NCBI GenBank assembly: GCA_944391055.1 | Contig: CALXSF010000005.1 | Span: 28,922 to 92,921 of the forward strand | DNA: 64,000 nucleotides | Reading direction: 5' to 3' | Origin: an uncultured Kiritimatiellota bacterium | Lineage (GTDB): Bacteria; Verrucomicrobiota; Kiritimatiellia; RFP12; DVOR01 | The notes under the pieces: generated by a model | Databases searched by the model: none | Seen by the model: the letters and a program-made list of their open reading frames with translations, nothing else | Told to the model about the DNA's origin: nothing | Shown: positions 1 through 64,000 of the stretch, one piece after another | Position numbering within the stretch: position 1 is the first letter of the stretch | Layout: each line of letters opens with the position of its first letter | Program-made: the position numbers and the translations under genes

Positions 1-126
1 TGGTGGGAGCGCATTGAGAACCTCTCCGAGAGCGTCGTCACCCGCGAGGGCATCCTGCGCGACCGCTCGATGACCCCCTTCGTGATGGCCGGCGACCAAT
101 ACTATGACCAGGTGAAGGCCAAGTAA
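1..126 (+). CDS. 3' end of an upstream gene (partial, product unknown); ends ...VMAGDQYYDQVKAK*
   Basis: Open frame from window start to TAA at 124-126. Directly precedes the pilM-like gene, so it may belong to the same pilus/secretion operon. No recognizable motif in the 41 aa visible. Confidence 0.35.
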   Translation, partial: WWERIENLSESVVTREGILRDRSMTPFVMAGDQYYDQVKAK

Positions 127-150
127 CCGCCCCAAGGCAAGAGACGCGCT

Positions 151-1836
151 ATGGAACGGATTCTGACACTCAATATTGGCGCCACGCGCCTGGCGCTGGC
201 CGAGTTCGAGGTGCGCCCTGGCCAAAGCCCAAGCCTCACGCGCCACACCTTCGGCGAGCTGCCCGATGGGGCCGCCGAGGCGCCCGAGACCTTCGGCGTC
301 GAGCTTGAGCAGGCCCTGCGCGGCATGATGGCCGCCTCCGGCATCCGCCCCGGGCGGATCCATGTGGCGCTCTCCGGGCAGATGGCCTTCCCGCGCTTCG
401 TCAAGGTCCTCGCCGAGGGCGAGGAGAAGATGCGCGAGCAGATCCGTTTCGAGGTCGAGCAGAACGTCCCCTTCCCGCTCTCCGAGGCCATTTGGGACGA
501 CGCCCTCGTCGGGGCGCCCAACGCCGGCGAGCAGCACGTCATGATCGTGGCCGCGCGCTCCGACCTCGTCGGCGCCATCGCCAAGGGGTTGCTCAACGCC
601 GGCTGCGAGCCCGAGCTCGTCGACGTGGCGCCCGTCGCCCTCTACAACGCCGTCCGCTTCAACTACCCCGAGGCCGAGGGCTGCACGCTGGTCGTCGACA
701 TCGGCGCGCGCTGCACCAACCTCGTCTTCGTCGAGCAGGATCGCATCTTCTACCGCACCATCCCCGTCGCCGGCAACACCATCACCGCCGAGGTCGCCAA
801 GACCTTCGGGCTCTCCCACGAGGAGGCCGAGCGCTTCAAGTGCGAGCAGGGCCTCGTGGCGCAGGGCGGCGCCTTCGCCGTCGACGACCCCGACGTGGAC
901 CGCCTCTCCAAGGTCATCCGCAACGTGATGACGCGCCTCAACGCCGAGGTCACCCGCTCCATCGCCTTCTACCGCAGCCAGCAGGAAGGCTCCGCGCCCA
1001 CGCGCGTCCTCCTCTCCGGCGCCTCCGCGCAGCTGCCCTACATGCAGAACTTCTTCGAGGAGAAGCTGCAGGTGGCGGCCGACTTCCTCAACCCCTTCCA
1101 GACGGTGTCGTACCCCTCGGACATCGACGCCGACCAGTTCGGGCGCGACGCCTTCTCCCTGCCCGTGCTCGTGGGGCTGGCGCTGCGCCGCGGCCTGACC
1201 TGCCCCGTGGAGATCAACCTGGTCTCCCAGGACATCACCGCCCGGAAGGAGTTCCGCCGCCGCCTCCCCTTCTTCGCCATCGCCGCCGCCGGGCTCGTCT
1301 TCATCATGGGCATCTGGCTGGTCTACGTCGGACGCATGGGCGCGCTCTATGAGCAGCAGGCCCAAAAGATCCAGGAGCGCATCACGGCCTACGAACAGCT
1401 GAAATCCGACTTCGACAAGGCCGACAAGGCCGCCGTCGCCGCCGAGGCCCGGGCCGCCGCCTACCGTGGGCTGCTCGAGGGCCGCCAGACGTGGATGCGC
1501 ATGCTCGTGGCCGTCAACAAGGCCATCCCGGACGGCCTCTGGGTCACCAGCCTCTCCGCGCGACGCTCGGGGACGGCGCTCCAAGGGCTCAACCTGTCGG
1601 TCTCCGTCTGGAAAGACCTCGAGGGCCGCCTCTCCGCCTCCGGCAAGACCATCGACGAGACGGTCGCCGCCAAGCTCACCCAGCAGGATGTCTTCGCCGC
1701 CGACGTCAAGGACATCCCCATCAGCAAGAAGACGCAGCTGCCGTGGATGACCTCGTTTGACATCACCGCCAACCTCCGGGCCGCCCAGACGCCGAAGGAG
1801 GCCAAAGGCAGCGCCGCCCGCCGCAGCAGGAGGTAA
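151..1836 (+). CDS. pilM: Type IV pilus assembly protein PilM fused to a PilN-like domain (actin-like ATPase domain + TM helix + coiled coil)
   Basis: 561-aa ORF. The N-terminus (ILTLNIGATRLALAEFEV...) resembles the PilM/FtsA actin-like fold. One TM helix (LPFFAIAAAGLVFIMGIWLVYVG) is followed by a coiled-coil periplasmic region typical of PilN. Sits in a cluster with a PilO-like gene and a secretin. Confidence 0.7.
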   Translation: MERILTLNIGATRLALAEFEVRPGQSPSLTRHTFGELPDGAAEAPETFGVELEQALRGMMAASGIRPGRIHVALSGQMAFPRFVKVLAEGEEKMREQIRFEVEQNVPFPLSEAIWDDALVGAPNAGEQHVMIVAARSDLVGAIAKGLLNAGCEPELVDVAPVALYNAVRFNYPEAEGCTLVVDIGARCTNLVFVEQDRIFYRTIPVAGNTITAEVAKTFGLSHEEAERFKCEQGLVAQGGAFAVDDPDVDRLSKVIRNVMTRLNAEVTRSIAFYRSQQEGSAPTRVLLSGASAQLPYMQNFFEEKLQVAADFLNPFQTVSYPSDIDADQFGRDAFSLPVLVGLALRRGLTCPVEINLVSQDITARKEFRRRLPFFAIAAAGLVFIMGIWLVYVGRMGALYEQQAQKIQERITAYEQLKSDFDKADKAAVAAEARAAAYRGLLEGRQTWMRMLVAVNKAIPDGLWVTSLSARRSGTALQGLNLSVSVWKDLEGRLSASGKTIDETVAAKLTQQDVFAADVKDIPISKKTQLPWMTSFDITANLRAAQTPKEAKGSAARRSRR

Positions 1837-1843
1837 CAGCAAG

Positions 1844-2908
1844 ATGGACCCCAAGCAAAAACTGATCGCCATCGCCGTCGGCTCCGTCTGCGGCCTCATC
1901 ATCCTGGCGCTGGCCGTGCTCCTCGTCCTCCAGATCGGGCACATGAACGAGGCGCGCGCGGCCCGCGACAACGCCGAGGCGACCATCAACAACTATTACG
2001 CCGCCAAGCCCTATCCCTCCGAAGACAACCGCGCCGTCCGCAAGCAGGACGAGACGGCCCGCGCCGGGTGGGCCGACAAGGCGCGGGCCGTGCTCACGCA
2101 TGGCCTCCAGGTGCCGCAGGGCGAGTCGCCCTCCCAGTTCGTCCAACGGATCGGCGACGCCGTCCGCGGCCTGAACGCCCGCCAAGAGACCGCCGTCGCC
2201 GCCGCCGGGCAGCAGCAGGTCATGGATTATTCCTTCGGCCGCTACGTCGTCCAAGGCGCCATCCCCAAGGACGCGGACGTCCCCCGCCTCGCCCAGCAGT
2301 TCGCCGTCGTTGAGCACGTCTGCGACCTGCTCTTGGACAATGGCGCGCGCGCCATCACCGCCGTCACCCGCGAGGAGTTCGACGCCGCCGCGGCCAAGCC
2401 CGAGGAGGAGGAGCCCCGCACGCGCCGCCGTCGCCGCCGCGCCGAGGAGGAGGAGCCCGCCGCCGCCGTGGGCGCCGCCATCGACCCCATCCTCGCCAAG
2501 GACGGCGTCCGGCGCGAATCCTACACCATCGCCTTCTCCGCGCCCTACGTCGCCATCGCAAAGACGCTCAACGCCCTTGCCGTCGACGACCTTTTCGTGG
2601 TGGTGACCGACCTGTCCGTGGACGCGACCTCCTCCGTCGCCGCCAGCGTCGACGAGTTGATCAAGAAGCGTCAGTCCGCCAAGAGCAACGCCGCCCGGCG
2701 CGCCGCCTCCTCCCGCGCCGCGGCGCAGAAACAGGCGGCCGCGCCCGCCTCGGAGACCTCGCTCTTCGAGGGCGCCTCCCCCGCCGAGCGCCTTGTCACG
2801 GATCCCGCGCACGCCGCGCCGCTGCGGGCCGTCCTGAGCTTTGACGTCTACTCCGCCGCGCCCGCTCAGGCCCCCGCCGCCCCGGCCGAAACGAAGAAAG
2901 GGAACTAA
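1844..2908 (+). CDS. PilO-like inner-membrane pilus/secretion assembly protein (single N-terminal TM helix, periplasmic domain, low-complexity tail)
   Basis: In-frame ATG at 1844 lies 8 nt after the pilMN stop, with an AGGAGG RBS at about 1829-1834. The N-terminal TM helix (IAIAVGSVCGLIILALAVLLVL) and its position between pilMN and the secretin fit PilO. The ORF-track start at 1757 overlaps pilMN and is unlikely. Confidence 0.5.
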   Translation: MDPKQKLIAIAVGSVCGLIILALAVLLVLQIGHMNEARAARDNAEATINNYYAAKPYPSEDNRAVRKQDETARAGWADKARAVLTHGLQVPQGESPSQFVQRIGDAVRGLNARQETAVAAAGQQQVMDYSFGRYVVQGAIPKDADVPRLAQQFAVVEHVCDLLLDNGARAITAVTREEFDAAAAKPEEEEPRTRRRRRRAEEEEPAAAVGAAIDPILAKDGVRRESYTIAFSAPYVAIAKTLNALAVDDLFVVVTDLSVDATSSVAASVDELIKKRQSAKSNAARRAASSRAAAQKQAAAPASETSLFEGASPAERLVTDPAHAAPLRAVLSFDVYSAAPAQAPAAPAETKKGN

Positions 2909-2911
2909 GCC

Positions 2912-4036
2912 ATGGCGAAAGACCTTCCTCCCATTCTGCGCCAATACGACCGCCTCACGGCCGTCGCCGTCCTCGCCATCCTGCTTGTCTCCCTCCTTTA
3001 CCTCATCCTCGCCGGCCTGCAGGAGCAGAAGCGGGTCGAGCGGTATGACGACGAGTTGAATCTGCGGATTCCCTCCGGCTCCCAGATCGCGGCCGCCAAA
3101 CTCGATCAGGACGAGGCGCTGCTCGCCGGGGTCGTCACGCCCGCCAAGACCGCGCTCCTCACCGTCCGCTCCGATGCCGAGGCCCCCAACCTCTTCACGC
3201 CCGCGCGGCGCCTCCTGTGCGTCAAATGCGTCCAGCCGATCCCGTGGCAGGCCGAGCGCTGCCCCTTCTGCAAGACCGAGCAACCCAAGGAGAAGACCAT
3301 CGACCTCTCCACGGTCGACACCGACGGCGACACCATGCCCGACCAGTGGGAGATCGCGCACAAACTGAACCCGCAGGACGCCAACGACGCTGACCTTGAC
3401 GCCGACGGCGACGGCTTCACCAACGTCGAGGAGTTCCAGGCCAAGACCGACCCCAACGACCCCAAGAGCCACCCCGGCTACGAGACCCGCATGACGCTCC
3501 AAGGCATCTCCGGCGAGAAGGTGCCCCTGCGCGCCGTCGGCAAGATGGAGCTGCCCTCCGTCCGCGACGCCGCCGGCAACCCCGTGCGCCAGTTCGAGAT
3601 CACGTTCGTCTCCGTCTCGCAGGACGGCAAGGAAGGCACCACCAGCCTGCGCACGAAGAACGGCGGCGAGATCGGCAAGTCCGGCTTCCGCTTCGTGCGC
3701 TACAACGAGCAGCCGACCAAGCGCATCGAGATCGGCCAGCACAAGCAGGTGCGCTTCATCAACGTCTCCACCATCGACATCGAGCGCATCTCGGACGGCA
3801 AGAAGATCCAACTCACCTTCAAGGATGAGAACAACCCCGCGTGGCCCGGCGACCCCCTGCTGGAGCAGAAGGCGGAGATTGCCATCGACCTGCCGGGCGT
3901 CGAGCCTGTCACCGTCGCCCCGGGCTCCACGTTCACCGTCAAGGGCGAGACCTACACCGTCCGCGGCGTCGACGCCGAGCAGAAATGCGTGCGCATCGAG
4001 AAAAATGCGGAGAAGAAGGTTTTTGAGTTGAAATAA
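2912..4036 (+). CDS. Membrane-anchored protein with a C4 zinc-ribbon and thrombospondin-type-3-like Ca-binding repeats, then a beta-rich C-terminal domain; candidate PilP-like secretin partner
   Basis: N-terminal TM helix (AVAVLAILLVSLLYLILAGL). CVKC...CPFC is a zinc-ribbon. DTDGDTMPDQWE and DADGDGFTNVEEF are TSP3/calcium-binding Asp-rich repeats. The gene sits immediately upstream of the secretin and is translationally coupled (3-nt gap after the previous gene). Confidence 0.5.
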   Translation: MAKDLPPILRQYDRLTAVAVLAILLVSLLYLILAGLQEQKRVERYDDELNLRIPSGSQIAAAKLDQDEALLAGVVTPAKTALLTVRSDAEAPNLFTPARRLLCVKCVQPIPWQAERCPFCKTEQPKEKTIDLSTVDTDGDTMPDQWEIAHKLNPQDANDADLDADGDGFTNVEEFQAKTDPNDPKSHPGYETRMTLQGISGEKVPLRAVGKMELPSVRDAAGNPVRQFEITFVSVSQDGKEGTTSLRTKNGGEIGKSGFRFVRYNEQPTKRIEIGQHKQVRFINVSTIDIERISDGKKIQLTFKDENNPAWPGDPLLEQKAEIAIDLPGVEPVTVAPGSTFTVKGETYTVRGVDAEQKCVRIEKNAEKKVFELK

Positions 4037-4092
4037 TCCACCCGTTGGGCTATACTCTCTTCACGATTTGGATACGGGCGAGACCCAAACTA

Positions 4093-7000
4093 ATGCGGAG
4101 AAAACGTGCTATGACACACTTTGTGCGCTTTGCCATGGTCGGCGTGATTGTCGCCGGGGCGTCTTGTTGCGCCCTCGCGCAACAGCAGGACGACGACCTC
4201 GACTCCCTCTTGGAGGGGTTGATCGAAGAGCCTGCCGCGCAGCCGGAAAAGCCGGCCGACAAAGAACCGGCCGCCGAGCCTGACAAACCCGCCGAACAAG
4301 TGGCCGACGAACCCGCCGGGAACCCCGCCGTCAAGCCGGCAGGGCAAGAGGCCGAGGTGGCCGTCGGGAACCCCGCCGTCAAGCCGGCGGGCCAAGAGGC
4401 CGACGCGCCCGCCGGGAATCCCGCCGTCAAGCCGGCGGGGCAGGAAGCCGTCGCGCCCGCCGTGGCCAAGGAGGAGCCCGCCGCCAAGGAGGAGCCCTCT
4501 GCGGACAAGGAAGAGCCCGCGGAGGAACCCGCCGAGGAGCCTGCGGTCGCCGAGGAGCCTGCCAAGGAACCCCAGGCTGAGCCGGCCGCCGAGCCCGCGG
4601 CCAAAGAGGACGGTCTTTTGGCCGATTTGGACGGCGACACCGCCGCTTTGGACGCGCTGACGGATGAGGATCGCGCCCTGAACGAGTTGGAAATGCTCAT
4701 CCGCCTCAAGAACCAGGGGCTGGACGTCCAAGCCACCGCCTGCCTCCGCAAGGCGCGTCAGCTGATGACCAAGGCTCCCGCCCCCGGGAAAGCCTTTGAG
4801 CAATATCAGGCGGCCATCAAGATGTACATGGACGCGAAGAAATATTTCCGCGAACATGAGGCCAACCTGCCGCTCAAGGCGGAGTGCGACGCCGGCATCC
4901 GCGAAGCCCGTTACCGTCAGGCGCTGACCCTCTTCCAGGACGACGAGTATGCCGAGGCGCTCGATCTCGCCCAGCAGGTGTTGCGCGAAGGCCATCCCCA
5001 GGCGGCGGCCTTGGTCGCCCAGATCCAGGAAGAGATGAATCGTCCGCCGGAGATCCGGCCCACGCCCGTCCTGCCCGAATACGCGCAGGAGGACTACCAG
5101 GCCTCCCGGCTGGCGGTCATGGAGCGCATCAAGCGGGCCACCGTCTATTACCACCTCGCCAAATACAAGGAGGCCAACGATCAGTTGGAGCTCGTGCTCC
5201 GCGACGATCCCAACAACGAGGCCGCCATCAGCCTCCGCGCCCGCATCAACCAGCGCAAGGATTCCCGGGATCGTCAGCTTCAGGCGTCCACCCATGACGC
5301 GATGATCGATGAGGTCTCCCTCAACTGGACCCCGCTCGGCGCCCTTGGCCGCGACTCCGAGGAGCTCTACGCGCCGACCGTCACCTCCGGGGCCAAGGCG
5401 CCCGTCGATGACGCGGGCCAGAAGGAGGCCCAGGCGGTCCTCGCCAAGCTCCAGTACATCCGCCTCCCCGAGTTCTCCATCCGTCCGCCGAGCACGCTCG
5501 CCGATGCGGTTCAGATGTTCGCCGAGATGTCTCGCGCCTATGACAAGCCCGAGCTCCCCCCCGAGGAAAAGGGCGTCTCCTTCGTGTTGAACATGGGCAC
5601 CAACAAGGCCGCCTCCGCCGAGGCGTCGGCCGAGGCCGACCCCTTCGCCACCGACAACACCGCCTCCTCCGGTGGGCTGCCGCCCATCCAGAACATCAAC
5701 CTGACCTACGTCACGCTCAAGGACGCGCTCGACATGGTCTGCGAGGTCACGGGCTCCAAATACATCATCCGCGGCAAGACCGTCGTCATCGTCCCCAATT
5801 CCTATGTCGAGGGCGAGATGGAGACGCGCACGTACAACGTCATGAGCGGGTTGCTCGAGAAGATCAGCGGCGTGCAGTCCGACCTTCAGGCGTCCTCGTC
5901 CTCCTCCGGGTTCGGTGACGGCAGCGACGACTGGGGGAGCATCGGCTCCGCCTCGCTCGAATCGCCCAGCGCCGGCACCACGCCCGAGATGCTCAAGAGT
6001 TTCTTCCAGGAATTGGGCGTGAACTTCGATGGCAATGCCCGAATCGCTTACCTCTCCTCCATCGGCAAGCTCCGCGTCACCAACACCCCCGAGAACCTCG
6101 CCCTGCTGGAGAGCCTGCTCGAGGAGCTCAACGTCACGCCCTATCAGATTGAGGTCGAGGCGCGCTTCGTCGAGGTCAGCCAAGAGGATCTCAACTCCCT
6201 CGGTTTCGAGTGGCAGCTGAACAGCGACATCGTGGGGACCGTCGGTTCCGGCATTGACTGGTCGTCCTCCCACATCCTGGGCAACCCGCAGGGCGGCAAC
6301 TCCGCCGGCGGCATCGGCGCGGGCGGTTACCATGTCTTCCGCAACACCTCTCTGGGCGGCACGGGCGACGCCAACGTCGCCATGCACGGCGGCTCCTTCA
6401 ACAATGGCATGCGCTTCCTTGGCGATGAGACCACCTATGCCAACCGCATCAACCTGAGCGACGCCACCCTCGCGCCCAACGACGAGTTCGCCTCCTTCTC
6501 CGCCGTCTTCGGCAAGATGGATATCACCATGATCCTCCACATGCTGGCCCAGCGCACCGACACGGACATGCTCTCCAGCCCGAAGGTGCTTGCCCGCCCC
6601 GGCCAGGAGGCCATGATCCGCGTCGTCACCGAATGGATTTATCCCACGGAGTTCGACGTCCAGGAACTCGAAGAGGCCGACAACAATTACGACGGCGACA
6701 ACTCCGTCATCGGCGGCGGCGGTGTGCAGGTTCAGGCCCCGCCCGTCAAGTTCGCCGTCGAGCCGCAGTCCTTCGAGAAGCAGGATGTCGGCGTCTCCCT
6801 CCAGGTCATCCCCGAGGTCTCCCAAGAGGGGCAGATGATCAACCTGCTTGTCAATCCCAAGGTCGTGGAATACCTCGGCGACTTCGAGTATGGCATGCAG
6901 GTGCCCTACATCCAGTACGGTATGACCGGCGGCGTCGTCACCTCCGCCTCCGTGGAATACTATCAGGTCTCCATGCCTCAGCCGATGTTCCACTTCCGTG

Positions 7001-7302
7001 AGATCAGCACCTACCTCTCCGTCTACAACGGCTCCACCGTTGTCATGGGCGGCTTGATCACGGAGACGCGGAACTCCTTCGAGGACAAGATCCCGATTTT
7101 GGGCGACCTCCCCTTCATCGGCTTCCTCTTCCGCTCCACGGGTGAGTACAGCGAGAAGCGCAACCTCCTGATCTTCCTCACCGCGCGTCTGGTCGATCCC
7201 GCGGGCCGTCCCCTCAAGACCGCCACCGACGGCCGCATGGGTTCCGCCGCGATGAACAACCAGTCCCCCGCCGAGACGATGGCCTCCGCCGTCCAGCAGT
7301 GA
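4093..7302 (+). CDS. pilQ: Secretin (PilQ/GspD family) outer-membrane channel with a long N-terminal acidic/Pro-Ala-rich repeat extension
   Basis: C-terminal secretin domain (GGLITETRNSFEDKIPILGDLPFIGFLFRSTGEYSEKRNLLIFLTARLVDP). Signal peptide (MTHFVRFAMVGVIVAGASCCALAQQ). The start is chosen downstream of a TATACT -10 at 4051-4056; the ATG at 4111 is an alternative. About 1070 aa. Confidence 0.8.
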   Translation: MRRKRAMTHFVRFAMVGVIVAGASCCALAQQQDDDLDSLLEGLIEEPAAQPEKPADKEPAAEPDKPAEQVADEPAGNPAVKPAGQEAEVAVGNPAVKPAGQEADAPAGNPAVKPAGQEAVAPAVAKEEPAAKEEPSADKEEPAEEPAEEPAVAEEPAKEPQAEPAAEPAAKEDGLLADLDGDTAALDALTDEDRALNELEMLIRLKNQGLDVQATACLRKARQLMTKAPAPGKAFEQYQAAIKMYMDAKKYFREHEANLPLKAECDAGIREARYRQALTLFQDDEYAEALDLAQQVLREGHPQAAALVAQIQEEMNRPPEIRPTPVLPEYAQEDYQASRLAVMERIKRATVYYHLAKYKEANDQLELVLRDDPNNEAAISLRARINQRKDSRDRQLQASTHDAMIDEVSLNWTPLGALGRDSEELYAPTVTSGAKAPVDDAGQKEAQAVLAKLQYIRLPEFSIRPPSTLADAVQMFAEMSRAYDKPELPPEEKGVSFVLNMGTNKAASAEASAEADPFATDNTASSGGLPPIQNINLTYVTLKDALDMVCEVTGSKYIIRGKTVVIVPNSYVEGEMETRTYNVMSGLLEKISGVQSDLQASSSSSGFGDGSDDWGSIGSASLESPSAGTTPEMLKSFFQELGVNFDGNARIAYLSSIGKLRVTNTPENLALLESLLEELNVTPYQIEVEARFVEVSQEDLNSLGFEWQLNSDIVGTVGSGIDWSSSHILGNPQGGNSAGGIGAGGYHVFRNTSLGGTGDANVAMHGGSFNNGMRFLGDETTYANRINLSDATLAPNDEFASFSAVFGKMDITMILHMLAQRTDTDMLSSPKVLARPGQEAMIRVVTEWIYPTEFDVQELEEADNNYDGDNSVIGGGGVQVQAPPVKFAVEPQSFEKQDVGVSLQVIPEVSQEGQMINLLVNPKVVEYLGDFEYGMQVPYIQYGMTGGVVTSASVEYYQVSMPQPMFHFREISTYLSVYNGSTVVMGGLITETRNSFEDKIPILGDLPFIGFLFRSTGEYSEKRNLLIFLTARLVDPAGRPLKTATDGRMGSAAMNNQSPAETMASAVQQ
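4315..4458 (+). repeat. In-frame 48-bp tandem repeat x3 inside the secretin N-terminal extension (AGNPAVKPAGQEA + 3 variable residues)
   Basis: Three near-identical copies of gggaaccccgccgtcaagccggc(a/g)gg(g/c)caagaggcc are visible by eye. They encode G-N-P-A-V-K-P-A-G-Q-E-A three times. Confidence 0.6.
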
Positions 7303-7320
7303 CGCAGATGGCTTCGGGAA

Positions 7321-7352
7321 AGCGGCCTCCGCAAGGAGGCCGCTTTTTCTTT
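7321..7352 (+). terminator. Rho-independent terminator after the secretin gene
   Basis: gcggcctccgcaaggaggccgc stem-loop followed by a tttttctttt T-run, 19 nt after the stop. Confidence 0.6.
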
Positions 7353-7794
7353 TGTCCCCGTTCTTATTCCCGTCAAGCCGCTCTTCCATCCCCGCCGTCT
7401 GCGTGGCCGGGTCGGTCTTGTGGAACGTTTGGAGGGCGTGTGCGTGGCGCGGCGGCCTGGGAGCCTGTTGCCTGCGTGGCGTCTGCCATGGCCTACTTCC
7501 CTTTATGTTCGCGTTTCTTTTTCCGTTGCTTCTGCTGTGCGTGTTCCTGCTTGCCGGGAGCCGTGCATTGAACGGTTTCTTGACGCGCGCGACAGGGTGC
7601 GTGCGCGCCACGCGCGGCAGGGCATCGTCATCAGGGAAAACAAAGACGGGACGACGACGGCCACGATGTTTTCCTCCGATAGCCTTCCCAATGCCTCCGT
7701 GTCTCGCCGTCCAACGGGTGGGAGACCTTCTGGGCGGCCTTCGTAAAATCGCGGTGCGGCACGCGCGGGGCGCGAGGCTTACGCCCCGATGGCG

Positions 7795-7815
7795 GCGTGT
7801 GGTACAATGAAAGCA
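7795..7815 (+). promoter_or_regulatory. Extended -10 promoter (TGtGGTACAAT) directly abutting the pdxA start codon; possible leaderless transcript
   Basis: gtgtggtacaatgaaagcATG. The -10 TACAAT at 7803-7808 is preceded by TGnG. Only 6-7 nt separate the -10 from the ATG at 7815. Confidence 0.4.
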
Positions 7816-8747
7816 TGAAACCTTTGGCTATCACGGGGGGGGACTGCGCGGGGATCGGGCCGGAGATCGCGGCCCGGGCGATGGCGGCGTTCCCGGACGA
7901 GCGGTTCGTGGTGTACACGGATCGGGCGCTGTTCGCGCGGGCGTGCGCGGCGGCGGGGGTGCCGCTGCCGCGCAACGCGGAGTGGCGCGAGGTGCCGGCG
8001 GTGGGCGACGCGGCGGCGGTCGTGCCGGGGCGGGAGCAGGCCCTGACGGGGCGCCTGGCGCATGATTGCGTGGCGGCGGCGGGGCGGGACGCCCTGGCGG
8101 GGCGGGTGCGGGGATTGGTGACGGCGCCGTTCAGCAAGGCGGCGCTGCGCTTGGCGGGCTTCGACGTGCCGGGGCACACGGAGCTGCTGGCGCGGCTCTG
8201 CGGGCGGGAGGAGGCCACGATGGCGTTCTTCGCGCCGGGGCTGGTGGTGGGGCTGGTGACGATCCATTGCGCGCTGCGGGAGGTGCCGGCGCTGGTCACG
8301 CCCGAGCGGCTCCTGCGCGCGCTGGGCGATCTGGCGGGGGCGCTGCGGCGGGCGTTGGGGCGGCGGCCGCGCATCGGGGTGCTGGCGCTGAACCCGCACG
8401 CGGGGGAGGGCGGGGCCTTCGGCGACGAGGAGGCGCGGGTCATCGCGCCGACCCTGCGCCGGGCGGCGGACTTGGCGGAGTTGGAGGGGCCGCTGGTGCC
8501 GGACACGGCCTTCGCCCCGGCGGCGCACCCGGAGCGCTTCGACGCCTTTTTGGCGATGTACCACGACCAGGGGCTGATTCCCTTCAAGCGGGCGGCCTTC
8601 GAGGAGGGCGTCAACGTCACCCTCGGGCTGCCGTTTGTGCGGACGAGCCCCGACCATGGCACGGCCTTCGCGCTGGCGTGGCAGGGGCGGGCCTCGGCGC
8701 GGAGCATGGAGGCGGCCATCCGCCGGGCGCGGGAGCTGACGCGATGA
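7815..8747 (+). CDS. pdxA: 4-hydroxythreonine-4-phosphate dehydrogenase PdxA
   Basis: N-terminal ITGGDCAGIGPEI and NPHAGEGG motifs are typical of the PdxA family. About 310 aa. The start is taken at MKPLAITGGD (second in-frame ATG) because the promoter sits immediately upstream. Confidence 0.8.
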   Translation: MKPLAITGGDCAGIGPEIAARAMAAFPDERFVVYTDRALFARACAAAGVPLPRNAEWREVPAVGDAAAVVPGREQALTGRLAHDCVAAAGRDALAGRVRGLVTAPFSKAALRLAGFDVPGHTELLARLCGREEATMAFFAPGLVVGLVTIHCALREVPALVTPERLLRALGDLAGALRRALGRRPRIGVLALNPHAGEGGAFGDEEARVIAPTLRRAADLAELEGPLVPDTAFAPAAHPERFDAFLAMYHDQGLIPFKRAAFEEGVNVTLGLPFVRTSPDHGTAFALAWQGRASARSMEAAIRRARELTR

Positions 8748-9316
8748 TCGGCGAGCCGGCGGAGGATCGGGCGCGCGCCCGGCGCGACCGCATCGCGCTG
8801 CGGCTCTTCCTGGGCTGCGCGGCGGCCTTGCTGGGGGCCTATGCGTGCGCCGACGCGGCAGGGGTGTTGCCGCGGGAGCTCTCGGTGCGGTGGCGCTCGG
8901 CCCATCGCGGGGAGTTGGACCTCGACCGCCGGTACGCGGAGTTCGACCCGGATCTTTGCCTGGGGATCGCGGTGGGGGACACGCGCTATCGTTTCAACTA
9001 CGCCACGTACCACGCCATCGTCACGCGGCCGCTCTTCGGCGTGCGCCACTGGGTGGTGCCCGAGGAGGTGCGTTTCGAGGGGGACGTCTTCACGGTGACG
9101 GCGCTTGACCCCTTCGCCCTGCTCAACGCCACCGGCGTGGAGACCGTCTCCCTGCCGCCGACCCTGCGCCACACCAACGGCGCCGAGGCGCTGGCGTGCC
9201 GCGAGCTGCGCACGCTGACCCTGCGCCTGCCCGGCGGCGGCGCGCGCGTCTTTCCCCAAGCCAAGGGCTTCGGCGAGGAGACCCTCCGCCGCCTGGCCCC
9301 CCAACCCTCGGAGTGA
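8744..9316 (+). CDS. Hypothetical membrane-anchored protein (190 aa)
   Basis: ATG overlaps the pdxA stop (ATGA coupling). One N-terminal hydrophobic segment (IALRLFLGCAAALLGAYACA). No recognizable family. The 416-aa ORF 8066..9316 is a frame artifact extending upstream over pdxA. Confidence 0.5.
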   Translation: MIGEPAEDRARARRDRIALRLFLGCAAALLGAYACADAAGVLPRELSVRWRSAHRGELDLDRRYAEFDPDLCLGIAVGDTRYRFNYATYHAIVTRPLFGVRHWVVPEEVRFEGDVFTVTALDPFALLNATGVETVSLPPTLRHTNGAEALACRELRTLTLRLPGGGARVFPQAKGFGEETLRRLAPQPSE

Positions 9317-9320
9317 ACCC

Positions 9321-9893
9321 ATGCGAATCACCGGCGGCGCCTGGCGCGGGCGCACCCTGCTCATCCCGAAATCCGACGCCGTCCGCCCGACGCAGGACCG
9401 CGTGCGCGAGGCGCTCTTCAACCTGCTGCGCCCCGTGCTGGGCGGCGCGCGCTTCCTGGACCTCTTCGCCGGGTCGGGGGCCGTGGGGCTCGAGGCGCTG
9501 AGCCAGGGGGCGGCCTCGGCCGACTTCGTGGAGCGCGACCGGACGGTCCACGCCACGCTGGTGCGCAACCTCGCGGCCTTCGGCGTCGACCCCGCCCACG
9601 CCTTCCTGGCCGACGCGGAGGCGTGGCTGGCGCGGCCTCTGCCCCCCCACGGCCCGTGGGACGTGGTCTTCGCCGACCCGCCTTACCGCCTGGGCGAGGC
9701 GTTGGGGGCAGCGGCCTTCGCGGAGGGGCTGCTCCGGCGCGGGGCCCTCGCGCCCGGGGGCATCCTGGCGCTGGAATCCGACGGCGCGTCGCCGCCCGGG
9801 CCGTTGCCGGGGATGACGCTCCTGCGCGACCGGCGCTACGGCAAGACGCGCCTGACGCTGCACCGGCTGGGCGCCCCGGAGGCCTCGGCTTAG
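9321..9893 (+). CDS. rsmD: 16S rRNA (guanine966-N2)-methyltransferase RsmD
   Basis: The 190-aa protein begins MRITGGAWRGRTLLIPKSDAVRPTQDRVREALFN... It carries a FLDLFAGSGAVGLEALSQGA SAM-binding motif and a DPPY motif, the canonical RsmD architecture. Confidence 0.8.
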   Translation: MRITGGAWRGRTLLIPKSDAVRPTQDRVREALFNLLRPVLGGARFLDLFAGSGAVGLEALSQGAASADFVERDRTVHATLVRNLAAFGVDPAHAFLADAEAWLARPLPPHGPWDVVFADPPYRLGEALGAAAFAEGLLRRGALAPGGILALESDGASPPGPLPGMTLLRDRRYGKTRLTLHRLGAPEASA

Positions 9894-9960
9894 AGCGGCT
9901 CACGGGCCCGCGCAGTCCGCGTCGCGAACCTTTCGAGAGCGGCTCTTAGCGAAAAAGTCC

Positions 9961-9990
9961 TTGACAGGGGGGCTTTCGGGGGGCTATACT
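9961..9990 (+). promoter_or_regulatory. Near-consensus sigma70 promoter (TTGACA-18 bp-TATACT) for the HU-like gene / efflux operon
   Basis: TTGACA at 9961-9966 and TATACT at 9985-9990. The RBS AAGGAGG at 10003-10009 and the ATG at 10015 follow. Confidence 0.6.
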
Positions 9991-10014
9991 TGGGGCCATC
10001 GAAAGGAGGACCCC

Positions 10015-10431
10015 ATGGATCGCGCGGAAGAGAAGAAGCCCGAGGGCGTGCAGTACATCATCCATCCCACGCCGCCGGACGCGACGGGCCGCCGGAAGCT
10101 CTGCGCCCACGCCGTGGCGCGTAAGACCTACACGCGCAAGGAATTGGCGGAGTTCATCGCCTCGCGTACGCCGTTGCTGGACGCCGCGACGGTGATTTTC
10201 GTGCAGGAGGCCGTCCAAGACGCCATCAAGGTGCTGTTGAAGCGCGGCGACAGCGTGGCCTTCCAGAACCTCTTCACCCTCCAGCTCGCCATCTCCGGCA
10301 CCTTCGAGGAGGGCGAGGCGCCCGACCCGGCGAAGGGCAACGTGCTCAAGCCGCGCGTGCGCATCGCCCCGGCCTTCATCAAGGAGGTGAACGAGGGGAT
10401 CCGCTTCGTGCCCAAGGAGGAGGGGAAATGA
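10015..10431 (+). CDS. HU/IHF-like DNA-binding protein (Bacteroidetes-type histone-like family), 138 aa
   Basis: Strong RBS upstream. Sequence ...RRKLCAHAVARKTYTRKELAEFIASRTPLLDAATVIFVQEAVQDAIKVLLKRGDSVAFQNLF... resembles HU-fold histone-like proteins. Start chosen at MDRAEEKK over the upstream ORF-track start because of the promoter and RBS. Confidence 0.5.
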   Translation: MDRAEEKKPEGVQYIIHPTPPDATGRRKLCAHAVARKTYTRKELAEFIASRTPLLDAATVIFVQEAVQDAIKVLLKRGDSVAFQNLFTLQLAISGTFEEGEAPDPAKGNVLKPRVRIAPAFIKEVNEGIRFVPKEEGK

Positions 10432-11927
10432 GGCTCGGCGGGCTCGCGGCGGGCGCGTTGGCGCTGGCCGGGCTCGCGGGGTGCGCGCCTGGCCTGGGGG
10501 AGCGTGTGGAGGCGGCGCGGGAGTACGACGCCGGGAAGACGGCGGAGACGGAGGACTTCTTCCGCACAAACGCCGCGCCGCTGCGCCTCACGCAGTGCCG
10601 GGAGTGGGCGCGGGCGCGGACGCTGAAGCTGACGCAGGCGCGGCTGGACGCGCGGTTGGCGCGCATCCAGGGGACGGCGGCCTTCTCGGCCTTCCTGCCG
10701 CAGGTGGAGCTGACGTATGGGCGCTCGGGGACGGACAAGATCCTGCGCACGAACGTGGCGGCGCTGGGGCTGTCGCTCCAGATGCAGGACAAGTGGGTGA
10801 CGGAGTCGGCGCTGACGATCAGCCAGCCGGTTTTCGCCCCCAACGCCTGGCTGCTGTGGCTGGCGGCGCGCCGCGGGGCGCAGCTGCAGGCGCTGACGGT
10901 GGCGCGCAACGAGGAGATGCTCGACGTCCAGGTGGCCACCCTCTTCTATCAGGCCGCGGTGGCCGCGCGGACGGTCGAGGCCTATGAGGCCCAGGCGAAG
11001 GCCTCCGCCGAGCTGACGCGCCAGATTGAGGCGCTGACCCAGGAGGGGCTGGCGCTCCGGGGCGAGGAGGCGCGGGCGCGGGCCCTCCACGCGGGCGACG
11101 TCTACAACGCCCAGGTGGCGCGCGACAACGCCTTCGCCGCCAAGGCCAACCTGTTGGACCTGATGAACCTCCATCCGCTGGCCGAGGCGGCGCCGCCGGT
11201 GGACGGCGATTCGCTGCTGGAGGTGCGGGCGCTGCCGTGGGGCGTGGCGGACGCGGAGGGGAAGTGGGCGCCGCGCAGCCGGAAGGCCGCGCTGGGGACG
11301 CCCTTGGAGGAGTGGCTGTGGACGGCGTTGGTGGCGCGCAAGGAGATGTGGGCGGGCGACCTGACGATCGTCCTGCGCAGGGTGGAGGCGCTGGCCGCGC
11401 TGGCGCATTTCCTGCCCACGCTCTCGGTGGGCGGCGGCAAGGCCTATTCCGGCAGCGATTTCCTGACGCCGCACAGTTATCTGACGGGGGCGGTCGGCGG
11501 CGTGATGAGCGTCTTCGACGGGCTCCAGTCCATCGCCGACTACCAGGCCGCGCGGGCCAAGGAGGAGGCGGCCTACGCGCTGCGCGAGGACGCCGCGGCC
11601 ACCCTCATGGTCTCGGTCTGGCAGGCGTGGACGAATTGGCGCCAGGCGCGCGACCTGCGGGCCGTGGCCGCCGCCGCGCGCGAGGCCGCCGAGATCGACT
11701 ACGCGGAGACCAAGGCGCGCTACGAGAACGACCAGGAGACGCTCTCGGAGGTGCTCGACAAGTTCTCGGCGCTGGAGCGGGCGCGCATCGACGCGCTCGC
11801 CTCGGAGTACGCGGACGCGCTGGCGGAGTTCGTCTTCCGCGACACCATCGGCCTCGGCTGGGGGGCGGACGTGCCCCGCGACCCGGGGGCGCAACCTTTG
11901 CTCAGGGAAATGGAGGCAACGGAATGA
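10428..11927 (+). CDS. Outer-membrane efflux protein (TolC/OprM family lipoprotein)
   Basis: Lipoprotein signal (LALAGLAGC). Coiled-coil and beta-barrel repeat organisation. First gene of a three-gene efflux operon with overlapping start/stop codons. Confidence 0.75.
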   Translation: MRLGGLAAGALALAGLAGCAPGLGERVEAAREYDAGKTAETEDFFRTNAAPLRLTQCREWARARTLKLTQARLDARLARIQGTAAFSAFLPQVELTYGRSGTDKILRTNVAALGLSLQMQDKWVTESALTISQPVFAPNAWLLWLAARRGAQLQALTVARNEEMLDVQVATLFYQAAVAARTVEAYEAQAKASAELTRQIEALTQEGLALRGEEARARALHAGDVYNAQVARDNAFAAKANLLDLMNLHPLAEAAPPVDGDSLLEVRALPWGVADAEGKWAPRSRKAALGTPLEEWLWTALVARKEMWAGDLTIVLRRVEALAALAHFLPTLSVGGGKAYSGSDFLTPHSYLTGAVGGVMSVFDGLQSIADYQAARAKEEAAYALREDAAATLMVSVWQAWTNWRQARDLRAVAAAAREAAEIDYAETKARYENDQETLSEVLDKFSALERARIDALASEYADALAEFVFRDTIGLGWGADVPRDPGAQPLLREMEATE

Positions 11928-13057
11928 GGCGTTTGGTTTGGCTGTGCGCGGCGCTGGCCTTGGCCGGCTGCGCGAAGGAAGAGACGCAGGGGCAGGCGGA
12001 CAACCGCCCGCGCGTGAAGGTCTGCGCGCTGACCGGCGGCCTGACCTTCGAGGACTTCGCGACGGTGCAGGGGAGCGTGCGCACGAAGTTCACCGCCGCC
12101 GTGGCGTCGCGTCTGCCGGGGACGGTGGACGAGGTGCTGGCGGACGAGGGGGACGTGGTGAAGGCCGGCCAGCCGCTCTTCCAGGTCGACCGCGTGAACC
12201 TCGAGAACCAGGTGGCCATCGCGAAGGACGACCAGGCCGTCGCCGCCGCCGCGCGCGCCGAGGCCGTCGCCGCCCAGGCCGAGGCCGAGGCCGCCCACGC
12301 CAAGGCCCTCACCGACGCCGCGCGCTACAGGCGACTCTACGAGGAGAGCCGCTCCGTCACCAAGGACGCCTGGGAGCGGGCCGAGCTGCAGCTGCGCAGC
12401 GCCGCGGCGACCCTCGCCCGCGCCAAGGCCGCCGTGGCCACCGCCGACGCCAAGATCCTCCAGGCCGACACCGCCCTGCGCATCGCCGAGAAGAACCTGG
12501 CCGACTCGCGCGGGCTGGCGCCCTTCGACGGCATCGTCACCCAGAAGCTGCGCGACCGCGGCGACTTCGTGGACGCGGGCACGGCCATCTTCGCGCTCGA
12601 CGACCCGCGCGTCCGCGAGGTCTGCGTGACCCTGACGGCCGACCGGTACGCGGACGTGGCCGTCGGCAAGACCGAGATCGTGACCTCCTTCGGGCAGACG
12701 CTCCCCGTGACCTACAAGTCGCCGACGGTGGACCCCGCGACGCGCACCTTCGAGATCCGCGCCGTGATGCGGCCCGACCCCGCGGTGGCGCCGGGGATGC
12801 TTTGCGGCGCGCGGATCGTCTTCGCGCGGCGGACGGGCTTCGGCCTGCCGGCGGGCGCGGTGGCGCCGCGCGGCGGGCGCGAGGTGGCCTTCGCCGTGGA
12901 CGCGGAGGGGACGGTCGGGGCCATCGAGGCCAAGCGCGGCGCCACCGCCGGCGGCATGGTCGAGATCCTCAACCCCGAGGCCTTCGAGGGCGCGCAGGTG
13001 GTGGCCGAGGGGATGCTCCTGCTCAACCTGGGCGACCGCGTGAAGGCGGTGAGGTAA
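11924..13057 (+). CDS. RND efflux membrane fusion (periplasmic adaptor) protein, HlyD/AcrA family
   Basis: Lipoprotein signal (MRRLVWLCAALALAGC). Biotinyl/lipoyl-like hairpin (DEGDVVKAGQPLFQVD) and a long coiled coil. The ATG overlaps the OMF stop. The ORF-track start at 11237 is a frame extension. Confidence 0.8.
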   Translation: MRRLVWLCAALALAGCAKEETQGQADNRPRVKVCALTGGLTFEDFATVQGSVRTKFTAAVASRLPGTVDEVLADEGDVVKAGQPLFQVDRVNLENQVAIAKDDQAVAAAARAEAVAAQAEAEAAHAKALTDAARYRRLYEESRSVTKDAWERAELQLRSAAATLARAKAAVATADAKILQADTALRIAEKNLADSRGLAPFDGIVTQKLRDRGDFVDAGTAIFALDDPRVREVCVTLTADRYADVAVGKTEIVTSFGQTLPVTYKSPTVDPATRTFEIRAVMRPDPAVAPGMLCGARIVFARRTGFGLPAGAVAPRGGREVAFAVDAEGTVGAIEAKRGATAGGMVEILNPEAFEGAQVVAEGMLLLNLGDRVKAVR

Positions 13058-13085
13058 CCCGCCGGCGAAACGAAAGGAGGCGGCC

Positions 13086-16000
13086 ATGTTTCTTGCGGAC
13101 GCATCGGTCAAGCGGCCCATCGCGATGAGCGTGCTCATCATCATGCTCTCCTTCCTGGGCGTGATGTCGCTGCGCACGCTGGGCAACGACCTTCTGCCGA
13201 CGGTCGACGTCCCCTACGTCACCATCTCCGTGGTCTATTCCGGCGCCTCGCCCGACGAGCTGGAGACCTCCGTCACCCGCAAGATCGAGGACGCCATCTC
13301 GCAGGTCGAGGGCATCAAGCACATCTCCTCCACCTGCCTCAACAACTTCACCCAGGTGCTCATCGAGTTCGAGCTCGACCGCGACGTCGACGTCGCCGCC
13401 ACCGACGTCCGCGAGAAGGTTGACCTCATCCTCGACGAGCTCCCTGAGGACGCCGAGGCCCCCGAGATCCTCAAGTACGACATCAACGCCACCCCCGTCG
13501 TCACCCTCGCCCTCAAGGGCGACCTCCCCCTCGACGAGCTCTACGACTACGCCGACGACAAGCTGAGCGACCGCTTCTCCTCCCTCGCCGGCGTGGCCAG
13601 CGTGGACCTCATCGGCGGCATGGAGCGCGAGGTCATCGTGGAGGTCGACCGCGACAAGCTCGCCGGCCGTGGCCTGGCGATGGCCAACGTCGTCCAGGCC
13701 CTCGGCCAAGGCAACGTCAAGATCCCCATGGGCCAGATCGACGACGGCGCGCGCGAGATCTCCCTCACCTTCGACGGCGAGCCCGACGAGATCGAGGGCC
13801 TGGGCGACCTCCAGGTCGGCGTCTCCCAAGGCCGCCGCGTCTATCTGCGCGACGTCGCCACCTTCGCCTTCGGCACCGAGCGCAAGACCTCCCTCTCCTT
13901 CCACGACGGCGACCCCTGCGTGACCATGAAGGTCACCAAGAAGGGCGACGCCAACGGCACCCTCGTCGTCGCCGAGGTCGCGCGTGTCGTCGCCGAGCTC
14001 AAGGATTCCCTCCCCGGCGGCATGGAGCTGGTCTGGTTCCGCGACGACGGCACCTACATCAACGCCACCGTCTCCGACGGCTTCCTCTCCGTCTGGCAGG
14101 GCGTCCTCCTCACCGGCATCGTGCTGCTCATCTTCCTGGCGGACGTGCGGACGGCCTTCGCCGCCTTCGTCTCCATCCCCGTGACGATGCTCATCACCGC
14201 CGCCGCCTTCCCCCTCTTCGGCTACACCTTCAACATCATCACCATGTGCGCGGTCGGCATCTCGGTCGGCATCCTGGTGGCCAACTCCATCGTCGTGCTC
14301 GAGAACATCGGCCTGGAGTTCGCCAAGCGCAAGGGCACGCGCTACGCCATCGGCCCGGTCGTCGCCTCCGCCACCGGCTACGTCGCCCTCGCCGTCGCCG
14401 CCAGCGCGCTCACCAACATCGTCGTCTTCCTGCCCATCGCCACCATGTCCTCGCTGGCGGGCAAGTTTCTGGCCCCCTTTGCCGTGGTCGTCACCGTGGC
14501 CACCTTCGCCTCGCTGCTCATCTCCTTCACCCTCACGCCCATCCTGGCGATGGTCACCGTGCGCTGGGGCGAGCGCCGCCTCAACCCGGCCCTTGCCTGG
14601 TGCCTCCGCCCGTGGGATTGGTTCTACAAGCGCCTCGAGCGCGCCTACGTCCGCTCCGTCAAGCACGTCGCCCGCGCCCCGTGGGCTTTCCTGCTCGTCG
14701 CCGGCGGGCTCACCGTCGCCGGCTTCCTCTACTTTCCCAAGCAGGTCCAGATGGACTTCGTCCCCGAGATCGACCAAGGCGACGTCACCATCCGCCTGGA
14801 GTTCCCCGCCGACTACAACCTCGGCCGCACCGTCGCCCGCACCCGCGCCATCGCCGACAAGATCCGCGCCGCCGAGCCCGCCGTCACCCACACCAACATC
14901 AACTGCGGCAAGGTCCAGGGCCAGATGGGCACCGTCTCCGAGGGCCCCTACCTCGCCGAGGTCAACCTCCGCCTCACCCCCATGACCGAGCGCCCCGACG
15001 ACCCCATCGGCGCCATTCGCGCCCGCCTCCGCGCCCTTCTCCTCGAGGAGCCCGACTGCATCTACGCCGTCCTCATCCCCTCCGCCGCCGGCGGCGCCAG
15101 CCAGGACATCGCCCAATACGTCAAGGGCCCCGACCTTGGCGTCCTCGACCAGGCCGGCCTGCGCATGGCCCGGGCCTTCGCCGCCGACCCCGTCAACACC
15201 GACGTCGCCTCCTCCATCCGCCCTGGCCGCCCCGAGGTCCGCTTCCTCCCCGACCGCGCCGTCCTCCACGACCTCGGCCTCCCCGCCTCCACCCTCGGCC
15301 AAAGCCTCCGCGCCAACGTCGCCGGCCTCGAGCAGACCACCTACAAGCGCGGCGACCGCTCCTACGACATCCGCGCCCGCTACCGCCAGGTCGACGGCCA
15401 GGGCCAGCTCGCCGCCTTCGACCTCCCCGGCCCCGGCTCCCAGCCCTTCCCCATCGGCGCCGTCGCCGAGCTTCGCCCCGGCCTCCAGCCCACCATCATC
15501 AACCGCTACGACAAATCCCGCACCGTCATCCTCTACGCCAACGCCGCCCGCGGCTACGGCATGGGCACCGCCCTCGCCCACCAGGGCCGCGTCATCGCCG
15601 ACAACCTCCCCCCCGGCTGCTCCGCCACCGTCGGCGGCATGGCCGAGAAGATGAACGAGACCTTCGCCGAGTTCGCCACCGTCGTCTTCGTCGCCATCGT
15701 CCTCACCTACCTGCTCCTCTGCGCCATGATGGAATCCTGGACGCAGCCCTTCATCATCCTCCTCACCGTCCCCTTCTCCTACCTCGGGCTCTACATCGCC
15801 CTCTGGCTCACCCACGAAAGCCTCTCCATGTTCGGCCTCCTGGCCGGCGTCATGCTCGTGGGCGTCGTCGTCAACGCCGCCATCCTCCTCATCGACGAGG
15901 TCAACACCATCCGCCGCGCCGGCGCCGACGTCCTCCCCGCCGCCGCCCTCCTCCGCGCCGCCAAGCGCAAGTTCCGCCCCATCCTCATGACCTGCGTCGC

Positions 16001-16166
16001 CGCCCTCTTCGGCATGCTCCCCATGGCCACCGGCACCGGGCTGGGCTCCGAGCTGCGCGCCTCCATCGGCATCGGCTCGGTCGGCGGCATCATCCTCTCC
16101 TCCCTCATGGCCCTCTACTTCATCCCCGCGGCCTACCTGATCCTCGCCCGGCGCAGGGGGGCCTGA
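13086..16166 (+). CDS. RND-family efflux transporter permease (AcrB/HAE1-like), 1026 aa
   Basis: N-terminus MFLADASVKRPIAMSVLIIMLSFLGVMSLRTLGNDLLP, with 12-TM topology and two large periplasmic loops. Length and operon context are typical. Confidence 0.9.
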   Translation: MFLADASVKRPIAMSVLIIMLSFLGVMSLRTLGNDLLPTVDVPYVTISVVYSGASPDELETSVTRKIEDAISQVEGIKHISSTCLNNFTQVLIEFELDRDVDVAATDVREKVDLILDELPEDAEAPEILKYDINATPVVTLALKGDLPLDELYDYADDKLSDRFSSLAGVASVDLIGGMEREVIVEVDRDKLAGRGLAMANVVQALGQGNVKIPMGQIDDGAREISLTFDGEPDEIEGLGDLQVGVSQGRRVYLRDVATFAFGTERKTSLSFHDGDPCVTMKVTKKGDANGTLVVAEVARVVAELKDSLPGGMELVWFRDDGTYINATVSDGFLSVWQGVLLTGIVLLIFLADVRTAFAAFVSIPVTMLITAAAFPLFGYTFNIITMCAVGISVGILVANSIVVLENIGLEFAKRKGTRYAIGPVVASATGYVALAVAASALTNIVVFLPIATMSSLAGKFLAPFAVVVTVATFASLLISFTLTPILAMVTVRWGERRLNPALAWCLRPWDWFYKRLERAYVRSVKHVARAPWAFLLVAGGLTVAGFLYFPKQVQMDFVPEIDQGDVTIRLEFPADYNLGRTVARTRAIADKIRAAEPAVTHTNINCGKVQGQMGTVSEGPYLAEVNLRLTPMTERPDDPIGAIRARLRALLLEEPDCIYAVLIPSAAGGASQDIAQYVKGPDLGVLDQAGLRMARAFAADPVNTDVASSIRPGRPEVRFLPDRAVLHDLGLPASTLGQSLRANVAGLEQTTYKRGDRSYDIRARYRQVDGQGQLAAFDLPGPGSQPFPIGAVAELRPGLQPTIINRYDKSRTVILYANAARGYGMGTALAHQGRVIADNLPPGCSATVGGMAEKMNETFAEFATVVFVAIVLTYLLLCAMMESWTQPFIILLTVPFSYLGLYIALWLTHESLSMFGLLAGVMLVGVVVNAAILLIDEVNTIRRAGADVLPAAALLRAAKRKFRPILMTCVAALFGMLPMATGTGLGSELRASIGIGSVGGIILSSLMALYFIPAAYLILARRRGA

Positions 16167-16182
16167 CCCGTTTCTCCGCACA

Positions 16183-16222
16183 AAAAAAGGGCCGCCCCCG
16201 TCGGGGGCGGCCCTTTTTTGCC
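16183..16222. terminator. Bidirectional rho-independent terminator between convergent genes
   Basis: aaaaaaagggccgcccccgtcgggggcggcccttttttgcc: a perfect GC stem flanked by A-run and T-run. Confidence 0.7.
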
Positions 16223-16228
16223 TTCCTC

Positions 16229-18703
16229 TCACTCGTAACGCAGCTGGGCGGTGGCGGCGCAGGGGGCGGAGGCGCGGAAGCGGAGCCAGTAGCCGTCGAG
16301 GTCGGAGAGGTCAACGGCGAGGGGCTTGCCGGCGGGGACGGCGTAGGTGGCGTAGGGGAACCAGACGCCGGTGCCGGTGAGGTCGACCTCGAGGGTGAAG
16401 GCGACGGGCCTCTTGGCGTCGTGGGCGAGGGTGAGGGCCTTGCGGTCGAAGCCGGTGAGGAGGTAGGGGTCGGAGGGCTCGCCGGCCTTGACGGGGGTCT
16501 TGAGCCAGGGGCCGCCCTGGCCGCGGGGCTTGCCGAAGGCCCACAGGTCGTCGATGGCGCCGACCCAGACGGCGGCCTTGCCGTCGTCGGAGCGGATGAC
16601 GTGCCCGTCGGCGGGGGCGTCGGGGCGGACGCCGGTGAGGACGAGGAGGCCGCGCCAGGAGGCGAAGTCGTGGATCTGGGCGTTGTGGGCGGCGATGGGG
16701 CGGACTTTGGCGAAGCCGCCGGCGTTCTCGGCGGGGAGCTCGTAGAAGAGGCCGCAGAGGTTCAGGAGGTCGCGCTCGGTGCAGACCTCGCGGCAGACGC
16801 GTGCCGGGCCGAGGGGGCCGGGGCGGTCGAAGGCGGCGGAGGCCTTGGGGAAGCGCCAGCGGCGGCCCTTGTCGTCGACGAGCAGGGCGGAGGCGGCGTC
16901 GACGCTCACGCCCGTGCCCTCGGTGGGGATGGCGTAGTTGGCCTTGGCCCAGGCGGGGTTGTCGGGGAGGCGGCGGAGCGTGAGGTCGGGGGTGAGCTCG
17001 TAGAGGCCGACGTCCTCGGGGCCGTCCTTCCCGGCGCGCATGGCCGCGAGGCCAAGGGTGCCGAGGCGTTCGCCGCGGACGTAGGGGAGGCCGCCGAGGG
17101 CCTGCGCGCCGCCCACGCGGGCGAGGCCGTCGAAGCGCGTGTCGGGGCGCGTGCCGCGCGTGTCGGCCTTGGCGTATTGGAAGTAGGCGGTGACGCCCTC
17201 GGCGTCGCGCCCGGCGGTGAGGCGGAGCCAGGCGCCGCGGAGGGCGGAGAGGTCACAGCGGGTGGCTTGGTTGGGGGGGACGTCGAGGGTGCCGACCTTT
17301 TCCCAAGTGCCGTCGCCCTTGGCGTCGACCTCGAGGGTGACGGCGAGGGGCTTGTCGCCGCGGTGGGCGAGCCAAAGGGCGCGGCGGTCGTAGCCGTCGA
17401 GGAGGTAGGGGTCGGAGGGCTCGCCGGCCTTGACGGCCTCGTCGAACCAGAGGGCGCCGCGGCCGAGGGCGGGGCCGAGGGCGGCGAGCTGGTCGGGGCG
17501 GAGGAACCAGAGGTTGGAGTTGGATTGGCCGGGGCCGCGGATGGCGCCCTTGGCGCGGCGCTTGTTGTAGAACTCGTTCTTGGCGGTGTCGTCGCAGCCG
17601 AGGACGACCCAGTCGCCCCAGCGGCAGAAGTCGCCGACGACCTTGACGGTGTTGGAGAGGGGGCGGATGCCGGCGGAGGTCTTGGAGGTGAAGGTCTTGG
17701 GGAAGCGCCAGAAGGTGCCGTGCATGGTCATGAGCAGGTCGTTGCCGAGGCCGATCTCGCGGATTCGGGGCCATTCGGTGTTCCAGCCGTGGGCGCCGTC
17801 GTAGCTGTGGCTGCCCTTGGGGAGGCGGTAGGTGTGCCATTGGCCGCCGTCGAGGGCCATGAGGATGAGGGAGCGGTAGTCCCAGCCGACGCTCCAGAGG
17901 GGGTCGTCGGGGGAGGCGTTGCCGAGGATGCCGCCGGGGCCGGTGACCTCGGTGAACTGGTTGCGGCGGACGACGCGGAAGTCGGGGCGGCCGTCGTCGC
18001 GGAGCCCGCCCCGCCATTCGGCCAGGACGCCGGAGGGGGTGGCGGGGTCCCACTGCGCGCGGGCGGCGGTGTCGCCGTTGTTGGCGTAGACCACGCGGCC
18101 CTGGGCGGTGTAGGCGCCCTTGCCGTGGTAGCCGGGGAGGAGGGTGCCGGCGTGGCTGCGCGCGCCGGGCTCGCGGTTGCCGTCCACGTTGAGCTCGCGC
18201 AGCGCCAAGGTGCGGACGTCGATGTCGTAGAGGCCCTCCTCCATCGTGGCGTAGTAGAGGCGGTTGGCGGGGTCGGTGAGGTGGCGCATGTTGGCCGTGA
18301 GGCGGCCGTAGATGGGCTTGCCGGGGCGCTTGGGGTCCTTGGGGACGCGGACGCCGCCCTTTTTGTCGATGACGTAGGGGCCGATGAAGAGCTGGCGGGA
18401 CTCGCGGTGGATCATGCGGTTGGCGGGGGTGCCGCCGATGCTTTCGGGGCGGATGATCTGCGTGAGGTCGGGGGTGATCTGGTAGAGCTTGTCCGAGGAG
18501 CCGTCGGGCTCGTGCGGGGCGTAGGTGACGGCCCAGAGGCTGCCGGCCCAGGGGACCACCGCGCCCGTGCCGCATTCGCCCTCGTCGTTGAACATGGCCA
18601 GGTGCGGGTAGATGCCGCTGACGAAGGGTCGCTTGGCGGCCTCGGCCGCCGTGGCCGCGCCGGCGCCGAGCAGGGCCAGCGCGCAGAGGAGGAGTCGTTT
18701 CAT
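16229..18703 (-). CDS. Secreted hypothetical protein (824 aa) with an internal duplication of a ~400-aa unit
   Basis: Signal peptide (MKRLLLCALALLGAGAATAAEA). Two homologous halves, e.g. KAGEPSDPYLLDGYDRRALWLAHRGDKPLAVTLEVDAKGDG and KAGEPSDPYLLTGFDRKALTLAHDAKRPVAFTLEVDLTGTG. No family recognized. The GC-rich antisense ORFs on the plus strand are artifacts. Confidence 0.6.
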   Translation of the reverse strand: MKRLLLCALALLGAGAATAAEAAKRPFVSGIYPHLAMFNDEGECGTGAVVPWAGSLWAVTYAPHEPDGSSDKLYQITPDLTQIIRPESIGGTPANRMIHRESRQLFIGPYVIDKKGGVRVPKDPKRPGKPIYGRLTANMRHLTDPANRLYYATMEEGLYDIDVRTLALRELNVDGNREPGARSHAGTLLPGYHGKGAYTAQGRVVYANNGDTAARAQWDPATPSGVLAEWRGGLRDDGRPDFRVVRRNQFTEVTGPGGILGNASPDDPLWSVGWDYRSLILMALDGGQWHTYRLPKGSHSYDGAHGWNTEWPRIREIGLGNDLLMTMHGTFWRFPKTFTSKTSAGIRPLSNTVKVVGDFCRWGDWVVLGCDDTAKNEFYNKRRAKGAIRGPGQSNSNLWFLRPDQLAALGPALGRGALWFDEAVKAGEPSDPYLLDGYDRRALWLAHRGDKPLAVTLEVDAKGDGTWEKVGTLDVPPNQATRCDLSALRGAWLRLTAGRDAEGVTAYFQYAKADTRGTRPDTRFDGLARVGGAQALGGLPYVRGERLGTLGLAAMRAGKDGPEDVGLYELTPDLTLRRLPDNPAWAKANYAIPTEGTGVSVDAASALLVDDKGRRWRFPKASAAFDRPGPLGPARVCREVCTERDLLNLCGLFYELPAENAGGFAKVRPIAAHNAQIHDFASWRGLLVLTGVRPDAPADGHVIRSDDGKAAVWVGAIDDLWAFGKPRGQGGPWLKTPVKAGEPSDPYLLTGFDRKALTLAHDAKRPVAFTLEVDLTGTGVWFPYATYAVPAGKPLAVDLSDLDGYWLRFRASAPCAATAQLRYE

Positions 18704-18730
18704 GGTCGGTTGTCTCCGTGGGGGGATGGG

Positions 18731-19450
18731 TCAGGCGGCCTTGCGGCGGAGGGCGAGGCCGGCGACGCCAAGGGCCAAGAGGCCCAAGGCGGTGGGTTCG
18801 GGGAGGAAAAGCGCGTCGTAGGCCTTCTCGATGTCGCCGACGCCGGTGTAATTGTCGGTTTTAACCGTCGATTTGGCGTAGGTGAGGTTGTAGGACCAGT
18901 CGGAGGTGCCGATCGCGTTCCTAAGGTCATAGTCGCAGCCGACGGTGACTTTGTTGAAGGTGACGCCGCCGAAGTAGCCCTCATAGGAGAAGGCCTTCTC
19001 GCCGTTGACGAAGATGGAGATGACCGAGTGATAGGCAATCCCCTCGACGTTCGTGGAGCGGTCGATGGCCAGCACCACTTGGTTCAGACCGGCCTCCAGC
19101 TTGGCCGACCCGGCGATGGTCTGGGTGCCGCGCTCGTCCGTGAAGGAAGCCATGAGGCCATTCTCGGCGAGGGAGAGTTTAATGCCCCCCCCCGTTCCTC
19201 CGGCCATCAGCAGGCAACCGGCCGTGGGGACCGTGCCGGGGAAGCGGACATTCAGGCGGAAGGCGGCTTTGGCGGTGGTTCCAATGTGTCCGATATCCCT
19301 GTAAAAGCCGGACTCCTCCTTCCCGTCCATGAAACCGAGACCGCGCCAGTTGATCCCGCCCCAGTCCACGTCTTTGTTCCAGTCGATGGTCACGGCCTGG
19401 GCCGAGAGGGCGGCCAACGCCGTGAGGCAGACGATGCAGAATCGTTTCAT
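18731..19450 (-). CDS. PEP-CTERM sorting-domain secreted protein (exosortase substrate), 240 aa
   Basis: Signal peptide (MKRFCIVCLTALAALSAQA). C-terminal PEPTALGLLALGVAGLALRRKAA is a PEP motif plus TM helix plus basic tail. Start at the second in-frame ATG (MKRF). Confidence 0.7.
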   Translation of the reverse strand: MKRFCIVCLTALAALSAQAVTIDWNKDVDWGGINWRGLGFMDGKEESGFYRDIGHIGTTAKAAFRLNVRFPGTVPTAGCLLMAGGTGGGIKLSLAENGLMASFTDERGTQTIAGSAKLEAGLNQVVLAIDRSTNVEGIAYHSVISIFVNGEKAFSYEGYFGGVTFNKVTVGCDYDLRNAIGTSDWSYNLTYAKSTVKTDNYTGVGDIEKAYDALFLPEPTALGLLALGVAGLALRRKAA

Positions 19451-19576
19451 AATCGGTGGTCTCCGTCGCGTGTCCCGCCGCACCATGCGGGGGGACGAGG
19501 CCATGATACTTCTTTCCAGGCACGCGTGTCTCGCACTTTCATAGGGACAAAACTGCTGTATACAGGGACGATTCTG

Positions 19577-21376
19577 CTATTTCTCGGCGAACGGCTCGAT
19601 CCGGGTGACGAGGGCGATCGGCCCGGGGCCGGCCTTGGCTTTGCGGAGGACGAGGATGGGCCGGGCCTCCTTCTTGCCGTGGTGGCGGGAGCGCCAGCCG
19701 GGCTCGACGGTGGCCTCCCAGCCCTCGGCGCCGGGGAAGGCGAGGCGGATGTCGTTGCCGTCGGGGAAGCGGGTGCGCCACGAGCCGTCGGGGAGGCGCA
19801 CGGGGTCGGCGCCGGGCGCGAGGGCAAAGCGGACGGCGACGCCGCCGGTGGCCGGCCCGATGGCCTCGTCGCGCACGGTGAGCGCGCCGCCGGGGGCCAA
19901 CTCAAGGCTGCGGCGGTGGGCGAGGCCGGGATAGGCGGGCGTCTCGACGGCGACGGCCGAGCCCGCGGCGTCGGCCCGCCAGCGGAGGAGGCGGGAGCCG
20001 GGGGCGTTGTCGCGGTCGTCGAGGGTGAGGGTGGTGTGGGCCTTGGTGGCGCGGAAGGCGGCGCGCGCGGCATTGGTGTCGGGGCCGCCGTAGAGGTAGG
20101 AGCCCGCGTCGGGGAAGAAGTCCCGCCCCGCGCGCCAGTAGGAGAAGGTGCCGTTGTCGGGCTGGTTGTGCCAGAAGGCGGCCGGCCCGGCCTTGAGGAC
20201 GACCATCGTCCCGGTCCGCGGGTCGCCCTCGCGGAGGACGTAGAAGCCGCCGTCGGGATAGGCGCGGGAGGCGAAGGCGGGGCGGTCGAAGGCCTCGGGG
20301 AAGGTCTTCCGGGCGTCGTCGAGGAGGCGCCGGCGGCCGGCGAGGCTGTGGGTGTCGGCGAAGTAGGGGTGCTCGCCGTCGGGGAAGAAGAGGTCGTCGG
20401 CGAAGGCGGCCATCCGGGCGACGCGGGCGCGGTCGTCGGCGTCGAAGGCGTCGGGGGCCAGGCGCAGGGCGTCGCGGAAGAGTTTGTAGGCGCTGAGGTG
20501 GTAGCCGAGGTCGAGCTCGTATTGCACGCCGTCGGGATAGACCTGTTTGCGGAGTTCCTCCTTGAGGGTGCGGAGGGCGTTGGCGCGCCAGACGGGGGCG
20601 GCCTTGAGCTCGGGGCAGGCGTCGGCGGCGCCGAGCAGGCGGGTCATCTCGAAGAGCAGATGGTTGCCCTTGTCGGCGCGGCGCTCCCAGACCAGGGCGG
20701 CGTGGCGGTCGATCTCGGCGAGGGCGGCCTTGAGGTCGGCGGGGGCGCAGGCGGGGACGTTGACGGCCAGGGCGAGCTGTCGGGGCAGGCCGCTCAGGCG
20801 GTCGCTGATCTCGAGGGCGCGCCAGGCGAAGCGGGCGTTCTCGCGCTCGGCGGGGGTGCGCGGCGGCCAGGGGTTCTTCGCCCGCCAATCGGCCCACTGG
20901 TCGCGCCACGCCGCGAAGTAGCGGGCGTCGCCGGTGGCGGCGCAGACGCGCAGGAGGGGCAGGAACCATTTGTGGCGGTGGAGCTGCCAGCGGAGCTCGT
21001 TGGCCTTGACGGGCCAGTACGTCCAGTCGATGTCCTTGCCGTAGAAGTAGGAGGGCTGGTAGGCCTCGTGGGCGTAGAAGCGGTGCTCCAGCGCGTCGTC
21101 GGCCAGGCGGCGGTCGAAGGCCGAGGGGGCGCGGCTTGTGGCCTTGGCCCAGGCCTTTTGGGCGTCGGGGCGGCCGCGCCAATAGGCCAGGAGCGCGGCG
21201 TCGGCGGCGGCCTCGTCGCCTTTGGCGAGGGCCTCGGCCACGGGGCGCAGGCCGGGGCGGGAGAGGTCGAGCCGCGTCCAGAGGTTCGTGTCGGCCGCCC
21301 CGGCGCCGAGGGCCAAGAGCCCGGCGGCCGCGCAGAGCGCCCGGCGCAGGGAGGGGAGGGTGAAGGTCGCGTTCAT
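19577..21376 (-). CDS. Heparinase II/III-like polysaccharide lyase family protein (secreted)
   Basis: Signal peptide. N-terminal alginate-lyase-like alpha/alpha-toroid and C-terminal heparinase II/III-like regions. Trp/His-rich motifs (WQLHRHKW, GNHLLFE, YELDLGYH). 599 aa. Confidence 0.65.
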   Translation of the reverse strand: MNATFTLPSLRRALCAAAGLLALGAGAADTNLWTRLDLSRPGLRPVAEALAKGDEAAADAALLAYWRGRPDAQKAWAKATSRAPSAFDRRLADDALEHRFYAHEAYQPSYFYGKDIDWTYWPVKANELRWQLHRHKWFLPLLRVCAATGDARYFAAWRDQWADWRAKNPWPPRTPAERENARFAWRALEISDRLSGLPRQLALAVNVPACAPADLKAALAEIDRHAALVWERRADKGNHLLFEMTRLLGAADACPELKAAPVWRANALRTLKEELRKQVYPDGVQYELDLGYHLSAYKLFRDALRLAPDAFDADDRARVARMAAFADDLFFPDGEHPYFADTHSLAGRRRLLDDARKTFPEAFDRPAFASRAYPDGGFYVLREGDPRTGTMVVLKAGPAAFWHNQPDNGTFSYWRAGRDFFPDAGSYLYGGPDTNAARAAFRATKAHTTLTLDDRDNAPGSRLLRWRADAAGSAVAVETPAYPGLAHRRSLELAPGGALTVRDEAIGPATGGVAVRFALAPGADPVRLPDGSWRTRFPDGNDIRLAFPGAEGWEATVEPGWRSRHHGKKEARPILVLRKAKAGPGPIALVTRIEPFAEK

Positions 21377-21459
21377 GCCTTCAGTATAAGTTCTTCCGGG
21401 GCGGCGGCCAACGCTTTGCCTCCACGTTGCGCGCCCCTGCGTCCTCGAGGACGCGGCGC

Positions 21460-21948
21460 CTAGGCGCGGCCGCCCCGCTCAAGGGCGAGGAGGCGCGCCT
21501 TGCGGCCGAGGCCGCCGGCGTAGCCGGTGAGGGCGCCGCGCGCCCCGACGACGCGGTGGCAGGGGATGATGAGGCTGACGGGGTTGCGGGCGACGGCGCC
21601 GCCGACGGCCCGGGCGGCGGCGCGCGGCAGGCCGAGCGCCGCGGCGAGCGCGCCGTAGGTCATCGTCTCCCCGAAGGGGATGGCGCGGAGGCGTTCCCAG
21701 ACGGCCCGCCGGAAGGGCGTGCCGCGCGGCGCGAGGGGCGGCGCGAACCCCGGGTCGCGCCCGGCGAAGTAGACCTCCAGCCAGCGCCGCGCCGCGTCGA
21801 AGGCGGGGTGTTCGCGCGCCTCCCGCGCGTCGGGGAGCCCCTCGCCGAAGTGCGCCTGGCCATCGAACCACAGCCCGATGAGCGCCTCCCCCTCCGCCGC
21901 GAGCGTGACGCCCCCCAGCGGCGTGTCGCAGTGTCCGACGCAGACCAT
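21460..21948 (-). CDS. ogt: Methylated-DNA--protein-cysteine methyltransferase (Ogt/MGMT)
   Basis: Active-site IPCHRVV motif and an HTH 'DNA binding methylated-DNA' domain. 162 aa. Confidence 0.8.
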   Translation of the reverse strand: MVCVGHCDTPLGGVTLAAEGEALIGLWFDGQAHFGEGLPDAREAREHPAFDAARRWLEVYFAGRDPGFAPPLAPRGTPFRRAVWERLRAIPFGETMTYGALAAALGLPRAAARAVGGAVARNPVSLIIPCHRVVGARGALTGYAGGLGRKARLLALERGGRA

Positions 21949-21969
21949 GGGGAGAACGCGGCGGCCGCC

Positions 21970-24477
21970 TTATTTGGCGACGACGTTGACGAGTTTGCCG
22001 GGGACGACGATGACTTTGGCGATGGTGAGGCCCTCGGTGTGGCGCTTGACCTCGGGGGCCTCGCGGGCGGCGGCCTCGAGCTCGGCGCGGCCCAGGCCGG
22101 CGGGGAGGGTGACCTTGCCGCGCATCTTGCCGTTGACCTGGAGGACGATCTCGATGGCGTCTTCCTTGAGGGCCTCGGGGTTGACGGCGGGCCAGCCGGC
22201 GTCGAGGACGGAGCCTTGGCCGCCGAACTCGGCCCAGATTTCCTCGGCGATGTGGGGGGTGAAGGGGGCCATCATGCGGGCGAGGGTGACGATGGTCTCG
22301 CGGAGGAGGGCCTTGGCGGCGGGGGCCGAGGCGGCGTCGAAGCGGGCCTTGTCGAAGGCGTTCATGAGCTCCATGAGCTGGGCGATGGCGGTGTTGAAGC
22401 GGAAGCCGTGCTCGATGGCGTCGGTGACGCCTTGGAGGGTCTGGTGGAGCTTGCGCCAGAGGGTGCGCTGGGCGGGGTCGAGGGCCGCGCCGTCGACGGG
22501 GGCGTCGGCCTCGGGGACGAGGGGCTTGGCGTCGTAGGCCTTCTTCCAGAGGCGGCAGAGGAAGCGGTAGGGGCCCTGGATGGCGGTGTCCTGCCACTCG
22601 GCGTCGAGCTCGGGGGGGCCGATGAAGAGGGTGTAGAGGCGGACGGTGTCGGCGCCGTAGGCCTCGATGAGCTCGTCGGGGGAGACGACGTTGCCGACGG
22701 ATTTGGACATCTTCTTGAGGACGCCGTTGCCGTCGCGCTTGCAGATCATGCCCTGGGTGAAGAGGGCCTTGAAGGGCTCGACGCAGTCGAGGGCGCCGGC
22801 GTCGTTGAGGATCTTGACGACGAAGCGGGAGTAGAGGAGGTGGAGGACGGCGTGCTCGACGCCGCCGATGTATTGGTCGACGGGCATCCACTTGTCCACC
22901 AACGCCTTGTCGAAGGGCGCCTGGTCGTTGCGCGCGTCGATGTAGCGCAGGAAGTACCAGCAGGAGCAGAGCCACTGGGCGAGGGTGTCGGTCTCGCGCT
23001 TGGCGGGGGCGCCGCACTTGGGGCAGGTGGTGTTGATGAAGCCTTCGTGGCGGGCGAGGGGGTTGCCCTGGTCGCTCTTGAAGTCGACGTCGTCGGGGAG
23101 GCGGACGGGGAGCTGGTCCTCGGGGACGGGGACGGCGCCGCAGTGGGGGCAGTGGACGATGGGGATGGGGGCGCCCCAGTAGCGCTGGCGGGCGACGTTC
23201 CAGTCGCGGATGCGGAAGTTGGTGGTGAAGGCGGCGAAGCCGTGGTCGACGCCGTGCTGGGTGATGGCCTGGATGGCCTGGCGGTTGGGGAGGCCGTCGA
23301 AGGCGCCGGAGTTGACGAGCACGCCGTCGTCGACGTAGGCGGCGGTCATGGCGGCGGGGTCGAGGGGCGCCTCGGGGTTTTGGATGACGAGCTTGCGGGC
23401 GATGCCGTACTTGGCGGCGAAGTCCCAGTCGCGCTGGTCGTGGGTGGGCACGGCCATGACGATGCCGGTGCCGGAGTCGGCCACGACGTAGTTGGTGACC
23501 CAGAGCTCGATGTCCTTGTCGCCGCTGTAGGGGTTGGTGACGTGGAAGCCGGTGAAGACGCCCTCCTTGGCGAGCGCGTCGGAGAAGCGCTCGGCGGCGG
23601 GGATGTTGGCCAGGCGCTCGCGGAAGGCCCGCACCTCGGCCTCGCGCGGGGAGCCGGGGAGCAGCTTCTCGAGCAGCGGGTGGTCGGGCGAGATGGCCAT
23701 GAAGGTGACGCCGAAGATGGTGTCGGGCCGCGTGGTGTAGACGGGGCATTCGTCGCCGGTCTCGGTGACCGTGAAGGTGACCTTGGCGCCCTGGGACTTG
23801 CCGATCCAGTTGGCCTGCATCTGGCGGACCTTCTCGGGCCAGCCCTCGAGGAGGTCGAGGTCCTTGAGCAGGCGGTCGGCGTAGCGGGTGATGCGGAAGA
23901 ACCACTGCTTGAGGTTGCGCTTCTCCACGGGGCGCCCGCAGCGGACGCAGTGGCCGTCGGCGGTGACCTCCTCGTTGGCGAGGTTGGTGCAGAGGGGGCA
24001 CCAGTTCACGGGCGCCTCCTTCTGGTAGGCCACGCCCAGCTTGTAGGCCTGGAGGAAGACCCACTGCGTCCACTTGTAGTAATCGGGGTGGCAGGTGGCG
24101 ATCTCGCGCGACCAATCGTAGCCCACGCCCCAGCTGCGCACCTGGCGCTTCATCTCGCGGATGTTCTCGATCGTCCACTTGTGGGGGTGGACGTGGAACT
24201 TCTTGGCGGCGTTCTCCGCGGGCAGGCCGAAGCTGTCCCAGCCCATGGGCGAGAGCACGTTGAAACCGAGCATCTTCTTGTAGCGGGTGATGACGTCGCC
24301 CATGATGTAGTTGCGGCCGTGGCCCACGTGCATGTGGCCGCTGGGGTAGGGGAACATCGTCAGGCAATAGAACTTCGGGCGGGAGTCGTCGCGCGTGTCG
24401 CACGCGAAGGTGCCGTGCTCATCCCAATACTTCTGCCACTTGGGCTCGATCGCGTGAAACGGATACTTCTCTTCCAT
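21970..24477 (-). CDS. leuS: Leucyl-tRNA synthetase
   Basis: HIGH-class motif ([15 protein letters not shown]) and KMSKS ([10 protein letters not shown]). 835 aa. N-terminus [20 protein letters not shown] is typical of LeuS. Confidence 0.95.
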
Positions 24478-24502
24478 GTCGGGGCATTCCTTGCGTAAAA
24501 CG

Positions 24503-24522
24503 GACGCAAGTATAGCACAATC
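24503..24522 (-). promoter_or_regulatory. Candidate leuS promoter with extended -10 (TGCTATACT on minus strand)
   Basis: The plus-strand gtatagcacaatcc reads ggattgtgctatac on the minus strand. It lies about 30 nt upstream of the leuS ATG. Confidence 0.4.
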
Positions 24523-24620
24523 CCCCCGGCCCGCGCCGCCCGGCCCTTTTCGCTTGCATTTCGCGGGGGAATGGCTTACACTTAGGGGCAGTCTTCAATC
24601 TGCACGGAAAGGACAGGGAC

Positions 24621-25337
24621 ATGACTGGTTTGGTTCGGATGGCGGCGGCCGCGGCGGCGGCCTGCGTGGCGTTCGCGGCGTTCGCGGCGGAGAAGCCGAT
24701 GACCGAGGGCGCGGCGCTCGGGAAGTGGACGATGGATGAGCCGGCGGCGCGGGCCCTGGCCAAGGAGACGGGCAAGCCGATCTTCATGAACTTCACCGGC
24801 AGCGATTGGTGCGGCTGGTGCAAGCTGATGGACGGCAAGGTCTTCTCGCAGCAGGCGTGGCAGGATTACGCGAAGGGGAACCTGGTGCTGCTGTGGGTGG
24901 ATTTCCCGCGGGACAAGAGCCTGGTGCCGGAGAAGTTCGTGAAGCAGAACGCGGCGCTCTCGGAGCGTTACGGCATCTCGGGGTATCCGACGTACGTGGT
25001 GGTCGGGCCCGACGGCAAGGAGCTCGGGCGGCTCGGCGCCGACCGCGAGGCCACGCCCGAGGGCTTCGTCAAGGAGTTGAAGGGCGTCCTCGTCCTGAAG
25101 GACATCGAATCGCTGCTCTCCGCCGAGGACCTCGCCGCCTACCGCGCCGCGGAAAAGGCGCAGAAGGACGCCGGCGAGGGGTTGGAGAAGCTCCAGGCGC
25201 GCTTCATGGAGGAGGCCAAGGCCATGCAGGAGAAGTTCCAGAAGGAGGCCGAGCCCATCGGCAAGGCCTACCAGGCCGCCGAGGAGCGGCTGGAGGCCCT
25301 GAAGGCCAAGGCCGTCGAGGCCGCCGCCAAGAAGTAA
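24621..25337 (+). CDS. Secreted thioredoxin-fold protein (CGWC active site)
   Basis: Signal peptide. FMNFTGSDWCGWCKLMDGKVF is a CxxC thioredoxin-like motif. C-terminal coiled-coil tail. Confidence 0.6.
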   Translation: MTGLVRMAAAAAAACVAFAAFAAEKPMTEGAALGKWTMDEPAARALAKETGKPIFMNFTGSDWCGWCKLMDGKVFSQQAWQDYAKGNLVLLWVDFPRDKSLVPEKFVKQNAALSERYGISGYPTYVVVGPDGKELGRLGADREATPEGFVKELKGVLVLKDIESLLSAEDLAAYRAAEKAQKDAGEGLEKLQARFMEEAKAMQEKFQKEAEPIGKAYQAAEERLEALKAKAVEAAAKK

Positions 25338-25362
25338 GCGAAGGGAAGGGCGCGCGCACGGC

Positions 25363-26922
25363 ATGACACGGGAGAATTGGACGTCCTCGATCGGTTTCAT
25401 CCTTGCCTCCGCCGGCTCGGCGATCGGCCTGGGGAACATTTGGAAGTTCCCCTACATGGCCGGCGAGAACGGCGGCGGCACGTTTGTGTTGGTCTATGTG
25501 CTGTGCGTGGCCTTCATCGGCCTGCCGGTGATGTGCGGCGAGATGCTCATCGGGCGGCACACCCGGCGCAACGTGATCAACGCGATGGGCAAGATCGAGC
25601 GCCTCTCCGGCCAGCCGCGGGTGCGCTTCGTGCTCAGCGTGCTGTCGGCGGGGATGGCCGTGGCCTTCGCCACCATGCACGCGTGGCTGCCCGTGGCGCT
25701 GGCGCTCTTCGGCGTGTGGGCCTTCGCGCGGCGGGGGTTCGCCGCGCTCGGGTGGGTCTGCACGGCGGTGGCGCTCGCCATCCTCTCCTACTACGCCGTC
25801 GTCGGGGGGTGGATCGTCGACTACATCTGGCGCTCGGTGAGCGGCACGCTCGCCCCCGCGGCGGCGGAGGGCGCCGCGGTCACGGAGGTGGCCGAGGCCG
25901 CCGGCACCGTCTTCAGTGGCTACGTCGCCAACCCGTGGCGCGTGCTCGTCGGCTTCCTCGTCTTTATGGCCCTGACGGGGGTGGTGTTGCTCGGCGGCAT
26001 CCAAAAGGGCATCGAGCGGATGAGCAAGGTGCTCATGCCGGCCCTCTTCGTCCTGCTGCTGGTGGTGATCGCGCGGAGCGTCACGCTCCCCGGCGCGGGC
26101 GAGGGGATCCGGTTCCTGCTGATGCCGACGGCCGAGGCCTTCACCCCCAAGGTGGTGCTGATGGCGCTGGGGCAGGTCTTCTTCTCCCTCTCCCTCGGGA
26201 TGGCCATCACCGTCACCTACGGCTCCTACCTCCACAAGGAGCACAATATCCTCCGCGCCGCCGGGTGGGTGGGCGTGCTCGACACCTTGGCCGCGCTGCT
26301 GGCGGGGCTGGCCATCTTCCCCGCCGTCTTCGCCGTCGGGCTGGAGCCGAGCGAGGGGCCGGGGCTGATCTTCGGCGCGCTGCCCGCGGTCTTCGACGCC
26401 ATGTGGCTGGGGCCGCTCTGGGCCACCTGCTTCTTCGTCATGCTCCTCATCGCCGCCGTCACCAGCTCCGTCGCCCTGCTGGAATGCGGCGCCACCGTCT
26501 TCATCGAGCGGTGGCGGCGCGGGCACAAACGCGGCAGCCGCAGGCACGCCGTCGCCGTCGGCTTCGCCCTCTGCACGCTCCTTGGGCTGCTGGCCGTCTT
26601 CTCCACCGCGGGGTGGGGCGGCTGCGAGGCCGCCGGGAAGGCCGCCGCCCTCTGCATGGGCGAGCTGGCGCATGACAGCTGGTTCAACCTGCTCGACAAC
26701 TTCGCCAGCAACTGGTGCCTCCCCTTCACCGCCCTCTGCATCACCCTGCTCGTCGGCTGGGCGTGGGGTTCCCGCCGCGCGGCCCCCGAGCTGCTCGCCG
26801 CCGACGAGGCCGGGACCTTCCCCGCGTGGCTCCCCCGGCTGTGGGGGTTCCTGATCCGCTGGGTCTCCCCCGTCGGCATCATCCTGGTCTTCCTTTATGT
26901 CTCTGGCTTCCTGGGGGCCTGA
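25363..26922 (+). CDS. Sodium-dependent transporter, neurotransmitter:sodium symporter (NSS/SNF) family
   Basis: N-terminal NWTSSIGFILASAGSAIGLGNIWKFPYMAGENGGG is the NSS signature. Multi-TM protein, 519 aa. Confidence 0.85.
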   Translation: MTRENWTSSIGFILASAGSAIGLGNIWKFPYMAGENGGGTFVLVYVLCVAFIGLPVMCGEMLIGRHTRRNVINAMGKIERLSGQPRVRFVLSVLSAGMAVAFATMHAWLPVALALFGVWAFARRGFAALGWVCTAVALAILSYYAVVGGWIVDYIWRSVSGTLAPAAAEGAAVTEVAEAAGTVFSGYVANPWRVLVGFLVFMALTGVVLLGGIQKGIERMSKVLMPALFVLLLVVIARSVTLPGAGEGIRFLLMPTAEAFTPKVVLMALGQVFFSLSLGMAITVTYGSYLHKEHNILRAAGWVGVLDTLAALLAGLAIFPAVFAVGLEPSEGPGLIFGALPAVFDAMWLGPLWATCFFVMLLIAAVTSSVALLECGATVFIERWRRGHKRGSRRHAVAVGFALCTLLGLLAVFSTAGWGGCEAAGKAAALCMGELAHDSWFNLLDNFASNWCLPFTALCITLLVGWAWGSRRAAPELLAADEAGTFPAWLPRLWGFLIRWVSPVGIILVFLYVSGFLGA

Positions 26923-26923
26923 C

Positions 26924-27745
26924 ATGCGCGCGTGGTTCCTCCTGGCCCTGGCCGCCCCCGCCCTCCTCGCCGCCGAGGAGCCCCGCGAGCGCTACCAGCC
27001 CATCATCGACGCCAAGCCCTTCGGCGACATGAGCGACCTGGCCGCCGTCTCCGCCGCGCAGGCCGAGGAACAGCAGCAGAAGGAGGAGATCGCCAAGGCC
27101 TTCCGGATGTGCGGCATCACCGATATGCCCGACGGCTCCCGGAAGATCGCCTTCCTCGACGAGACCGCCGGCGCCGCCGCCAGCTACCTCCTTGCCGTCG
27201 GCGAGACCCAGAACGGCTTCACCCTCCTCTCCGCCGACTACGACGCCGAGCGCGCCACCCTCTCCAAGGACGGCCTCACCTTCACCCTCGGCCTCGGCAA
27301 GGGCCTCATCGACGACGCCCCCCAGGCCGCCGCCGACAAGGCTCCCGCCCCCGCACCCGCCGCCGCCCCGCCCGCCCCCGCCAAAGGCTCCTTCCGCGAG
27401 CGCCTGCTCCTCCGCGAGGCCGCCAAGGCCCAGGACGCCGCCAACCGCCGCAAGGCGATCGGCGACGAGATCGCCGCCGAGGCCGCCAAGACCCTCGAGG
27501 CCAAGACCCAAGCCGCCGCCCGCCGCCTCCAGATCGAGCGCATCAAGCAGGGCCTGCCCCCCACGCGCCCCATCACCCTCACCCCCGAGGAGGACGCCGA
27601 GCTCGAGGCCGCCGGCGTCTTCCGCCAGCCCCGCCAGCCCGAGGAACGGCAGGACGCCCCGGCGCAGCCCCAACAACAGCCCGACAGCCCCGCCGGCGAC
27701 CCGAACGACCATGACGAAGAAGCCCTACCCCCAGCCAACCCCTGA
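26924..27745 (+). CDS. Secreted hypothetical protein (Ala/Pro/Gln-rich, coiled-coil), 273 aa
   Basis: Signal peptide (MRAWFLLALAAPALLAAEE). ATG 1 nt after the NSS stop. Low-complexity C-terminus. Possibly a chaperone-like partner of the downstream PPIase. Confidence 0.45.
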   Translation: MRAWFLLALAAPALLAAEEPRERYQPIIDAKPFGDMSDLAAVSAAQAEEQQQKEEIAKAFRMCGITDMPDGSRKIAFLDETAGAAASYLLAVGETQNGFTLLSADYDAERATLSKDGLTFTLGLGKGLIDDAPQAAADKAPAPAPAAAPPAPAKGSFRERLLLREAAKAQDAANRRKAIGDEIAAEAAKTLEAKTQAAARRLQIERIKQGLPPTRPITLTPEEDAELEAAGVFRQPRQPEERQDAPAQPQQQPDSPAGDPNDHDEEALPPANP

Positions 27746-28424
27746 GGCCGTCGCCGCCGAGGCCGACCGCCTCCGCCCCCAATACGAGGCCTTCATGCGG
27801 GCCAACGGCGAGACCCCCGACCCCGGCCAACTCCGCGACTGGGCCGCCGAGAACCTCCGCGAGCGCATCATCCTTGAGCAGGACGCCGAGGCCGCCGGCC
27901 TCACCGTCGAGGCCCTCATGCGCCAGATCGCCGACGCCGCCCCCCAGCCGACCGTCGCCGACGCCCGCGCCGCCTACAAGGCCGCCCCCGAGCGCTTCGT
28001 CGCCCCCGAGCGCGTCCACGCCCAGCACATCGTCATCCACCGCGACCAGGCCCCCGACCCCGCGCAGGCCATCCTTGACCTCCAGAACCTCCGCGCCGAG
28101 ATCCTCGCCGGCAAGATCGCCTGGGAGGAGGCCGCCGCCGCCCACTCCTCCTGCCCCGGCAACGACGACCTCGGCTTCTTCCCCCGGGGCGCCATGGTGC
28201 AGGAGTTCGAGGACGCCGCCTTCGCCGCCCCCGAGGGGAGCGTCACCGACGTCGTCGAAACCCCCTTCGGCTGGCATCTCATCCGCGTCCTCGCCCACCT
28301 CCCCGAGGAGCCGCTCCTCTTCGAGGAGGCCAAGGAGCGCCTCCTCGCCGAACTGCGCGAAGCCAGGGAACGCGCTGCCCTCGAGGCCTATGTCGACGCC
28401 CGCAAGGGCGACTTTGCCCCCTGA
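27711..28424 (+). CDS. Parvulin-type peptidyl-prolyl cis-trans isomerase (PpiC/PrsA/SurA-like)
   Basis: Parvulin domain (HAQHIVIH..., GNDDLGFFPRGAMVQEFEDAAFAAPEGSVTDVVETPFGWHLIRV). Start inferred at MTKKPYP (ATG 27711), overlapping the previous gene's end. The ORF-track start at 27192 is a frame extension. Confidence 0.65.
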   Translation: MTKKPYPQPTPEAVAAEADRLRPQYEAFMRANGETPDPGQLRDWAAENLRERIILEQDAEAAGLTVEALMRQIADAAPQPTVADARAAYKAAPERFVAPERVHAQHIVIHRDQAPDPAQAILDLQNLRAEILAGKIAWEEAAAAHSSCPGNDDLGFFPRGAMVQEFEDAAFAAPEGSVTDVVETPFGWHLIRVLAHLPEEPLLFEEAKERLLAELREARERAALEAYVDARKGDFAP

Positions 28425-28438
28425 CGGGCGCCCCAACG

Positions 28439-28480
28439 AAAAAGCCCCCGGCCTCGCAAGAGGCCGGGGGCTTTTTCGTT
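28439..28480. terminator. Bidirectional rho-independent terminator
   Basis: aaaaagcccccggcctcgcaagaggccgggggctttttcg, between the convergent PPIase and helicase genes. Confidence 0.7.
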
Positions 28481-28484
28481 GGGG

Positions 28485-30626
28485 TCACTTCGTCTCGCCG
28501 GGCGACCACTCATCGGTGATGGGGCCTCGGCGGCCGGGGGCGTAGATGGGCCGGGCGGTGATGGGGGCCGCGTGGTGGCTCTCGGAGCCGTCGCGCGGGC
28601 CGTCGGCCTGGGTGCGGGCCCACCGCTGCGCCACGGGTTTGGGGCGGCGCGGGGGCTTGTCGGCGGCGGGGCGCGCCTCCTCGCGGCGGCCCTCGCCGCG
28701 GGGGCGGAAGCGGGGCTCGCGGACGGGGCGGATGTCCTGCTTGGCGGGCGCGGGCGCGGGCTCCTTGGCCTCGGGGGCCGCGTCCTTGGCCTCGGGGGCG
28801 GGCGGCTCCTGCGCGGGGGCGGGGGCCTCGGCGGCCTCGGGGGCGGCGGGCGCGGGCTCGGCGCGCTCGCGGCGGTCGCGGCGGCGGCCGCGCGGCGCGG
28901 GGGCGGGCGGCTCGGCGAACATCCAGTCCTCGGGCATGGTGCACTTGAGCGGCTCGTTGATGTACGCCTCGATGTCGGGGATGATGAAGCTTTCGTCCTC
29001 GTCGGCGAAGGAGATGGCGGTGCCGGTGTGGCCGGCGCGGCCGGTGCGGCCGATGCGGTGGACGTAGTCCTCGGGCTCGTAGGGGAAGTCGTAGTTCACG
29101 ACGTAGGCGATGTCGTCGACGTGGATGCCGCGCCCGGCGACGTCGGTGGCCACGACGATGCGGATCTTCCCGGCGCGGAAGTCCTCGAGGATGCGCAGGC
29201 GCTTGACCTGGTTGACGTCGCCGGAGAGCACCTCGCAGGCGATGCCGCGGCGGCGGAGGTTCTCGGCGAGGCGCTCGGTGGTGAACTTGCGGTTGCAGAA
29301 GATGATGGTGCGGGCCTCGGGGTTGCGCGCCAGGTGGTTGTAGAGGAGGGTGAACTTCTCCTCGGCGCGGGCGATGTAGACGACCTGTCGGACGGTGTCG
29401 GTGGCGGGCTTGTCGGCCTCGATCTCCACACGCATGGGGTCGCGCATCCACATGGCGGCCAGGTTCATGACCGTGTCGTTGAGGGTGGCGGAATAGAGCA
29501 TCGTGCAGCGGTGGTCGCGGTCGGGCAGGCGGTTGACGATGGCGCGCACGTCGGGGATGAAGCCCATGTCGAGCATCCGGTCGGCCTCGTCGATGACCAG
29601 CGTGTCCACCTGCCGGAGGTCGACCACGTGGGCGCGCATGTAATCCTTCAGCCGCCCCGGGGTGGCCACCAAGAGATCCACGGGCGCCTCCTCCAGCTCG
29701 CGGCGCTGGCGGTCGTAGTCCATGCCGCCGTAGACGGCCAGGGAGCGGACGTCGCCGCAATACTTGCCCAGCGCCTCGGCGTCCTTGCAGATCTGGATGA
29801 CCAGCTCGCGCGTCGGCGCCAGGATGAGGGCGCGGGGCGTGCCGGGCTTCAGGTTGCGCTTCTCGGGCGTGCGGAGGTACCGCGTCAGCACGGCGATGAG
29901 GAAGGCCGCCGTCTTGCCCGTACCCGTCTGCGCGCGCCCCGCCACGTTCTTCCCCTCCAGGGCGAAGGCCAGCGACTGCGCCTGGATGGGCGTGCAGTAA
30001 CGGAAGCCCAGGTCGGCCACCGCGTGCAGGATCTCGCCCGGCAGGCCGAAGTCCACGAAGCGCTTCTTGCCTTCCTCCGGCGGCACGTCATAACTCGCCG
30101 GATCCCAGGCCGCGTGCGCCTCCGCGTACTCCTTCAGCTGCGCCTCCGTGAAGGCGCCGCCCGGGCGCGCGTGGCCGGCGGGGGTGTCCCTCGGCCCGCG
30201 CTCCGCGCGGTCGTCGCGGCCGCGTCCGCCGCGTCCCCTCCCGCCGCGGTCGCGGCGGCGCTCCCCGCGCCCCTCGCGCTCACGGCGCGGGGCGGCCTCC
30301 TGGGCCTCGGGCGCGGCGGGGGCCTCGGCGGCCGGCGCCTCCGGCGCGGGCCCCTCGCCGGGCTTGGCCGAACGCGAACGCACGGCGGGGCCGCGCCCCT
30401 CGCGCGCGCCTTCCGGGCGCGGGGCGCCCTCGCGGCGCTCGCCCTGCCGATTGCCCCCGCGGCCGCGGCCGCCGCGCCGGCGGCGGCGTTTGCGTTCCTC
30501 GCCGCCCTCGCGCGCCCCGTCCGCCTCCGGGCGCGGCGCCTGGGGTGCGCGCGCGGCCTGGGGCGCGCCGGCGGCGGCCCCGTCCTTCAGCCCGAGGGCT
30601 GACTTGATCTTGGAAAGAAGACCCAT
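28485..30626 (-). CDS. DEAD-box ATP-dependent RNA helicase with RG-rich N-terminal and basic/acidic C-terminal extensions
   Basis: Q-motif, AQTGTGKT (motif I), VIDEADRMLD (DEAD), SAT and HRIGRTGR (motif VI) all present. 713 aa. Confidence 0.85.
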   Translation of the reverse strand: MGLLSKIKSALGLKDGAAAGAPQAARAPQAPRPEADGAREGGEERKRRRRRGGRGRGGNRQGERREGAPRPEGAREGRGPAVRSRSAKPGEGPAPEAPAAEAPAAPEAQEAAPRREREGRGERRRDRGGRGRGGRGRDDRAERGPRDTPAGHARPGGAFTEAQLKEYAEAHAAWDPASYDVPPEEGKKRFVDFGLPGEILHAVADLGFRYCTPIQAQSLAFALEGKNVAGRAQTGTGKTAAFLIAVLTRYLRTPEKRNLKPGTPRALILAPTRELVIQICKDAEALGKYCGDVRSLAVYGGMDYDRQRRELEEAPVDLLVATPGRLKDYMRAHVVDLRQVDTLVIDEADRMLDMGFIPDVRAIVNRLPDRDHRCTMLYSATLNDTVMNLAAMWMRDPMRVEIEADKPATDTVRQVVYIARAEEKFTLLYNHLARNPEARTIIFCNRKFTTERLAENLRRRGIACEVLSGDVNQVKRLRILEDFRAGKIRIVVATDVAGRGIHVDDIAYVVNYDFPYEPEDYVHRIGRTGRAGHTGTAISFADEDESFIIPDIEAYINEPLKCTMPEDWMFAEPPAPAPRGRRRDRRERAEPAPAAPEAAEAPAPAQEPPAPEAKDAAPEAKEPAPAPAKQDIRPVREPRFRPRGEGRREEARPAADKPPRRPKPVAQRWARTQADGPRDGSESHHAAPITARPIYAPGRRGPITDEWSPGETK

Positions 30627-30699
30627 CTCGGCGTCCTCCTCTGCAAAGGTTTGGCCCAGGCTTAGGCGGCAAAGGCCGCCCGAGACTCCCGGGATAGGC

Positions 30700-30745
30700 G
30701 AAAAAGGGGCGACGTCCTCCTCTGAAGACGTCCGCCCCCCTTCGG
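30700..30745 (-). terminator. Candidate rho-independent terminator of the rplM-rpsI operon
   Basis: Minus strand reads ggggcggacgtcttcagaggaggacgtcgcccc followed by tttttc. Located about 40 nt downstream of the rpsI stop. Confidence 0.45.
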
Positions 30746-30782
30746 AAACCGCGCGGGGGAACGCCCCGCGCGGGGTTCGGGA

Positions 30783-31175
30783 TTAGCGCTTCGAGAACTG
30801 GAAGCGGGCGCGGGCGCCGCGCTGGCCGGGTTTCTTGCGCTCTTTCATGCGCGCGTCGCGCGTCAGGCAGCCGGCCTTCTTGAGCACCTCGCGGAGGTTG
30901 GCGTCGAGGCCGCAGAGGGCGCGGGAGAGGGCGTGACGCATGGCGCCGGCCTGGCCGGCGATGCCGCCGCCCTTGGCGGAGACGAGGACGTCGTACTTGC
31001 CCGCCAGGTCGGTCATCGCGAAGGGCTGGTTGATGTAGGCGCGCAGGGACTCGCTGGGGATGTAGCGCTCCACGTCCACGCCGTTGACCGTCCACTTGCC
31101 CGTGCCGGAGATGAGGCGCACGTGCGCCACGGCGGTTTTGCGGCGACCGGTCGCCTTGGAAAGTTCGTTGGCCAT
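30783..31175 (-). CDS. rpsI: 30S ribosomal protein S9
   Basis: Ends ...[10 protein letters not shown], the S9 C-terminal signature. AAGGAG RBS 8 nt upstream of ATG (MANELSK...). The ORF-track start at 31202 is a short upstream extension. Confidence 0.9.
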
Positions 31176-31201
31176 AACTTGAAAGCTCCTTTCGCGCGAC
31201 A

Positions 31202-31636
31202 TCAGATGCTCAGCGGCTCAGGCTTCTGGGCCGCGTGCGGGTGCTCGGCGCCCGCGTAGACTTTCAGGCGGGTCATGCGGATGTCCGCCGTGTTGTTCTT
31301 GGGGAGCATCCCCCAGACCGCGTGCTCGATGAGGCGCTCGGGGTTGCGCTCGCGGACGACGGAGGCGGGGGTCTTGGTCTGGCCGCCGCGCCACCCGGTG
31401 AAGTCCACGTACTGCTTCTGCTCGTTCTTCTTGCCCGTGAGCGCCACTTTCTGGGCGTTCACGACGATCACGAAGGCGCCCGTGTCCACCGACGGCGCGT
31501 AATCCGCGCGGTCTTTGCCGCGCAGCGCGTTGGCGACCTTCACGGCCAAGCGGCCGAGCGGCTTGTCCGCAGCGTCCACGATGTACCACTTGCGGCTGTT
31601 GTTGTCGGGCAACTCAGGGAGAGTCGTCTTGGTCAT
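31202..31636 (-). CDS. rplM: 50S ribosomal protein L13
   Basis: [31 protein letters not shown]... matches L13. 144 aa. The 232-aa ORF-track version extends into the 5' leader. Confidence 0.9.
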
Positions 31637-31863
31637 TGTCGTATACCCTGTCTTGTTGGTTCGTGCGCCTTGTCGGCCCGCCTTCGACGATCCGGAGGGC
31701 TTGGGCGCCCGTCGTGCGCGGGTTCTGCCGGGGCGGGGCACCAGGGAGTCTCGCGTGTCCCGCCAATCCCGCGCACAAGTCCCCATAAAATAGCACAATC
31801 GCCCGACGCATTGCAACCGCCCCGCCGCAGGTCGCATAAACGGATGGGCGCGGGGGCGGGGAA

Positions 31864-31900
31864 CGTGTTTGCGGGCCTCGTTTCCCGGACCGCGCCGCAA
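31864..31900. repeat. Dispersed copy of a 36-bp core motif (AACGTGTTTGCGGGCCTCGTTTCCCGGACCGCGCCG) shared with the rpoD-region tandem array
   Basis: About 34/36 identity to the cores at 51590, 51851, 51961 and 52071. It lies between the divergent rplM and gmd promoters. Confidence 0.5.
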
Positions 31901-31943
31901 GTCCCCCCGGACCGCGCCGCATCCCGGCCCCGGGGCGGGCGGT

Positions 31944-31974
31944 TTGCGCGGGGTGGGGCGATTGGGCTATAATG
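31944..31974 (+). promoter_or_regulatory. Candidate gmd promoter (-10 TATAAT at 31969-31974)
   Basis: gggctataatgg, then RBS AAGGAG at 31993-31998 and ATG at 32009. Weak -35-like TTGCGC about 19 bp upstream. Confidence 0.45.
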
Positions 31975-32008
31975 GCGGGGTATTCGGTTCATAAGGAGAA
32001 GAGGCTGT

Positions 32009-33043
32009 ATGGCAAAGACCGCATTCATCACGGGCATCACGGGACAGGACGGGTCGTATCTGGCGGAGCTGCTGTTGGGGAAGGGTTATGAGGTGCATGG
32101 GCTGATCCGCCGTTCCTCCAGCTTCAACACGCAGCGCATCGACCATCTTTACCAGGACCCGCACGAGGCGGGGGCGAGGCTTCACCTGCATTACGGCGAC
32201 GTGACGGACGCCGGGGGCCTCTGCCGCCTGATCTACGAGACCCAGCCCGACGAGGTCTATCATCTGGCGGCGCAGAGCCATGTGCGCGTCTCCTTCGACG
32301 CGCCGGACTACACCGGCGACGTGGTGGCGCTGGGCACGATGCGTCTGCTGGAGGCCATCCGCCTGACGGGGATGGGCAAGAAGACGCGCTTTTACCAGGC
32401 CTCGACCTCCGAGCTTTTCGGCAAGGTGCAGGAGGTGCCGCAGCGGGAGACGACGCCGTTCTACCCGCGTTCGCCTTACGCGGTGGCGAAGCTCTACGGC
32501 TTCTGGGCGGTGAAGAACTATCGCGAGGCGTACGGCCTCTTCGCCTCCAACGGCATCCTCTTCAACCACGAGAGCCCGCGCCGCGGCCCCACCTTCGTCA
32601 CGCGCAAGATCACCATGGCCGCCGCGCGCATCAAGCTGGGGATGCAGGAGAAGCTCTATCTCGGCAACGTGAACGCCTTGCGCGACTGGGGCTTCGCCGG
32701 CGACTACGTGGAGGGCATGTGGCGCATCCTCCAGCACGAGCGCGCGGACGACTTTGTCCTGGCCACGGGCGAGATGCACTCCGTCAAGGAGTTCTGCCAG
32801 GAGGCCTTCGGCCTGCTGGGCATGGACTGGGAGCGTTACGTGGCGCACGACCCGCGCTACGACCGCCCCGCCGAGGTGGAGCAGCTGCTGGGCGACCCCT
32901 CCAAGGCCCGCCGCGAGCTGGGCTGGGAGCCGAAGGTCACCTTCAAGGCGTTGGTGCGGATGATGGTGGAGGCCGACCTGGCCGTGGCGCGCCAGGAGGC
33001 CGCCGCCGCCAAGGAGGGCCGCGTCATCGAGCGCGCGGAGTGA
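32009..33043 (+). CDS. gmd: GDP-mannose 4,6-dehydratase
   Basis: [48 protein letters not shown]... is near-canonical Gmd. 344 aa. Confidence 0.9.
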
Positions 33044-33045
33044 CC

Positions 33046-33999
33046 ATGGACACGACGCAGACCTTTTACGTGGCCGGGCACCGCGGCATGGTGGGCTCGG
33101 CGGTGGTGCGGGCCCTCCGGCGGCGCGGGTGCGGGCGCATCCTCACGGCGACGCACCGGGAGCTGGATTTGACGGATCAGGCGGCGACGCGCGCGTGGTT
33201 CGCCGCCAACCGGCCCGACGTGGCCGTCATCGCCGCCGCGCGCGTGGGGGGCATCGGCGCGAACAGCGCGGCCAACGCCACCTTCCTCATCGAGAACCTG
33301 CTCATCGCGGCCAACACCGTCGAGGCCGCCTTCCGCGCGGGCGTGCGCCGTCTGCTCTTTTTGGGCTCCTCGTGCATCTACCCGCGCCTGGCGCCCCAGC
33401 CCATCCCGGAGGGCGCGCTCCTTTCGGGCCCCTTGGAGAAGACCAACGAGGGCTACGCCCTGGCCAAGATCGCGGGACTCAAGCTCTGCGAGTTCTACCG
33501 CCGCGACTTCGGCGCGCTCTACCATTCGCTCATGCCCACCAACCTTTACGGCACGGGCGACAACTACGACGTCGTGGGGGGGCACGTCCTGCCCACGATG
33601 ATCCGCAAGTTCGAGCTTGCCCGCACCAACGGCGACGCCTTCGTCGACCTGTGGGGCACCGGCACGCCCCTGCGCGAGTTCCTCCATGTGGACGACCTCG
33701 CCGAGGCCTGCCTCCACGCGCTGGATTTGGACGACCCGCCCGACCTGATGAACGTCGGCTCCGGCCGCGAGGTCTCCATCCGCCAGCTTGCCGAGATGGT
33801 CCGCGCCGCCACCGGCTGCCGGGCTGAGATCCGCTGGGACGCCTCGAAGCCCGACGGCACCCCGCGCAAGCTCTGCGATTCCACCCTCCTGCGGTCGCTC
33901 GGCTGGGAGCCGAGGATCGATTTGGAGGCCGGCATCGCCCGCACCGTCGCCGAATACCGCGAGGCCCTCGCCTCCGGCGACATCCGTTTGGGGCATTGA
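33046..33999 (+). CDS. fcl: GDP-L-fucose synthase (GDP-4-keto-6-deoxy-D-mannose-3,5-epimerase-4-reductase)
   Basis: YVAGHRGMVGSAVVRAL... Rossmann N-terminus and a YxxxK-containing SDR core (NEGYALAKIAGLKLCEFY). Immediately downstream of gmd. The ORF-track start at 32719 is an overlap artifact. Confidence 0.85.
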   Translation: MDTTQTFYVAGHRGMVGSAVVRALRRRGCGRILTATHRELDLTDQAATRAWFAANRPDVAVIAAARVGGIGANSAANATFLIENLLIAANTVEAAFRAGVRRLLFLGSSCIYPRLAPQPIPEGALLSGPLEKTNEGYALAKIAGLKLCEFYRRDFGALYHSLMPTNLYGTGDNYDVVGGHVLPTMIRKFELARTNGDAFVDLWGTGTPLREFLHVDDLAEACLHALDLDDPPDLMNVGSGREVSIRQLAEMVRAATGCRAEIRWDASKPDGTPRKLCDSTLLRSLGWEPRIDLEAGIARTVAEYREALASGDIRLGH

Positions 34000-34019
34000 G
34001 GGGCAGGAAGGAGGCGCCG

Positions 34020-34457
34020 ATGGAATTGGCCGTGGTTTGGTTGATCGCCGGGCTGGTGCTCATGCTGCTGGAGTTCGTGATCCCCGGCTTCGTCATCGTC
34101 TTCTTTGGGCTGGGCGGGCTGATCACGGGCGTGGCCGTCTGGCTCATCCCCGCCGTCGGGGGCTCCCTCGTGGCGCAGGGGCTCTGCTTCGCCGTCGCCT
34201 CCGTGCTGACGTTGGTGGTGGGGCGGCGCTGCTTCCGCAACCTGCTGGGCGGCAAACGCGCCGCGCCGGCGATCGACGCCGACGACGACGGCTTCGTCGG
34301 CTCGGCCGTGGTGGTCTCGGAGGCCATCCGCCCGCCGCTCGCCGGCCGCGTCACCCTCAATGGCGCGGAATGGGCCGCCGTCTCCGACCGCCCCATCGAG
34401 AAGGGCGCGACGGTCCGCGTCGTCGCCCGCGACAACATCACCCTCACCGTCCGCTGA
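34020..34457 (+). CDS. NfeD-family membrane protein (short form, OB-fold C-terminus), partner of the SPFH protein
   Basis: RBS GGAGG upstream of ATG (MELAVVWLIAGLVLMLLEF...). Two TM helices plus a C-terminal beta domain. Followed by a stomatin-like gene. Confidence 0.65.
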   Translation: MELAVVWLIAGLVLMLLEFVIPGFVIVFFGLGGLITGVAVWLIPAVGGSLVAQGLCFAVASVLTLVVGRRCFRNLLGGKRAAPAIDADDDGFVGSAVVVSEAIRPPLAGRVTLNGAEWAAVSDRPIEKGATVRVVARDNITLTVR

Positions 34458-34489
34458 AACCCTCCCGAAAACCCGAAAGGAACCCCGCC

Positions 34490-35407
34490 ATGACGCTCCC
34501 GGCAATCCTGATCCTCGTCCTCATCGTGGTGGTCGTCGTCACCATCTTCAAGACGGCCGTCGTCGTGCCGCAGCGCTCGGCCTACATCGTCGAGCGCCTC
34601 GGCAAGTACAACGCCACCCTGGAGGCCGGCTTCCACATCCTCATGCCCTTCCTCGACCGCGTGGCCTACAAGCGCACCCTCAAGGAGACCCCGCTCGACG
34701 TGCCGCCCCAGCAGTGCATCACCAAGGACAACATCACCGTCGAGGTCGACGGCATCATCTACCTCCAGGTGATGGATCCGGTCAAGGCCTCCTACGGCAT
34801 CGACAACTACCTCATCGCCACCACCCAGCTGGCCCAGACCACCATGCGCTCGGAGATCGGCAAGCTCGAGCTCGACACCATCTTCAACGTGCGCGAGACC
34901 ATGAACGCCGCCATCTGCAACGCCGTCGACACCGCCGCCAACCCCTGGGGCGTCAAGGTCATGCGCTACGAGATCAAGTCCATCACCCCGCCCCGCGCCA
35001 TCCATGACGCCATGGAGAAGCAAATGCGCGCCGAGCGCGAGAAGCGCGCCATGATCGCCGAGTCCGAGGGCGAGCGCCAGGCCAAGATCAACCGCGCCGA
35101 GGGCGACAAGCAGGAGGCCATCGCCCGCTCCGAGGGCGAGATGCAGCGCCGCATCAACGAGGCCCAGGGCCGCGCCCGGGAGATCCAGCTCGTCGCCGAG
35201 GCCACCGCCTCCGGCCTCGCCGCCATCGCCCAATCCATCAGCAACAACGCCGGCGGCATCGAGGCCGTCAACCTCCGCCTCGCCGAGCAGTACCTCACCG
35301 AGTTCGGCAAACTGGCCAAGGAGGGCAACACCATGATCCTCCCCTCCAACCTCACCGACATCGCCTCCGTCATCAAGGTGGCCACCTCCGCCGTCAAGAA
35401 GTCGTGA
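34490..35407 (+). CDS. SPFH/band-7 (stomatin/HflC-like) domain protein
   Basis: N-terminal TM ([18 protein letters not shown]). SPFH core ([34 protein letters not shown]...) and a C-terminal coiled coil. Start inferred at MTLPAIL; the longer ORF-track version is a frame extension. Confidence 0.8.
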
Positions 35408-36075
35408 GCGGCGCCGCGCAGCCCCCTTACGCCTTCCGGGACCCGGCGCTCCTGCGCCGGGCCCTTGCCGTCCCGGAGCCCAACCGCCGGACGCCCGACA
35501 ACCAACGCCTGGAGTTCCTGGGCGACGCCGTCCTCGAGCTCCTCGTCTCCGAACGCCTCTACGCCCTCCACCCCGCCGCCGACGAGGGGCGGCTCACCGC
35601 CATGCGCGCCGCCCTCGTCTCCACCGCCGCCCTCCTCGCCCGCCTCCCGCGCCTGGGCGCCTGGTTCGAGGCCGCCTTCGCGCGCTGCGACGAGGCCGCC
35701 TACCACAACCTCGGCAAGGCCCGGGTCGACGCCTTCGAGGCCGTGGTCGGCGCGGCGTGGCTCGACGGCGGCCGCGCGGCCGCCGAACGTTTCCTGGACG
35801 CCCTCTACCGCGAGGAGGACTTCCGCTCCGAGCTGGTCTGCGCCGACGCGGAGGGGAACCCCAAGGGCGCCCTCCAAGCCTTCGCCCAGCGCCGCCATCT
35901 GCCGCTGCCCGCCTATCGCGTCCTGGGCCAGACGGGGCCGACCCACGCCCCCAGCTTCCGCGTCGCCGTCCGGTGCGCCGGCCTCGACGCCGAGGCCGGC
36001 GGCCCCTCCCTCAAAAAGGCCGAGGCCGCCGCCGCGCGGGCCCTCCTGGCCCGCCTCTCCGAGGAGAAGCCATGA
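35404..36075 (+). CDS. rnc: Ribonuclease III
   Basis: RNase III signature [13 protein letters not shown] and a C-terminal dsRBD ([21 protein letters not shown]...). Start codon is probably GTG at 35404. Confidence 0.85.
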
Positions 36076-36905
36076 ACGACTACGAACTTCTGGACAGCGG
36101 CGGGGGCGCCAAACTCGAGCGCTTCGGCGCCGTCGTCCTCGCCCGCCCCTGCGCGCAGGCCGTCTGGCAGCCCCAGCGCCCCGATCGCTGGAAGGCCGCC
36201 GACGCCACCTTCGACCGCGAGGAGGGCAACCGCTGGCACGGCCGCGCCCGCCTCCCCAAGGAATGGGCCATCGACGTCGACGGCACCCGCTTCCGCCTCT
36301 CCGGCACCGACTTCGGGCACCTGGGCATCTTCCCCGAGCAGCGCGCCCAATGGGCCTGGATCCGCGCGCGCGTCGCCGCCGCGCCCCGCCCCGTCCGCGT
36401 CCTCAACCTCTTCGCCTACTCCGGCGGCTCCACCCTCGCCGCCGCCCGAGCCGGCGCGGAGGTCTGCCATCTCGACGCCTCCAAGGGCATGGTGCAGTGG
36501 GCCCGCGCCAACGCCGACCTCAACGGCCTCGCCGAGCGCCCCATCCGCTGGATCGTCGACGACGCCCACAAGTTCCTCAACCGCGAGATCCGCCGCGGCC
36601 GCCGCTACGACGGCATCATCCTGGACCCGCCCACCTACGGCCGCGGCGGCAACGGCGAGACCTACAAGATCGAGCGCGACCTCACCGAGACCCTCCGCCT
36701 CTGCCGCGCGCTCCTCTCCGAGGCCCCCCGCTTCCTCCTTCTCTCCGCCCACACCCCCGGCCACACCCCCGTCGTCCTCGCCAACGTCCTCGCGCAGGCC
36801 CTCCGCGGCCTCCCCGGCGCCATCGAGTCCGGCGAGATGCTGCTGACCGGCGCGCCGGACGTCCTCCCCCTCCCCTCCGGGGCCTACGCGCGGTGGCAGC
36901 CATGA
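36072..36905 (+). CDS. Class I SAM-dependent methyltransferase, rRNA m5C/m2G methyltransferase-like (RlmI/RlmK-type catalytic domain)
   Basis: SAM-binding [16 protein letters not shown] and catalytic [10 protein letters not shown] motifs. ATG overlaps the rnc stop. Start is inside the ORF-track ORF 35757..36905. Confidence 0.6.
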
Positions 36906-38347
36906 GCCGGCGCGCCTTCCTTGCCCTTGCGGCGCTCGCCGCCGGGTTCGCCCCCGGCGCCGTCACCCTCCGTCCCGACTATGCCGGGCTCACCGTCCCC
37001 CCGAACATCGCCCCCCTCAACTTCGACGTCCAAGGCGTCCCCGACGACGCCACCGTCACCCTCTCCAACGGCACGGAGACGCGCGATTTCGGCCCCCGCG
37101 TCCGCGTCCCCCCCGCCTTCTGGCGCCGCCTGCTCCAGGCCCCGGCCTACACCGTCACCGTCCGCGACGGCGGCCGCACCCTTTTCTGCGCCACCAACAC
37201 CGTCGCCCGGGAGGCCATCGACCCCGTCCTGGCCTACCGCCTCATCCCGCCCAGCTACGAGAACTACCAGGGCATGGGCCTTTGGTGGCGCGACCTCACC
37301 ACCTTCCGCGAGCACCCGCTCTACACCAATCTCCAATCCTCCCCCACCCAGTGCGTCAATTGCCACGCCTTCAACCAAGGCGACCCCGACACGCTCCTCT
37401 TCCACCTCCGCGCCGAGAACCCCGGCACGCTCATCTACGCCGGCAAGGGCGACCCCGGCCGCAAGCGCGACTTCAAGGGCGGCCCCTTCTTCGCCTCGGG
37501 CGTCTATCCCGCCTGGCACCCCTCCGGCGATTTCGTCGCCTTCTCCGTCAATGACACTATGCAGGTCTTCTACTACGCCAACCCCGACAAGGTCGAGGTC
37601 CTCGACACCCGCAGCGACATGCTGCTCTACGACCTGCGCGCCGACGCCGCCATCCCCATCGAGACGAACCCCCTCCTCTTCGACTGCTTCCCCGCCTGGT
37701 CGCCCGACGGCAAGACCCTCTATTCCGTCGCCGCCCAGCCGCCTTTCCCCTCCATCCCCGACGACAAGGACGCGCGCGGCGCCCAGGCCGTCAATGGCTA
37801 TACGAACCTGTGCTACAACCTCATCGCCCGGGAGTTCGACCCCGGCCGCCGCGCCTTCTCCAAGCCCCGCGTCGTCCTCAACGTCTCGGACTCCCACCGC
37901 TCCGTCACCCTCCCCCGCGTCTCCCCCGACGGCCGCTGGCTTGTCTTCTCCCTCGGCCCCCAAGGCGTCTTCCACGTCTGGCACAAAGCCTCCGACCTCT
38001 GGATCCTCGACCTCCGGGAGCGCGCCTTCCGCCCCCTCTCCGAGCTCAACTCCCCCGATTCCGAGAGCTACCACGCCTTCTCCTCCAACGGCGCCTGGAT
38101 GGTCTTCTCCTCCCGCCGCGACGACGGCGCCTACACGCGCCCCTACATCGCCCACTTCGACCCCGCCACCGGCCGCTTCGGCAAGCCCTTCATCCTCCCC
38201 CAGGAGGAGCCCGCCCACCACGACCGCCGGATGCTCTCCTACAACGTCCCCGAGTTCGCCAAGGCCCCGCCCTCCCGCTCGCCCCGGGAGCTCCGCCGCC
38301 TCGCCGAGCGCCCCGCCGCCAAACCCGCCTTCCCCGCCAAGCCCTGA
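36902..38347 (+). CDS. Secreted TolB-like beta-propeller (PD40/WD40-like repeats) protein
   Basis: Signal peptide with Tat-like RRAFL. PD40-type repeats ([31 protein letters not shown]). The 960-aa ORF-track frame 35465..38347 is an artifact; the start is inferred at ATG 36902 overlapping the previous stop. Confidence 0.6.
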
Positions 38348-38354
38348 GCCGCGC

Positions 38355-38415
38355 CCGCCCGCCCCGCGTGGGCGGGGCGCGGACGAGAAAGGCGCGGGCG
38401 AAAGCCCGCGCCGGG
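38355..38415. terminator. GC-rich hairpins between convergent genes (candidate bidirectional terminators)
   Basis: cccgccccgcgtgggcggggcg and ggcgcgggcgaaagcccgcgcc stem-loops. No strong T-run, so weak. Confidence 0.35.
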
Positions 38416-38441
38416 ATGGGTGATGGAATTGTGGGGAAGGG

Positions 38442-39431
38442 TCAGGCGCGGCGGCTGACGGCGTCGAGCTCGATCTCGAAGAGGAGGTCGTCGCGGCAGA
38501 CGTCGGCGATGACCTCTTGGGCGAGGTCGGCGGGGAGGCCGTGGTCGGCGAGCCAGCGCTGCCAGAGGGGGCGGTATTCGGGGCGCTTGATGTAGGCGAT
38601 GGCCCGGGAGGTGTCGCGGAGCGTCATCCGCCGGGTGGCGAGGATGGCGGAGACGACGTCCATGGTGAGGGCGATCTGCTTCTCGGGGTCGCCGACGTGG
38701 GCGGTCTCGCCGCCGAAGGCGATGCTGGCGGTGCCGGAGACGAAGACGGTGCGGCCTTCGGGGGTGACGATCTCGGCGGCGCGGCTGAAGCTGCTGCGGT
38801 AGTCGAGGGCGGGGCATTGGAGGGGGGAATCCAGCATCCCGCGGGTGACGGCGGCGCCGGGTTTGGGGCGCATGGCCAGCGCGCCGGCGATGATGGCGCT
38901 GCCGGTGGTGTTGGCGCTGCCGATGCCGGTGCTGGCGGGGACGAACCCGCCGAAGACGCGGCGGCTCTCGAAGAAGGCGTCGCGGACGCGGTTGAAGGGG
39001 TCGTACCACTCCAGGAGTTTGTCGAGGTAGAGCCAGGTGCGGACGACGTCGTGGAAGCCGAAGCCGACGGATTGGAGGGCGGCCTCGATGTTCTCGAAGA
39101 CGGACGCGGCCTGGGCCTCGCGGGGGGCGGAGAGGTCGGTGGGGAGGACGCCGGTGAGGAGGACGTAGTCGGCGTGGGCGTCGGCCCAGCGGGCGCCGAC
39201 GGCGGCGCCGTTGAGGGTGACGGTGTCGACGGCGCCGTTGGAGACGAGCGTGCGCTGGACGACCGCGGGGAGCCCGCCGGTCTGCTCGTTGCAGAGCCAG
39301 ATGGCGGGGACGTCGAGGGTCTGGACGGCGGCGAGGGCCTCCGGGGAGCCCCAGCCGGCGCGGGCGATCTCGACGCCTCGGACGGTGGTCTCAAGCGTGG
39401 GCCAGAGGGCGCCTTTGAGTTGGGTCATCAT
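38442..39431 (-). CDS. Tandem RidA/YjgF-fold protein, possibly chorismatase (FkbO/Hyg5-like) family
   Basis: 329 aa with two RidA-like halves (e.g. FENIEAALQSVGFGFHDVVRTWLYL and GDPEKQIALTMDVVSAILATRRMTLRDTSRAIAYI). Size and duplication fit the chorismatase family. The specific function is inferred from architecture only. Confidence 0.45.
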   Translation of the reverse strand: MMTQLKGALWPTLETTVRGVEIARAGWGSPEALAAVQTLDVPAIWLCNEQTGGLPAVVQRTLVSNGAVDTVTLNGAAVGARWADAHADYVLLTGVLPTDLSAPREAQAASVFENIEAALQSVGFGFHDVVRTWLYLDKLLEWYDPFNRVRDAFFESRRVFGGFVPASTGIGSANTTGSAIIAGALAMRPKPGAAVTRGMLDSPLQCPALDYRSSFSRAAEIVTPEGRTVFVSGTASIAFGGETAHVGDPEKQIALTMDVVSAILATRRMTLRDTSRAIAYIKRPEYRPLWQRWLADHGLPADLAQEVIADVCRDDLLFEIELDAVSRRA

Positions 39432-39446
39432 GGCGTGGGCGTTCCT

Positions 39447-41333
39447 TCAGAGAGAGAGGATGTAGAGCTCGAGGTCGGCGAGCTCCTCTTCGGAGAGGTC
39501 GCTGGTGATGCCGTGCTCGTCGGCGGGGTTGAAGGTGGTGAGGACCTCGCGCATGGTGCGGGCGCGGCCGTCGTAGAGATAGGGGGCGGTGCGCCAGCAT
39601 TCGTTGAGGGTGGGCACGTCGAACTTCTGCCCGAGTTCGTCGCGGGTGCCCAGGCCGAGGTCGTAGAGGGGGGACTTGGCGCCGTCGTTGGGGTCGGCCG
39701 CCGCGGTGAAGTGGAGCTCGGGCTTGTGGCAGCGGGCGCAGTCGGCCTTCTCGAAGACGGCCTTGCCGCGGGCGATGGCCTCGGCGTTCGCGGGGCGGCC
39801 GTAGGGGGAGGGCTGCTGGCGCATGGAGATGACGTAGGCGTCGATGCACTTGGCGTCCTCCTCGGCGGCGTCGTAGAACTGGATGTGGTGGAAGCCGGCG
39901 CGGTTGCAGTGGAACATATCCTTGCGGATGCCGGTGATCATGGTGGGGGGCGTGACGTTGGAGAGGTAGAGGGACTTGGTCTGCTTGGGGTTGCCGATGC
40001 CGTCGTTCATGAGATCCCAGTTGAGGCCGTCGGCGACGCCGTCGGGGTGGCAGGAGGCGCAGGACTGCCATTGCTGGAAGCACTTGGAGCCGTCGTTGAA
40101 GAGCATCTCGCCGCGGAGGACGGGGTCTTGGGCCAGGTCGATGAGCTTGCCGTCGGCGGCGAGGGGCAGGGTGACGGGCTTGATGACGCGCTCCTTGAAG
40201 GGGACGACGGTGAGGGCGTCGGCGAAGTAGGAGACGACGTAGGCGCGGTCGTTGGTGGCGACGATGCCGCGGGGGCCGTCGGCGGAGAGGGGGACGCGGC
40301 GGCGGATGCCGGAGAGGAAGGAGAGGTCGTTGTGGACCTCGGCGGCGGAGGAGACGACCTCCGTGACCTTCTCGCCGCGGGCGGCCTTGTCGAGGCGCTC
40401 GTGGAGCTTGGCGCGGTCGATGACGTTGACCTCGCGGGAGCCGGCGTGGGCGACGAGGATCCAGGCGCCGTCGGGGGTGACGGAGACGCCCCAGGGGTTG
40501 GCGGCGCCGAGGTCGACGTCGTCGAGGAGGACGGTGTTGACGTATTTGCCGGTGACGCCGTCGAAGACGGAGAGGGCGGCGGTGTTCATCCAGCCGCGCT
40601 CAAGCTGGGTGGTGGGGAGCTGGTAGCGGGCCTGGGTGTGGGTGAGGTAGACGAATTTGCCGTCGGGCGAGGCGGTGATGGCGCGCACGCCGGTGGAGCC
40701 GTCGGGGAGATGGATGTTGTCGAGGACCTTGAAGGTGGCCGTGTCGATGACGGTGACCTTGGCGGCGACGTACTTGACGGGCTCGGCGGCGTCGTCGGGG
40801 AGCATGTTGATGACGAAGAGCAGCTTGCCGTCCTTGCCGAGGGCGCAGCCGTTGGCCTCGCGGACGGCGGGGGCGGTGGCCAGTAACTCCAGCGTGGCCG
40901 CGTCGTACTTTTGGACGTTGGCGTCGAAGCGGTTGCAGACGTAGACGTACTTGCCGTCGGGGGAGAGGGTGGGGGTCATGGGGCGGTTGCCGGTGACGAC
41001 GCTCTCGCCGTCCTCGCGGAAGAGGCGGCCCTCGTTGCCGTCGTCGGCGGTGTAGAAGAGCGTTCCGTCGGGGGCGACGGCGACGCCGGTGACGGGGAGG
41101 CTGGTCTTGGTGGTGAAGAGGCCGAGGAAGCCGCCGGTCTCCTTGAAGGCCTCGACGCTCCGCAGCTCCTTCCCTTGGAGGTCGCGGACGGAGACCTTGT
41201 GGGCGCCGCGCTCGCCGATGACAAGGTTGGCGCGGTCGGGCGTCAGGCAAATCGTCTCGGGCAACAAGTAATCGGCGCCCCATGCGGTCGCGACGGCGGC
41301 CAAGAGGCCGGCGAAAATCGTCAAACGCTTCAT
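39447..41333 (-). CDS. Secreted beta-propeller (YVTN-type repeats) fused to a C-terminal di-haem cytochrome c domain
   Basis: Signal peptide (MKRLTIFAGLLAAVATAWGA), GGAGG RBS. Repeated 'SPDGK[FY]VY' propeller blades. Two CxxCH haem-binding motifs (CASCHPDG, CARCHKPE) in the last ~200 aa, laid out like bacterial di-haem peroxidase or MauG. Confidence 0.65.
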   Translation of the reverse strand: MKRLTIFAGLLAAVATAWGADYLLPETICLTPDRANLVIGERGAHKVSVRDLQGKELRSVEAFKETGGFLGLFTTKTSLPVTGVAVAPDGTLFYTADDGNEGRLFREDGESVVTGNRPMTPTLSPDGKYVYVCNRFDANVQKYDAATLELLATAPAVREANGCALGKDGKLLFVINMLPDDAAEPVKYVAAKVTVIDTATFKVLDNIHLPDGSTGVRAITASPDGKFVYLTHTQARYQLPTTQLERGWMNTAALSVFDGVTGKYVNTVLLDDVDLGAANPWGVSVTPDGAWILVAHAGSREVNVIDRAKLHERLDKAARGEKVTEVVSSAAEVHNDLSFLSGIRRRVPLSADGPRGIVATNDRAYVVSYFADALTVVPFKERVIKPVTLPLAADGKLIDLAQDPVLRGEMLFNDGSKCFQQWQSCASCHPDGVADGLNWDLMNDGIGNPKQTKSLYLSNVTPPTMITGIRKDMFHCNRAGFHHIQFYDAAEEDAKCIDAYVISMRQQPSPYGRPANAEAIARGKAVFEKADCARCHKPELHFTAAADPNDGAKSPLYDLGLGTRDELGQKFDVPTLNECWRTAPYLYDGRARTMREVLTTFNPADEHGITSDLSEEELADLELYILSL

Positions 41334-41448
41334 CGTGCGTTCCTCCAAATGCGGTTAACGCCAGTAGTCTAGCACAATCCGCCCGCCGCGCGCCAACCTT
41401 TTGCGCCCCCCTGCGTACGGGAGTGGGCAGGGGCGGGCCGCCGGGCGC

Positions 41449-43053
41449 TCAGCGCGCCCGGGAGGCCGCCTCGCTCGCGAGGGCGGCGAAGGGGCGCTTG
41501 TCGGCGGGGTGGACGTTGGCGGGGTCGCCGAGGCCCGCGCCGAAGGTGTCGAGGAAGACGGCGCCCTCCTCGGCGCAGACCTTGCGCTGGAGCGCGCGGT
41601 AGGGCCCCCAGGGGCGATTGAGGCGGGGCAGGCCCATGACGAGGGGCGGCGTCTTGGGGCTGAGGGCGCGGAGGGTGCGGACGGTCGCACGGAGCGTCTC
41701 TTCCATGTAGGCCTCGTCCAAGGGGGCGTCGGGCTCGCCGCCGATGGCGACGGAGGCGTTGGATTCGCCCTGGTACCAGAGGATGCCCGTGAGCGGCACG
41801 CCGCGGAGGCGGGCGAGGCCGTGCCGCCAGAGCGCGCCGACCTCCCAGCCAGGCCAGGCGCCGTCGCTGCGGCGGCCGTGGGTGACCTTGGCCCAGGTGC
41901 GGGGGTAGTCCTCGTTCTGGCAGAGGGTCTTGCGGTTGGTGAGGATGCGCAGGAGGCGGGGGAGGCGCGGCTTGCCGGCCTCGTCCGCGCCGGCCATGAG
42001 GGGCGCGGGGAGGAAGGCCTCGGTGGGCGCGCCGCCGACGTCGACGAGCAGGATGGCGATGGGCTTGCCGGTGGCCTCGGCGCGGCGGAGGGCGAAGGAG
42101 ACGGCCAGCGCGCTCCATTGCTTGGCGTTGGCGGGGGTGAGGCGGCGCCAGCGGCCGGTGACGAAGTCCCAGAGGCGGATGTCGTGCTTGGCGGTGGCGG
42201 CGGCCTCGGCGTCGGCGCCGGCGCAGCGGGCGAGGGGCCAGTACATGTTGGACTGCCCGGCGCAGAGCCAGGCTTCGCACGTCCCGGCGATGTCGGCGGG
42301 GAGGGCGACGGGCGGGGCGGGCCAGGGCTCGGCCCAGCCGTTGGCGACGCGCGGGCGGTTTTCGCCGCCGGCGGGCTTGGGCGCGTCCGTGGCCTGGGCG
42401 ATGGCCTTGGCGGTGGCTTGGGCGATGGCCTTGGCGGCCTCGGCGTCGGGGTGGATGCCGTCGGGGAAATGGCTGAGGGGGAGCTGGCGCAGGGCCAGCG
42501 CCATGTCGATGGAGGTGGCGCCGGCGCGCGCGGCGACCTCGGCGAGGGGCGCCTCCATGAGGAAGGGCACGGGCGAGCGGTAGAGGCGGTGGCCGGGGGC
42601 GAGCGGCCCGAGGGTGCCCCAGATGAGGAGCTTGGGCTTGGTGGGGAGCGCGGCGTAGTCGGCCAGCAATTTCAGGTAGTCGTCGCGGAAGGCGCCGGGG
42701 CGCTTGGCCTCGGCGGCGGGGAAGGCGTCGGCGTCGTTGATGCCGAGGTTGCAGACGACGATGTCGGGCCGCCAGTCGAGGGCGGCGCGGTGCTCGGGCA
42801 TGTGGCGGAAGCCGCGGGGCTCGGCGCCGCGGCGGGTGTGGAGGTAGACGCCGCGGCCGGGGTTGCCGAAGTTGCGCACCTCGTAACCGGGCCCCAGGAG
42901 CGCCTGGAGCTGGGCGGGGTAGGCCTGCGTGGCGCGGTCGGCCAGGCCGGAGCCGTAGGTGATGGAGTCGCCGACGCAGGCGACGCGGAGCGCGGCCTGC
43001 GCCATGAGCGGGGCGAGGAGGGCGAGGAGGAGGGGGGCGAGGCGTTTTTTCAT
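41449..43053 (-). CDS. Secreted two-domain esterase: SGNH/GDSL hydrolase + sialate O-acetylesterase-like (SASA/DUF303) domain
   Basis: Signal peptide (MKKRLAPLLLALLAPLMAQA). GDSL motif VACVGDSITYG. Second domain with LCAGQSNM and WYQGESN motifs. Start at the second in-frame ATG. Confidence 0.7.
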   Translation of the reverse strand: MKKRLAPLLLALLAPLMAQAALRVACVGDSITYGSGLADRATQAYPAQLQALLGPGYEVRNFGNPGRGVYLHTRRGAEPRGFRHMPEHRAALDWRPDIVVCNLGINDADAFPAAEAKRPGAFRDDYLKLLADYAALPTKPKLLIWGTLGPLAPGHRLYRSPVPFLMEAPLAEVAARAGATSIDMALALRQLPLSHFPDGIHPDAEAAKAIAQATAKAIAQATDAPKPAGGENRPRVANGWAEPWPAPPVALPADIAGTCEAWLCAGQSNMYWPLARCAGADAEAAATAKHDIRLWDFVTGRWRRLTPANAKQWSALAVSFALRRAEATGKPIAILLVDVGGAPTEAFLPAPLMAGADEAGKPRLPRLLRILTNRKTLCQNEDYPRTWAKVTHGRRSDGAWPGWEVGALWRHGLARLRGVPLTGILWYQGESNASVAIGGEPDAPLDEAYMEETLRATVRTLRALSPKTPPLVMGLPRLNRPWGPYRALQRKVCAEEGAVFLDTFGAGLGDPANVHPADKRPFAALASEAASRAR

Positions 43054-43144
43054 GCCCTCAATGATACGCCCGCGCCGCGCCGCGCGCCAGCGCGAAGGCG
43101 GCCTTGGGCGCGGGGTGCGTGGCGCGGGACGCACCCCCGGGCGC

Positions 43145-44968
43145 TCAGACGTCGGTGTTGTCGACGAAGAGGTTCCGGAAGATGTACCGGCGGCGCTCGG
43201 GGGTGTTGGCGCCCATGAGGAAGCGGACGGTGTCCCAGACGCGGGTGTCGTTGTGGACGTTGACGGGCGTGAGGCGGATGCCCTCGCCGATGAAGTCCTT
43301 GAACTCCTTGGCGTTGATCTCGCCGAGGCCCTTGAAGCGGGTGATCTCGGCCTTGGGGCCGCAGGCCTTGATGGCCGCCTCGCGCTCGGCGTCGTCGTAG
43401 CAGTAGAAGGAGCGCTTGGCGTCGCGGACGCGGAAGAGCGGGGTCTCGAGGATGAAGAGCCGCCCGTCCTTGATGATGTGGTCGAAGAAGCGGAGGAAGA
43501 AGGTGATGAGGAGGTTGCGGATGTGCAGGCCGTCGACGTCGGCGTCGGTGGCGAGGATGACCTTGCCGTAGCGGAGGGCGTCGGGGGATTGCTCGATGCC
43601 GAGGGACTTGACGAGGTCGTAGAACTCCTTGTTCTTGTAGATGGCGTCGCGGTTGAGGTCGCAGACGTTCAGCGGCTTGCCGCGGAGCTTGAAGACGGCC
43701 TGGGTCTGCGTGTCGCGGGCGGTGCCGACGGTGCCGCCGGCGGATTTGCCCTCCACGAGGAAGATCATGGTCTCCTCGCCCTTGCCCTTGGCCTTGTCGA
43801 GGTGGCGCTTGCAGTCGATGAGCTCCTCGACGCGGACGGCGGATTGGCGGGCGCGCTCGCGGACGGTCTTCTGGAGGTCCTTGCTGGCGGCGCGGATGCG
43901 GGCGGTCTCGTCGATCTTGTCCAGCAGGCGCTGGGCGTCCTCGGGGTGGCGGTGGAGCTCGTCCTCCACCACCTTCTTGACCTCGGCGACGAGGGCGGCG
44001 CGGATCTCGGGGTTGCCGAGCTTGTTCTTGGTCTGCCCCTCGAAGGCGGGGTCCTTGAGGCGGATGGCGATGGCGGCGACGATGCCGTCGCGCGCCACCT
44101 CGCCTTCGTAGCGCTTCTTGGAGAACTCCTGCACGCCGCGGAGGAAGCCTTCCTTGAAGGCGGTGAGGTGGGTGCCGCCCTCGTTGGTGTACTGGCCGTT
44201 CACGAAGCTGTGGTAGTCCTCGCCCATGTGGTTGGAGTGGGTGAAGGCGATTTCCAGCATCTTCCCGCGGAAGTGGATGGGGCCGTAGAGCTGCTCCCCG
44301 CCGGCCTCGGCGTCGATGAGGTCGAGCAGGCCGCCCTCCGACTGGATGCGCGTGCCGTTGAGCTCGAGCGTGAGCCCCGCGTTCAGGTAGGCGTAGAGCT
44401 TCATGCGGCGGACGACGTGCTCCTCGCGGAAGGCGAACTTGGGGAAGATCTCCGCGTCGGGCAGGAAGGCCATGAAGGTGCCGTTGCGCTCGCGCGTCTC
44501 GCCCTCCCGGCGCTCGGTCAGGCGCCCGCGGGCGAAGGCGGCCTCGACGAAGCGCCCCTCGCGCACGGAGCGCACGGCGAAGCGCTCGGAGAGCGCGTTC
44601 ACCGCCTTGGTCCCCACGCCGTTCATGCCCACGGAGAACTGGAAGACGTCGTCGCTGTACTTCCCGCCCGTGTTCATCTTGCTCACGCAGTCCACCACCT
44701 TCTCCAGCGGGATGCCGCGCCCGTAGTCGCGCACCGCCACCTCCCCCGTCGCGTAATCCACCCGCACGGCGATCCGCTTGCCGAAGCCCATGATGAACTC
44801 GTCCACCGCGTTGTCCAGCACCTCCTTCAGGAGGATGTAGATGCCGTCGTCGTACTGCGTCCCGTCCCCGCGCCGGCCGATGTACATCCCCGTGCGCAGC
44901 CGGATGTGCTCCAGCGGGTCCAGGGTCTTGATGCTGTCTGCGGTGTAGTCCGCCGGGTTCTTTGCCAT
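43145..44968 (-). CDS. Type IIA DNA topoisomerase ATPase subunit B (GyrB/ParE), 607 aa
   Basis: N-terminal GHKL ATPase (LEHIRLRTGMYIG, EVLDNAVDE). Toprim with EGDSAGG-like (LVEGKSAGG) and PLRGK motifs. No gyrA/parC neighbour is visible, so GyrB versus ParE is unresolved. Confidence 0.85.
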   Translation of the reverse strand: MAKNPADYTADSIKTLDPLEHIRLRTGMYIGRRGDGTQYDDGIYILLKEVLDNAVDEFIMGFGKRIAVRVDYATGEVAVRDYGRGIPLEKVVDCVSKMNTGGKYSDDVFQFSVGMNGVGTKAVNALSERFAVRSVREGRFVEAAFARGRLTERREGETRERNGTFMAFLPDAEIFPKFAFREEHVVRRMKLYAYLNAGLTLELNGTRIQSEGGLLDLIDAEAGGEQLYGPIHFRGKMLEIAFTHSNHMGEDYHSFVNGQYTNEGGTHLTAFKEGFLRGVQEFSKKRYEGEVARDGIVAAIAIRLKDPAFEGQTKNKLGNPEIRAALVAEVKKVVEDELHRHPEDAQRLLDKIDETARIRAASKDLQKTVRERARQSAVRVEELIDCKRHLDKAKGKGEETMIFLVEGKSAGGTVGTARDTQTQAVFKLRGKPLNVCDLNRDAIYKNKEFYDLVKSLGIEQSPDALRYGKVILATDADVDGLHIRNLLITFFLRFFDHIIKDGRLFILETPLFRVRDAKRSFYCYDDAEREAAIKACGPKAEITRFKGLGEINAKEFKDFIGEGIRLTPVNVHNDTRVWDTVRFLMGANTPERRRYIFRNLFVDNTDV

Positions 44969-44984
44969 GTCGCTCCTCGAAAAT

Positions 44985-45000
44985 CGCCGCACAGTCTACC
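44985..45000 (-). promoter_or_regulatory. Candidate promoter of the topoisomerase B-subunit gene (extended -10 TGGTAGACT on minus strand)
   Basis: Plus-strand cagtctaccacaac reads gttgtggtagactg on the minus strand, about 20 nt upstream of the ATG. Confidence 0.35.
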
Positions 45001-45062
45001 ACAACGCGCGGCCCCCGCGTAAACGAAAAACGCGCGGGGCCGGGCCCCGCGCGCCTTGGCGC

Positions 45063-45500
45063 TCACGCCCCGCCGGGCCCCGCGCAGGCGGCGCAGCGCC
45101 CCCAGAGCGTGACGTCGGCGGCGTCGGCGCGGCAGCCCTCGGGCAGGCCGACCTGCCGGGGCAGGTCGCCGGGGAGTGGCCCCAGGTCGCGCAGCGCCCC
45201 GCAGCGCGTGCACTTGAAGTGCGCGTGCGGCTCGGCGCGCCCGTCGTAGCGCAGCTCCCCGTCCTCCGTGCGCACCGCGGCCGCCAGCCCGCGCGCCACG
45301 AAGGCGTGGAGCACGTTGTAGACCGTCGTGCGCGACAGGGAGGGGTGGTCGGGGCGCAGCGCCCGGAAGATCTGGTCGATCGTCGGATGGGCGGTGTTGC
45401 CCCGGAGCCACGCGTAGATGGCCACGCGCGGCCCCGAGGGGGTCAGCCCGCACGCGCGCAGACGGCCTCGGATGGCCTCTGGGTCGTCTTCCACGCGCAT
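45063..45500 (-). CDS. Fur-family transcriptional regulator (probably PerR-like peroxide regulator)
   Basis: 145 aa with an HTH (PRVAIYAWLRGNTAHPTIDQIFRAL) and C-terminal HxH / CxxC metal sites (HAHFKCTRCG...CAAC). Immediately downstream of a rubrerythrin in the same orientation. Confidence 0.75.
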   Translation of the reverse strand: MRVEDDPEAIRGRLRACGLTPSGPRVAIYAWLRGNTAHPTIDQIFRALRPDHPSLSRTTVYNVLHAFVARGLAAAVRTEDGELRYDGRAEPHAHFKCTRCGALRDLGPLPGDLPRQVGLPEGCRADAADVTLWGRCAACAGPGGA

Positions 45501-45506
45501 GGCCGC

Positions 45507-46055
45507 TTAGGCGAAGTAGCGCTTGAGCAGGCCCTCGAAGCCGGCGCCGTGGCGGGCCTCGTCCTTGCACATCTCGTGCACGGTGTCGTGGATCGCGTCC
45601 AAGCCCAGCTGCTTGGCCTTCTTGGCCAGCTCGAGTTTGCCGGCGCAGGCGCCCTGCTCGGCGGCGGCGCGCAGCTCCAGGTTCTTCTTGGTGGAGTCGG
45701 TGATCACCTCGCCCAGGAGCTCGGCGAACTTGGAGGCGTGCTCGGCCTCCTCCCACGCGGCCTGCTGGTAGAAGGCGGCCACCTCGGGGTAGCCCTCGCG
45801 GGTGGCCACGCGCGCCATCGCCAGGTACATGCCCACCTCGGTGCACTCGCCGGTGAAGTTCATGCGCAGGCCCTCGACGATCTCGGGGTCGACGTCCTTG
45901 GCCACGCCCACGCGGTGCTCGTCGGCCCACTCCATCTTGCCGGTCTCGGCCTTCTCGATGAACTTGGCGCCGGCGCAGCCGCACTGCGGGCACTTCTCGG
46001 GGGGCGTGTCGCCGACGTGGACGTAACCGCAGATCGGGCAGACGTACTTCTTCAT
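45507..46055 (-). CDS. Reverse rubrerythrin (N-terminal rubredoxin-like CxxC...CxxC + C-terminal di-iron ferritin-like domain)
   Basis: [26 protein letters not shown] is a rubredoxin-type centre. EExH di-iron motifs ([18 protein letters not shown]). AAGGAGAG RBS. An extended -10 promoter (TTGTTATAATCA on the minus strand) lies about 35 nt upstream. Confidence 0.85.
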
Positions 46056-46195
46056 GGGTCTCTCTCCTTGTTGTGGTGTGAAAACTGGAATGATTATAAC
46101 AAACCCGCCCCCGCCGCGCAATCCTCCCGCCGTGCTTGGGGCGTTTTTGCGCGGTCTGGGGGAGGGCGCGGCGTGAGCGCGCGGGAGGGCGAAAG

Positions 46196-46232
46196 AAAGC
46201 CCCCGGCCGGGAAGGCCGGGGGCTTCTTTTTC
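46196..46232. terminator. Rho-independent terminator downstream of glgP
   Basis: agcccccggccgggaaggccgggggcttcttttt: a perfect stem flanked by A- and T-runs. Confidence 0.6.
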
Positions 46233-46245
46233 GCCGGGCGGGCCG

Positions 46246-48744
46246 TCATTTGACGGTGAAGGGCGGGAGGTGCCAGATCTCCTCGGCGTATTCGCGGATG
46301 GTGCGGTCGCTGGAGAACTTGCCGGCGGAGGCGACGTTGAGGAGGGAGGCTTTGTTCCAGGCGGCGGTGTCGCGGTAGAGGGCCTCGACGCGGTCCTGGG
46401 CCTTGATGTAGTCGGGCAGGTCCTTGAGGAGCATGTAGTAGTCGTTGTAGTCGAGGAGGTTTTGGAGGAGGGGCTCGAAGACGCCGGGGGCCATGAGGGA
46501 GAAGACGTTGCGGCGGATCATGTCGAGCGCGCGCTTGATCTCGGGGTTGCTCTCGTAGATGGCGCGGGCGTTGTAGGTGGGGCGGAGCTTCTCGACCTCC
46601 TCGGTCTTGAGGCCGAAGATGACGATGTTGTCGGGGCCGACCTCCTGGGCGATCTCGACGTTGGCGCCGTCGAGGGTGCCGAGGGTGATGGCGCCGTTGA
46701 GCATGAGCTTCATGTTGCCGGTGCCGGAGGCCTCGGTGCCGGCGAGGGAGATCTGCTCGGAGACGTTGGCGGCGGGGATGATCTTCTCGGCGAGGGAGAC
46801 GCGGTAGTCGGGGAGGAAGGCGACGGCGAGGCGGCCCTTGACGAGGGGGTGGGTGTTGACGACGCCGGCGACGCCGTGGATGAGGCGGATGATGAGCTTG
46901 GCGACCCAGTAGCCGGGGGCGGCCTTGGCGCCGAAGACGAAGACGCGGGGGTGGATGTCGAGGTCGGGCCTCTCGATGAGGCGGTTGAAGAGGATGATGA
47001 TGTAGAGGACGAGGAGGAGCTGGCGCTTGTACTCGTGGAGGCGTTTGACCTGGACGTCGAAGATGGCGTCGGGCGAGACCTGGAAGCCGAGGGTGTTGAA
47101 GATGGTGTTGGCGAGGATCTCCTTGTTGGCGCGCTTGATCTCGGCGAAGCGCTCGAGGAAGGCCTTGTCGTCGGCCTTGGCCTTGAGCTTGGTGAGCTGG
47201 CCGAGGTCGGTGACCCAGCCTTCGCCGATGGTCTCGGTGATGAGGGCGGCGAGGCGGGGGTTGGCCTTGAGGAGCCAGCGGCGCTGGGTGATGCCGTTGG
47301 TCTTGTTGGAGAAGTGGGTGGGCATGATCTCGTAGAAGTCCCGGAAGATGGTCTTCTTGAGGATCTCGGTGTGGAGGGCGGCGACGCCGTTGACGGCGCT
47401 GGTGCCCACGAGGCAGAGGTTGGCCATGCGGACGGATTTGTCGCCGCCCTCGTCGATGAGGCTCATGCGGGCCAGGCGCGCGACGTCGCCGGGGTAGAGG
47501 GTGGCGACGTGCCGGAGGAAGCGGGCGTTGATCTCGTAGATGATCTGCATGTGGCGGGGGAGGACGCGCTCCATGAGGGGCACCGGCCACTTCTCGAGGG
47601 CCTCGGGGAGGACCGTGTGGTTGGTGTAGCCGGTGCAGGCGCGCACGTAGGTCCACGCGTCGTCCCACGCCAGCCCCTCCACGTCCACGAGGATGCGCAT
47701 GAGTTCGGGGATGACGAGGGTGGGGTGGGTGTCGTTGAGCTGGATGAAGACGTACTTGGGCAGGTGGCGCCACTCGTGGCCCTCCTCGCGGAAGCGGCGC
47801 AGGATGTCGTGCACGGAGGCGGCGACGAAGAGGTATTGCTGGCGCAGGCGCAGCTCCTTGCCCTGGGTGGTGCTGTCGTTGGGGTAGAGCACCTTGGTGA
47901 GGTTCTCGGCGAGGACCTTGGCCTCGACGGCCTCGACGTAGTCGCCGCGGTTGAACTCGTCCAGCGAGAACTCGTTGGTGGCCTTGGCGCTCCAGAGGCG
48001 GAGGGTGGAGACCGTCTTGCCCTGGTAACCGACGATGGGCAGGTCGTAGGGCACGGCCTGGACCTGCTGGGCGGGCACCCAGACCCACTCGTCGCGCCCG
48101 GTGCGCCCGGTGTAGTGCTCCACGTGCCCGCCGAAGCCGATGAGGCAGGCGTACTCGGGGCGCTGGATCTCCCACGGGTAGCCATACTTCAGCCAGTTGT
48201 CGGGCTCCTCGCGCTGCTCGCCGTTGACGATGCGCTGGCGGAAGATGCCGTAGTCATAGCGCAGGCCATAGCCGGTGGCCGGCAGGTTGAGCGTGGCGAG
48301 CGAGTCCATGAAGCAGGCGGCCAGGCGCCCGAGCCCGCCGTTGCCCAGCCCGGCGTCCATCTCGTAGTCGCGCAGGCGGTTCCAGTCCAGCCCCAGGGAG
48401 TCCATCGCCTCGCGGCACTGCTGCTCGAGCCCCAGGTTGATGACGTTGTTGCCCAGGAGGCGCCCGATGAGGAACTCAAGGGAAAGGTAATAGACGCGGC
48501 GGACCTTCGCGGCGCGGTAGGCGTCCTGCGTCGCCATCCAACGATCCACGATGCGGTCGCGCACGGCGTAGGCCAGGGCCTTGTAGCAATCGCGCTCCGT
48601 GGCGCGGTCGCCGCTTTTGGCCAGCGAGAAGCGCATGTTCCAGAGGAAATCCTGCGCCAGCCCCTCGGCCGTCAGCTCGGCGGAGGGATGGTTGCCGGGG
48701 AGGACGACCTTCTCGGCGTCCTTGGTCTTGGTGGGGGTGCTCAT
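46246..48744 (-). CDS. glgP: Alpha-glucan (glycogen/maltodextrin) phosphorylase
   Basis: 832 aa. [17 protein letters not shown] and the PLP-site region ([12 protein letters not shown]... and [16 protein letters not shown]) are hallmark GT35 phosphorylase motifs. Confidence 0.9.
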
Positions 48745-48784
48745 GGGATGGCTCCTTGGGGGTGAGTGGGGTGGGGGGCGCCTC

Positions 48785-49111
48785 TCAGTGGCTGCCCTTG
48801 CCGTTGCGGGCCTCGTTGACGCGGAGGCGGCGGCCCATCACGGACTTGTCGTGCAGGGCCCGGATGGCGGCCTCGGCCTGCGCGCGGTAGCACATCTCCA
48901 CGAAGCCGAAGCCCTTGCTCTTGTGGGTGTGGCGGTTCTCGATGACGCGCGCGCGCCGCACCTCGCCATACTTGGCGAACGCGGCGCGCAGCTGCTCGTC
49001 GGTCATCTCGTAGCTCAGGTTGCCGACGTAGATCTCGATGCTTTCGCGGGGGCCGGTGGGGGCGGCCTTGCGGAGGCCAAGGCGGGTCAGCAGCGTGGAG
49101 AAAAAGCTCAT
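48785..49111 (-). CDS. RRM-domain RNA-binding protein
   Basis: RNP-2 (IYVGNL) and RNP-1 (KGFGFVEM) motifs. 108 aa. Start at MSFFST; the longer ORF-track N-terminus is unlikely. Confidence 0.7.
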   Translation of the reverse strand: MSFFSTLLTRLGLRKAAPTGPRESIEIYVGNLSYEMTDEQLRAAFAKYGEVRRARVIENRHTHKSKGFGFVEMCYRAQAEAAIRALHDKSVMGRRLRVNEARNGKGSH

Positions 49112-49285
49112 CTCATCTCTTTCGTTCGGGTTCCGGGCGCCCCGGCCCTCGCCGGGGCTGTCGACGTCTGCGCGGCGGGCGCGCACGTTTTGGGACAACG
49201 CCCCCAATGATACCAAAAACGCCCGCGCGGTGTATCACACCCGCGGGCGTCCCGATCCGCGCCGAGGCCTGGGCGCGGCGGCGCC

Positions 49286-51445
<2,160 letters not shown>

Positions 51446-51587
51446 GATCGGACTGCGCTCCTCGCTTTTTCCCTGCGCCGCGGCCGCTCGCCCACGGCGT
51501 GCTTGAAGGCTATAATTATACCAAAAGTAGCACATCGGCGGCCGCCCGTCAAGCGTTTTTTCGCGACCGCCCCGCCTTCCCCCAAAA

Positions 51588-51640
51588 ACGTGTTTGCGGG
51601 CCTCGTTTCCCGGATCGCGCCGCGTCTCCCCCCGAACCTC
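51588..51640. repeat. Isolated partial copy (core plus right flank) of the 110-bp repeat
   Basis: aacgtgtttgcgggcctcgtttcccggatcgcgccgcgtctccccccgaacc is identical to the core of the array units. Confidence 0.6.
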
Positions 51641-51810
51641 GCCGCACCCCGCCAAGACGGCAAGGCCCCGTCGCGGGATGATGGCGCGGCGGGGCAAAAC
51701 AATTTCCCCCCGTTGAAACGGCGCCTTGCGGCCCCGCCCGAGGGGATCAACACATTTATTATAGCAAAAGCCGGCCGATTGTGCCGTGTTTCGGATTGTG
51801 CGCGCCGCCG

Positions 51811-52172
51811 AACCCGCCCCGCCGCGCCGCGCGCCCCGTCCCCCGGCCAAACGTGTTTGCGGGCCTCGTTTCCCGGATCGCGCCGCGTCTCCCCCCGAAC
51901 CCCGCCGCGTCGCGACCCCGAACCCGCCCCGCCGCGCCGCGCGCCCCGTCCCCCGGCCAAACGTGTTTGCGGGCCTCGTTTCTTGGATCGCGCCGTGTCT
52001 CGCCCCGAACCCCGCCGCGCCCCGCCCCCGAACCCGCCCCGCCGCGCCGCGCGCCCCGTCCCCCGCCTAAATGTGTTTGCGGGCCTCGTTTCCCGGATCG
52101 CGCCGTGTCTCCCCCCGAACCCCGCCGCGCCCCGCCCCCGAACCCGCCCCGCCGCGCCGAACGGCTTCGGGA
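51811..52172. repeat. Tandem array of ~3.3 copies of a 110-bp non-coding repeat (~95% identity)
   Basis: Units start at about 51811, 51921 and 52031, with a partial unit from 52141. Each unit reads gaacccgccccgccgcgccgcgcgccccgtcccccggccaaacgtgtttgcgggcctcgtttcccggatcgcgccg(c/t)gtctc(c/g)ccccgaaccccgccgcg... There are no variable spacers, so it is not a CRISPR array. It lies between divergent rpoD (minus) and a secreted-protein gene (plus). Confidence 0.8.
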
Positions 52173-52212
52173 GGCTTGCGCAGGATGGCGGGCTTGTGCT
52201 ACGATAACCCCC

Positions 52213-53277
52213 ATGAAACGACATTGGAGTCTCTTTGCGCTTGGAGTGCTTCTCCTCGCCCCCTCGGCGTGGGCGGAGTTCGCGTACTCCGCTTATTTCT
52301 GCCGGGAGGCGCTGCTGGATGACGGCTCCACCCTTTCCTCGCTGCCGCTCGCTTATGCCGATGGCACGCCCGCGGCGGGGGAAACGCTGGCCTTCCTCTA
52401 CGTGGTGCCCGAGGCGGGCGTCGCGTTCACGGAGGAGGATTCGCCGCCCTTCACCTTTGCGTCCGATGGCACGGTGACGCTTGGGGAGGGGGCCGCGCGC
52501 GTCGTGTGGGCGGCCATGGGTGATGTGGAGTCGCCCAACCACGGCGTGGCCTTGGGGGCGGATGGGCTGCCCGCGTTGAACTATGTCAATGGGTTCGGTT
52601 TTTGCACCGCGAACTGGCCTGCCGAGGCGGGGGAGCCTCCGGCCACGGCCTATCTTTATGTAATCCATTTCGACACCCGCGCCGTCGACCCTGCCACGGG
52701 CGAGATGACGGTCGCCGCGCCCGTCGTTTCGGGGGACAAAGGGCCCGCCCCCCTCTCCGCGTGGGGCGCCACGCTCTGCGAGGTCTTTTCTTGGCCGACG
52801 ATGGGGCCCGGCGTGGCGGAGTATCTGAATCTGCCTTATGAGGGCGAGGGGAACGTCCGGCTGGCCGCCGCGGAGCAGCCCGTCGCGCCCATCACCGAGC
52901 TTGTCGTGGAGGGCGAGACGCTCACGGATCCCGACGCGATCGCGGCCGCACTTGCCCCCGCCGTCTCCGGTTTCGCCGCCGCGGAGGATGAGGAGGGCGA
53001 CCCGGTCTTCACGTTCAGTTTCGCTCCCGCGCGGGTGCCCGAGGCCACCACCTACACGCTTTGGACCTCCGACCGCTTGGACGGCGGGTGGATGACCTTC
53101 GACGCGCTCCTTCAACAAAAAGGGCTTGCCCAATCCGGCGGGGTGCGCTATACTAAGTGGCGTATTCAGAAGGAAGGGTCTGTGGCAATCCCGCGCCTTC
53201 CCGATGAGGACACGCGCTTTTACCGCCTTCGCGGCGACATCGACGTAGGAACGAACGAAAGCGTCAAAGGAGAATGA
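52213..53277 (+). CDS. Secreted hypothetical protein (354 aa)
   Basis: Signal peptide (MKRHWSLFALGVLLLAPSAWA). ATG at 52213 is 40 nt after the repeat array. No recognized domain. Upstream ORF-track residues are repeat-encoded. Confidence 0.5.
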   Translation: MKRHWSLFALGVLLLAPSAWAEFAYSAYFCREALLDDGSTLSSLPLAYADGTPAAGETLAFLYVVPEAGVAFTEEDSPPFTFASDGTVTLGEGAARVVWAAMGDVESPNHGVALGADGLPALNYVNGFGFCTANWPAEAGEPPATAYLYVIHFDTRAVDPATGEMTVAAPVVSGDKGPAPLSAWGATLCEVFSWPTMGPGVAEYLNLPYEGEGNVRLAAAEQPVAPITELVVEGETLTDPDAIAAALAPAVSGFAAAEDEEGDPVFTFSFAPARVPEATTYTLWTSDRLDGGWMTFDALLQQKGLAQSGGVRYTKWRIQKEGSVAIPRLPDEDTRFYRLRGDIDVGTNESVKGE

Positions 53278-53279
53278 CG

Positions 53280-54107
53280 ATGCGAAAAGTTATTGCAGTG
53301 TTTGCCGGGGTGGCCGTGGCCGGCCTCGCCCTCGCCGCCAACGTCACGACGGCCAATACCGCCGTGGTCGTCCGGAAGAACCCCGTGGAGAGCGCCGACG
53401 GCTGGCAGTTCCTCTGCGTCCCCGTCCGCGGCTTCGACATCACCGGCCAAGGGAAAGGGCTGGGCGTGCCGCTGAACGACGTGCTCCCCCCCGCCGATTT
53501 CCCCGAGGGAACGGAACTTCGGATTCAGGGCAACAGCACGGGCGCGTCCCTTGACGCCGAGGGTACGGCGGAACTTGCGCCGGACGGTGTTTACACCGTG
53601 GCGGAGTCTGGGGACGCTTGGCAGGTTTCGGAAGGCGGGACGGGTTCCGGAGAGGATTTGCTCAAGGCCGGTGCGTTTCTGTGGCTGAAGGTTGGGGGGA
53701 CGTCGGCTCCGAAGTTGCTGGGCGGTCTTTCGTTCGCCTTCGCCTCGAATACCGCCACCGAAACCCCTGTCACCACCTTCTGCGGGGAGCAGAACACCCT
53801 CGCCAAGGGGGAGACATTGGTTCCCGCCGAAACGGCGCCCGGCATGGTGGCCTACGGCAACGACACTGACACGGCGGTGGATGTTACTGCCGTTTGCGCC
53901 GAGCCGCAGGATGGCGACGAAATCCTGCGGATTAAAGACGGCGGCAAGGAATATCAATACTTGGAGTACATGAATAGCCGCGGACAATCTGGGTGGTATT
54001 ATTTCGGCACTAACGGGAAGGTGAAAATCCCCGAGACCCAGGGCGAATGGATTCGCACGATCGCCGCCGGCGAGGCGTTCTATTACTATCGTCGCCCGAC
54101 GGAGTGA
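53280..54107 (+). CDS. Secreted hypothetical protein (276 aa)
   Basis: AAGGAG RBS 8 nt upstream of ATG (MRKVIAVFAGVAVAGLALAANV...). A TATACT promoter-like element at 53161-53166 sits inside the end of the previous gene. Confidence 0.5.
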   Translation: MRKVIAVFAGVAVAGLALAANVTTANTAVVVRKNPVESADGWQFLCVPVRGFDITGQGKGLGVPLNDVLPPADFPEGTELRIQGNSTGASLDAEGTAELAPDGVYTVAESGDAWQVSEGGTGSGEDLLKAGAFLWLKVGGTSAPKLLGGLSFAFASNTATETPVTTFCGEQNTLAKGETLVPAETAPGMVAYGNDTDTAVDVTAVCAEPQDGDEILRIKDGGKEYQYLEYMNSRGQSGWYYFGTNGKVKIPETQGEWIRTIAAGEAFYYYRRPTE

Positions 54108-54147
54108 GCCATTATTTGGGAAAGTTTTCAGCAGCAAGGAGAAAGAG

Positions 54148-54789
54148 ATGAGAAAAGTTTTGTTTGCGTTGCTGGGTGTGGCGATTAGCGGGATGGTTTC
54201 TGCGATTACGTGTGAGTGGTCGTGGTCGTCCAATGGGAGTGCTTGGCAGTCCAATTCGGCTATTTACATGGTTTACTCGCAGGTCCAGTTGGATGCCGAT
54301 CAGGTGGTCAGTGCCGCCAATGTGTCTTATGGTTCTTCGGTAACGGGTGAGAAGAACAGCACGGGGGGAGCGTGGACGTCTCCGACTATGCCGGGATCCA
54401 ATACGATTGTGGTCAGCAGTCCGGCGACCAAGTCTAATACTGAGGCTGGGTCGATTCAGGGTAATGCAGGTTTCTCCGAGGGTAATTTCGTTTGGAACGA
54501 CAGTATGTTTGGGGAGGGCGGCGGTTACTTTTATTTGGTGATTTTCAACAGTACGAGCGCAGACACCGCCACGGAGTTTGCCGTCGCCCAAGCCGGGGAG
54601 AGCGGGCACTTGGTGAAAAATGGCAATGGAGTGGCCATTCCAAGGCCTGGTGAAGATCCTTTGCCAATCAACTACATCGACCCGGTTTGGATTGGCGGCA
54701 CGTTCCGTGATGCGGCGCCGGAGCCGACGGCGCTGGCGTTGCTGGCGCTGGGCGTGGCCGGGGCGGCGCTTCGCCGCCGCGTGCGCTGA
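54148..54789 (+). CDS. PEP-CTERM sorting-domain secreted protein (213 aa)
   Basis: RBS AAGGAGAAAGAG. Signal peptide MRKVLFALLGVAISGMVSA. C-terminal PEPTALALLALGVAGAALRRRVR is a PEP-CTERM anchor. Confidence 0.7.
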   Translation: MRKVLFALLGVAISGMVSAITCEWSWSSNGSAWQSNSAIYMVYSQVQLDADQVVSAANVSYGSSVTGEKNSTGGAWTSPTMPGSNTIVVSSPATKSNTEAGSIQGNAGFSEGNFVWNDSMFGEGGGYFYLVIFNSTSADTATEFAVAQAGESGHLVKNGNGVAIPRPGEDPLPINYIDPVWIGGTFRDAAPEPTALALLALGVAGAALRRRVR

Positions 54790-54828
54790 CCTTGCTTCCG
54801 CCAAGGGATGGCCGCCGGTTGGCGGCGT

Positions 54829-54866
54829 TGTGGGCGCCCGATTGGGCGCCCGCCTCTTTTTTGCCC
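54829..54866 (+). terminator. Rho-independent terminator after the PEP-CTERM gene
   Basis: gggcgcccgattgggcgccc (palindromic GC stem) followed by gcctctttttt. Confidence 0.55.
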
Positions 54867-54993
54867 GCCGGGCGTCGCGGGGGGAGGGCGTTTGGGCGGG
54901 GTGGGGATGGGGCCGCGCAGGGCGTCCTTCGCGTGGAGGCGCGCGTTCTGCTGTGCGGATTTGCTACATTGCGCGGCAAAAAGAGGAAACGCC

Positions 54994-55266
54994 ATGGTCA
55001 CCGCCAATCTCACCATTCGTCTGGATCCCTCGCTGAAGCAGGAGGCCGAGACGCTCTTCGCCAAGCTGGGGATGAACCTTTCCACCGCCGTCAACGTCTT
55101 CTTCCGGCAGTCGCTGGAATATGGCGGCATTCCCTTCGACATCCGCACCAAGCGCCCCAACAACGCCACCTTGGAGGCCCTCGCCGAGGCCCGCGCCCTC
55201 GCCCACGACCCGAACGCGAAGTTTGTCACCTCGGTCGAGGCGTTGATGGAGGACTTGGACAAATGA
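54994..55266 (+). CDS. dinJ: DinJ/RelB-family antitoxin
   Basis: MVTANLTIRLDPSLKQEAETLFAKLGMNLSTAVNVFFRQSLEYGGIPFDIR is a ribbon-helix-helix DinJ-type antitoxin. 90 aa. RBS AGAGGA upstream. Confidence 0.7.
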   Translation: MVTANLTIRLDPSLKQEAETLFAKLGMNLSTAVNVFFRQSLEYGGIPFDIRTKRPNNATLEALAEARALAHDPNAKFVTSVEALMEDLDK

Positions 55267-55420
55267 GGTATGCGATCATCGCGACCATGCGTTGGCCGGC
55301 GACTACGCGGGCTTCCGCGAATGCCACATCCAGCCCGATTGGCTGCTGATCTACGCCATCGACAACGGCGCGCTGATCCTGACCCTCTCGCGCACGGGCA
55401 CGCACAGCGACCTCTTCTGA
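55265..55420 (+). pseudogene. Truncated YafQ/RelE-like toxin remnant (C-terminal ~45 aa only, out of frame with the coupled ATG)
   Basis: Frame +3 encodes ...HALAGDYAGFRECHIQPDWLLIYAIDNGALILTLSRTGTHSDLF*. This matches the YafQ C-terminus (GYRxxHVxPDWxLIY...RTGTHxxLF). The ATG at 55263 overlapping the dinJ stop is in a different frame and gives a 28-aa nonsense peptide. The N-terminal half of the toxin is missing. Confidence 0.55.
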
Positions 55421-55477
55421 CCCCATCCTCGGAAGGGCCGTCGCCTTCGCGCCGTCGCCGCGCGGGGGCGTCCTTTT

Positions 55478-55496
55478 CTGTGGTATACTAGGGGCA
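55478..55496 (+). promoter_or_regulatory. Extended -10 promoter (TGTGGTATACT) immediately upstream of the dCMP deaminase ATG; possible leaderless mRNA
   Basis: tctgtggtatactaggggcATG. Only ~6 nt separate the -10 (55484-55489) from the ATG at 55496. Confidence 0.4.
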
Positions 55497-55984
55497 TGGA
55501 CAAAGAGGACATCGTGGACAAGCGGCCCGACTGGGACACGTATTTCATGGCGATCGCGAACGTGGTGGCGCTGCGCGCGAATTGTTCGCGTCGGAAGGTG
55601 GCCGCGGTGATCGTGGCCGACCGCCGGATCATCTCCACCGGCTACAACGGCACGCCCCGGGGCATCCGCAATTGCTTCGAGGGGGGGTGCCCGCGCTGCT
55701 CGGGGAACGTGCGCAGCGGGGCCTCGCTGGAGGAGTGCCTGTGCGTCCATGCCGAGCAGAACGCCATCTGCCAGGCGGCCTATTACGGGATCCGGCTGGC
55801 CGGCTCCACCATCTATGTGACGCTGACGCCGTGCCTGACCTGCGCGAAGATGATCGTCAACGCCGGGATCCGCGAGGTGGTCTATGCCGGGCAGTATGCC
55901 TTCGATGCGCAGACGCGCGCGCTCTTCGAGGAGGCCGGCGTGGTCTGCCGCCATTATGAGGGGGCCGCCGCCGATGGGCGCTGA
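55496..55984 (+). CDS. Deoxycytidylate (dCMP) deaminase, ComEB-type
   Basis: CMP/dCMP deaminase zinc motifs HAEQNAI and PCLTCAKMI. 162 aa. Housekeeping-type short form. Confidence 0.8.
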   Translation: MDKEDIVDKRPDWDTYFMAIANVVALRANCSRRKVAAVIVADRRIISTGYNGTPRGIRNCFEGGCPRCSGNVRSGASLEECLCVHAEQNAICQAAYYGIRLAGSTIYVTLTPCLTCAKMIVNAGIREVVYAGQYAFDAQTRALFEEAGVVCRHYEGAAADGR

Positions 55985-57098
55985 GCGCGGGCGTCTGTGG
56001 GCCTGCCTGTTGGCCGCGGCGCTGGCCCTGCCCGCCGCGGGGCAGGGGCTGGGGGCGCGGGCGCCGCGCCTGGCCGGCGCCATCGACGAGGCGGCCTTGG
56101 CGCGCTTCAAGGCCGCGCCGCCGCCGGTGCAGTCCGCCGACGGCGCAGTCTACGTGAGCTGCGCCGCCGCCGACCGGGCCACGCTGCGCTGGCCCGTGCT
56201 CCGCTTCGTCGACCGCGTGCGCGAGAACCTGGGCGAGGCGTTCCTGCCGCTGGGCTCGCGCGAGGCACCGCTCCTGGTGCAGCTGGGCGACGCGACGAAC
56301 CGGGTGGAGACGGTGGAGCGGCGGACGCTCGACGCGGGGGACGGCCTCACGCAGCTGGTCATCCGCGTGCCCAACCCCGAGACCGTGGATTTGGAGGCGC
56401 TGCGCGAGGCGGTGGCCGAGGCCTTCCTGCGCCAGGCCGCGCGCGACCGTGCGGGGGCGTATGGGGCGCTGTGCTGGCCGCGGTGGTTCGTCCGGGCGGC
56501 GGTGGACGCCTCGCGCGGGAACGTGTGGCGGGCGGAGGCCTACGAGGCCGTCCACGCCGCCCTCGAGGCGGGGGGGCTGCCCCCGCCGGACGCCTTTTTC
56601 GCCGCGGACGCCGCGCCGCCGCGCGAGGTGGCCGCCTTCTTCGCGCAGTGGGTCTTCGAGCGCGCGGGCCGGGAGGGGCGCGCGGCCCTGCTGGGCGCGC
56701 CGTGGGCGCGCGCGGCCATCCTCGGGGACGCCTCCGACGCGGAGTGGGCGGCGTGGGTGCGCGGCTTCGAGGACGCCATCTTCATGCCCGGCCTGATCAC
56801 CCGCGCCCAGTTCGCCCGTTGGCGCGAGGGGCTGACCGAGCCGAAGGACGCCGCCGACGCGCGCGCCATCACCGGGCGCCTCACCCTCCAGGCCGCCGGG
56901 CGCCCCCAGGTCTTCCGCGACCTCACCGAGCTTTACCTCCGCGCCTACGCCGCCTTCGCTACCGGCGACGCCGAGCGTTACCGCGCCCTGCGCGCGGAGG
57001 CCGACGAGGCGCGCGCCATCCTCGAGACCCATCTCAAGACCCGCCCCGTGCTGGCGGACGAACCCACCCCCGGAGCCCCCCATGAAGCCACCCGCTGA
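55974..57098 (+). CDS. Secreted hypothetical protein (Ala/Arg-rich, 374 aa)
   Basis: Signal peptide MGAERGRLWACLLAAALALPAAGQG at the second in-frame ATG. Overlaps the deaminase 3' end by ~11 nt. No domain recognized. Coding status is supported mainly by ORF length and the absence of competing ORFs. Confidence 0.45.
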   Translation: MGAERGRLWACLLAAALALPAAGQGLGARAPRLAGAIDEAALARFKAAPPPVQSADGAVYVSCAAADRATLRWPVLRFVDRVRENLGEAFLPLGSREAPLLVQLGDATNRVETVERRTLDAGDGLTQLVIRVPNPETVDLEALREAVAEAFLRQAARDRAGAYGALCWPRWFVRAAVDASRGNVWRAEAYEAVHAALEAGGLPPPDAFFAADAAPPREVAAFFAQWVFERAGREGRAALLGAPWARAAILGDASDAEWAAWVRGFEDAIFMPGLITRAQFARWREGLTEPKDAADARAITGRLTLQAAGRPQVFRDLTELYLRAYAAFATGDAERYRALRAEADEARAILETHLKTRPVLADEPTPGAPHEATR

Positions 57099-58461
57099 CA
57101 CCGCCACCACCGTCGGCAAGATCAACCCCGACGTCCTCGCCTTCACCGAGGGCAAGGATCCCGTCCTCGACCTGGCCTTGGTGGAGGCCGACTGCCTCGG
57201 CACCGCCGCCCACGTCACCATGCTCGCGCGCATGGACTACACGCCCACCCTCTTCACCGAGGAACAGCGCCGCGCCGTGATCGCCGCGCTGCGCGACATC
57301 ATCGCCGAGGCGCGCGGCGGCGGCTTCGCCATCACCGCCGCCGACCAGGACGTCCACCTCGCCGTCGAGCGCCGCCTGACCGAGCGTTTGGGCGACCTGG
57401 GCAAGAAGGTCCACACCTGCCGCAGCCGCAACGACCAGGTGGCCGTCGACATCCGCCTCCACATCCGCAACGAGCTCAACGCCCTCGACGGCGAGCTCGC
57501 CGCCCTGGCCGGCGCGCTCCTGGCTTTGGCCGAGGCCAACCGCGCCGTCCCCATGGTCGGGCGCACCCACCTGCAGCCCGCGATGCCCAGCAGCGTGGCC
57601 ATGTGGGCCAGCGGCTACGCCGAGATGCTCTTGGACGACGCCTACCTGCTCGAGGCCGCCTACCGCGCCAACGACCTCTGCCCCCTCGGCTCCGCCGCCG
57701 GCTATGGCGTGCCCCTGCCCATCGACCGGCAGCTGACCAGCGACCTGCTGGCCTTCGCCCGCCCCTTCCACAACGTCTTCTACGCCTCCTGCGCGCGCGG
57801 CAAGGACGAGGCCATCCTCCTCTGCGCCTGCGCCCAGGTGATGCTCTCGCTCTCGCGCCTGGCCGAGGATCTCATCCTCTTCTCCATGCCCGAGTTCCGG
57901 TACTTCACCCTGCCGCGCGACCTCTGCACCGGCAGCTCCATCATGCCGCAGAAGTACAACCCCGACGTGCTCGAGCTCATCCGCGCCAAGGCCGCCCTCC
58001 TCCTCGGCCAATCCGCCGCCGCCAACACCATCCTCAAGGCCCTGCCCGGCGGCTACAACCGCGACCTTCAGGACACCAAGGAGCTGTACATGGAGGGCCT
58101 GCGCGTCACCCGCGCCTCCCTCCGCATCATGCGCCTCATGGCCCAGAACCTCACCGTCAACCCCGAGCGCTGCCGCGCCGCCTTCGGCGAGCCCGGCGTC
58201 TTCGCCACCGACCGCGCCCTCGAGCTGGTGGCCCAGGGGATGCCCTTCCGCGACGCCTACCACCAGGTCCGCGACCACCTCGAGGACCTCCGCGGCATGG
58301 ATCCCGACGCCGTCATCGCCAAGAAGACCCACCTCGGCGGCACCAACGGCCTCGACCTCGCCGGGCTCCGCGCCCGCGCCGACGCCCTCGCCGCCGACGC
58401 CGCCGCCCGCCAGGCCCGCATCGACGCCGCCTTCGCCGCCTTGATGAACCCCGCCGACTGA
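57082..58461 (+). CDS. argH: Argininosuccinate lyase
   Basis: Fumarate-lyase signature GSSIMPQKYNPDVLE. N-terminus matches the ArgH consensus. 459 aa. Confidence 0.9.
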   Translation: MKPPADTATTVGKINPDVLAFTEGKDPVLDLALVEADCLGTAAHVTMLARMDYTPTLFTEEQRRAVIAALRDIIAEARGGGFAITAADQDVHLAVERRLTERLGDLGKKVHTCRSRNDQVAVDIRLHIRNELNALDGELAALAGALLALAEANRAVPMVGRTHLQPAMPSSVAMWASGYAEMLLDDAYLLEAAYRANDLCPLGSAAGYGVPLPIDRQLTSDLLAFARPFHNVFYASCARGKDEAILLCACAQVMLSLSRLAEDLILFSMPEFRYFTLPRDLCTGSSIMPQKYNPDVLELIRAKAALLLGQSAAANTILKALPGGYNRDLQDTKELYMEGLRVTRASLRIMRLMAQNLTVNPERCRAAFGEPGVFATDRALELVAQGMPFRDAYHQVRDHLEDLRGMDPDAVIAKKTHLGGTNGLDLAGLRARADALAADAAARQARIDAAFAALMNPAD

Positions 58462-58476
58462 CCGTCAGGACGGGCC

Positions 58477-59142
58477 ATGAGGACGATCGAGGAATTGGAC
58501 GCGATCCATGAGGCGCTGGCGCGGGCGTTCGCGGAGAAACCGGCGCCGATCATGGATTTGGTGGCGGCGCAGACGCGCGACCCGTATTGTGTGCTGGTGG
58601 GGACGATCCTGTCGGCGCGGACGCGCGACCAGGTGACCGCGGAGGCGGTTCGGCGGCTGCTGCCGGCGGCGCCGGACCCGGAGGCGCTGGGGCGGCTCTC
58701 GGTGGAGGAATTGGAGGCGCTGATCCGGCCGGTGGGCTTCTTCCACGCGAAGGCGCGCCACTTGGCGGCGCTGCCGGGGGCGCTGCGGGAGCGCTTCGGC
58801 GGGCGTATCCCGGAGACGGTGGAGGAACTGTGCGAGCTGCCGGGGGTGGGGCGCAAGACGGCGAACCTGGTGGTGGCGCTGGGGTTCGGCAAGCCGGCGA
58901 TCTGCGTGGACACGCACGTCCACCGGATCAACAATCTGCTGGGGGTGGTGCGCACGAAGACGCCGTTGGAGACGGAGATGGCGCTGCGGCGGATTTTGCC
59001 GGAGCGGCTGTGGATCCCGTGGAACAGCATCTTCGTCTCGTTCGGGCAGACGTGCTGCAAGCCGGTGGGGGCGCGGTGCGGGGAGTGCCCGGTGGCGCGC
59101 TTCTGCAAGGGGCCGGCGCGGCGGAAGGGGGGGCGGCGATGA
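58477..59142 (+). CDS. nth: Endonuclease III (DNA glycosylase/AP lyase)
   Basis: HhH-GPD (LPGVGRKTANLVVALGFG). Catalytic Lys/Asp context. 4Fe-4S cluster loop CKPVGARCGECPVARFC. Confidence 0.9.
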   Translation: MRTIEELDAIHEALARAFAEKPAPIMDLVAAQTRDPYCVLVGTILSARTRDQVTAEAVRRLLPAAPDPEALGRLSVEELEALIRPVGFFHAKARHLAALPGALRERFGGRIPETVEELCELPGVGRKTANLVVALGFGKPAICVDTHVHRINNLLGVVRTKTPLETEMALRRILPERLWIPWNSIFVSFGQTCCKPVGARCGECPVARFCKGPARRKGGRR

Positions 59143-59813
59143 GGGAGGGGCTGCCGGCGCTGGCGCTGTTCGACGTGGACGGGACGCTCTTTGAGTCGGA
59201 GCGGCTGTGGGCGGAGGCGCTGGCGCTCTCGCTGGAGCGGCTGGGGGTGCGGGAACGCGCGGGGGCGCTCTCGGCGCTGATTTACGGGAAGGCGTGGCCG
59301 GACGCGTTCGCGGCGCTGCGGGGGCGCTTCCCGGAGGCGTTGGGGGGGATCTCGGCGGGGGGGCTGGGGCGGATGCTGTGCGAGGACTTCGGGCGGCTCT
59401 TCGCGGCGGCGCCGCCGGTGATCGGGCCGGCCGTGGCGCTGCTGCGGCGCCTGCGGGGGGCGGGGGTGCCGTGCGCCTACGTCTCGGGGAGCCCGCGGGC
59501 GACGATCGCGCAGAATCTGCGGGCGGCGGGGCTGGAGGGGCTGCTGGACGAGGCGCGGTCGGTGCCCTCGGACGACGTGGCGCGGGGCAAGCCGGACCCG
59601 GAGGGTTATCGGCTGGCGATGGCGCGCTTCGGGGCGGACCCGGCGGCGGTGGCGGTCTTCGAGGATTCGGGGGTCGGGGCGCGGGCGGCGCTGGCGGCCG
59701 GGGTGGGGCGGGTCTACGTGTGCCCGCCGCCCTCCGCGCCGCCGCAGGCGTACCCGCCCGGCGCGCGGCGCCTGCCCTCGTGGGACGCGGCCTTCCCGGC
59801 GTGCGGGGCGTGA
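59139..59813 (+). CDS. HAD-superfamily hydrolase (beta-phosphoglucomutase-like subfamily IA)
   Basis: Motif I ALFDVDGTLFES, motif III (GKPDPEGY) and motif IV (FEDSGVGARAA). Start ATG overlaps the nth stop. The ORF-track frame 58587.. is an extension. Confidence 0.7.
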   Translation: MREGLPALALFDVDGTLFESERLWAEALALSLERLGVRERAGALSALIYGKAWPDAFAALRGRFPEALGGISAGGLGRMLCEDFGRLFAAAPPVIGPAVALLRRLRGAGVPCAYVSGSPRATIAQNLRAAGLEGLLDEARSVPSDDVARGKPDPEGYRLAMARFGADPAAVAVFEDSGVGARAALAAGVGRVYVCPPPSAPPQAYPPGARRLPSWDAAFPACGA

Positions 59814-59922
59814 GGGGCCCCGGCGGGCCCGCCGGCCGTGCCCTTTTTGGGCCGTGGCGCAAAAAAACCTTCCCTTTTGGCGGGCTTTCCTCTATACTAT
59901 TTTCAACGTGAAAGGTATGCAC

Positions 59923-61068
59923 ATGAGACGGTTCGCTTTGAGGCGCGGCTTCACGATGATCGAGCTCTTGGTCGTCGTCGTGATTCTTGGCGTGTTGGCG
60001 GCGGCGCTGATGCCGGCCGTCGGGAAGTTCCTTGACGCGGGCGAGGCGGCCACCTCCCGGAACAACCTGATGCGGCTGGGGCGCGCGGCGCTCACCTATC
60101 GCACGGACCATGGGAACTACTATCCCGCGGCGGGGGGCTATTTCACCGAGTTCACCCTTCAGGCCGAGGGCTCGCCCGAGCGGCGGTACGGCCGCGCGCG
60201 CGGGTGGGTCTACTTCGAGCACGACTGCCCGCGCTCGCGCGGCGACGTCGAGGCCAAGGACGAGATCGGCGACGGCAACCACCAGGCCGACGGCATGCTG
60301 GGCGGCACCGGCCGCAAGGACGAGAGCGGCAACCTCCAGGGCACCGAGGTGAACGAGGAGGGCTGCTGCCTCTGCTTCAACTCGCGCAGCTCGGAGGGCG
60401 GGCTCGGCGCGCGCCCCGCGAATTGGAAGGAGCGGGCCACGGACATGTGGTCGCAGGCGCAGACGGCCATCGTCAACGGCTGCCTCTATTCCTACGTGGG
60501 CGAGGATCTGGAGTGCTTCAAGAACCCCACCTTCGAGAAGCGCGCGCTGGAGAAGTTCGGCGTGGCCGCGCAGGACGTGGCCCGCGCCTACGCCATGAAC
60601 GTCATCACCGGCACGGACGACGACCTCTACGAGACCGACTGCTACAAGGACGGCGGTTACGAGAAGGCCTATTGCCACCCAAGCTCCGAGACCGCGCACT
60701 ACACCATCCGCCTCGGCTCCGCCGGCCTCCGCCCCCGCATCGACTCCGACGACACCAACAAGGGCGAGGCCATGCCCGCGAAGACCGCGCTCATCGTGGA
60801 GCTGGACCTCGACAACACGGCCCTCTCCTCCGACAACTCCCTGGAGGGCGACCAGGTGTGGGACTGGGACGAGGGCGACGAGAGCATGGGCTTCAACCAC
60901 GAGGACAACGGCGCGATGTTCGCGCACGTCTGCTTCGCCGACGGCCACGTGGAGACCATCCGAGACCCCTCCTCCGACCCCGAGAACCCGGACGACAACA
61001 AGCGGCGGGCGCTCTCCAAATGGTATGGCTCCGGCGGCCTGAACGCCTCCGGCGAAAAACTGGACTGA
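59923..61068 (+). CDS. Prepilin-type N-terminal cleavage/methylation-domain protein with DUF1559-like C-terminus (T2SS pseudopilin-like)
   Basis: RRGFTMIELLVVVVILGVLAAAL is a class III signal (G/FTxIELLVV). The C-terminal region ...NGAMFAHVCFADGHVETI resembles the H-x(n)-DGHV motif of PVC DUF1559 proteins. TATACT -10 at 59893-59898. Confidence 0.7.
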   Translation: MRRFALRRGFTMIELLVVVVILGVLAAALMPAVGKFLDAGEAATSRNNLMRLGRAALTYRTDHGNYYPAAGGYFTEFTLQAEGSPERRYGRARGWVYFEHDCPRSRGDVEAKDEIGDGNHQADGMLGGTGRKDESGNLQGTEVNEEGCCLCFNSRSSEGGLGARPANWKERATDMWSQAQTAIVNGCLYSYVGEDLECFKNPTFEKRALEKFGVAAQDVARAYAMNVITGTDDDLYETDCYKDGGYEKAYCHPSSETAHYTIRLGSAGLRPRIDSDDTNKGEAMPAKTALIVELDLDNTALSSDNSLEGDQVWDWDEGDESMGFNHEDNGAMFAHVCFADGHVETIRDPSSDPENPDDNKRRALSKWYGSGGLNASGEKLD

Positions 61069-61077
61069 TCGACCCAT

Positions 61078-64000
61078 GACCATGACCACGCAGTTTCGCA
61101 TCTTGGCGCTTTGCGCGTTTGCGGCGGGCCTGACCTTTGGGCCCGCCGCGCGGGCGCAGGGCACGGCGCAGACCTCCGAGGTGTCCTACGCCCTCACCCT
61201 CATCGACGCGGGCGACGGCTCCGGCAACACCCAGACCGGCGGCCCCGTCACCGACGCCACCACGCACGTGCGCGTGAAGGTGACCGTTTCCATCCCCCGC
61301 TCGGAGGGCTCCTCCGCTTACGGCGACATCCCCGCCTACGCCAGCCCCGCCCGTCTGATGTACCGCCTCCACCGGGGCCCCGCCACGGCCTTCGACGGCT
61401 CCATCGCCCTCACCCGCGACGCCCCCTACCGCGACGCCGCCGGCACGCCGATGACCACCGCCTTCTATCCCATGCCCCAGGCGACCACCTCCTCCGGCGG
61501 CGTCACAATCAGCCAGACCGACCCCACCCGGCTCAACTACGCCGGCGTCGCCTCCCGCTCCGACGACAACGCCCTCGGCGACCCTTACGCCGACTATCTC
61601 GCCTACGGCCGCGTCTCCGACCCCGCCCGCTGGGAGGCCACCTTCCTCAGCCCCGCCTATGCTATCGCCGACATCGAGGCCGACGCCGACGGCCAGTACG
61701 CGATGCTCAAATCCCTGCTCGACGGCTCGGCCACCTACGAGTGGTACGCCGCCAGCCGCTACGGCCTCGGCGCCTTCGCCCGCATCTCCGACATCCAGGA
61801 CCACGGCCGCAACCAATCCTTCACCGACGTCCGTCTCTGGACGCCGGAGACGGATCCGAACCACGACTGGTCGGGCGTCGTCACCGACCGCGACTCCGTC
61901 CGCACCCTCGGCGAGAACTTCGCCTTCCGCTTGGCCTCCATGCCCAACAGGGGCGGCATGGCCTCCTCGTGGTTCATCCGCGGCGGCGCGGTGGGCGACG
62001 CCAACAGCGGCAGCGGCGGCCTGCAGCTCCTCAACGTCGTCGGCGTGGAGGATGACTACTCCGATTATCCCCGCGTCGAGTCCCCCCTCTATCCCGACGG
62101 CATCGCCTCCGTCTCCTTCCAGGCCTCCGTCCCCGGCTCCGACCCCGACGGCACCCCGCAGACGCTGCTCGTCCAATGCTCCACCGACGGCGGCCAGCGG
62201 TGGGCCGACGTCGAGCGCGTGACCCTCTCCGCCTCCGGCTTCAACGACTACGCCATCGACTTCGGGGAGCTGGCGCCCTCCGGCGTCGCCAACACGCGCT
62301 TCCGCGTCATCCGCGTCTCCGAGTCGCTCGGCGACGGCCAGGCCAACCTCGGCACCATCGCCATCCGCAACCTGCTCGTCCGCTCCGCCGCGCCCGTCGC
62401 GGACTTCTCCGCGCCCGTCTGCGTCTCCGCCACGGAATCCGCCGAGCCTTACGCCACCGAGCCGTTCGAGGTGAACATCGGCGCCACCGGCTCGTCCACC
62501 GAGACGCCGCGCGGCTATGAGGCCGCCATGCGCCTGCGCCGCCGCGCCGAGGGCGACACCACCCGCGCCTGGCGCGACGTCCCGGTCTCCGTCTCCGAGA
62601 CCTCCGGCAACGCCACGCTCTCGGCCTCCTTCACGCCCGGCACACTCCTGCTCAACCCAGACGGCACCGTCAACGCCGCCGAGGGGGCCTTCTTCCTGGA
62701 CGCGGACGGCGCCGTCACCGGCCTCCTGCCCGGCGTCTACGACTTGGCGCTGGATTATGCCATCCTAGGTTCCTTCGCCGCCGGGCGCGAGGAGATCGAC
62801 GGGCGCGAGCGCGTGGAGGGCACGCTCACCTCCTATCCCGTCACCACCCAGCTCCCGTCCGGGGAGCCGGAGACCATCCAGAAGCCCTTCCTGGTGAACG
62901 TCCGCGAGCATCAGGCGCTGGACGAGTCGGCCTTCCTGCGCGTCACCTACCGCGGCGGCGCGGGCACCGACCTCAACCCCTACACGGCGGGCACGCTCGA
63001 CCTGCCGCTCCTGCCGGCCTCCCGGGGGCCGCACCGGTGGCGCGTCGACGTCTCGCGCGTCCTGCGCCTCACCGACGACGAGGACGCCGTCTATGCCTGG
63101 ACCTATGACCCCGACGCCGCGACCGAGGGCGACGAGCGCTTCGAGCCTTATTACCTTTCCTTCAAGGTTTGCGTGACGGATTCCGACGGGGCGTCGCGCT
63201 GGTACGGGCAGACCTCCGCCGCCGCGCCCGGCTCCCTGCCCCCGACCATCGAGGCCGTCCCCGCCGTCACCGACTCCCTCTCCCTGGCCGCCTCCGAGGC
63301 GGACGCCGTGCCGGTGGTGGTGCCGCTTTCCGCGCTGCCGAACTCGCACGTCACCGTGGAGCTGGACCTTGCCTCCGAGACCTCGCCGGAGTACAGCCTC
63401 TGCGGCTCGTATTGGCAGGACTTCAACACGTGGTACGCCACCTCCGACCGCTTCGGCCCCGCGGAGTTCCGCGAGAACGTCACCTCCCGCGTCGCCGACT
63501 TCAACTGCGTCACGACGAATACGGTCGACGGCGTCGTCGTCGACAGCGGCTGGATCCCCGACGAGGGGCCGCTCGCCGACACCACCTCCTTCCTTGAGAC
63601 CTTCCCGGTCGGCCGCGGCAACAACCAGCGCGGCGAGTATCCTTTCTTCATGGAGGGCGGCACCTACATCGCCACCTGCAACTTCCGCCAGTGGGGCGCC
63701 GGCGGCGACCTCGCCGAGCCGCGTTACCTCCGCGAGAACGAGACGTCGAGCTATTATTCCACCTACGTCCAGTTCGCCCGGGACACCGAGGTGGTGCTCC
63801 GCCGTTCGTGGAGCCGCCAGCCCGACGGCACGTACAGCCCCGACGCCCAGATCCGCCTGCGCGGCTCGGGCGAGGGCGTCTGGCCCCGCACCGACAGTGG
63901 CCGCGGCGTGACGCTCAACGGCGTCGGCGCCGTCTCCTTCACGCTCGGCCTCTCCATCCCCTACAACCTCTCCCACATCGCCCGCCTCATCTCCGCCGAC
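61078..64000 (+). CDS. Very large secreted hypothetical protein (>974 aa), 3' end beyond window
   Basis: ATG at 61078, 10 nt after the previous stop. Signal peptide MTMTTQFRILALCAFAAGLTFGPAARAQG. Hand translation found no in-frame stop to the window end. The ORF track omits it, presumably because it lists only complete ORFs. Antisense ORFs 60893..62176 and 62765..63976 are considered artifacts. Confidence 0.55.

Follow-up and report, generated by a model that had tools for sequence, protein, structure and literature searches.

The window, the whole stretch of 64,000 nt of DNA that was analysed, carried four closely packed ORFs on the plus strand at positions 151-7302, and the tight coupling of co-directional genes in the original prediction was borne out by these coordinates. 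A strong terminator lies behind the last gene. The 3' end of a further gene precedes them at the window edge, and the intergenic gaps from this Amuc_1102-like fragment through to the secretin gene were 24, 7, 3 and 74 nt. The following features were recognised:

1-126, plus strand: 3' end of an Amuc_1102-like gene, last 41 codons and stop (identity to L001)
151-1836, plus strand: PilM-PilN fusion of the Amuc_1101 family, 561 aa (Pfam, NCBIfam and PDB matches)
1844-2908, plus strand: Amuc_1100-family protein with a predicted PilO-like fold, 354 aa (NCBIfam, Pfam, AlphaFold2 with Foldseek)
2912-4036, plus strand: third protein, Amuc_1099 family, 374 aa (NCBIfam cut-off passed)
4028-4056, plus strand: promoter-like site TTGAAA-N17-TATACT (consensus scan)
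4057-4110, plus strand: conserved leader before the secretin gene
4111-7302, plus strand: secretin of the Amuc_1098 family, 1063 aa (Pfam Secretin, NCBIfam and PDB matches)
4297-4462, plus strand: 48-bp tandem repeat, 3.5 copies, within the acidic linker of the secretin (Tandem Repeats Finder)
7316-7349, plus strand: intrinsic terminator at the operon end (15-bp stem with 9 G-C pairs, then a T run)

The terminator starts 14 nt past the secretin stop codon, with the start of pdxA about 460 nt further on. Apart from pdxA, the flanking genes examined were those for rhamnose-nucleotide synthesis, a methyltransferase-like protein, an HU-like protein and an efflux pump. The second gene starts at ATG 1844, preceded by AGGAGG 8 nt upstream and picked as the start by the gene callers of public assemblies; TTG 1757 was rejected. 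The start of the secretin gene was placed at ATG 4111, where the opening MTHFVRF is conserved and where the ORF begins exactly in two orthologues; TTG 4045 and ATG 4090 were rejected, and the secretin is consequently 1063 aa long rather than about 1070 aa as originally estimated. This gene probably has its own promoter, the candidate being the site at 4028-4056. Both of its hexamers and much of the 74-nt gap were invariant in six orthologous loci (third proteins 57-83% identical). Since the first hexamer shares its sequence with the final codons of gene 3, conservation that owes nothing to protein coding is limited to the second hexamer and the leader. A search of positions 1-8000 against Rfam returned nothing credible. 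The long minus-strand ORFs at 1763-3811 and 4090-7611 are expected from a sequence of ~68% G+C.

The gene truncated at the window edge was recovered in full from L001, whose sequence agrees with that of the window over 11,836 nt without a single mismatch. It occupies L001 9164-9976 and encodes a 270-aa product with an ordinary Sec signal peptide and a precomputed match to Pfam PF28178 (Amuc_1102); a comparison with the PDB by sequence gave no significant match. Amuc_1102 has been described in published work as resembling an archaeal type IV pilin. The fragment at 1-126, for which a pilin, peptidase or ATPase gene had been suggested, is the end of a gene that the literature considers pilin-like; the product carries no prepilin signal. 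A PilB/PilT-type (GspE-type) Walker A motif was absent from all six frames of the 64-kb window, as were platform protein and prepilin peptidase genes from the window, and the sole prepilin-type N-terminus, that of an N_methyl protein, lies near 59,947, 52 kb away. The six-frame scans of the 64 kb thus agree with the claim that the module contains neither an ATPase nor a pilin gene.

Residues 5-347 of the first product (nt 163-1191) formed a cytoplasmic, actin-like PilM domain, detected by Pfam PilM_2 (6.9e-37) and TIGR01175 pilM (150.3 bits, over the cut-off of 133) and matching Myxococcus PilM (PDB 3jc8) at 2.9e-31. It was followed by residues 353-483, which matched the first 134 residues of Myxococcus PilN (3jc8_Na) at 1.5e-3, while Pfam PilN on residues 451-513 reached 0.004 and 17.6 bits, below its cut-off of 22.8. 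The periplasmic PilN-like part extends to about residue 513 (nt 1689). Together with these matches, an INL motif (residue 355) and one membrane helix (residues 375-393; nt 1273-1329), both placed as would be expected for PilN, supported the PilM-PilN fusion that had been proposed.

The second product contained an N-terminal membrane helix (residues 10-28), long helices and a two-fold alpha-beta-beta core into which a disordered, charged loop (residues 180-209) is inserted. By sequence it had no significant match in the PDB, alone or as a profile, and the precomputed Pfam match to PF28028 (Amuc_1100) was present on this protein and on all 50 of 50 homologues. From the AlphaFold2 model (mean pLDDT 77), the protein is predicted to have the Amuc_1100 fold: Foldseek placed the crystal structures 6kny, 6lad and 6laf throughout the top ten (E 5e-6 to 2e-4; target TM-score up to 0.79), followed by Pseudomonas aeruginosa PilO (2rjz) at probability 0.99. 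The PilO-like transmembrane protein originally described is thus recovered, with Amuc_1100 as the first match and PilO as the second.

The third protein passed the cut-off of NCBIfam NF042425 Amuc_1099_fam (81.9 bits against 50, over residues 126-360 only). This model is named 'Amuc_1099 family pilus-like system protein', and NCBI gives the same name to a 59%-identical homologue from a Kiritimatiellia genome. The thrombospondin-type-3 (TSP3) calcium-type repeats reported for this protein were supported by Pfam TSP3_bac (31.3 bits, over the cut-off of 25), and the reported CVKC...CPFC motif was located at residues 103-120 with the spacing CxxC-x10-CPxC. An alignment of 33 homologues, with identities down to 22%, showed conservation of 90% or more for each of its four cysteines, and the motif occurred in 45 of the 53 family members examined. 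The proteins matching the model end to end (272-327 bits), from genomes labelled Akkermansiaceae, Prosthecobacter or Roseibacillus, had zero or one cysteine and no four-cysteine motif, and likewise lacked the second calcium loop; it is for genomes with these three labels that the core family is said to lack the cysteines. No published description of the motif was found. The profile of this protein retrieved 51,299 matches among 1.84 billion representative proteins, a number from which the family size is not estimable because giant multi-TSP3 proteins made up almost all of the top 150.

The predicted fold of the third protein matched the GspC-HR domain and PilP, and its HR-like module is followed by neither a PDZ nor a coiled-coil domain. 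The protein has a single membrane helix, and the cysteine motif follows it on the same side as this module, for which a periplasmic position is needed if it is to reach the secretin. As the periplasm is oxidising in many bacteria, this location would suit a tentative alternative in which the four cysteines bind no zinc and two disulfide bonds stiffen a small periplasmic knuckle. The absence of a significant zinc-ribbon Pfam match on the protein (the best was a RING-type model, E 0.013) points the same way, whereas the cysteine spacing and the predicted short hairpin pair (residues 100-111) are what zinc ribbons typically show. Sequence and profile searches of the PDB returned no significant match; L40e, a ribosomal protein with a C4 zinc ribbon, was matched weakly, which also speaks against disulfides. 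The organisms were moreover reported from anoxic gut samples, where the periplasm may be less oxidising.

In the secretin, residues 1-24 form the signal peptide and are followed by an acidic linker rich in Ala, Glu and Pro, which ends near residue 190 (nt 4183-4680). Beyond it come a TPR-like stretch of helices (nt 4741-5304; weak TPR matches) and the channel domain at nt 6544-7197 (Pfam Secretin, 1.3e-29). Secretins in the PDB matched it down to 1.4e-17, and the general secretin models scored 137 bits (GspD), 118 bits (MshL) and 107 bits (PilQ). It was judged unlikely to be a lipoprotein, as AGAS-C is a poor lipobox and is followed by the signal peptidase I site ALA-Q. The acidic extension with 48-bp tandem repeats was found as predicted, with 3.5 copies of the unit (85% matching, score 241) encoding units near GNPAVKPAGQEAxAPA within the linker. 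These repeats were missing in relatives with an 83%-identical third protein, whose linkers are 51-60 residues shorter. The originally suggested tethering of the channel to the envelope or to a matrix by this extension would be a speculative role. The oversized secretin with its TPR-like part was likewise present, but it is common to the whole family and not particular to this locus.

Taken together, the locus is very probably the orthologue, from a Kiritimatiellia bacterium of the gut, of the Amuc_1102-1101-1100-1099-1098 'pili-like' (MUL2) cluster of A. muciniphila, in effect a diverged pilM-N-O-P-Q operon. The same five genes are found in the same order and orientation as in Akkermansia, and the order Amuc_1102-like, PilMN, Amuc_1100-like, Amuc_1099-like and secretin was observed in L001 and again in roughly 45 genomes at species level that bear the labels Kiritimatiellia, Lentisphaerae, Opitutia, Chthoniobacterales, Akkermansiaceae, Prosthecobacter or Roseibacillus. 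The closest relatives were metagenome-assembled genomes from rumen and from horse, goat, sheep and buffalo gut, and among the best 120 matches of the PilM search the few named ones were labelled Kiritimatiellia or relatives. L081, labelled A. muciniphila in the genome scan, was discarded as an unrelated 1237-aa TSP3 protein. The third protein adjoins the secretin upstream in nearly all loci that are long enough, in keeping with the secretin association assumed for it. Throughout the family, the PilM-like protein, ~530-630 aa long in almost all loci, is fused to a membrane-spanning C-terminal part and, here as in Akkermansia, the secretin has a TPR-like part ahead of the channel. In contrast to the Akkermansia family, the Amuc_1099 homologue of this locus adds the four-cysteine motif and a second calcium loop, and the secretin an extra acidic linker of ~170 aa.

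NCBIfam and Pfam models for the protein families of this cluster already exist. Four of the five products fell under the NCBIfam equivalog cut-offs, namely the PilM-PilN fusion (Amuc_1101_fam, 434.5 bits against 650; 7.9e-130), the second product (Amuc_1100_fam, 52.7 against 180; 4e-14), the secretin (Amuc_1098_fam, 409.8 against 750; 2.1e-122) and the 270-aa Amuc_1102-like product (Amuc_1102_rel, 22.4 against 55). The corresponding Amuc family was nevertheless the top specific match for each of them, and the broader PF28028 and PF28178 did match. Judged by these scores, the four products are distant relatives of the Akkermansia proteins and not close equivalents. The presentation of the third protein as an undescribed architecture was not upheld, since it passes the curated Amuc_1099 cut-off and the cluster is the probable Akkermansia orthologue. 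The module is a catalogued kind of envelope-spanning assembly module with lineage-specific additions, and not a new type of system.

Compared with the type IVa PilM-PilN-PilO-PilP-PilQ systems of Pseudomonas, Myxococcus and Neisseria, the gene order and the C-terminal secretin channel are the same, and the PilN-, PilO- and PilP-like parts are recognisable by sequence or predicted fold. The differences are that PilM and PilN form one polypeptide, that the third protein has a membrane helix as its anchor and carries added Cys4 and TSP3 modules, whereas PilP is a lipoprotein whose HR beta domain binds N0 of PilQ, and that the secretin had no Pfam match to the AMIN domain of PilQ, the acidic linker and TPR-like segment occupying that position. 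In addition, a Sec signal peptide takes the place of a prepilin signal in the adjacent fibre candidate, and no pilB, pilC, pilD or pilT lies nearby.

Alternatively, the module might be a type II secretion-like scaffold of GspL, GspM, GspC and GspD equivalents that exports, for example, glycan-degrading enzymes and builds no surface pilus. The domain layout of GspL is that of a fused PilM-PilN, a membrane helix rather than a lipid anchors the third protein, which is the situation in GspC and not that in PilP, and GspD was the best-scoring general secretin model. The GspD scores were, however, all far under the family cut-off of 351, and no sequence-level match to the GspL, GspM or GspC families was obtained. 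The likeness of the third protein to GspC is confined to the HR-like fold, as the PDZ or coiled-coil domain that would follow is lacking. Neither gspE, gspF nor a pseudopilin operon was found beside the module or elsewhere in the 64 kb, and the Amuc_1102-like gene, pilin-like according to the literature, always accompanies the cluster. A type II-like exporter is regarded as unlikely.

The PilMN, Amuc_1100-like and Amuc_1099-like proteins each have a single membrane helix, and the secretin has a signal peptide. For the diverged pilMNOPQ-type scaffold, the following working arrangement may be proposed. The cytoplasmic PilM domain would be covalently joined to the PilN-like part, which would cross the inner membrane once and pair in the periplasm with the PilO-like Amuc_1100 homologue. 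The third protein, anchored in the inner membrane, would span the periplasm through its four-cysteine knuckle and two calcium-type loops, and its HR-like beta module would dock on the periplasmic N-domains of the secretin, as in GspC-GspD and PilP-PilQ. The secretin would form the outer-membrane channel, and the Amuc_1102-like protein, Sec-exported and no classical prepilin, would be a fibre or surface component. An ATPase, platform protein and peptidase, if needed, would be encoded elsewhere. Assembly of a fibre is conjectural: the window contains none of these three genes, and a prepilin signal is missing from the Amuc_1102-like protein.

By analogy with Akkermansia, the role of the module is likely to be surface attachment combined with the capture or uptake of host or dietary glycans. 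A machine working inward, in which large glycans or glycoproteins would enter through the secretin as a pore and a long external pilus would not be made, is more doubtful. Mucin uptake has been proposed for Akkermansia, the closest relatives come from the rumen and gut sources named above, and the cluster has neither an ATPase nor a classical pilin. Published accounts call the Akkermansia cluster pili-like, with enrichment in the envelope fraction (PMC5332112), and assign it to type IV pili, Amuc_1098 being its PilQ (PMC10688800). Envelope abundance and a part in mucin or glycan use are documented for A. muciniphila alone. With reference to Davey 2023, the ISME J 2026 paper assigns Amuc_1099-1102 to the mucin utilisation locus MUL2, a placement compatible with uptake, but the same paper reads MUL2 as serving attachment. 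No glycoside hydrolase or sulfatase gene was found among the flanking genes examined, and no sequence feature points to the direction of transport.

No new kind of system is revealed by this locus, and the conserved four-cysteine motif adds a small and testable detail to a known one. It is improbable, on present evidence, that in the branch labelled Kiritimatiellia, Lentisphaerae and Opitutia the PilP/GspC-like connector gained a periplasmic zinc-ribbon-like knuckle and a second calcium loop, and the secretin a long acidic linker, as a metal-dependent strut tuned to periplasm length, in a cluster that would be a GspL/M/C/D-like glycan-handling machine common to the Planctomycetes-Verrucomicrobia-Chlamydiae (PVC) group and without a dedicated ATPase. 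If true, such a strut would be an undescribed variant of the secretin-docking connector. The health effects of Akkermansia have made Amuc_1100 and the genes around it a subject of intensive study. Amuc_1099 and Amuc_1100 are still termed 'uncharacterized' (ISME J 2026 paper). Read as a diverged pilMNOPQ-type scaffold, the cluster would make Amuc_1101 a PilM plus PilN, Amuc_1100 a PilO, Amuc_1099 a PilP or GspC, and Amuc_1098 the secretin. It reaches beyond Verrucomicrobia-labelled genomes into Kiritimatiellia and Lentisphaerae, which is useful for annotation and for the design of experiments.

An ORF scan placed four co-directional genes behind the end of a fifth, which is cut by the window edge. 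The features discussed below are as follows.

Ends at 126: incoming ORF, 3' end of the Amuc_1102-like gene, 24 nt before ORF 1
151-1836, + strand: ORF 1, encoding protein 1 (PilM fused to a PilN-like part)
1844-2908, + strand: ORF 2, encoding protein 2 (Amuc_1100-like), start ATG 1844
2912-4036, + strand: ORF 3, encoding protein 3 (Amuc_1099-like)
4111-7302, + strand: ORF 4, encoding protein 4 (secretin, 1063 aa), start ATG 4111
4297-4462: tandem repeat within ORF 4, 48-bp unit in 3.5 copies (Tandem Repeats Finder)
7316-7349: terminator with a 15-bp stem, 3' of the secretin stop codon
59929-61068, + strand: ORF with a prepilin-type N-terminus, RRGFTMIELLVVVVILGVL (Pfam N_methyl, 5.1e-7)

The intergenic gaps among ORFs 1-4 measured 7, 3 and 74 nt, confirming the original prediction of four tightly coupled genes, with the small correction that the secretin, present as announced, is not 1070 aa long when read from ATG 4111. 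An AGGAGG motif lies 8 nt upstream of ATG 1844, the start also called in public assemblies; at the secretin start, the sequence MTHFVRF was conserved and the ORF opened exactly there in two orthologous loci.

Sixteen public metagenome contigs encode a protein with exactly the sequence of protein 1. One of these contigs, the locus L001 (ENA ERZ28614994 scaffold_103, 166,750 bp), was identical to the window across all 11,836 compared bases and adds 9,850 bp of upstream sequence. Close homologues were labelled Kiritimatiellia, Kiritimatiellae or Candidatus Spyradenecus and came mostly from metagenome-assembled genomes of animal guts, rumen and horse among them. Taxon names were taken as labels only, and genome-collection labels alone are no sound basis for inferring distribution. 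The bin labels 'Akkermansia sp.', 'Alistipes onderdonkii' and 'Lentisphaeraceae' (loci L012, L049, L008-L009) look at odds with the content of the cluster-bearing bins.

In profile searches, protein 1 matched the PilM-like NCBIfam Amuc_1101 family (7.9e-130) and protein 2 the NCBIfam Amuc_1100 family (4e-14). Protein 3 scored 81.9 bits against the NCBIfam Amuc_1099 family (pilus-like system protein), where the curated cut-off is 50, and protein 4 matched the NCBIfam Amuc_1098 family of type IV pilus outer membrane proteins (2.1e-122). The full product of the gene truncated by the window edge is an exported protein of 270 aa with a precomputed Pfam Amuc_1102 match and a weak match to NCBIfam Amuc_1102_rel, while Pfam PF28028 (Amuc_1100) was carried by protein 2 and 50/50 homologues. 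On these per-gene family matches, the locus is assigned as the five-gene Amuc_1102-1101-1100-1099-1098 cluster. Because four of the five products missed the strict equivalog cut-offs, it was filed as a diverged orthologue, a remote member of an already catalogued system, and not as an equivalent. Kiritimatiellia homologues are already named 'Amuc_1099 family' and 'Amuc_1100 family' proteins by NCBI; with these names and the family matches, the architecture can no longer be called undescribed. The Akkermansia connection largely removes the novelty hoped for, and the functional interpretation as a pilus/secretion module is supported.

One description of the cluster in Akkermansia muciniphila calls it pili-like and finds it strongly enriched in the envelope fraction (PMC5332112); a second treats it as a type IV pilus cluster, with Amuc_1098 as PilQ (PMC10688800). 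[quoted passage not shown]

The fusion of PilM to a PilN-like part was recovered in protein 1, of which residues 5-347 resembled Myxococcus PilM (2.9e-31; TIGR01175 passed) and residues 353-483 aligned with Myxococcus PilN over its first 134 residues (1.5e-3), with a weak Pfam PilN match at residues 451-513. A single membrane helix (375-393) lies C-terminal to the PilM domain, and the INL motif found at residue 355 is reminiscent of INLLP, the PilN peptide that binds PilM. The fusion was family-wide, homologues in nearly all loci being some 530-630 aa long. The predicted fold of protein 2 (AlphaFold2, mean pLDDT 77) agreed with its proposed PilO-like nature: the first ten structure matches were Amuc_1100 crystal structures (target TM-score up to 0.79), followed by Pseudomonas aeruginosa PilO (probability 0.99). 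A highly charged loop, PEEEEPRTRRRRRRAEEEEP (residues 180-209, window 2381-2470, pLDDT <50), splits the PilO-like core.

The model of protein 3 (mean pLDDT 82.9) opens with a long helix; two short hairpins follow at a cysteine motif, the TSP3 region has short helices, and the C-terminal half is all-beta. Its fold matched GspC-HR and PilP, and structure ranking placed DotF sixth, another PilP chain seventh and GspB eighth; neither Foldseek on the same model nor sequence profiles returned a match, so that the PilP-like link is structural and protein 3 is considered PilP-like with moderate confidence. Its motif C-x2-C-x10-C-P-x-C (residues 103-120) was at least 90% conserved in a 33-sequence alignment, and at least four cysteines stood just N-terminal of the first TSP3 loop in 45 of 53 synteny-supported family members. 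Members without cysteine in that stretch, from genomes labelled Akkermansiaceae, Prosthecobacter and Roseibacillus, matched the NCBIfam Amuc_1099 model end to end (272-327 bits), whereas the window protein matched it from residue 126 onward only. The Cys4 motif and the second calcium-type loop are therefore additions to, or losses from, the core family; a published description of them was looked for and not found. Lying C-terminal to the sole membrane helix, the motif should be periplasmic, where its cysteines may bind zinc or may instead form two disulfides.

Protein 4 matched Pfam Secretin (1.3e-29), its C-terminal part resembled PDB secretins (down to 1.4e-17), and among general secretin models GspD scored better than MshL and PilQ. 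The Amuc_1098 model covers it from ORF residue 233 onward, and the TPR-like part is therefore common to the family. The acidic Ala/Glu/Pro-rich linker N-terminal to that part, where the expected 48-bp repeats were found, was present in this branch at variable length: it was 51-60 residues shorter and free of the repeats in relatives with an 83% identical third protein, and many other loci had 100-380 acidic or proline-rich residues at the same position (start codons there being uncertain). Such behaviour suits a disordered spacer changing through repeat gain and loss. Immediately past the point where the signal peptide is predicted to be cleaved, a short acidic motif, Q-D-D-D-L-D-x-L-L-x-x-L (residues 25-40, window 4183-4230), was found in 10/10 orthologous secretins inspected, while the linker after it was not conserved. 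The 74-nt spacer ahead of the secretin gene was unusually conserved (4028-4110, + strand): TTGAAA-N17-TATACT and most of the leader after it did not vary among six orthologous loci, where identity of the third proteins is only 57-83%. This points to a separate promoter for the secretin, with a conserved 5' leader. In L051, L053 and L067 (labelled Lentisphaerae or Chthoniobacterales), a tandem pair of secretin genes follows the Amuc_1099-like gene.

For synteny, one genome per species was scanned with the protein 3 alignment, and the five products were then compared by phmmer with the ORFs of the returned loci. The order Amuc_1102-like, PilMN, Amuc_1100-like, Amuc_1099-like, secretin was found in about 45 loci, labelled Kiritimatiellia, Lentisphaerae, Opitutia, Chthoniobacterales, Udaeobacter, Akkermansiaceae, Prosthecobacter, Roseibacillus and Pontiella. 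In almost all loci of sufficient length, the gene next downstream of the protein 3 gene encoded a secretin, so the case that would have refuted the original prediction, a protein of an unrelated family with no secretin association in other genomes, did not arise.

Directly upstream of the Amuc_1102-like gene (L001, 5108-9065) are genes for an O-antigen-ligase-like Wzy_C membrane protein (583 aa), RmlA, RmlC and a 256-aa protein without a family match, an arrangement repeated in L005-L007 (third protein 83% identical). By analogy with pilin O-glycosylases, the Wzy_C protein might attach sugars to the fibre protein. On the other side, a few kb past the secretin gene, 10428-16166 on the + strand carries a gene for an outer-membrane efflux protein (Pfam OEP) and then two large ORFs (to about 13057, and 13086-16166), which appear unrelated to the cluster.

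The observed part of a working model comprises gene order, family relations, two predicted folds, the terminator, a single membrane helix for each of the three middle products, and signal peptides on the secretin and the Amuc_1102-like protein. The PilM domain would be tethered to the inner membrane through the fused PilN part, which would pair with the PilO-like protein; protein 3 would span the periplasm and dock on the secretin N-domains via an HR-like module, with the Cys4 knuckle and calcium loops as a stiffened spacer, and the Amuc_1102-like protein would be a fibre or surface component. GspL/M/C/D is as close in layout as PilMNOPQ; here the L-like protein is a fusion and the C-like protein is anchored by a helix. 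As predicted, the module contained no ATPase or pilin gene: no PilB/PilT-type ATPase motif was detected within the 64-kb window, and its sole prepilin-type N-terminus (59929-61068) lies 52 kb from the cluster. N_methyl-type proteins are numerous in this bacterial group, so that this ORF implies no link. A pilus, secretion and glycan uptake are all possible functions, but direction and cargo are not readable from sequence.

Modest novelty appears to lie in three points: reading Amuc_1099 explicitly as PilP/GspC, the conservation of the Cys4 module, and the breadth of the cluster outside genomes labelled Verrucomicrobia. No new kind of system follows from any of them.

Follow-up and report, generated by a model that had tools for sequence, protein, structure and literature searches.

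The rplM gene of the uncultured Kiritimatiellota bacterium studied here begins far from the nearest promoter that can be recognized upstream of it, and a short sequence found behind that promoter recurs close to rpoD. This arrangement raises the question of whether the operon carries an autoregulatory leader, and whether the recurring sequence is a control element that ribosomal-protein and sigma-factor promoters have in common. We addressed both points in the whole 64,000-nt stretch of DNA analysed (the window) and in related genomes. Our joint reading, to which we assign a probability of about three in four, is that the region holds two independent things: a structured rplM leader, and a separate lineage-restricted repeat of 71 nt.

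The rplM-rpsI operon and its promoter

The rplM coding region (ribosomal protein L13; 31202-31636, minus strand, with its ATG at 31636-31634) was identified as an open reading frame that matches the equivalog family NCBIfam TIGR01066 with 171.7 bits against a cut-off of 93, and a protein identical to it is present in 74 blocks of public assemblies. The second gene of the operon, rpsI (ribosomal protein S9; 30783-31175, minus strand), matched NCBIfam NF001099 above its cut-off with 170 bits, and a terminator scan placed an intrinsic-terminator-like hairpin and T-run 3' of it (30711-30732, minus strand). Divergent to rplM is gmd, which encodes GDP-mannose 4,6-dehydratase (32009-33043, plus strand; TIGR01472, 524 bits); its promoter, as read from the sequence, is predicted at 31944-31973 of the plus strand (TTGCGC, an 18-nt spacer and TATAAT; GGCTATAAT). 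The identity of rpoD was likewise confirmed by NCBIfam. At every locus examined a DEAD-box RNA helicase gene lies 3' of rplM-rpsI, and the gene upstream of rplM varies by lineage (gmd, a Gly-transporter-family gene, MarC, Ddl, PBP2 and others).

The predicted rplM promoter (31787-31816, minus strand), found by pattern enrichment, consists of the -35 element TTGCAA (31816-31811), an 18-nt spacer and the extended -10 element TGC-TATTTT (31795-31787). The initial annotation had put the rplM ATG about 150 nt from the nearest minus-strand promoter, in good agreement with the location of the extended -10 sequence TGTGCTATTTT (31787-31797, minus strand) ~145 nt upstream of that codon. The pattern TGTGCTAYNNT occurs four times in the window against 0.08 expected, with a gene following each occurrence, and TGnTATAAT-like sites number 13 against 1.55 expected. 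A strict sigma-70 consensus scan (9-of-12 rule) gave no match in the rplM-gmd or rpoD intergenic region; such a scan misses promoters here because the sites use TTGCnn, an 18-nt spacer and TGnTATAAT. In all relatives, a -35 element, an 18-nt spacer and TGnTAT are arranged immediately 5' of the conserved leader described below.

Transcription from this promoter is predicted to start at ~31780-31781, which gives rplM a 5' UTR of ~145 nt. The long 5' UTR proposed at the outset thus stands out within the window, where the distance from the -10 element is 7 nt to the ATG at 52213, ~35 nt to the starts of gmd and of the gene beginning at 24477 (leuS by Pfam), and ~70 nt at rpoD P1.

A conserved structured leader upstream of rplM

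The rplM 5' UTR folds into an RNA structure that is conserved, shows covariation and occurs only upstream of rplM-rpsI. The leader (31637-31781, minus strand; defined by covariance model and covariation) recurs in conserved form at 14 distinct Kiritimatiellae rplM loci, namely the window and 13 others, and in each of them the conserved block spans the sequence from just past the extended -10 element to the AUG. The L13 proteins of these relatives are 63-88% identical, and the DNA upstream of the -35 element is unrelated, yet the leader is still conserved from the predicted start to the AUG.

Covariance model R1 was built on the relatives alone, with the window left out. It matched the window at 31634-31781 with 95.5 bits (E 3.5e-25), and over 331 kb it gave one match per rplM locus, each abutting rplM, and none elsewhere. 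Among the seven seed relatives (window excluded), 95.2% of cells were paired, compared with 37-48% when the partners were slid, and 12 of 30 pairs showed compensatory changes, compared with 2-4 in the slid controls. Across the 14 distinct sequences the corresponding values were 94% versus 37-50%, and 22 of 30 pairs versus 7-12; alignment A4 was fitted to the model and so is biased to its structure, and independent MAFFT-based counts agree. RNAalifold recovered P1, P2 and P4, and 15 of the 23 pairs in its fold were compensatory. The minimum-free-energy fold of the window leader alone gives the same four helices, and its folding energy was no better than that of shuffles (z = 0.05), this being a low-power test in sequence of 70% GC. 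The comparison of leader structures among related genomes that the initial annotation had recommended therefore bore out a conserved four-helix fold.

The 5' domain (31715-31775, minus strand) is formed by P1 (31775-31768 with 31722-31715), which encloses P2 (31764-31754 with 31743-31732). Compensatory changes were observed in 6 of 8 P1 pairs and 7 of 11 P2 pairs, and both helices also appear in the single-sequence minimum-free-energy fold. The junction of this domain is asymmetric, with AUU on one strand and CCGGCAGAA on the other. Its P2 loop contains an octamer, ACUCCCUG (31742-31749, minus strand), that is the same in 18 of 18 aligned rows, and the strand joining P2 to P1, CCCGGCAGAA (31723-31732, minus strand), is invariant as well, its columns being unchanged in the A1 alignment and in distant loci. 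In the 3' domain (31665-31708, minus strand), P3 (31708-31703 with 31670-31665) encloses P4 (31698-31694 with 31682-31678), which is closed by an 11-nt loop, GGAUCGUCGAA (31693-31683). All six P3 pairs and three of five P4 pairs show compensatory changes; this domain is variable or replaced in the most distant relatives.

The alignment also revealed ACAGGGUA at the ribosome-binding site, 7 nt 5' of the AUG (31644-31651, minus strand). It is present in all loci except L027, which has ACAGGGCA, and ACAGGG within it is invariant in every locus. The CCCUG of the P2 loop is complementary to the ribosome-binding-site sequence over 5-6 bp. This complementarity between ACUCCCUG and ACAGGG suggests that the ribosome-binding site may be sequestered by a pseudoknot, whose two putative partners are both invariant, so that their pairing is beyond covariation testing.

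The leader had been likened to L13 autoregulatory leaders described in other bacteria. A conserved, structured rplM leader was indeed found, but its likeness to the known ones did not hold up. Rfam 15 at the gathering score returned 0 matches in the whole window, and a permissive scan of 31500-32100, which covers the leader scan for an L13 family that had been proposed, yielded neither L13_leader RF00555 nor any other L13 model at E<=10; its sole match was a chance one to CRISPR-DR65 (31785-31817; 19 bits against a threshold of 43). Conversely, when R1 was applied to the E. coli rplM region with the filters turned off, only noise resulted (<=2 bits, E 7 in the leader). Because of the lack of an Rfam match and the failure of the E. 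coli rplM leader to match R1, we regard the rplM leader as a structurally new candidate L13/S9 autoregulatory leader, and it is probably a ribosomal-protein feedback switch in Kiritimatiellae.

In the mechanism that we propose, the rplM-rpsI transcript would originate at the extended -10 promoter (31816-31787, minus strand) and carry a leader of ~145 nt (31781-31637). The 5' domain of the leader would be the binding site for surplus free L13, with S9 a less likely candidate, and the bound protein would stabilise the base pairs between the loop CCCUG and CAGGG in the ribosome-binding site; this pairing would block initiation of rplM translation and, via rplM, that of rpsI. The ligand, chosen as L13 by analogy, is inferred, as are the pseudoknot and the action at the level of translation.

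Since the ligand of an autoregulator is assigned in this way, we also considered whether the leader might instead be a metabolite riboswitch, a transcription attenuator or a coding upstream open reading frame. The last of these draws on the fact that the window leader is in frame with rplM and free of stop codons (open reading frame 31202-31900). However, the leaders of relatives contain stop codons as well as indels that shift the frame, which rules out an upstream open reading frame, and the substitutions in their helices are compensatory. A riboswitch fits poorly with the occurrence of the conserved leader only before a ribosomal-protein operon and with the lack of an Rfam riboswitch match within it, and an attenuator is disfavoured by the failure to find a U-tract after P3/P4 in the window. 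Taken together, we consider these explanations very unlikely.

A further elaboration of the candidate feedback leader concerns rRNA mimicry. Ribosomal-protein leaders often, though not always, resemble the rRNA site to which their protein binds. The P2 and P4 loops resemble positions 2784-2791 and 2811-2823, respectively, of E. coli 23S rRNA in domain VI, a likeness that is suggestive, though weak, and was chosen post hoc. Both likenesses co-occurred in 1.5% of shuffles, a figure subject to the same post hoc choice, and the 2784-2823 region is just moderately conserved in the bacterial consensus; the comparison was made with E. coli 16S and 23S rRNA. In the ribosome, uL13 lies against 23S domain VI, beside H97/H98 (PMC4671574, PMC7758197). 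On the basis of the loop likeness and the conserved rplM-rpsI-helicase synteny, the leader might mimic the uL13 site in domain VI and act with the adjoining DEAD-box helicase, which we regard as doubtful. If true, L13 feedback modulated by a helicase, for which SrmB of E. coli is the only known case, would represent a module of ancient or convergent origin.

A dispersed repeat near the rplM and rpoD promoters

The 71-nt element is a lineage-restricted dispersed repeat, which lies outside the conserved rplM control region and is tandemly amplified close to rpoD. Copy 1 is located at 31862-31932 (plus strand). It begins with a 28-nt core, AACGTGTTTGCGGGCCTCGTTTCCCGGA (31862-31889), followed by two sub-repeats spaced 22 nt; the half-repeat CCCGGACCGCGCCGC was seen at 31884-31898 and 31906-31920, spaced 22 nt, so the second half-repeat reported initially is present. 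Four more copies are located on the rpoD side (51587-51657, 51850-51920, 51960-52030 and 52070-52140, all plus strand), and the last three of these form a tandem array of 110-bp units, 93-94% identical, between rpoD (minus strand) and a secreted-protein gene (plus strand, ATG 52213). Copy 1 shares 82-87% identity over 71 nt with the four rpoD-side copies. The 20-mer GTGTTTGCGGGCCTCGTTTC occurs exactly five times in the window, each on the plus strand (31865, 51590, 51853, 51963 and 52073), with 0 occurrences expected, which substantiates the initial observation that the core upstream of the rplM promoter is shared with the array near rpoD. Across species the core is an invariant 28 bp, while the sub-repeats (two or three, with a 22-bp period) are degenerate and drift. 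Outside the elements, the sub-repeat motif shows no enrichment (20 matches versus 17 expected), and single-sequence fold z-scores for the two strands of the repeat (0.09 and -0.69) were uninformative.

About 12 copies were examined in all. A scan of genome representatives for the exact core found two Kiritimatiellaeota MAGs and one chance match in Solirubrobacteraceae; a metagenome scan found it in five contigs of one assembly, three of which end at the repeat, and a scan of viral contigs found no core match. The copies adjoin gmd and genes for secreted and PEP-CTERM proteins, a pilin-like protein, an aminotransferase and an ISAs1 transposase. Each of the six loci that could be assessed is a divergent promoter region, and this placement hints at some promoter-related role for the repeat.

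The initial annotation had proposed a growth-rate control element common to ribosomal-protein and sigma-factor promoters. A version of this idea, in which a regulator that coordinates the rplM and rpoD promoters binds the repeat as an activating or growth-rate element upstream of them, is consistent with several features: the repeat has the same orientation and nearly the same distance at both genes (it starts ~-82 from the predicted rplM start and ~-79 from the predicted rpoD P1 start), its core is invariant across species, every assessable copy is in a divergent promoter region, and the 22-bp period would set the repeated sites on one face of the helix. Nevertheless, the repeat is absent upstream of rplM at 13 of 13 other distinct loci, where the promoter and leader are conserved, and from ~230 kb of related rplM loci. 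Nor does the leuS promoter of the window contain it, and a look upstream of another ribosomal-protein gene, which had been suggested as a check, showed it to be missing from the rpmE (L31) promoter of a repeat-bearing relative, while it is present beside unrelated genes. Its distance to other predicted starts varies (~-58, -68 and -98 for leftward genes; for rightward promoters, 84 and 108 nt separate the end of the core from the -10 hexamer), and 28 nt that never vary are unlike a typical degenerate operator. A coordinating role at rplM and rpoD is thus unlikely; the shared "growth-rate box" is a tempting idea that the results leave unsupported, and what was isolated instead is a separate repeat family.

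This family may act as a module bound by a protein, or it may be a repeat that propagates itself. According to the latter explanation, the element is spread by its own propagation or by recombination, as a REP- or MITE-like sequence or a solitary transposon end with sub-terminal 22-bp sites, and is tolerated in promoter regions. Such an origin would fit a core that is perfectly conserved between differing flanks, confinement to one lineage, amplification as 110-bp tandem units of 93-94% identity, and the breaking of metagenome contigs at the repeat, with one copy adjoining the ISAs1 transposase gene. In addition, contig L004 diverges from the window to the left of the element, beginning at 31829; the leftmost 55 nt of that contig were unmatched in the other sequences compared, reflecting either a rearrangement or an assembly chimera. 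On the other hand, the repeat has neither terminal inverted repeats nor a REP-typical palindrome, its only predicted hairpin is a weak one of 9 bp with no compensatory change, all copies in the window have one orientation, and none was found in viral contigs. REPs usually lie 3' of genes, but the assessable copies are all in 5'-5' intergenic regions. We view propagation of this general kind as a real possibility at somewhat less than even odds. Two specific forms of it were rejected: a REP/BIME on account of the consensus hairpin (-9 kcal/mol, 0 compensatory pairs), the single orientation in the window and the divergent 5' placement, and a MITE on account of the absence of inverted arms bracketing the repeat and of a target-site duplication shared by its flanks.

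We also considered whether the repeat is an alternative-sigma promoter (sigma-54 GG-N10-GC or ECF AAC...CGT) or encodes a small structured plus-strand RNA, directed toward gmd and the secreted-protein genes. GG-N10-GC with TTGC at -12 occurs in 7 of 12 copies from five loci, e.g. AGGCAACGTGTTTGC in L002; this count includes L002 and L003, which are almost identical to each other, and L004, which corresponds to the gmd-side copy of the window in a different strain. Furthermore, the substitutions within the predicted plus-strand hairpin all keep G-U or U-A pairs, and the rightward neighbours of the repeat have mostly envelope or secreted functions. However, the GG is missing in all four rpoD-side copies, including the one nearest the downstream gene, and in L008, which led us to reject a sigma-54 promoter. 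The spacing from AAC to CGT is 14 nt rather than the usual 16-17, and conservation peaks downstream of the would-be -12, unlike in promoters. As for an RNA, the repeat has no compensatory pair and no Rfam match, and a permissive scan of 51400-52300 returned only a chance match (ar14, 12.8 bits). An explanation of this type appears quite improbable.

Several other identities were discarded. A CRISPR array would contain unique spacers, and here the entire 110-bp unit recurs with 93-94% identity; the single match to an Rfam CRISPR family, the chance one at 31785-31817, is outside the repeat and far from the rpoD-side array. parS and an ECF promoter were ruled out on sequence features. The core falls within long spurious open reading frames on both strands, and with differing flanks and a frame that is not kept, the repeat is not a coding sequence.

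Comparison with known systems

Like REP/BIME and MITE sequences, the repeat is a short, non-coding, lineage-specific intergenic element that can break assemblies. It differs from them in having no strong palindrome, terminal inverted repeats or inverted pairs, in its location in divergent promoter regions, and in its modular build of a 28-bp core followed by 22-bp sub-repeats. Its interest lies in the invariance of this core in a family whose assessable copies are confined to divergent promoter regions. Fis/UP-type upstream activating regions act at growth-rate-controlled promoters such as E. coli rrn P1 and some ribosomal-protein promoters. They resemble the repeat insofar as it lies at ~-80 to -150 of two expression-machinery promoters with helix-phased sub-repeats. 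Unlike these regions, which are AT-rich and degenerate, the repeat is GC-rich and invariant; moreover, its presence is not maintained at orthologous promoters, and it also occurs beside unrelated genes.

It is mainly through feedback at ribosomal-protein leaders that the synthesis of these proteins is kept in balance with that of rRNA, and any leader that has arisen independently constitutes a natural RNA aptamer to a conserved protein. To our knowledge, only three L13 leader architectures have been described, in E. coli, Firmicutes and Bacteroidia, and in the literature we found no ribosomal-protein leader described for Kiritimatiellota, a poorly studied phylum. The candidate leader reported here combines strong covariation with a compact core (P1/P2, junction and loop) and a putative ribosome-binding-site pseudoknot that is directly testable.

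In E. coli, autoregulation by L13 via the rplM leader is established and involves translational repression (Aseev et al. 2016, as cited in PMC7247131), and the rplM 5' UTR contains SrmB-sensitive hairpins (Iost & Jain 2019, PMC6736130). The Kiritimatiellae leader precedes the same operon, is likewise a long multi-hairpin 5' UTR that follows a sigma-70-type promoter, and would share the presumed logic of feedback by free L13. In contrast to the E. coli leader, to which it has no sequence or structure similarity, it contains no terminator-like feature. Structurally distinct L13 leaders have been predicted in Firmicutes and Bacteroidia (Eckert & Weinberg 2020, PMC7247131). Like RF00555 of Firmicutes and the Bacteroidia L13 r-leader, the structure described here is a lineage-specific one before rplM-rpsI that was predicted by comparison; it differs from both in its architecture and in its phylum, Kiritimatiellota.

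The rplM promoter and its surroundings

The divergent intergenic region at 31636-32009 separates rplM (ATG at 31636, minus strand) from gmd (ATG at 32009, plus strand) in a window of ~70% GC. We regard the gene identities at rplM, rpsI, gmd and rpoD as firm on sequence comparison: L13, S9 and GDP-mannose 4,6-dehydratase each scored above the NCBIfam equivalog cut-off, as did RpoD for its C-terminal domain. The nearest L13 proteins carry Kiritimatiellae annotation, an identical L13 was found in many ENA metagenome assemblies, and one fetched locus (L009) did not differ from the window across the 3 kb compared. A gene for a DEAD-box RNA helicase (28485-30626, minus strand), RhlB/SrmB-like and below the equivalog cut-offs, follows rplM-rpsI, with a terminator-like hairpin between rpsI and this gene in the window (30711-30732, minus strand). 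The order was kept in every Kiritimatiellae locus fetched (L009-L030), including L028, where the conserved leader is missing. The rplM 5' UTR of E. coli is a target of SrmB, likewise a DEAD-box helicase (PMC6736130).

A strict TTGACA/TATAAT consensus scan of the rplM intergenic region gave no match. The initial annotation had placed the rplM promoter far upstream of the ATG, and this prediction held: its motif TGTGCTATTTTA (31787-31797, minus strand) reads as an extended -10 (TGC-TATTTT), preceded across an 18-nt spacer by the -35 TTGCAA (31816-31811, minus strand). Sites matching TGTGCTAYNNT occurred four times in 64 kb (0.08 expected), all four preceding a gene, and TGnTATAAT-like sites 13 times in the window (1.55 expected); the layout of -35, 18-nt spacer and TGnTAT upstream of rplM was common to all relatives. 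Because the extended -10 layout is both enriched and kept before rplM in relatives, transcription is predicted to start near 31780-31781, giving a leader of ~145 nt (31781-31637, minus strand).

Promoters of this organism appear to consist of TTGCnn, an 18-nt spacer and (T)TGTGC-TAnnnT, a -16 TRTG-type extended -10; examples lie at 24509-24519 (minus strand), 31944-31973 (plus strand) and 52176-52205 (plus strand). Other promoters in the window are nearer to their start codons than that of rplM: the distance from -10 to ATG was ~35 nt at gmd and leuS (ATG at 24477), ~70 nt at the rpoD P1 promoter and 7 nt at the gene at 52213, and the last would therefore have an mRNA with little or no leader. 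Some 70 nt before the rpoD ATG lies a perfect extended -10, TGGTATAAT (51523-51515, minus strand); its overlap with GGCTATAAT (51508-51516, plus strand) suggests a bidirectional promoter. A transcript from a second rpoD site, TGCTATAAT, ~310 nt upstream (51766-51758, minus strand), would cross a repeat copy (51587-51657) in antisense.

Conservation and covariation of the leader

Relatives were represented by rplM loci whose L13 is 61-88% identical to that of the window. The gene upstream of rplM is not the same across lineages and DNA past the -35 could not be aligned; the conserved stretch runs from the predicted start through the AUG. On the minus strand, helix P1 pairs 31775-31768 with 31722-31715 and P2 pairs 31764-31754 with 31743-31732, the two being joined by the strands AUU and CCGGCAGAA (31731-31723), the latter forming the tail of an invariant decamer, CCCGGCAGAA (31732-31723). 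The P2 loop carries an invariant octamer, ACUCCCUG (31749-31742). Helix P3 pairs 31708-31703 with 31670-31665, P4 (31698-31694 with 31682-31678) closes an 11-nt loop, GGAUCGUCGAA, and an invariant ACAGGGUA (31651-31644) stands 7 nt upstream of the AUG. The 5' domain, junction, loop octamer and ACAGGG were common to all members, including the most distant, and other sequence replaced the 3' domain at three loci (L026, L027 and L029).

The minimum free energy fold of the window leader alone gave the same four helices; its folding energy did not improve on that of shuffled sequences, a comparison with little power at 70% GC. In seven relatives with the window left out, 95.2% of cells were paired in the four-helix structure and 12 pairs were compensatory, versus 37-48% and 2-4 in slid controls, in which the 3' partners were shifted by 1-3 columns. 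RNAalifold on a MAFFT alignment (n = 13) predicted P1, P2 and P4; compensatory changes were present in 15 of the 23 pairs. A model-guided alignment of 14 distinct sequences, which is biased towards the model structure but agrees with the MAFFT-based counts, had 94% of cells paired and 22 of 30 pairs compensatory (7-12 when slid). A helix-type change is seen between GGCGGGACAC/GUGCCCCGCC in the window and GACAGAGUAC/GUGCUUUGUC in the relative L013.

A covariance model of the leader built from the same seven relatives (R1) was searched against the window and 21 loci (331 kb, both strands). Each matching rplM locus had exactly one match, lying directly against the start codon. The match in the window (31634-31781) reached 95.5 bits (E 3.5e-25), and those at more distant loci 66.6, 45, 39, 28 (for the 5' domain alone) and 21.6 bits. 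No match was found at L028, where L13 is 61% identical and a 105-nt spacer precedes rplM. The long 5' UTR that had been proposed for rplM is thus conserved and structured, as covariation and R1 matches abutting rplM only indicate. Our main result is that rplM-rpsI of Kiritimatiellae has a structured leader that is new and well supported by these comparisons.

Relatives have stop codons in the leader and indels whose lengths are not divisible by three, which rules out an upstream ORF there. A 232-aa ORF (31202-31900, minus strand) that extends rplM in frame through the leader into the repeat is likewise a high-GC artefact, with stops in relatives.

The repeat shared with the rpoD side

The core reported to be shared with the rpoD array was confirmed as a 71-nt block (31862-31932, plus strand) recurring four times on the rpoD side (starts 51587, 51850, 51960 and 52070); the last three copies, between rpoD (minus strand) and a secreted-protein gene (plus strand), are 110-bp tandem units of 93-94% identity. 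Among 12 copies compared, a 28-nt core, AACGTGTTTGCGGGCCTCGTTTCCCGGA, was invariant except for C-to-T at two positions, the first three core bases varied (AAC/AAT/GGC), and two or three degenerate sub-repeats (CCGRRNCRCGCCGY) followed with a 22-nt period. One subfamily has a G-rich left arm.

The initial annotation suggested that the motif could be a growth-rate control element of ribosomal-protein and sigma-factor promoters. The repeat does lie at similar distances from the starts predicted for rplM (-82) and rpoD P1 (-79), and all six assessable copies are in divergent promoter regions. However, at other leftward genes the distance is about -58, -68 and -98, and rightward the core ends 84 and 108 nt ahead of the -10 hexamer; such varied distances give no support to an activator site of fixed geometry. 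The idea fails its own test, because the repeat was missing from ~230 kb around rplM of relatives, including similar-GC species, from the leuS promoter with the same extended -10 (gene at 24477, minus strand; tRNA-synthetase Pfam domains), and from the rpmE (L31) promoter in a repeat-bearing contig (L005). The relatives' rplM promoter and leader are conserved despite its absence. Of the initial annotation, then, the observation and the structured leader stand, and the shared motif as a control element does not; it is a real, lineage-specific repeat unrelated to the leader.

Beyond the window, the exact core was found in two Kiritimatiellaeota MAGs and in a single metagenome, on five contigs. 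Of these five contigs, three terminate at the repeat, as expected of a multi-copy element. Two contexts (L004 and L006) correspond to the gmd and secreted-protein loci of the window; other flanks comprise a membrane protein with an ISAs1 transposase, a PEP-CTERM protein with a secreted protein, an aspartate aminotransferase and a pilin-like protein. Terminal inverted repeats were not found at the repeat, and it had no match in viral contigs. A self-propagating or recombination-spread repeat ranks first, at a tentative two in five. The core is perfectly conserved between species and the sub-repeats drift, which indicates that the core is recognised in a sequence-specific way, and the recogniser may be a host regulator or a recombinase/transposase, between which ~12 copies cannot decide; a regulatory binding module of some kind ranks second. 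An alternative promoter or RNA ranks third: a sigma-54-like GG-N10-GC occurs in only 7 of 12 copies, no RNA structure is conserved (-9 kcal/mol, 0 compensatory pairs), and the repeat had no match in Rfam.

In the L004 strain, gmd is 99.5% identical and the DNA left of the repeat (L004 1-55) is unrelated to the window's rplM side from 31829, so that either the contig is an assembly chimera or a rearrangement has left the repeat beside gmd. Between the window and metagenome contig L006 (compared over 52070-53491), the secreted-protein gene (52213-53277, plus strand) is ~76% identical, whereas the 144 nt upstream, with the last repeat copy and promoter, are 95% identical and 52138-52220 does not differ; this points to a fast-evolving surface-protein gene whose 5' region is conserved. 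Downstream of the array, further secreted-protein genes follow in a run (53274-54789, plus strand), and the product of 54148-54789, ending in ...PEPTALALLALGVAGAALRRRVR, bears a PEP-CTERM sorting signal. Two other repeats, both probably within coding sequence, are a 48-nt tandem repeat (three copies, ~80% identity, 4284-4462) and a 250-nt direct pair (70% identity, 942 nt apart, 16367-17558).

Possible function and relation to known leaders

In E. coli, L13 is described, in work cited in PMC7247131, as feedback-repressing its own rplM-rpsI operon through the leader. Given this precedent and a leader found only before a ribosomal-protein operon, autogenous control by L13 is the most likely function, with S9 a less likely effector. 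CCCUG of the loop could pair with CAGGG at the ribosome-binding site, to which it is complementary over 5 bp in the window and over 6 bp where the loop reads CCCUGU, and both stay invariant while the linker around ACAGGGUA varies; since neither strand varies, covariation is uninformative on this pairing. A bound protein could stabilise the loop CCCUG-CAGGG pseudoknot and so sequester the ribosome-binding site. Transcription attenuation is unlikely, because no U-tract follows the hairpins.

The P2-loop octamer resembles E. coli 23S rRNA 2784-2791 (UCUCCCUG) and the P4 loop 2811-2823 (GGAACGUUGAAGA), positions in the H94 3' strand and in H99/H100 of domain VI. Both likenesses together arose in 1.5% of dinucleotide shuffles, for motifs picked post hoc; the bacterial consensus shows only moderate conservation of this 23S region, and the comparison is with E. 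coli rather than Kiritimatiellae. In published descriptions of the structure, uL13 lies against domain VI, beside H97/H98 (PMC4671574, PMC7758197). We treat rRNA mimicry by the leader as a lead only.

The suggested likeness to L13 leaders was borne out as a candidate autoregulatory leader before rplM and did not extend to architecture. Rfam 15 gave no match at gathering score across the window and, at E<=10 over 31500-32100, nothing beyond a chance CRISPR-repeat match; the rplM leader of E. coli was not picked up by R1, and our literature search found no L13 leader for Kiritimatiellota or other PVC bacteria. The L13 leaders described from E. coli, Firmicutes and Bacteroidia are all structurally distinct, and for the reasons just given the Kiritimatiellae rplM leader is, as judged from its sequence, a new architecture inside this known functional class.

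Follow-up and report, generated by a model that had tools for sequence, protein, structure and literature searches.

The window, meaning the whole 64-kb stretch of DNA analysed, contains on one strand a gene encoding a 628-residue protein with an N-terminal β-propeller and a C-terminal di-haem domain (hereafter the haem protein), followed by a gene encoding a chorismatase-like protein (Table 1). The haem-protein open reading frame is unbroken in one frame from its ATG start to the stop codon at 39447-39449, and the GC3 of 0.96 is the same as that of the adjoining genes. An alternative TTG at 41348 falls within the GGAGGA ribosome-binding site. Residues 1-19 were read as a Sec signal peptide, in which no lipobox cysteine was seen by eye. 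The first-pass annotation of a secreted protein combining a YVTN propeller with two CxxCH motifs was thereby confirmed for a single ORF. The propeller being a separate, mis-joined ORF, an alternative named in that annotation, is ruled out, and the fusion is judged genuine because the same one-ORF architecture recurs in 86 independent loci. Full-length homologues were present among 5932 proteins at E ≤ 1e-5 and among 547 50%-identity clusters at E ≤ 1e-30. Such proteins are currently annotated as "c-type cytochrome", "YVTN family beta-propeller protein" or "RidA family protein", names that the present analysis corrects.

The partner gene starts 15 nt after the stop codon of the haem-protein gene. 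The best PDB matches of its product were Hyg5 (5ag3, 7.5e-11) and FkbO (4bps, 3e-7), while the score against TIGR04444 was 57 bits, below the cutoff of 325. Glu334 of Hyg5, which is essential for catalysis (PMC7170507), aligns with Glu319 of the partner, a residue kept by 90% or more of 49 homologues. These results suggest that the partner is a Hyg5-like chorismatase homologue and a putative chorismate enzyme. A protein 98% identical to the partner is encoded on a 166-kb contig. The double-RidA gene noted earlier as a flank is this downstream gene, and the carbohydrate esterase noted on the other side was likewise found, as a GDSL/SASA esterase gene upstream (41449-43134). The esterase was rejected as part of the system since it is not conserved among relatives.

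Co-transcription of the haem-protein and chorismatase-like genes is the best explanation of the 15-nt gap, the terminator-like hairpin following the second gene and the conserved adjacency in relatives described below. The hairpin was the sole such site in the scanned region, although it is weak evidence alone since shuffled sequence gave 1.6 sites on average. A scan for sigma-70 promoters returned no match and is uninformative in DNA of 70% GC.

Table 1. Features of the two-gene unit, in the direction of transcription (positions are those of the window).
Feature	Position	Strand	Basis
Shine-Dalgarno-like GGAGGA	41341..41346	(-)	direct sequence reading; 7 nt 5' of ATG 41333
Haem-protein gene, 628 aa, HZS-beta-gamma-like propeller/di-haem	39447..41333	(-)	ORF, translation, family matches, architecture in 86 loci
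Putative Sec signal peptide, residues 1-19 (MKRLTIFAGLLAAVATAWG)	41277..41333	(-)	read by eye from sequence
Seven-bladed YVTN-type β-propeller, residues ~25-390, HZS β subunit homologue	40164..41261	(-)	
Near-invariant propeller loop RYQLPTTQLERGWMN, residues 236-250	40584..40628	(-)	alignment to 5c2v_B
Di-haem cytochrome c domain, residues ~400-628, HZS γ subunit homologue	39450..40136	(-)	profile vs PDB; Pfam CCP_MauG, Cytochrom_C
Cys418, extra cysteine, 7 residues N-terminal to haem motif I (CFQxWQSCASCH)	40080..40082	(-)	333/358 family members
Haem I motif CASCH, residues 425-429	40047..40061	(-)	sequence; aligned to SCASCH of 5c2v_C
Haem II motif CARCH, residues 532-536	39726..39740	(-)	aligned to second motif of 5c2v_C and CCPs
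His607 (HGxTS motif), putative distal ligand of haem II	39513..39515	(-)	aligns to DMHG of 5c2v_C
Chorismatase-like partner gene, 329 aa, cytoplasmic, FkbO/Hyg5 family, double RidA fold	38442..39431	(-)	PDB, Pfam, NCBIfam matches
Terminator-like GC hairpin + T-rich tail, 3' of two-gene unit	38391..38412	(-)	9 GC pairs

Relationship of the two domains to hydrazine synthase and di-haem peroxidases

The three best NCBIfam matches of the haem protein were the hydrazine synthase (HZS) models HZS-BC (2.4e-30), HZS-beta and HZS-gamma. The scores against NF052342, NF052340 and NF052341 were 105, 75 and 65 bits, all below the respective cutoffs of 1250, 560 and 625. Searches of the PDB returned 5c2v_B at 5.5e-21 and 5c2v_C at 1.5e-16 with the sequence, and 5c2v_C at 4.6e-33 and 5c2v_B at 5e-30 with a profile. 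The profile of the C-terminal domain alone matched 5c2v_C at 1.6e-35, compared with 3e-13 to 1e-6 for cytochrome c peroxidases (CCPs), 1e-10 for MbnH and 2e-6 for MauG. The Pfam check proposed in the first-pass annotation gave matches to the propeller profiles Lactonase and YNCE, with Cytochrom_C and CCP_MauG (PF03150) above their cutoffs, the last at 32.5 bits against 25.6 and covering only residues 408-460. The NCBIfam models CytoC_perox (17.7 bits vs a cutoff of 150), MauG (26 vs 444) and MbnH (34 vs 363) all scored below cutoff. These scores, and a C-terminal domain nearest to HZS γ, uphold the earlier statement that the protein is not a standard CCP or MauG form.

The AlphaFold2 model of the haem protein (pTM 0.85) contained the propeller at pLDDT > 90 over residues ~25-390. 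The propeller proposed earlier for residues 30-430 is thus retained, although with an end nearer 390 than 430. The segment of 5c2v_B aligned with loop 236-250 by both sequence and profile is LPVCEAENGQVFT, which contains or adjoins the tunnel loop of HZS β (residues 245-260). The loop is invariant in A1, and across the family Trp248 was found in 355 of 358 members and Glu or Asp at position 245 in 325. Glu245 is a tentative candidate for the counterpart of the Mg-binding glutamate in the HZS β loop.

Both CxxCH motifs are exactly as first noted. Based on the alignments, catalysis probably takes place at haem I, the equivalent of HZS haem γ-I and the peroxidatic haem of CCPs, and electrons probably enter at haem II. 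Motifs of the haem I region common to HZS γ and the haem protein are SCASCH, GLxWDL, (D/E)GxGxxKxTK, PP and CxRxGF. At the position of the family-wide Cys418, HZS γ carries a serine, as presumably does the DPRLS motif of the bacterial CCP (bCCP) from Pseudomonas aeruginosa. A histidine occupies position 607 in 306 of 358 members, and His607-Gly608 aligned with the DMHG of HZS γ, which points to His607 as the probable distal ligand of haem II in a bis-His arrangement as in HZS γ-II. Arg478 and Gln485 lie in an invariant polar segment at the position of the distal pocket in the family alignment. The haem-binding segments of the AlphaFold2 model were at pLDDT < 50. The conserved residues Met465 (335 of 358 members), Lys450 and Lys453 are in a disordered loop beside haem I. 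These three residues, and the prospect that both haems are six-coordinate, would suit a pure electron carrier that itself catalyses nothing; this reading is very unlikely, as a propeller of 390 residues whose loop is invariant, together with the invariant Arg478/Gln485 segment, is hard to explain in a simple carrier.

Cys476 was considered as the counterpart of γ Cys165, the third haem thioether of HZS γ, from a phmmer alignment of HCNRAGF to RVCGRDPGF. The assignment was downgraded on three counts: the profile alignment differs by a 4-residue shift, the cysteine is confined to the Kiritimatiellia subclade (168 of 358 members), and it co-varies with Cys496. The latter two findings suggest that Cys476 may simply form a disulfide with Cys496.

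An ordinary bacterial di-haem CCP with an N-terminal propeller, detoxifying periplasmic H2O2 in an anaerobe in the manner of bCCP, is a rather unlikely identity for the haem protein. A peroxidase would plausibly be useful to a gut anaerobe, the CCP_MauG profile scored above cutoff, and the second-haem half aligned well with CCPs, including the FDxPxLxxxxxTAPYxxDG or TAPY(x)DG motif. However, the first-haem half barely aligned (~7 bits), and the C-terminal profile matched CCPs over 20 orders of magnitude less well than HZS γ. The tryptophan conserved in di-haem peroxidases (Trp94 of P. aeruginosa CCP, Trp93 of MauG), proposed earlier as a check, is absent, its position being held by Ile466. The Gln104/Glu114 distal motif was unrecognisable by hand alignment, and His607 stands where the sixth-ligand methionine is expected. 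The Ca2+ site of the P. aeruginosa CCP is taken here to comprise Asn79, Thr256 and Pro258; the TAP of RTAPY (Thr582 and Pro584) is conserved in the family, while the first-haem half with the equivalent of Asn79 aligned poorly. Peroxidase chemistry by a non-canonical site may nevertheless operate in the haem protein.

Gene neighbourhoods among relatives and the α-like gene

Neighbourhoods were compared for 89 loci of several phyla. Of the 85 loci whose flank was long enough, 55 have the chorismatase-like gene downstream in the same orientation; unbiased clustering of neighbours recovered it in 49 loci with a median gap of 23 bp, and in the reverse direction all three chorismatase-like homologues looked up adjoin a β-γ-like gene. 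Other recurrent neighbours were genes for HZS_alpha (24 loci), ResB (18), CcsA (17) and DAHP synthase (11), with the haem-synthesis genes AhbC/D/AB and a ResA-like protein also found. A tblastn search found no ResB, CcsA or DAHP synthase elsewhere in the 64-kb window. Of 71 related loci with sufficient sequence on the upstream side, 20 have an α-like gene (PF18582 above cutoff) there, most of them in other phyla. A tblastn search of the window with an α-like protein found none, and the loci of the window's own clade are likewise free of one within 10 kb. A neighbouring gene with PD40 repeats and a CxxCH motif (36902-38347) was considered as a diverged HZS α and rejected, with no HZS_alpha match in Pfam or NCBIfam and no tblastn match to the α-like protein; outside the window, only very close relatives carry it.

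The α-like genes bear on whether the haem protein is the β-γ part of a true HZS, or of an HZS-like complex converting NO to hydroxylamine, with the α partner elsewhere in the genome. HZS β and γ are the best structural and sequence relatives, an HZS_alpha-domain gene precedes the orthologous gene in other phyla, and the loop that in HZS gates the γ-to-α tunnel is near-invariant in the family. This reading is nonetheless improbable. Asp168 of HZS γ, the proposed proton donor at haem γ-I (PMC12607021), is replaced by Ala479, with Ala, Lys or Ser across the family. His144 of HZS γ, which corresponds in position to CCP Trp94 (PMC12758564), is replaced by Ile466 (PPTMITG), with I, S, V or W in sampled family sequences. 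Non-anammox β-γ homologues are reported to lack residues needed for hydrazine synthesis (PMC12758564), and the closest relatives of the haem protein are gut PVC-group MAGs from water buffalo, sheep, horse and human metagenomes rather than anammox Brocadiia. On the basis of 105 bits against the 1250-bit cutoff, the lack of an α-like gene in the window and the two substitutions, the sequence indicates that the haem protein is not a hydrazine synthase and that no hydrazine would be made.

A MauG/MbnH-type maturase would use its two haems on a partner protein docked on the propeller, oxidising some of its residues; in relatives this partner would be the α-like protein. Propellers are protein-binding platforms, the haem protein falls in the MauG/MbnH superfamily, and linkage to the α-like gene is tight in many phyla. 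Little probability is given to this role, for MauG and MbnH were weak matches only, the equivalent of MauG Trp93 is missing, no His/Tyr ligation signature was found, and in the window clade the gene persists although no partner protein is linked to it.

Proposed function and comparison with known systems

Together, the observed architecture, homology and synteny favour, with moderate confidence, a periplasmic two-domain haem enzyme that is a fused, stand-alone counterpart of HZS β and γ, reduces a small oxidant and belongs to a chorismatase-linked redox module. The function is most likely that of a periplasmic haem reductase or peroxidase. From the earlier interpretation, a peroxidase-like periplasmic redox enzyme is retained as a proposal, whereas no support was seen for sugar or alcohol oxidation. 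The haem ligation, direction of electron flow, substrate and role of the chorismatase product are likewise proposals. Haem II at the surface (Cys532/Cys535/His536), with His607 probably the sixth ligand, would take up electrons and pass them to haem I (Cys425/Cys428/His429), the distal side of which would be open or water-bound. The haem I pocket is predicted to have the conserved Arg478 region as its lining and to make contact with the invariant propeller loop, and by analogy with bCCP and the HZS γ haems the oxidant reduced there could be H2O2, NO or hydroxylamine. No candidate electron donor for the haem protein was identified in this analysis. In relatives the two-gene unit is accompanied by genes for DAHP synthase, ResB/CcsA, a ResA-like protein or the Ahb haem pathway, and an HZS-α-like gene accompanies it in other phyla. 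Based on the chorismatase pairing and these neighbours, the haem protein has the appearance of a terminal enzyme in a compact, self-contained redox module of the periplasm.

A more far-reaching and tentative possibility is that the haem protein and the chorismatase-like enzyme are two parts of one undescribed pathway in which an HZS-like haem enzyme needs a shikimate-derived aromatic acid, a pathway that would span Kiritimatiellia, Lentisphaerota, Verrucomicrobiota, Planctomycetota, Hydrogenedentota, Nitrospirota and Omnitrophota. A dedicated DAHP synthase and the chorismatase would make the acid in the cytoplasm, and it could be a substrate, a reductant or the precursor of a quinone or cofactor feeding the haem enzyme, which would work with or without an α-like partner. 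If true, the pathway would represent the ancestral chemistry out of which the hydrazine synthase of anammox bacteria was recruited. Literature searches returned no relevant chorismatase-cytochrome link and no characterised YVTN/di-haem fusion. The two-gene unit, coming from a non-anammox organism, could offer a cheap handle on an ancestral-type haem γ-I site and on the chorismatase product.

The partner is of the same fold family as the chorismatases FkbO, Hyg5 and XanB2 and keeps the motifs DVCRxDLLxEIE, in which the equivalent of Hyg5 Glu334 lies, SGTAS and PA(S/A)TGIGS. In contrast to those enzymes, it is encoded outside any polyketide, xanthomonadin or ubiquinone cluster and beside a periplasmic cytochrome gene. 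CCP, MauG and MbnH (PF03150) have in common with the haem protein two c-type haems in a duplicated cytochrome c fold, and CCPs also share the second-haem half. Unlike CCP and MauG, the haem protein lacks the inter-haem tryptophan, would by alignment have no Met or Tyr sixth ligand and carries an N-terminal propeller.

HZS was long described as lacking relatives in any but anammox bacteria, and there is debate about its origin (PMC12758564). Fused β-γ homologues outside anammox bacteria have been reported independently (Hagglund et al. 2025, PMC12758564), with BLAST matches to HZS subunits in 'Verrucomicrobia bacterium S94' given in the supplementary table. The haem protein is one of these fusions: a single polypeptide with a propeller followed by a di-haem domain, found outside Brocadiia and with HZS β and γ as the nearest characterised relatives. 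Judged from its homologues, it belongs to a large non-anammox family of PVC-group and other mostly uncultured bacteria. Clades I-IV of that report were selected by a co-located α-like gene, which the window gene lacks. Clades I-III have a tryptophan at the γ His144 position and FG-GAP and ABC-transporter neighbours, with extra haems in clade I, whereas the haem protein has isoleucine and neither kind of neighbour; their order, with the α-like gene upstream of β-γ, is the same as in those relatives of the window gene that carry it. The wider family has a fixed partner in the chorismatase-like gene, which is not mentioned in PMC12758564, the one paper on these homologues. The window gene can be viewed as a reduced, β-γ-only version of HZS whose host is related to PVC-group bacteria of the animal gut, a setting in which anammox would make no sense. 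By both sequence and fold, the best matches remain the β and γ subunits of Kuenenia stuttgartiensis HZS (5C2V chains B and C), from which the haem protein differs in a shorter CxxCH spacing of 107 residues and with which it shares the arginine after the CxR motif, a probable bis-His second haem and a propeller loop insertion. In HZS β this insertion reaches the active-site tunnel, and the near-invariant loop 236-250 is aligned with it. The fused HZS-BC of Scalindua (NF052342) has the same order as the haem protein, with the seven-bladed YVTN propeller first and the di-haem CCP/MauG-like domain after it.

Architecture and relatives of the secreted di-haem protein

The haem gene is a single open reading frame with a third-position GC content of 0.96, matching that of the surrounding genes (window 70% GC). 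The ATG at 41333 is the better start because the alternative TTG at 41348 lies inside the GGAGGA ribosome-binding site. Residues 1-19 (MKRLTIFAGLLAAVATAWG) of the deduced protein resemble a Sec signal peptide and have no lipobox. The two CxxCH motifs are exactly those given in the first-pass annotation: CASCH at residues 425-429 (haem I) and CARCH at 532-536 (haem II). Pfam matches to Lactonase and YNCE (propeller), CCP_MauG and Cytochrom_C each exceeded the respective cutoff. An AlphaFold2 model built from 33 homologues (pTM 0.85) contained an all-beta region of very high confidence, spanning approximately residues 25-390, and a C-terminal domain that is helical, with the poor prediction of the haem-binding segments expected of a model without haem. 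The combination of propeller and di-haem domain described earlier is therefore real, although the propeller, annotated as residues 30-430, ends near residue 390. The single-frame architecture recurs in 86 independently assembled loci, which shows that neither faulty assembly nor a mis-joined reading frame accounts for the fusion. Searches also yielded full-length matches, within a set of 5932 proteins at E <= 1e-5 and a set of 547 clusters (50% identity) at E <= 1e-30.

Coordinates of features in the window and in related loci from other genomes
Sequence	Feature	Coordinates	Strand	Remarks
Window	Haem gene	39447-41333	-	628 codons; open reading frame and translation
Window	ATG start of haem gene	41333	-	GGAGGA precedes at 41346-41341
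Window	Chorismatase-like gene	38442-39431	-	begins 15 nt past haem-gene stop; AGGAA just upstream
Window	GC-rich hairpin and T-rich tail	38412-38391	-	after chorismatase-like gene
Window	RNase III; SAM methyltransferase		+	upstream
Window	PD40 and CxxCH protein	36902-38347	+	upstream; secreted, 481 aa
Window	GyrB/ParE-type topoisomerase subunit B		-	
Window	GDSL/SASA esterase	41449-43134	-	directly upstream of haem gene
Window	Glycogen phosphorylase			further on
Window	RRM protein	48785-49234	-	further on; just downstream of rpoD
Window	RpoD-type sigma-70	49286-52066	-	further on; 926 aa
L031	HZS_alpha-domain fusion	4367-8011	+	'Verrucomicrobia bacterium ADurb.Bin070'
L055	Tandem HZS_alpha-domain genes	8-2413; 2513-5815	+	Hydrogenedentota MAG; 801 and 1100 aa
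L059	AhbC, AhbD-like, AhbA/AhbB genes	13207-16570	+	directly after chorismatase-like gene
L006	Short ResB	10892-11557		beside CcsA
L007	Short ResB	6419-7246		beside CcsA
L090	Short ResB	7101-7733		beside CcsA
L071	220-295-aa protein	9110-9814		just upstream of beta-gamma-like gene
L079	220-295-aa protein	9241-9933		just upstream of beta-gamma-like gene
L074	220-295-aa protein	8492-9085		just upstream of beta-gamma-like gene

The window protein is a secreted propeller/di-haem fusion with specific homology to two hydrazine synthase (HZS) subunits, beta and gamma. The NCBIfam model for the HZS beta-gamma fusion ranked first (E 2.4e-30), followed by those for HZS-beta and HZS-gamma, all far under their curated cutoffs (105 against 1250 bits). 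The top PDB sequence matches were HZS beta (5c2v_B, 5.5e-21) and HZS gamma (5c2v_C, 1.5e-16), for which a family profile gave 5e-30 and 4.6e-33, respectively. A profile of the C-terminal domain alone matched HZS gamma at 1.6e-35, di-haem peroxidases at 3e-13 to 1e-6, MbnH at 1e-10 and MauG at 2e-6. Judged by these sequence comparisons, the informative matches are not peroxidases, and the earlier view that this is no standard annotated CCP or MauG holds, the peroxidases being far weaker matches than HZS beta and gamma. The weak similarity to MauG and MbnH, together with the lack of a linked partner in the window's clade, makes a MauG-like protein maturase very unlikely. Fused beta-gamma homologues exist outside anammox bacteria; the study describing them concluded that the residues hydrazine synthase needs for catalysis are missing, and gave them no function (PMC12758564). 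The window protein falls outside the standard annotated CCP and MauG forms and, almost certainly, is no hydrazine synthase; with high confidence it belongs to this sister family of HZS beta-gamma, reported in 2025, which is very large and uncharacterised.

Residues of the haem sites and propeller loop

Residues were compared using HMMER alignments and published numbering, the paper's gamma numbering being PDB chain C plus 39 as derived from Cys102/Cys105/His106. In the first-haem region the window protein and HZS gamma have in common SCASCH, GLxWDL, (D/E)GxGxxKxTK, PP and CxRxGF. Asp168 of gamma, proposed to donate protons at haem gamma-I (PMC12607021), is matched by Ala479 in the window protein. 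Ile466 aligns with gamma His144, the counterpart of the inter-haem Trp in CCP and MauG (PMC12758564); the search for the conserved distal Trp of di-haem peroxidases, proposed in the first-pass annotation, was consequently negative. A plain bacterial di-haem cytochrome c peroxidase (bCCP) with an added propeller fits the second-haem half of the protein and may still perform peroxidase chemistry by a non-canonical site, but is unlikely given that the first-haem half, the Trp position and the ligand pattern do not fit.

The pairwise alignment matches gamma Cys165, the third covalent haem link, with Cys476; the profile alignment does not. Among 358 family members Cys476 is found only in the Kiritimatiellia subclade ("CNRAG", with "AVRAG" elsewhere) and co-varies with Cys496 (C,C in 152; A,A in about 91), which makes a disulfide no less likely than a haem thioether. 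Cys418, seven residues ahead of the first CxxCH, is present in 333 of the 358, whereas HZS gamma has Ser at this position, as does the DPRLS motif of bCCP (P. aeruginosa sequence). Met465 (335/358) and Arg478 (322/358) are also widespread, and WRTAPY(L)(Y/H)DGR is a family-wide motif. His607-Gly608, present in 306 members, aligns with DMHG of HZS gamma, and His607 is a candidate sixth ligand of haem II. In the propeller there is little or no variation at residues 236-250 (RYQLPTTQLERGWMN), which align to an HZS-beta segment containing or adjoining loop 245-260; this loop is described as extending into the gamma-to-alpha tunnel (PMC12607021). Glu245 is at best a tentative counterpart of the Mg-binding Glu. 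A pure electron carrier is highly improbable, the invariant propeller loop and conserved polar segment being hard to reconcile with that role.

The chorismatase-like partner and gene neighbourhoods

The haem gene is in an operon with the directly downstream chorismatase-like gene, the "duplicated RidA" of the first-pass annotation; the other nearby genes are housekeeping or unrelated. The partner is named only "RidA family protein" in databases and scores far under the TIGR04444 cutoff (57 against 325). Its nearest solved relatives are the chorismatases Hyg5 (5ag3, 7.5e-11) and FkbO (4bps). Glu334, essential in Hyg5 (PMC7170507), is kept as E319 within the motif DVCRxDLLxEIE, which is at least 90% conserved among 49 homologues, as are SGTAS and PA(S/A)TGIGS. 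The protein has no signal peptide and therefore should be cytoplasmic.

The flanking carbohydrate esterase was correctly recognized; it has an N-terminal GDSL segment (AxeA1-like acetylxylan esterase) and a C-terminal SASA-like segment (sialate O-acetylesterase), and is not a conserved neighbour in relatives. Convergent with the haem gene unit is the PD40 protein, in which a single CxxCH (CVNCH) within an N-terminal region of ~150 aa precedes PD40/TolB-like propeller repeats; it does not resemble HZS_alpha, and beyond the window it was seen in very close relatives only (74% identity, L001 and L002). RpoD carries an unexplained N-terminal extension of ~390 aa, regions 1.1 to 4 occupying the last ~530 residues; the adjacent small protein has an eukaryote-type RNA recognition motif.

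Neighbourhoods were compared in 88 related loci and the window by a tblastn survey and by unbiased all-against-all clustering of flanking ORFs, with results in agreement. The chorismatase-like gene is by far the commonest neighbour (49 loci, always on the same strand, median distance 23 bp), and is present in 55 of the 85 loci whose downstream flank is 1.5 kb or longer. In a reverse look-up, three of three chorismatase-like homologues from a separate search lay 10-90 bp downstream of a beta-gamma-like gene. In relatives, genes for cytochrome c maturation, haem synthesis, DAHP synthase and alpha-like proteins also keep recurring nearby: HZS_alpha-domain genes in 24 loci, usually directly upstream (PF18582 above cutoff), ResB in 18, CcsA in 17 and, directly upstream in 11, a genuine class I-beta DAHP synthase (407 bits with NF006421, cutoff 335). 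In smaller sets a ResA-like thioredoxin is present, or the chorismatase-like gene is directly followed by the sirohaem-dependent haem pathway (AhbC-AhbD-AhbAB). In L059 AhbC scores 662 bits (cutoff 650) and is followed by an AhbD-like radical SAM protein (442 bits, short of its cutoff of 500) and a siroheme decarboxylase in which AhbA and AhbB are fused; thus the alternative haem pathway travels with the HZS-like cluster in some lineages.

A neighbour-joining tree suggests an order of arrangements from [alpha]-[beta-gamma]-[chorismatase-like] (Hydrogenedentota, Planctomycetota, Lentisphaerota, Nitrospirota, Omnitrophota), through ([DAHPS])-[beta-gamma]-[chorismatase-like]-[ResB]-[CcsA] (many Kiritimatiellia), to the bare pair of the window's own clade. 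That clade comprises animal-gut MAGs named Kiritimatiellae, Lentisphaeraceae or Ca. Spyradenecus, whose proteins in the fetched loci share 69-79% identity with that of the window. In one rumen and gut subclade the two genes are no longer adjacent. The synteny in other phyla would suit a protein that supplies beta-gamma to a true HZS, or to an HZS-like complex, whose alpha gene lies elsewhere, but this is distinctly unlikely: no alpha was found in the 64 kb or at any locus of the window's clade, Asp168 and His144 are not conserved, and the closest relatives are of gut origin.

Several loci have further features. The L031 HZS_alpha protein ends in an FGE-sulfatase/PvdO-like domain and is followed by IclR regulator, DAHP synthase, beta-gamma-like, chorismatase-like, ResB and CcsA genes. 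The tandem L055 genes precede the beta-gamma-like gene, and a sugar-type ABC transporter follows the chorismatase-like gene. The tabulated ResB homologues beside CcsA are unusually short (210-275 aa; typical ResB/CcsB length ~540 aa). A recurrent protein of ~220-295 aa, without an NCBIfam match, is encoded immediately ahead of the beta-gamma-like gene in eight loci (the three tabulated and five others), most outside the Kiritimatiellia group; one carries a His-rich, possibly cupin-like motif, HNHLANGDGKGFGPKMESWH.

Proposed role and comparison with described clades

The best explanation overall, to which we give roughly an even chance, is a periplasmic two-domain haem enzyme that reduces a small oxidant, possibly H2O2, NO or hydroxylamine. 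Haem II (His536/His607) would be the electron entry site, as proposed for HZS gamma-II, and catalysis would take place at haem I (His429, open distal side), whose presumed homologues are the NO-binding haem gamma-I of HZS and, in bCCP, the peroxidatic haem. The haem I pocket may be shaped by the Arg478 segment together with the invariant propeller loop. The neighbourhood suggests a compact periplasmic redox module with haem supply and attachment genes travelling along; speculatively, what the chorismatase makes could serve as substrate, reductant or quinone/cofactor precursor.

RidA and chorismatase go unmentioned in the main text of PMC12758564 and in the supplements examined, and a literature search returned no paper tying either to such cytochromes. 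The most useful result of this follow-up is that the haem gene is tightly coupled, across phyla, to a chorismatase-like gene and is accompanied in relatives by DAHP synthase, Ccs and Ahb genes; such an association appears undescribed. The window protein differs from the clades in PMC12758564 by an inter-haem position devoid of Trp, and the haem gene by a neighbourhood free of FG-GAP, ABC-transporter and alpha-like genes.

Follow-up and report, generated by a model that had tools for sequence, protein, structure and literature searches.

BOX elements of Streptococcus pneumoniae are composite intergenic repeats with a boxA-boxB(n)-boxC organization, in which the boxB array number varies between strains by slippage or unequal crossover; terminal inverted repeats, target-site duplications, a stable stem-loop and extensive chromosomal proliferation have been reported for them, and they were once suspected of regulating their neighbours (Croucher et al. 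2011, PMC3049150). Composite interspersed repeats of this kind are the nearest described analogues of the elements reported here, which we found in a 64-kb stretch of DNA (the window) from a genome that its rpoD homologues place in uncultured Kiritimatiellia. Like BOX, these elements are small, composite and intergenic, and their internal module number varies between strains. They differ from BOX in that terminal inverted repeats, target-site duplications and a conserved fold were not found, in having only a handful of exact-core copies, in being GC-rich (array and element ~80% G+C, genome ~70%), and in the tandem amplification of the whole element, not just of a sub-repeat, at one locus.

REPs are imperfect palindromes, often in alternating orientation, which occur in hundreds of copies, mostly at 3' ends or inside operons. 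The family described here resembles REPs and BIMEs as a set of short conserved intergenic motifs that can cluster, but it has no conserved palindrome and is of a single orientation, promoter-side and apparently low in copy number. The Correia and NEMIS MITEs of Neisseria likewise do not code for protein, insert into promoter regions and can change how neighbouring genes are expressed, but their defining terminal inverted repeats are absent here, clear target-site duplications were not found, and no related IS was identified. Promoter-proximal VNTRs, for example at nadA in Neisseria, have units of 1-10 bp and change by slipped-strand mispairing, with phase or strength variation of surface genes. 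Like them, the array is repeated in tandem ahead of a promoter that serves a variable surface-protein operon, and its copy number is strain-variable, whereas its 110-bp unit would change by recombination.

The rrn P1 promoters of E. coli are activated from upstream through Fis and an UP element. Here, too, an A-tract is located just upstream of the -35, further conserved sequence is centred near -80 to -95, and promoters of translation and transcription genes are involved, but the core is unrelated to Fis sites, and sister species have the same promoter without the element. For PEP-CTERM genes of Proteobacteria, a conserved upstream cis-site was described, which contains a sigma-54 -24/-12 motif and a TTTACA-containing motif, and other such sites were expected elsewhere (Haft et al. 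2006, PMC1569441). The promoters described here, in contrast, are sigma-70-like without a correctly spaced conserved GG-N10-GC, and two PEP-CTERM paralogues (L063 and L065) lack the element.

The tandem array upstream of rpoD

The spacer that carries the array measures 767 bp (51446-52212) and separates two divergent genes. Its left neighbour, rpoD (49286-51445, minus strand), encodes 719 aa; the Pfam domains Sigma70_r1_2, r2, r3 and r4 are assigned on an identical protein, homologues are named RpoD of Kiritimatiellia, and the identical protein is found on 11 metagenome contigs examined here. On the right, the gene at 52213-53277 (plus strand) encodes a 354-aa secreted protein with a signal peptide and no Pfam match. 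It heads a strain-hypervariable cluster, which ends with a PEP-CTERM protein gene (54148-54789) two genes downstream of the 52213 start.

The array of non-coding 110-bp repeats in front of rpoD is confirmed. TRF reports 3.2 head-to-tail copies of the unit at 51803-52159 on the plus strand, with 93% matches and a score of 637, and 22-nt periods nested within the unit; a repeat search finds the copies at 51803, 51913 and 52023 (93-94% identical) together with a 66% copy at 51540. Each unit is composed of one core and four C-rich sub-repeats of ~22 bp. The preliminary description of this DNA had recognised the tandem units but placed their identity at ~95% rather than ~93%, and it had repeats filling a 770-bp gap, which is not the case because the stretch 51647-51802 is unique.

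The 36-mer core occurs five times in the 64-kb window, always on the plus strand, and is absent from all 100 dinucleotide-preserving shuffles of the window. Within the array, it is matched exactly in unit 1 (51850-51885, AACGTGTTTGCGGGCCTCGTTTCCCGGATCGCGCCG), with two mismatches in unit 2 (51960-51995, a CC to TT variant) and with one mismatch in unit 3 (52070-52105, an AATG variant), which begins 106 bp before the -35 of the secreted-protein gene. A solitary core-plus-tail copy with an exact core (51587-51646, plus strand) adjoins the rpoD promoter, its 60 nt being 98% identical to the array units; it had been noted before as a half-unit with the shorter extent 51588-51640. The remaining occurrence lies between rplM (minus) and gmd (plus), where a family member at 31848-31945 on the plus strand consists of a core (31862-31897, 35/36 identical) and two 22-bp sub-repeats, with homology spanning 71-99 nt. 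The earlier account had seen this recurrence as well, at 31864-31900 with about 34/36 identity.

The array is not an assembly artefact, since independent assemblies of sister strains carry three (L049) or four (L048) units. A scaffold gap falls at the array in L001, the contig of L002 ends in it, and three Logan contigs stop inside the element at the gmd locus, which is the usual behaviour of multi-copy sequence under short-read assembly.

A coding function was rejected, as 110 is not a multiple of 3 and the ORFs crossing the array shift frame between successive units. A search of 5.8 billion predicted proteins for further copies, with the array translated in all six frames, yielded two ORFs and nothing else, both spurious and both from the same locus of sister strains; the sole matching database "proteins" are such frame-shifting array ORFs. 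Low-complexity words swamped the candidate list of this search. A CRISPR array had rightly been dismissed: the inter-core sequence is repeated along with the core, the whole unit at 93%, and there are no unique or variable spacers. An oriC or DnaA-box cluster was rejected with no TTATCCACA at one mismatch or fewer in the window and an array as G+C-rich as this one, and a parS site with TGTTNCACGTGAAACA unmatched at up to two mismatches in the window and in L059. G-quadruplex or i-motif enrichment was also discarded, given that just 2 of the 9 minus-strand motifs lie within the array, whose C/G skew is not extreme for the genome.

It is highly improbable that the element works as a transcribed RNA, whether as a small RNA in repeated copies, as a 5' leader or as a repeat RNA of the type III antitoxin kind for Abi_2, the product of a gene in the same spacer of L048 and L049. 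Some dispersed copies can form a hairpin of 9-11 bp (GGGGAACG / CGTTTCYYG), in which the CC, TC and TT variants preserve G-U pairs on the plus strand only, tandem repeats are located upstream of the Abi gene in L048 and L049, and a minus-strand TGCTATAAT within the unique spacer could transcribe the solitary copy; this extended -10 is present as previously described, at 51758-51766 instead of ~51757-51765. However, Rfam gave no match at gathering thresholds over the whole window and only noise at permissive E-values in 51400-52300 and in 4400-5150 of L059 (ar14 E=9.3, MIR2933 E=2). Folding of the units on both strands revealed no excess stability (z-scores +0.2 to +1.9), predicted hairpins and minimum-energy folds are not the same from one copy to another, and the 5' arm of the hairpin is missing in the array units. 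Furthermore, the predicted promoters to the left and right both have the element on their upstream side, and the secreted-protein gene, whose promoter is downstream of the array, is probably leaderless. With no Rfam match and no fold shared across the copies, a structured RNA or riboswitch-like leader was rejected, and the small-RNA or leader candidate of the preliminary description finds no support. A ToxIN-like type III toxin-antitoxin system was rejected, too: no toxin gene is found beside the array in the window, Abi_2 (PF07751) of L048 and L049 is not a ToxN/AbiQ-type toxin, an AT-rich upstream region of its own separates it by ~245 nt from the repeats, and the array is retained in the window and in L047, which have no Abi_2.

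A dispersed family of modular elements

The array units belong to a family with at least seven loci, all in spacers between divergent genes and all of the same polarity. Given in window orientation, with the left gene on the minus and the right gene on the plus strand, these are rplM-rpsI and gmd-fcl (window, L050-L054); rpoD and the secreted and PEP-CTERM cluster (window, sister strains); rpmH with a 26-aa PEP-CTERM gene remnant and Wzy_C-rmlA-rmlC (L059); a PEP-CTERM gene then rpmE-prfA, and a gene for a secreted protein of ~520 aa (L027 and L062, 522 aa in L062); a truncated PEP-CTERM pseudogene and a prepilin-type (N_methyl) gene (L042); an aspartate aminotransferase gene and the contig end (L043); and a gene for a DUF2157 membrane protein and an ISAs1-type IS (L011 and L016). 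The copy between rpmH and the Wzy_C gene (AACGAGATTACGGGCCTCGTTTTTCGG) is diverged and was found by a profile search on scaffold L059, which extends the window leftward; three family loci, one diverged, are located in ~75 kb around the window. Every copy found is intergenic, in a divergent spacer and of single polarity. Four of six loci are less than 1 kb from rpmH, rplM-rpsI, rpoD or rpmE-prfA.

The members are modular, with a core of ~28 bp (AACGWGTTTGCGGGCCTCGTTTCYYGGA) followed by a variable number of C-rich ~22-bp sub-repeats, which read CCCGRAnCnCGCCGyrTCTCC-like in the aligned copies. The gmd locus has two sub-repeats in the window and three in strain L052, a strain-variable number of internal 22-nt modules that is BOX-like. 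Population SNPs at this locus concentrate in the element, where the tail is polymorphic, whereas both flanking promoters are invariant, that of gmd in 9 strains. Across the seven loci, the mean pairwise identity is 91% in the 28-nt core, a value partly inflated by ascertainment, six loci having been recovered with an exact 18-mer, and amounts to 73% in the next 28 nt, 50% in the following 29 nt and 56% in the 16 nt preceding the core. The core is unchanged in 12 of 12 array units compared. Between loci, homology extends over 70-100 nt at 82-87% identity, and over ~430 nt in one pair (L027 and L059). Homology over 70-100 nt is not the pattern of independently selected short sites and points to descent instead.

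A REP- or MITE-like repeat family had been among the candidates of the first description. The family part of this idea holds, the units being related by descent to copies at six or more other loci over 70-100 nt, but there is no conserved palindrome, there are no terminal inverted repeats, and exact-core copies are few. Membership in the REP/BIME class was rejected, with no hairpin-forming palindrome in every copy and z-scores at or above 0, and membership in the MITEs with no terminal inverted repeats. Inverted 8-mers at the element ends were present neither in the gmd copy nor in the array unit, one weak inverted repeat was seen in the spacer, and clear target-site duplications were not found. 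G-rich runs (GCGCGGGGGCGGGG-like) that flank the gmd, L027 and L042 copies left and right are of low complexity and absent from the array units. The copy in L011 is not the end of the neighbouring IS, whose inverted repeats at 2440 and 3594 leave the core outside both.

The exact 18-mer GTTTGCGGGCCTCGTTTC was scanned in one genome per species for 185,579 species and yielded 17 stretches, roughly the chance number. The extended core is present in only two of them, Kiritimatiellaeota bins that come from the project which also produced L002. In a metagenome scan with the 18-mer, 5 of 26 stretches were true, all from one assembly, and viral contigs gave one chance match only. The exact 18-mer has one copy per related GTDB MAG and is found on five contigs in one metagenome; exact-core copies number about five per assembly. 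By these scans, the family is restricted to one uncultured Kiritimatiellia lineage. A literature search on the core sequence and on Kiritimatiellota repeats found no publication that mentions either.

Strain variation and the variable island

Strains with rpoD identities of 99% or more differ in this spacer: in L047 it measures 283 bp and holds only one unit, in the window and L049 it contains the solitary copy and three units, and in L048 the solitary copy and four units. The variants AAACGAG and CTTGG are common to all units of L048 and L049 and are mostly missing from the units of the window; such strain-specific variants point to homogenisation or independent amplification.

In L048 and L049, a gene for a 299-aa Abi_2 protein lies between the solitary copy and the array, in a cassette flanked by two GAACCCCGC(C/T)GCG sub-repeats. 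This cassette is absent in the window, where the unique spacer at 51647-51802 is 96% identical over 137 nt to the flank of the Abi_2 3' end, and the window therefore looks like a deletion derivative of the L048/L049 arrangement. The solitary copy, the former "half unit", looks like an array member that was cut off by the Abi_2 insertion.

Compared with L049, the window shows 99.4% identity in the 5.8 kb that precede the array on its left, 87-91% in the array itself, and less than 85% at the nucleotide level in the secreted-protein gene, with 49% protein identity, before the identity is back to 95% from 54679 onward. The drop in identity at the array therefore sets the array at the edge of a hypervariable surface-protein island.

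If the element or its repeated tail were a preferred target or att-like site for the insertion and exchange of foreign DNA, which we regard as unlikely, this would explain why it marks the edge of the variable island. The cliff in identity at the array, the Abi_2 cassette between two sub-repeats in L048 and L049, the ISAs1-type IS ~100 bp from the core in L011 and L016, and the left sides of the copies in L026 (unrelated sequence) and L042 (a 5'-truncated PEP-CTERM pseudogene) are consistent with such a site. Yet no recombinase gene adjoins any copy, the IS inverted repeats exclude the core, L026 and L042 are short metagenome contigs that are possibly chimeric at a repeat, and repeats draw rearrangements without being dedicated sites.

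Neighbouring promoters and the origin of the array

The promoters discussed here are putative in position and function, because they were called by eye from sequence and a consensus scan of the spacer for promoters and terminators found no promoter at threshold and one weak terminator-like site, below shuffle expectation. The putative dual promoter of rpoD (51515-51552, minus strand) has a -35 TTGACG at 51547-51552, a -10 TACTTT at 51524-51529 and a second TGGTATAAT at 51515-51523. Its architecture (TTGACR, 17-nt spacer, TAYTTT, then TGGTATAAT) is kept in L046, L068 and L069. The candidate sigma-70-like promoter of the secreted-protein gene (52176-52205, plus strand) reads TTGCGC, 18-nt spacer, TACGAT and is unchanged in the matching stretch of L032, L047, L048 and L049, whereas the coding sequence diverges; the mRNA is probably leaderless because the ATG at 52213 follows the promoter by only 7 nt. 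At the other locus of the window, a putative rplM promoter (31787-31816, minus strand) has TTGCAA at 31811-31816, an 18-nt spacer and TATTTT at 31787-31792, and a putative gmd promoter (31944-31973, plus strand) downstream of the element has TTGCGC, an 18-nt spacer and TATAAT. The local promoter pattern is an A-tract, a -35 TTGNNN, a spacer of 17-18 nt and an extended -10 TGTGC-TAnnnT. Conservation, either between species or among paralogues, lends support to the promoters assigned to rpoD and the PEP-CTERM genes.

Other promoter classes were rejected by inspection. For an ECF-type promoter (GGAAC-N14-CGTT, either strand), the spacer is 2 nt short and GGAAC is missing in the array units, and for a sigma-54 promoter downstream of the element, the promoters of the secreted-protein gene, L027 and L042 have no GG-N10-GC in register. 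A GG-N10-GC candidate in L062 is lost in L059, and the promoters look sigma-70-like.

From the core to the leftward -35, the gap is 34 bp at rpoD (33 in L047), 33 at the PEP-CTERM gene and 45 at the putative rplM promoter, all close to multiples of 11, with the gaps at L011 and L043 being ambiguous; the rightward distances of 82, 106, 166 and 185 bp are unphased. The 33-bp gaps of L027, L062 and L059 are not independent, as these are copies of one duplicated segment of ~430 nt. As read from the putative promoters, this phasing is the best argument that the core may be the site of a candidate DNA-binding protein, located at about -70 to -105 from leftward sigma-70 promoters, past the UP-like A-tract. 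The array would then multiply such sites between rpoD and the variable surface-protein operon, resembling the Fis sites upstream of rrn P1. We consider this role possible but doubtful. In its favour, the lengths of the unit (110 bp) and of the sub-repeat (22) are both divisible by 11, no block is conserved as well as the core, and every copy is in a divergent promoter region. The neighbours include rpoD, rplM-rpsI, rpmH and rpmE to one side and, to the other, envelope or glycan genes (gmd, Wzy_C-rml, secreted and PEP-CTERM genes, the N_methyl pilin-like gene). The copy in L059, beside a decayed PEP-CTERM gene, has 4-5 core substitutions, which also suits a binding site, as does the precedent of an upstream cis-site for PEP-CTERM genes (Haft et al. 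2006, PMC1569441).

Conservation in relatives argues in the other direction. Three related species (L046, L068 and L069, with rpoD 87%, 75% and 69% identical) all retain the rpoD dual promoter but have neither the element nor any tandem repeat upstream of rpoD, and the PEP-CTERM paralogues L063 and L065 have the same promoter and leader and no element. Conservation of the site at orthologous promoters, as expected of a transcription factor regulon, was seen neither at rpoD nor at these paralogues, and by this comparison the element is not a conserved component of the rpoD promoter or its regulation. In addition, near-identical strains have different numbers of units, the promoters were assigned by eye with none found by the consensus scan, two gaps are ambiguous, and the copies share 70-430 nt of homology, so that both their similarity and the 33-nt gap of L027, L062 and L059 can be inherited rather than selected. 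The transcription factor or UP-like sites proposed earlier may still apply, with the core 33/34 or 45 bp upstream of the leftward -35s of rpoD, a PEP-CTERM gene and rplM. The proposed link to housekeeping, growth-rate-regulated promoters turns out to be weak, given the absence of the element from the conserved rpoD promoters of the three relatives, the variable unit number, and the other copies that flank aminotransferase, DUF2157 and PEP-CTERM genes.

A more specific form of this idea, to which we give still less credence, is that the ~28-bp core is the operator of a candidate protein at a helically phased position of -70 to -105 and the array a strain-tunable, enhancer-like cluster. If true, rpoD, rplM-rpsI and the PEP-CTERM genes by rpmH and rpmE would be linked to divergent envelope and glycan genes, and the array would set the expression of rpoD, of the hypervariable surface-protein operon, or of both.

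On balance, we favour a reading in which the array arose by local amplification of a young and modular interspersed DNA repeat that is confined to one lineage, and would now be VNTR-like at a recombination-prone boundary. The reading builds on the observed family, its modularity, strain variability, restricted distribution and positions, from which we infer the mechanism of amplification and the lack of a dedicated function. The whole element (core and four sub-repeats, 110 bp) would have been duplicated head to tail in the spacer between rpoD and the secreted-protein gene, and the unit number would drift through unequal homologous recombination or slippage, with units partly homogenised within a strain. 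A foreign Abi_2 cassette may then have been inserted into the array and, in the window, mostly deleted again, leaving one copy stranded beside the rpoD promoter. The element would act at the DNA level only, being neither coding nor a structured RNA, and any effect is probably a by-product via the altered spacing and upstream context of the two divergent promoters at the margin of the hypervariable island.

Several observations run counter to a repeat of this kind. The core is better conserved than the remainder of the element, all loci are in divergent promoter regions with leftward gaps near multiples of 11, and four of the six loci are near rpmH, rplM-rpsI, rpoD or rpmE-prfA. No transposition hallmarks were found, and ~5 exact-core copies per assembly are far below the numbers of classical selfish repeat families.

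Read in this way, the array represents a previously undescribed interspersed repeat and VNTR in an uncultured Kiritimatiellia lineage, and it is usable as a strain marker. It also carries a warning, as assemblies of the lineage break before rpoD and gmd and gene callers yield spurious proteins over the array. Furthermore, the array marks the recombination-prone boundary of a variable surface-protein and defence region. If the core binds a protein, it would offer a way into promoter architecture and regulation, subjects on which hardly anything is known for the phylum, and it would be a case of a regulatory site that spread via duplication and tandem amplification.

Promoter and leader sequences

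The layout of the rpoD promoter region is kept across the Kiritimatiellia (window 51510-51552; relatives L046 ~3900-3950, L068 ~2480-2530 and L069 ~320-365), with TTGACR, a 17-nt spacer and TAYTTT, then TGGTATAAT 3 nt further on. The region also includes the palindromic stretch TATAATTATA. The TGTGC-TAnnnT type of extended -10 is shared by local promoters, in which an A6 tract often precedes the -35.

The PEP-CTERM paralogue genes have in common a conserved promoter and a 5' leader of ~150-250 nt with several hairpins, found at the element-bearing locus L062 (2346-2490), on L059 (4765-4911, minus strand), the scaffold extending the window leftward, and at the element-free loci L065 (9679-9835) and L063 (9527-9685). 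This leader, a candidate for a new cis-regulatory leader RNA, has no Rfam match. An RNAalifold prediction from only 4 sequences gives it 25 pairs, of which 10 show compensatory changes.

The same scaffold (L059, scaffold_103) carries, just beyond the window edge, the rpmH-rnpA-yidD-yidC cluster (region 1983-5108, ~5-10 kb before the window's first position), near which the replication origin is usually located. The rpmH/Wzy_C spacer contains a 26-aa ORF that looks like a signal peptide fused in frame to a PEP-CTERM anchor, from a decayed PEP-CTERM gene.

Element edges and reading frames over the array

In two related MAGs, the repeat core lies ~100 bp from an ISAs1-family insertion sequence (L011 2440-3594; contig end in L016) with inverted repeats CAGGGCAAACGCAT, beyond which the genes are AT-richer and probably foreign. 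On two short metagenome contigs (L026 1-57; L042 left of the core), the adjoining left flank of the element either bears no relation to the window or consists of a 5'-truncated, frameshifted PEP-CTERM gene. Either the DNA has truly been rearranged at the edge of the element, or these contigs are chimeric.

For the sister strains L048 (370-1017, P0121) and L049 (7776-8381, P0122), public gene sets list spurious 200-aa proteins, rich in Arg, Gly and Pro, that are translations of the repeat array, and the window ORFs 51759-52214 (minus strand) and 51781-53277 (plus strand) are the same artefacts. A 48-nt (16-codon) tandem repeat at 4297-4462 (3.5 copies, 85%), within the long plus-strand ORF 4045-7302, is probably coding and Pro/Ala/Lys-rich, and is unrelated to the rpoD-side array.

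Strain variation beside rpoD

The gene for the secreted protein and the one after it (52280-54680) are hypervariable among strains with at least 99% identical rpoD, with below 85% nucleotide, 49% amino acid identity. The promoter, signal peptide and C-terminal ~130 aa of the secreted-protein gene are much better kept, which suggests allelic replacement or diversifying selection of this surface protein. Its ATG follows a TACGAT -10 after 7 nt (52200-52215) and a Shine-Dalgarno sequence is absent, so that, judged from the sequence, the mRNA is probably leaderless.

The sister strains L048 and L049 have an inserted 299-aa Abi_2 gene (PF07751, abortive-infection-like; L048 1136-2035, L049 6706-7605, equivalent to window ~51800), with the solitary repeat copy on one side and the array on the other. 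The window retains just ~156 bp of flank from this insertion. Directly upstream of rpoD, a putative phage-defence gene is thus present in some strains and absent in others.
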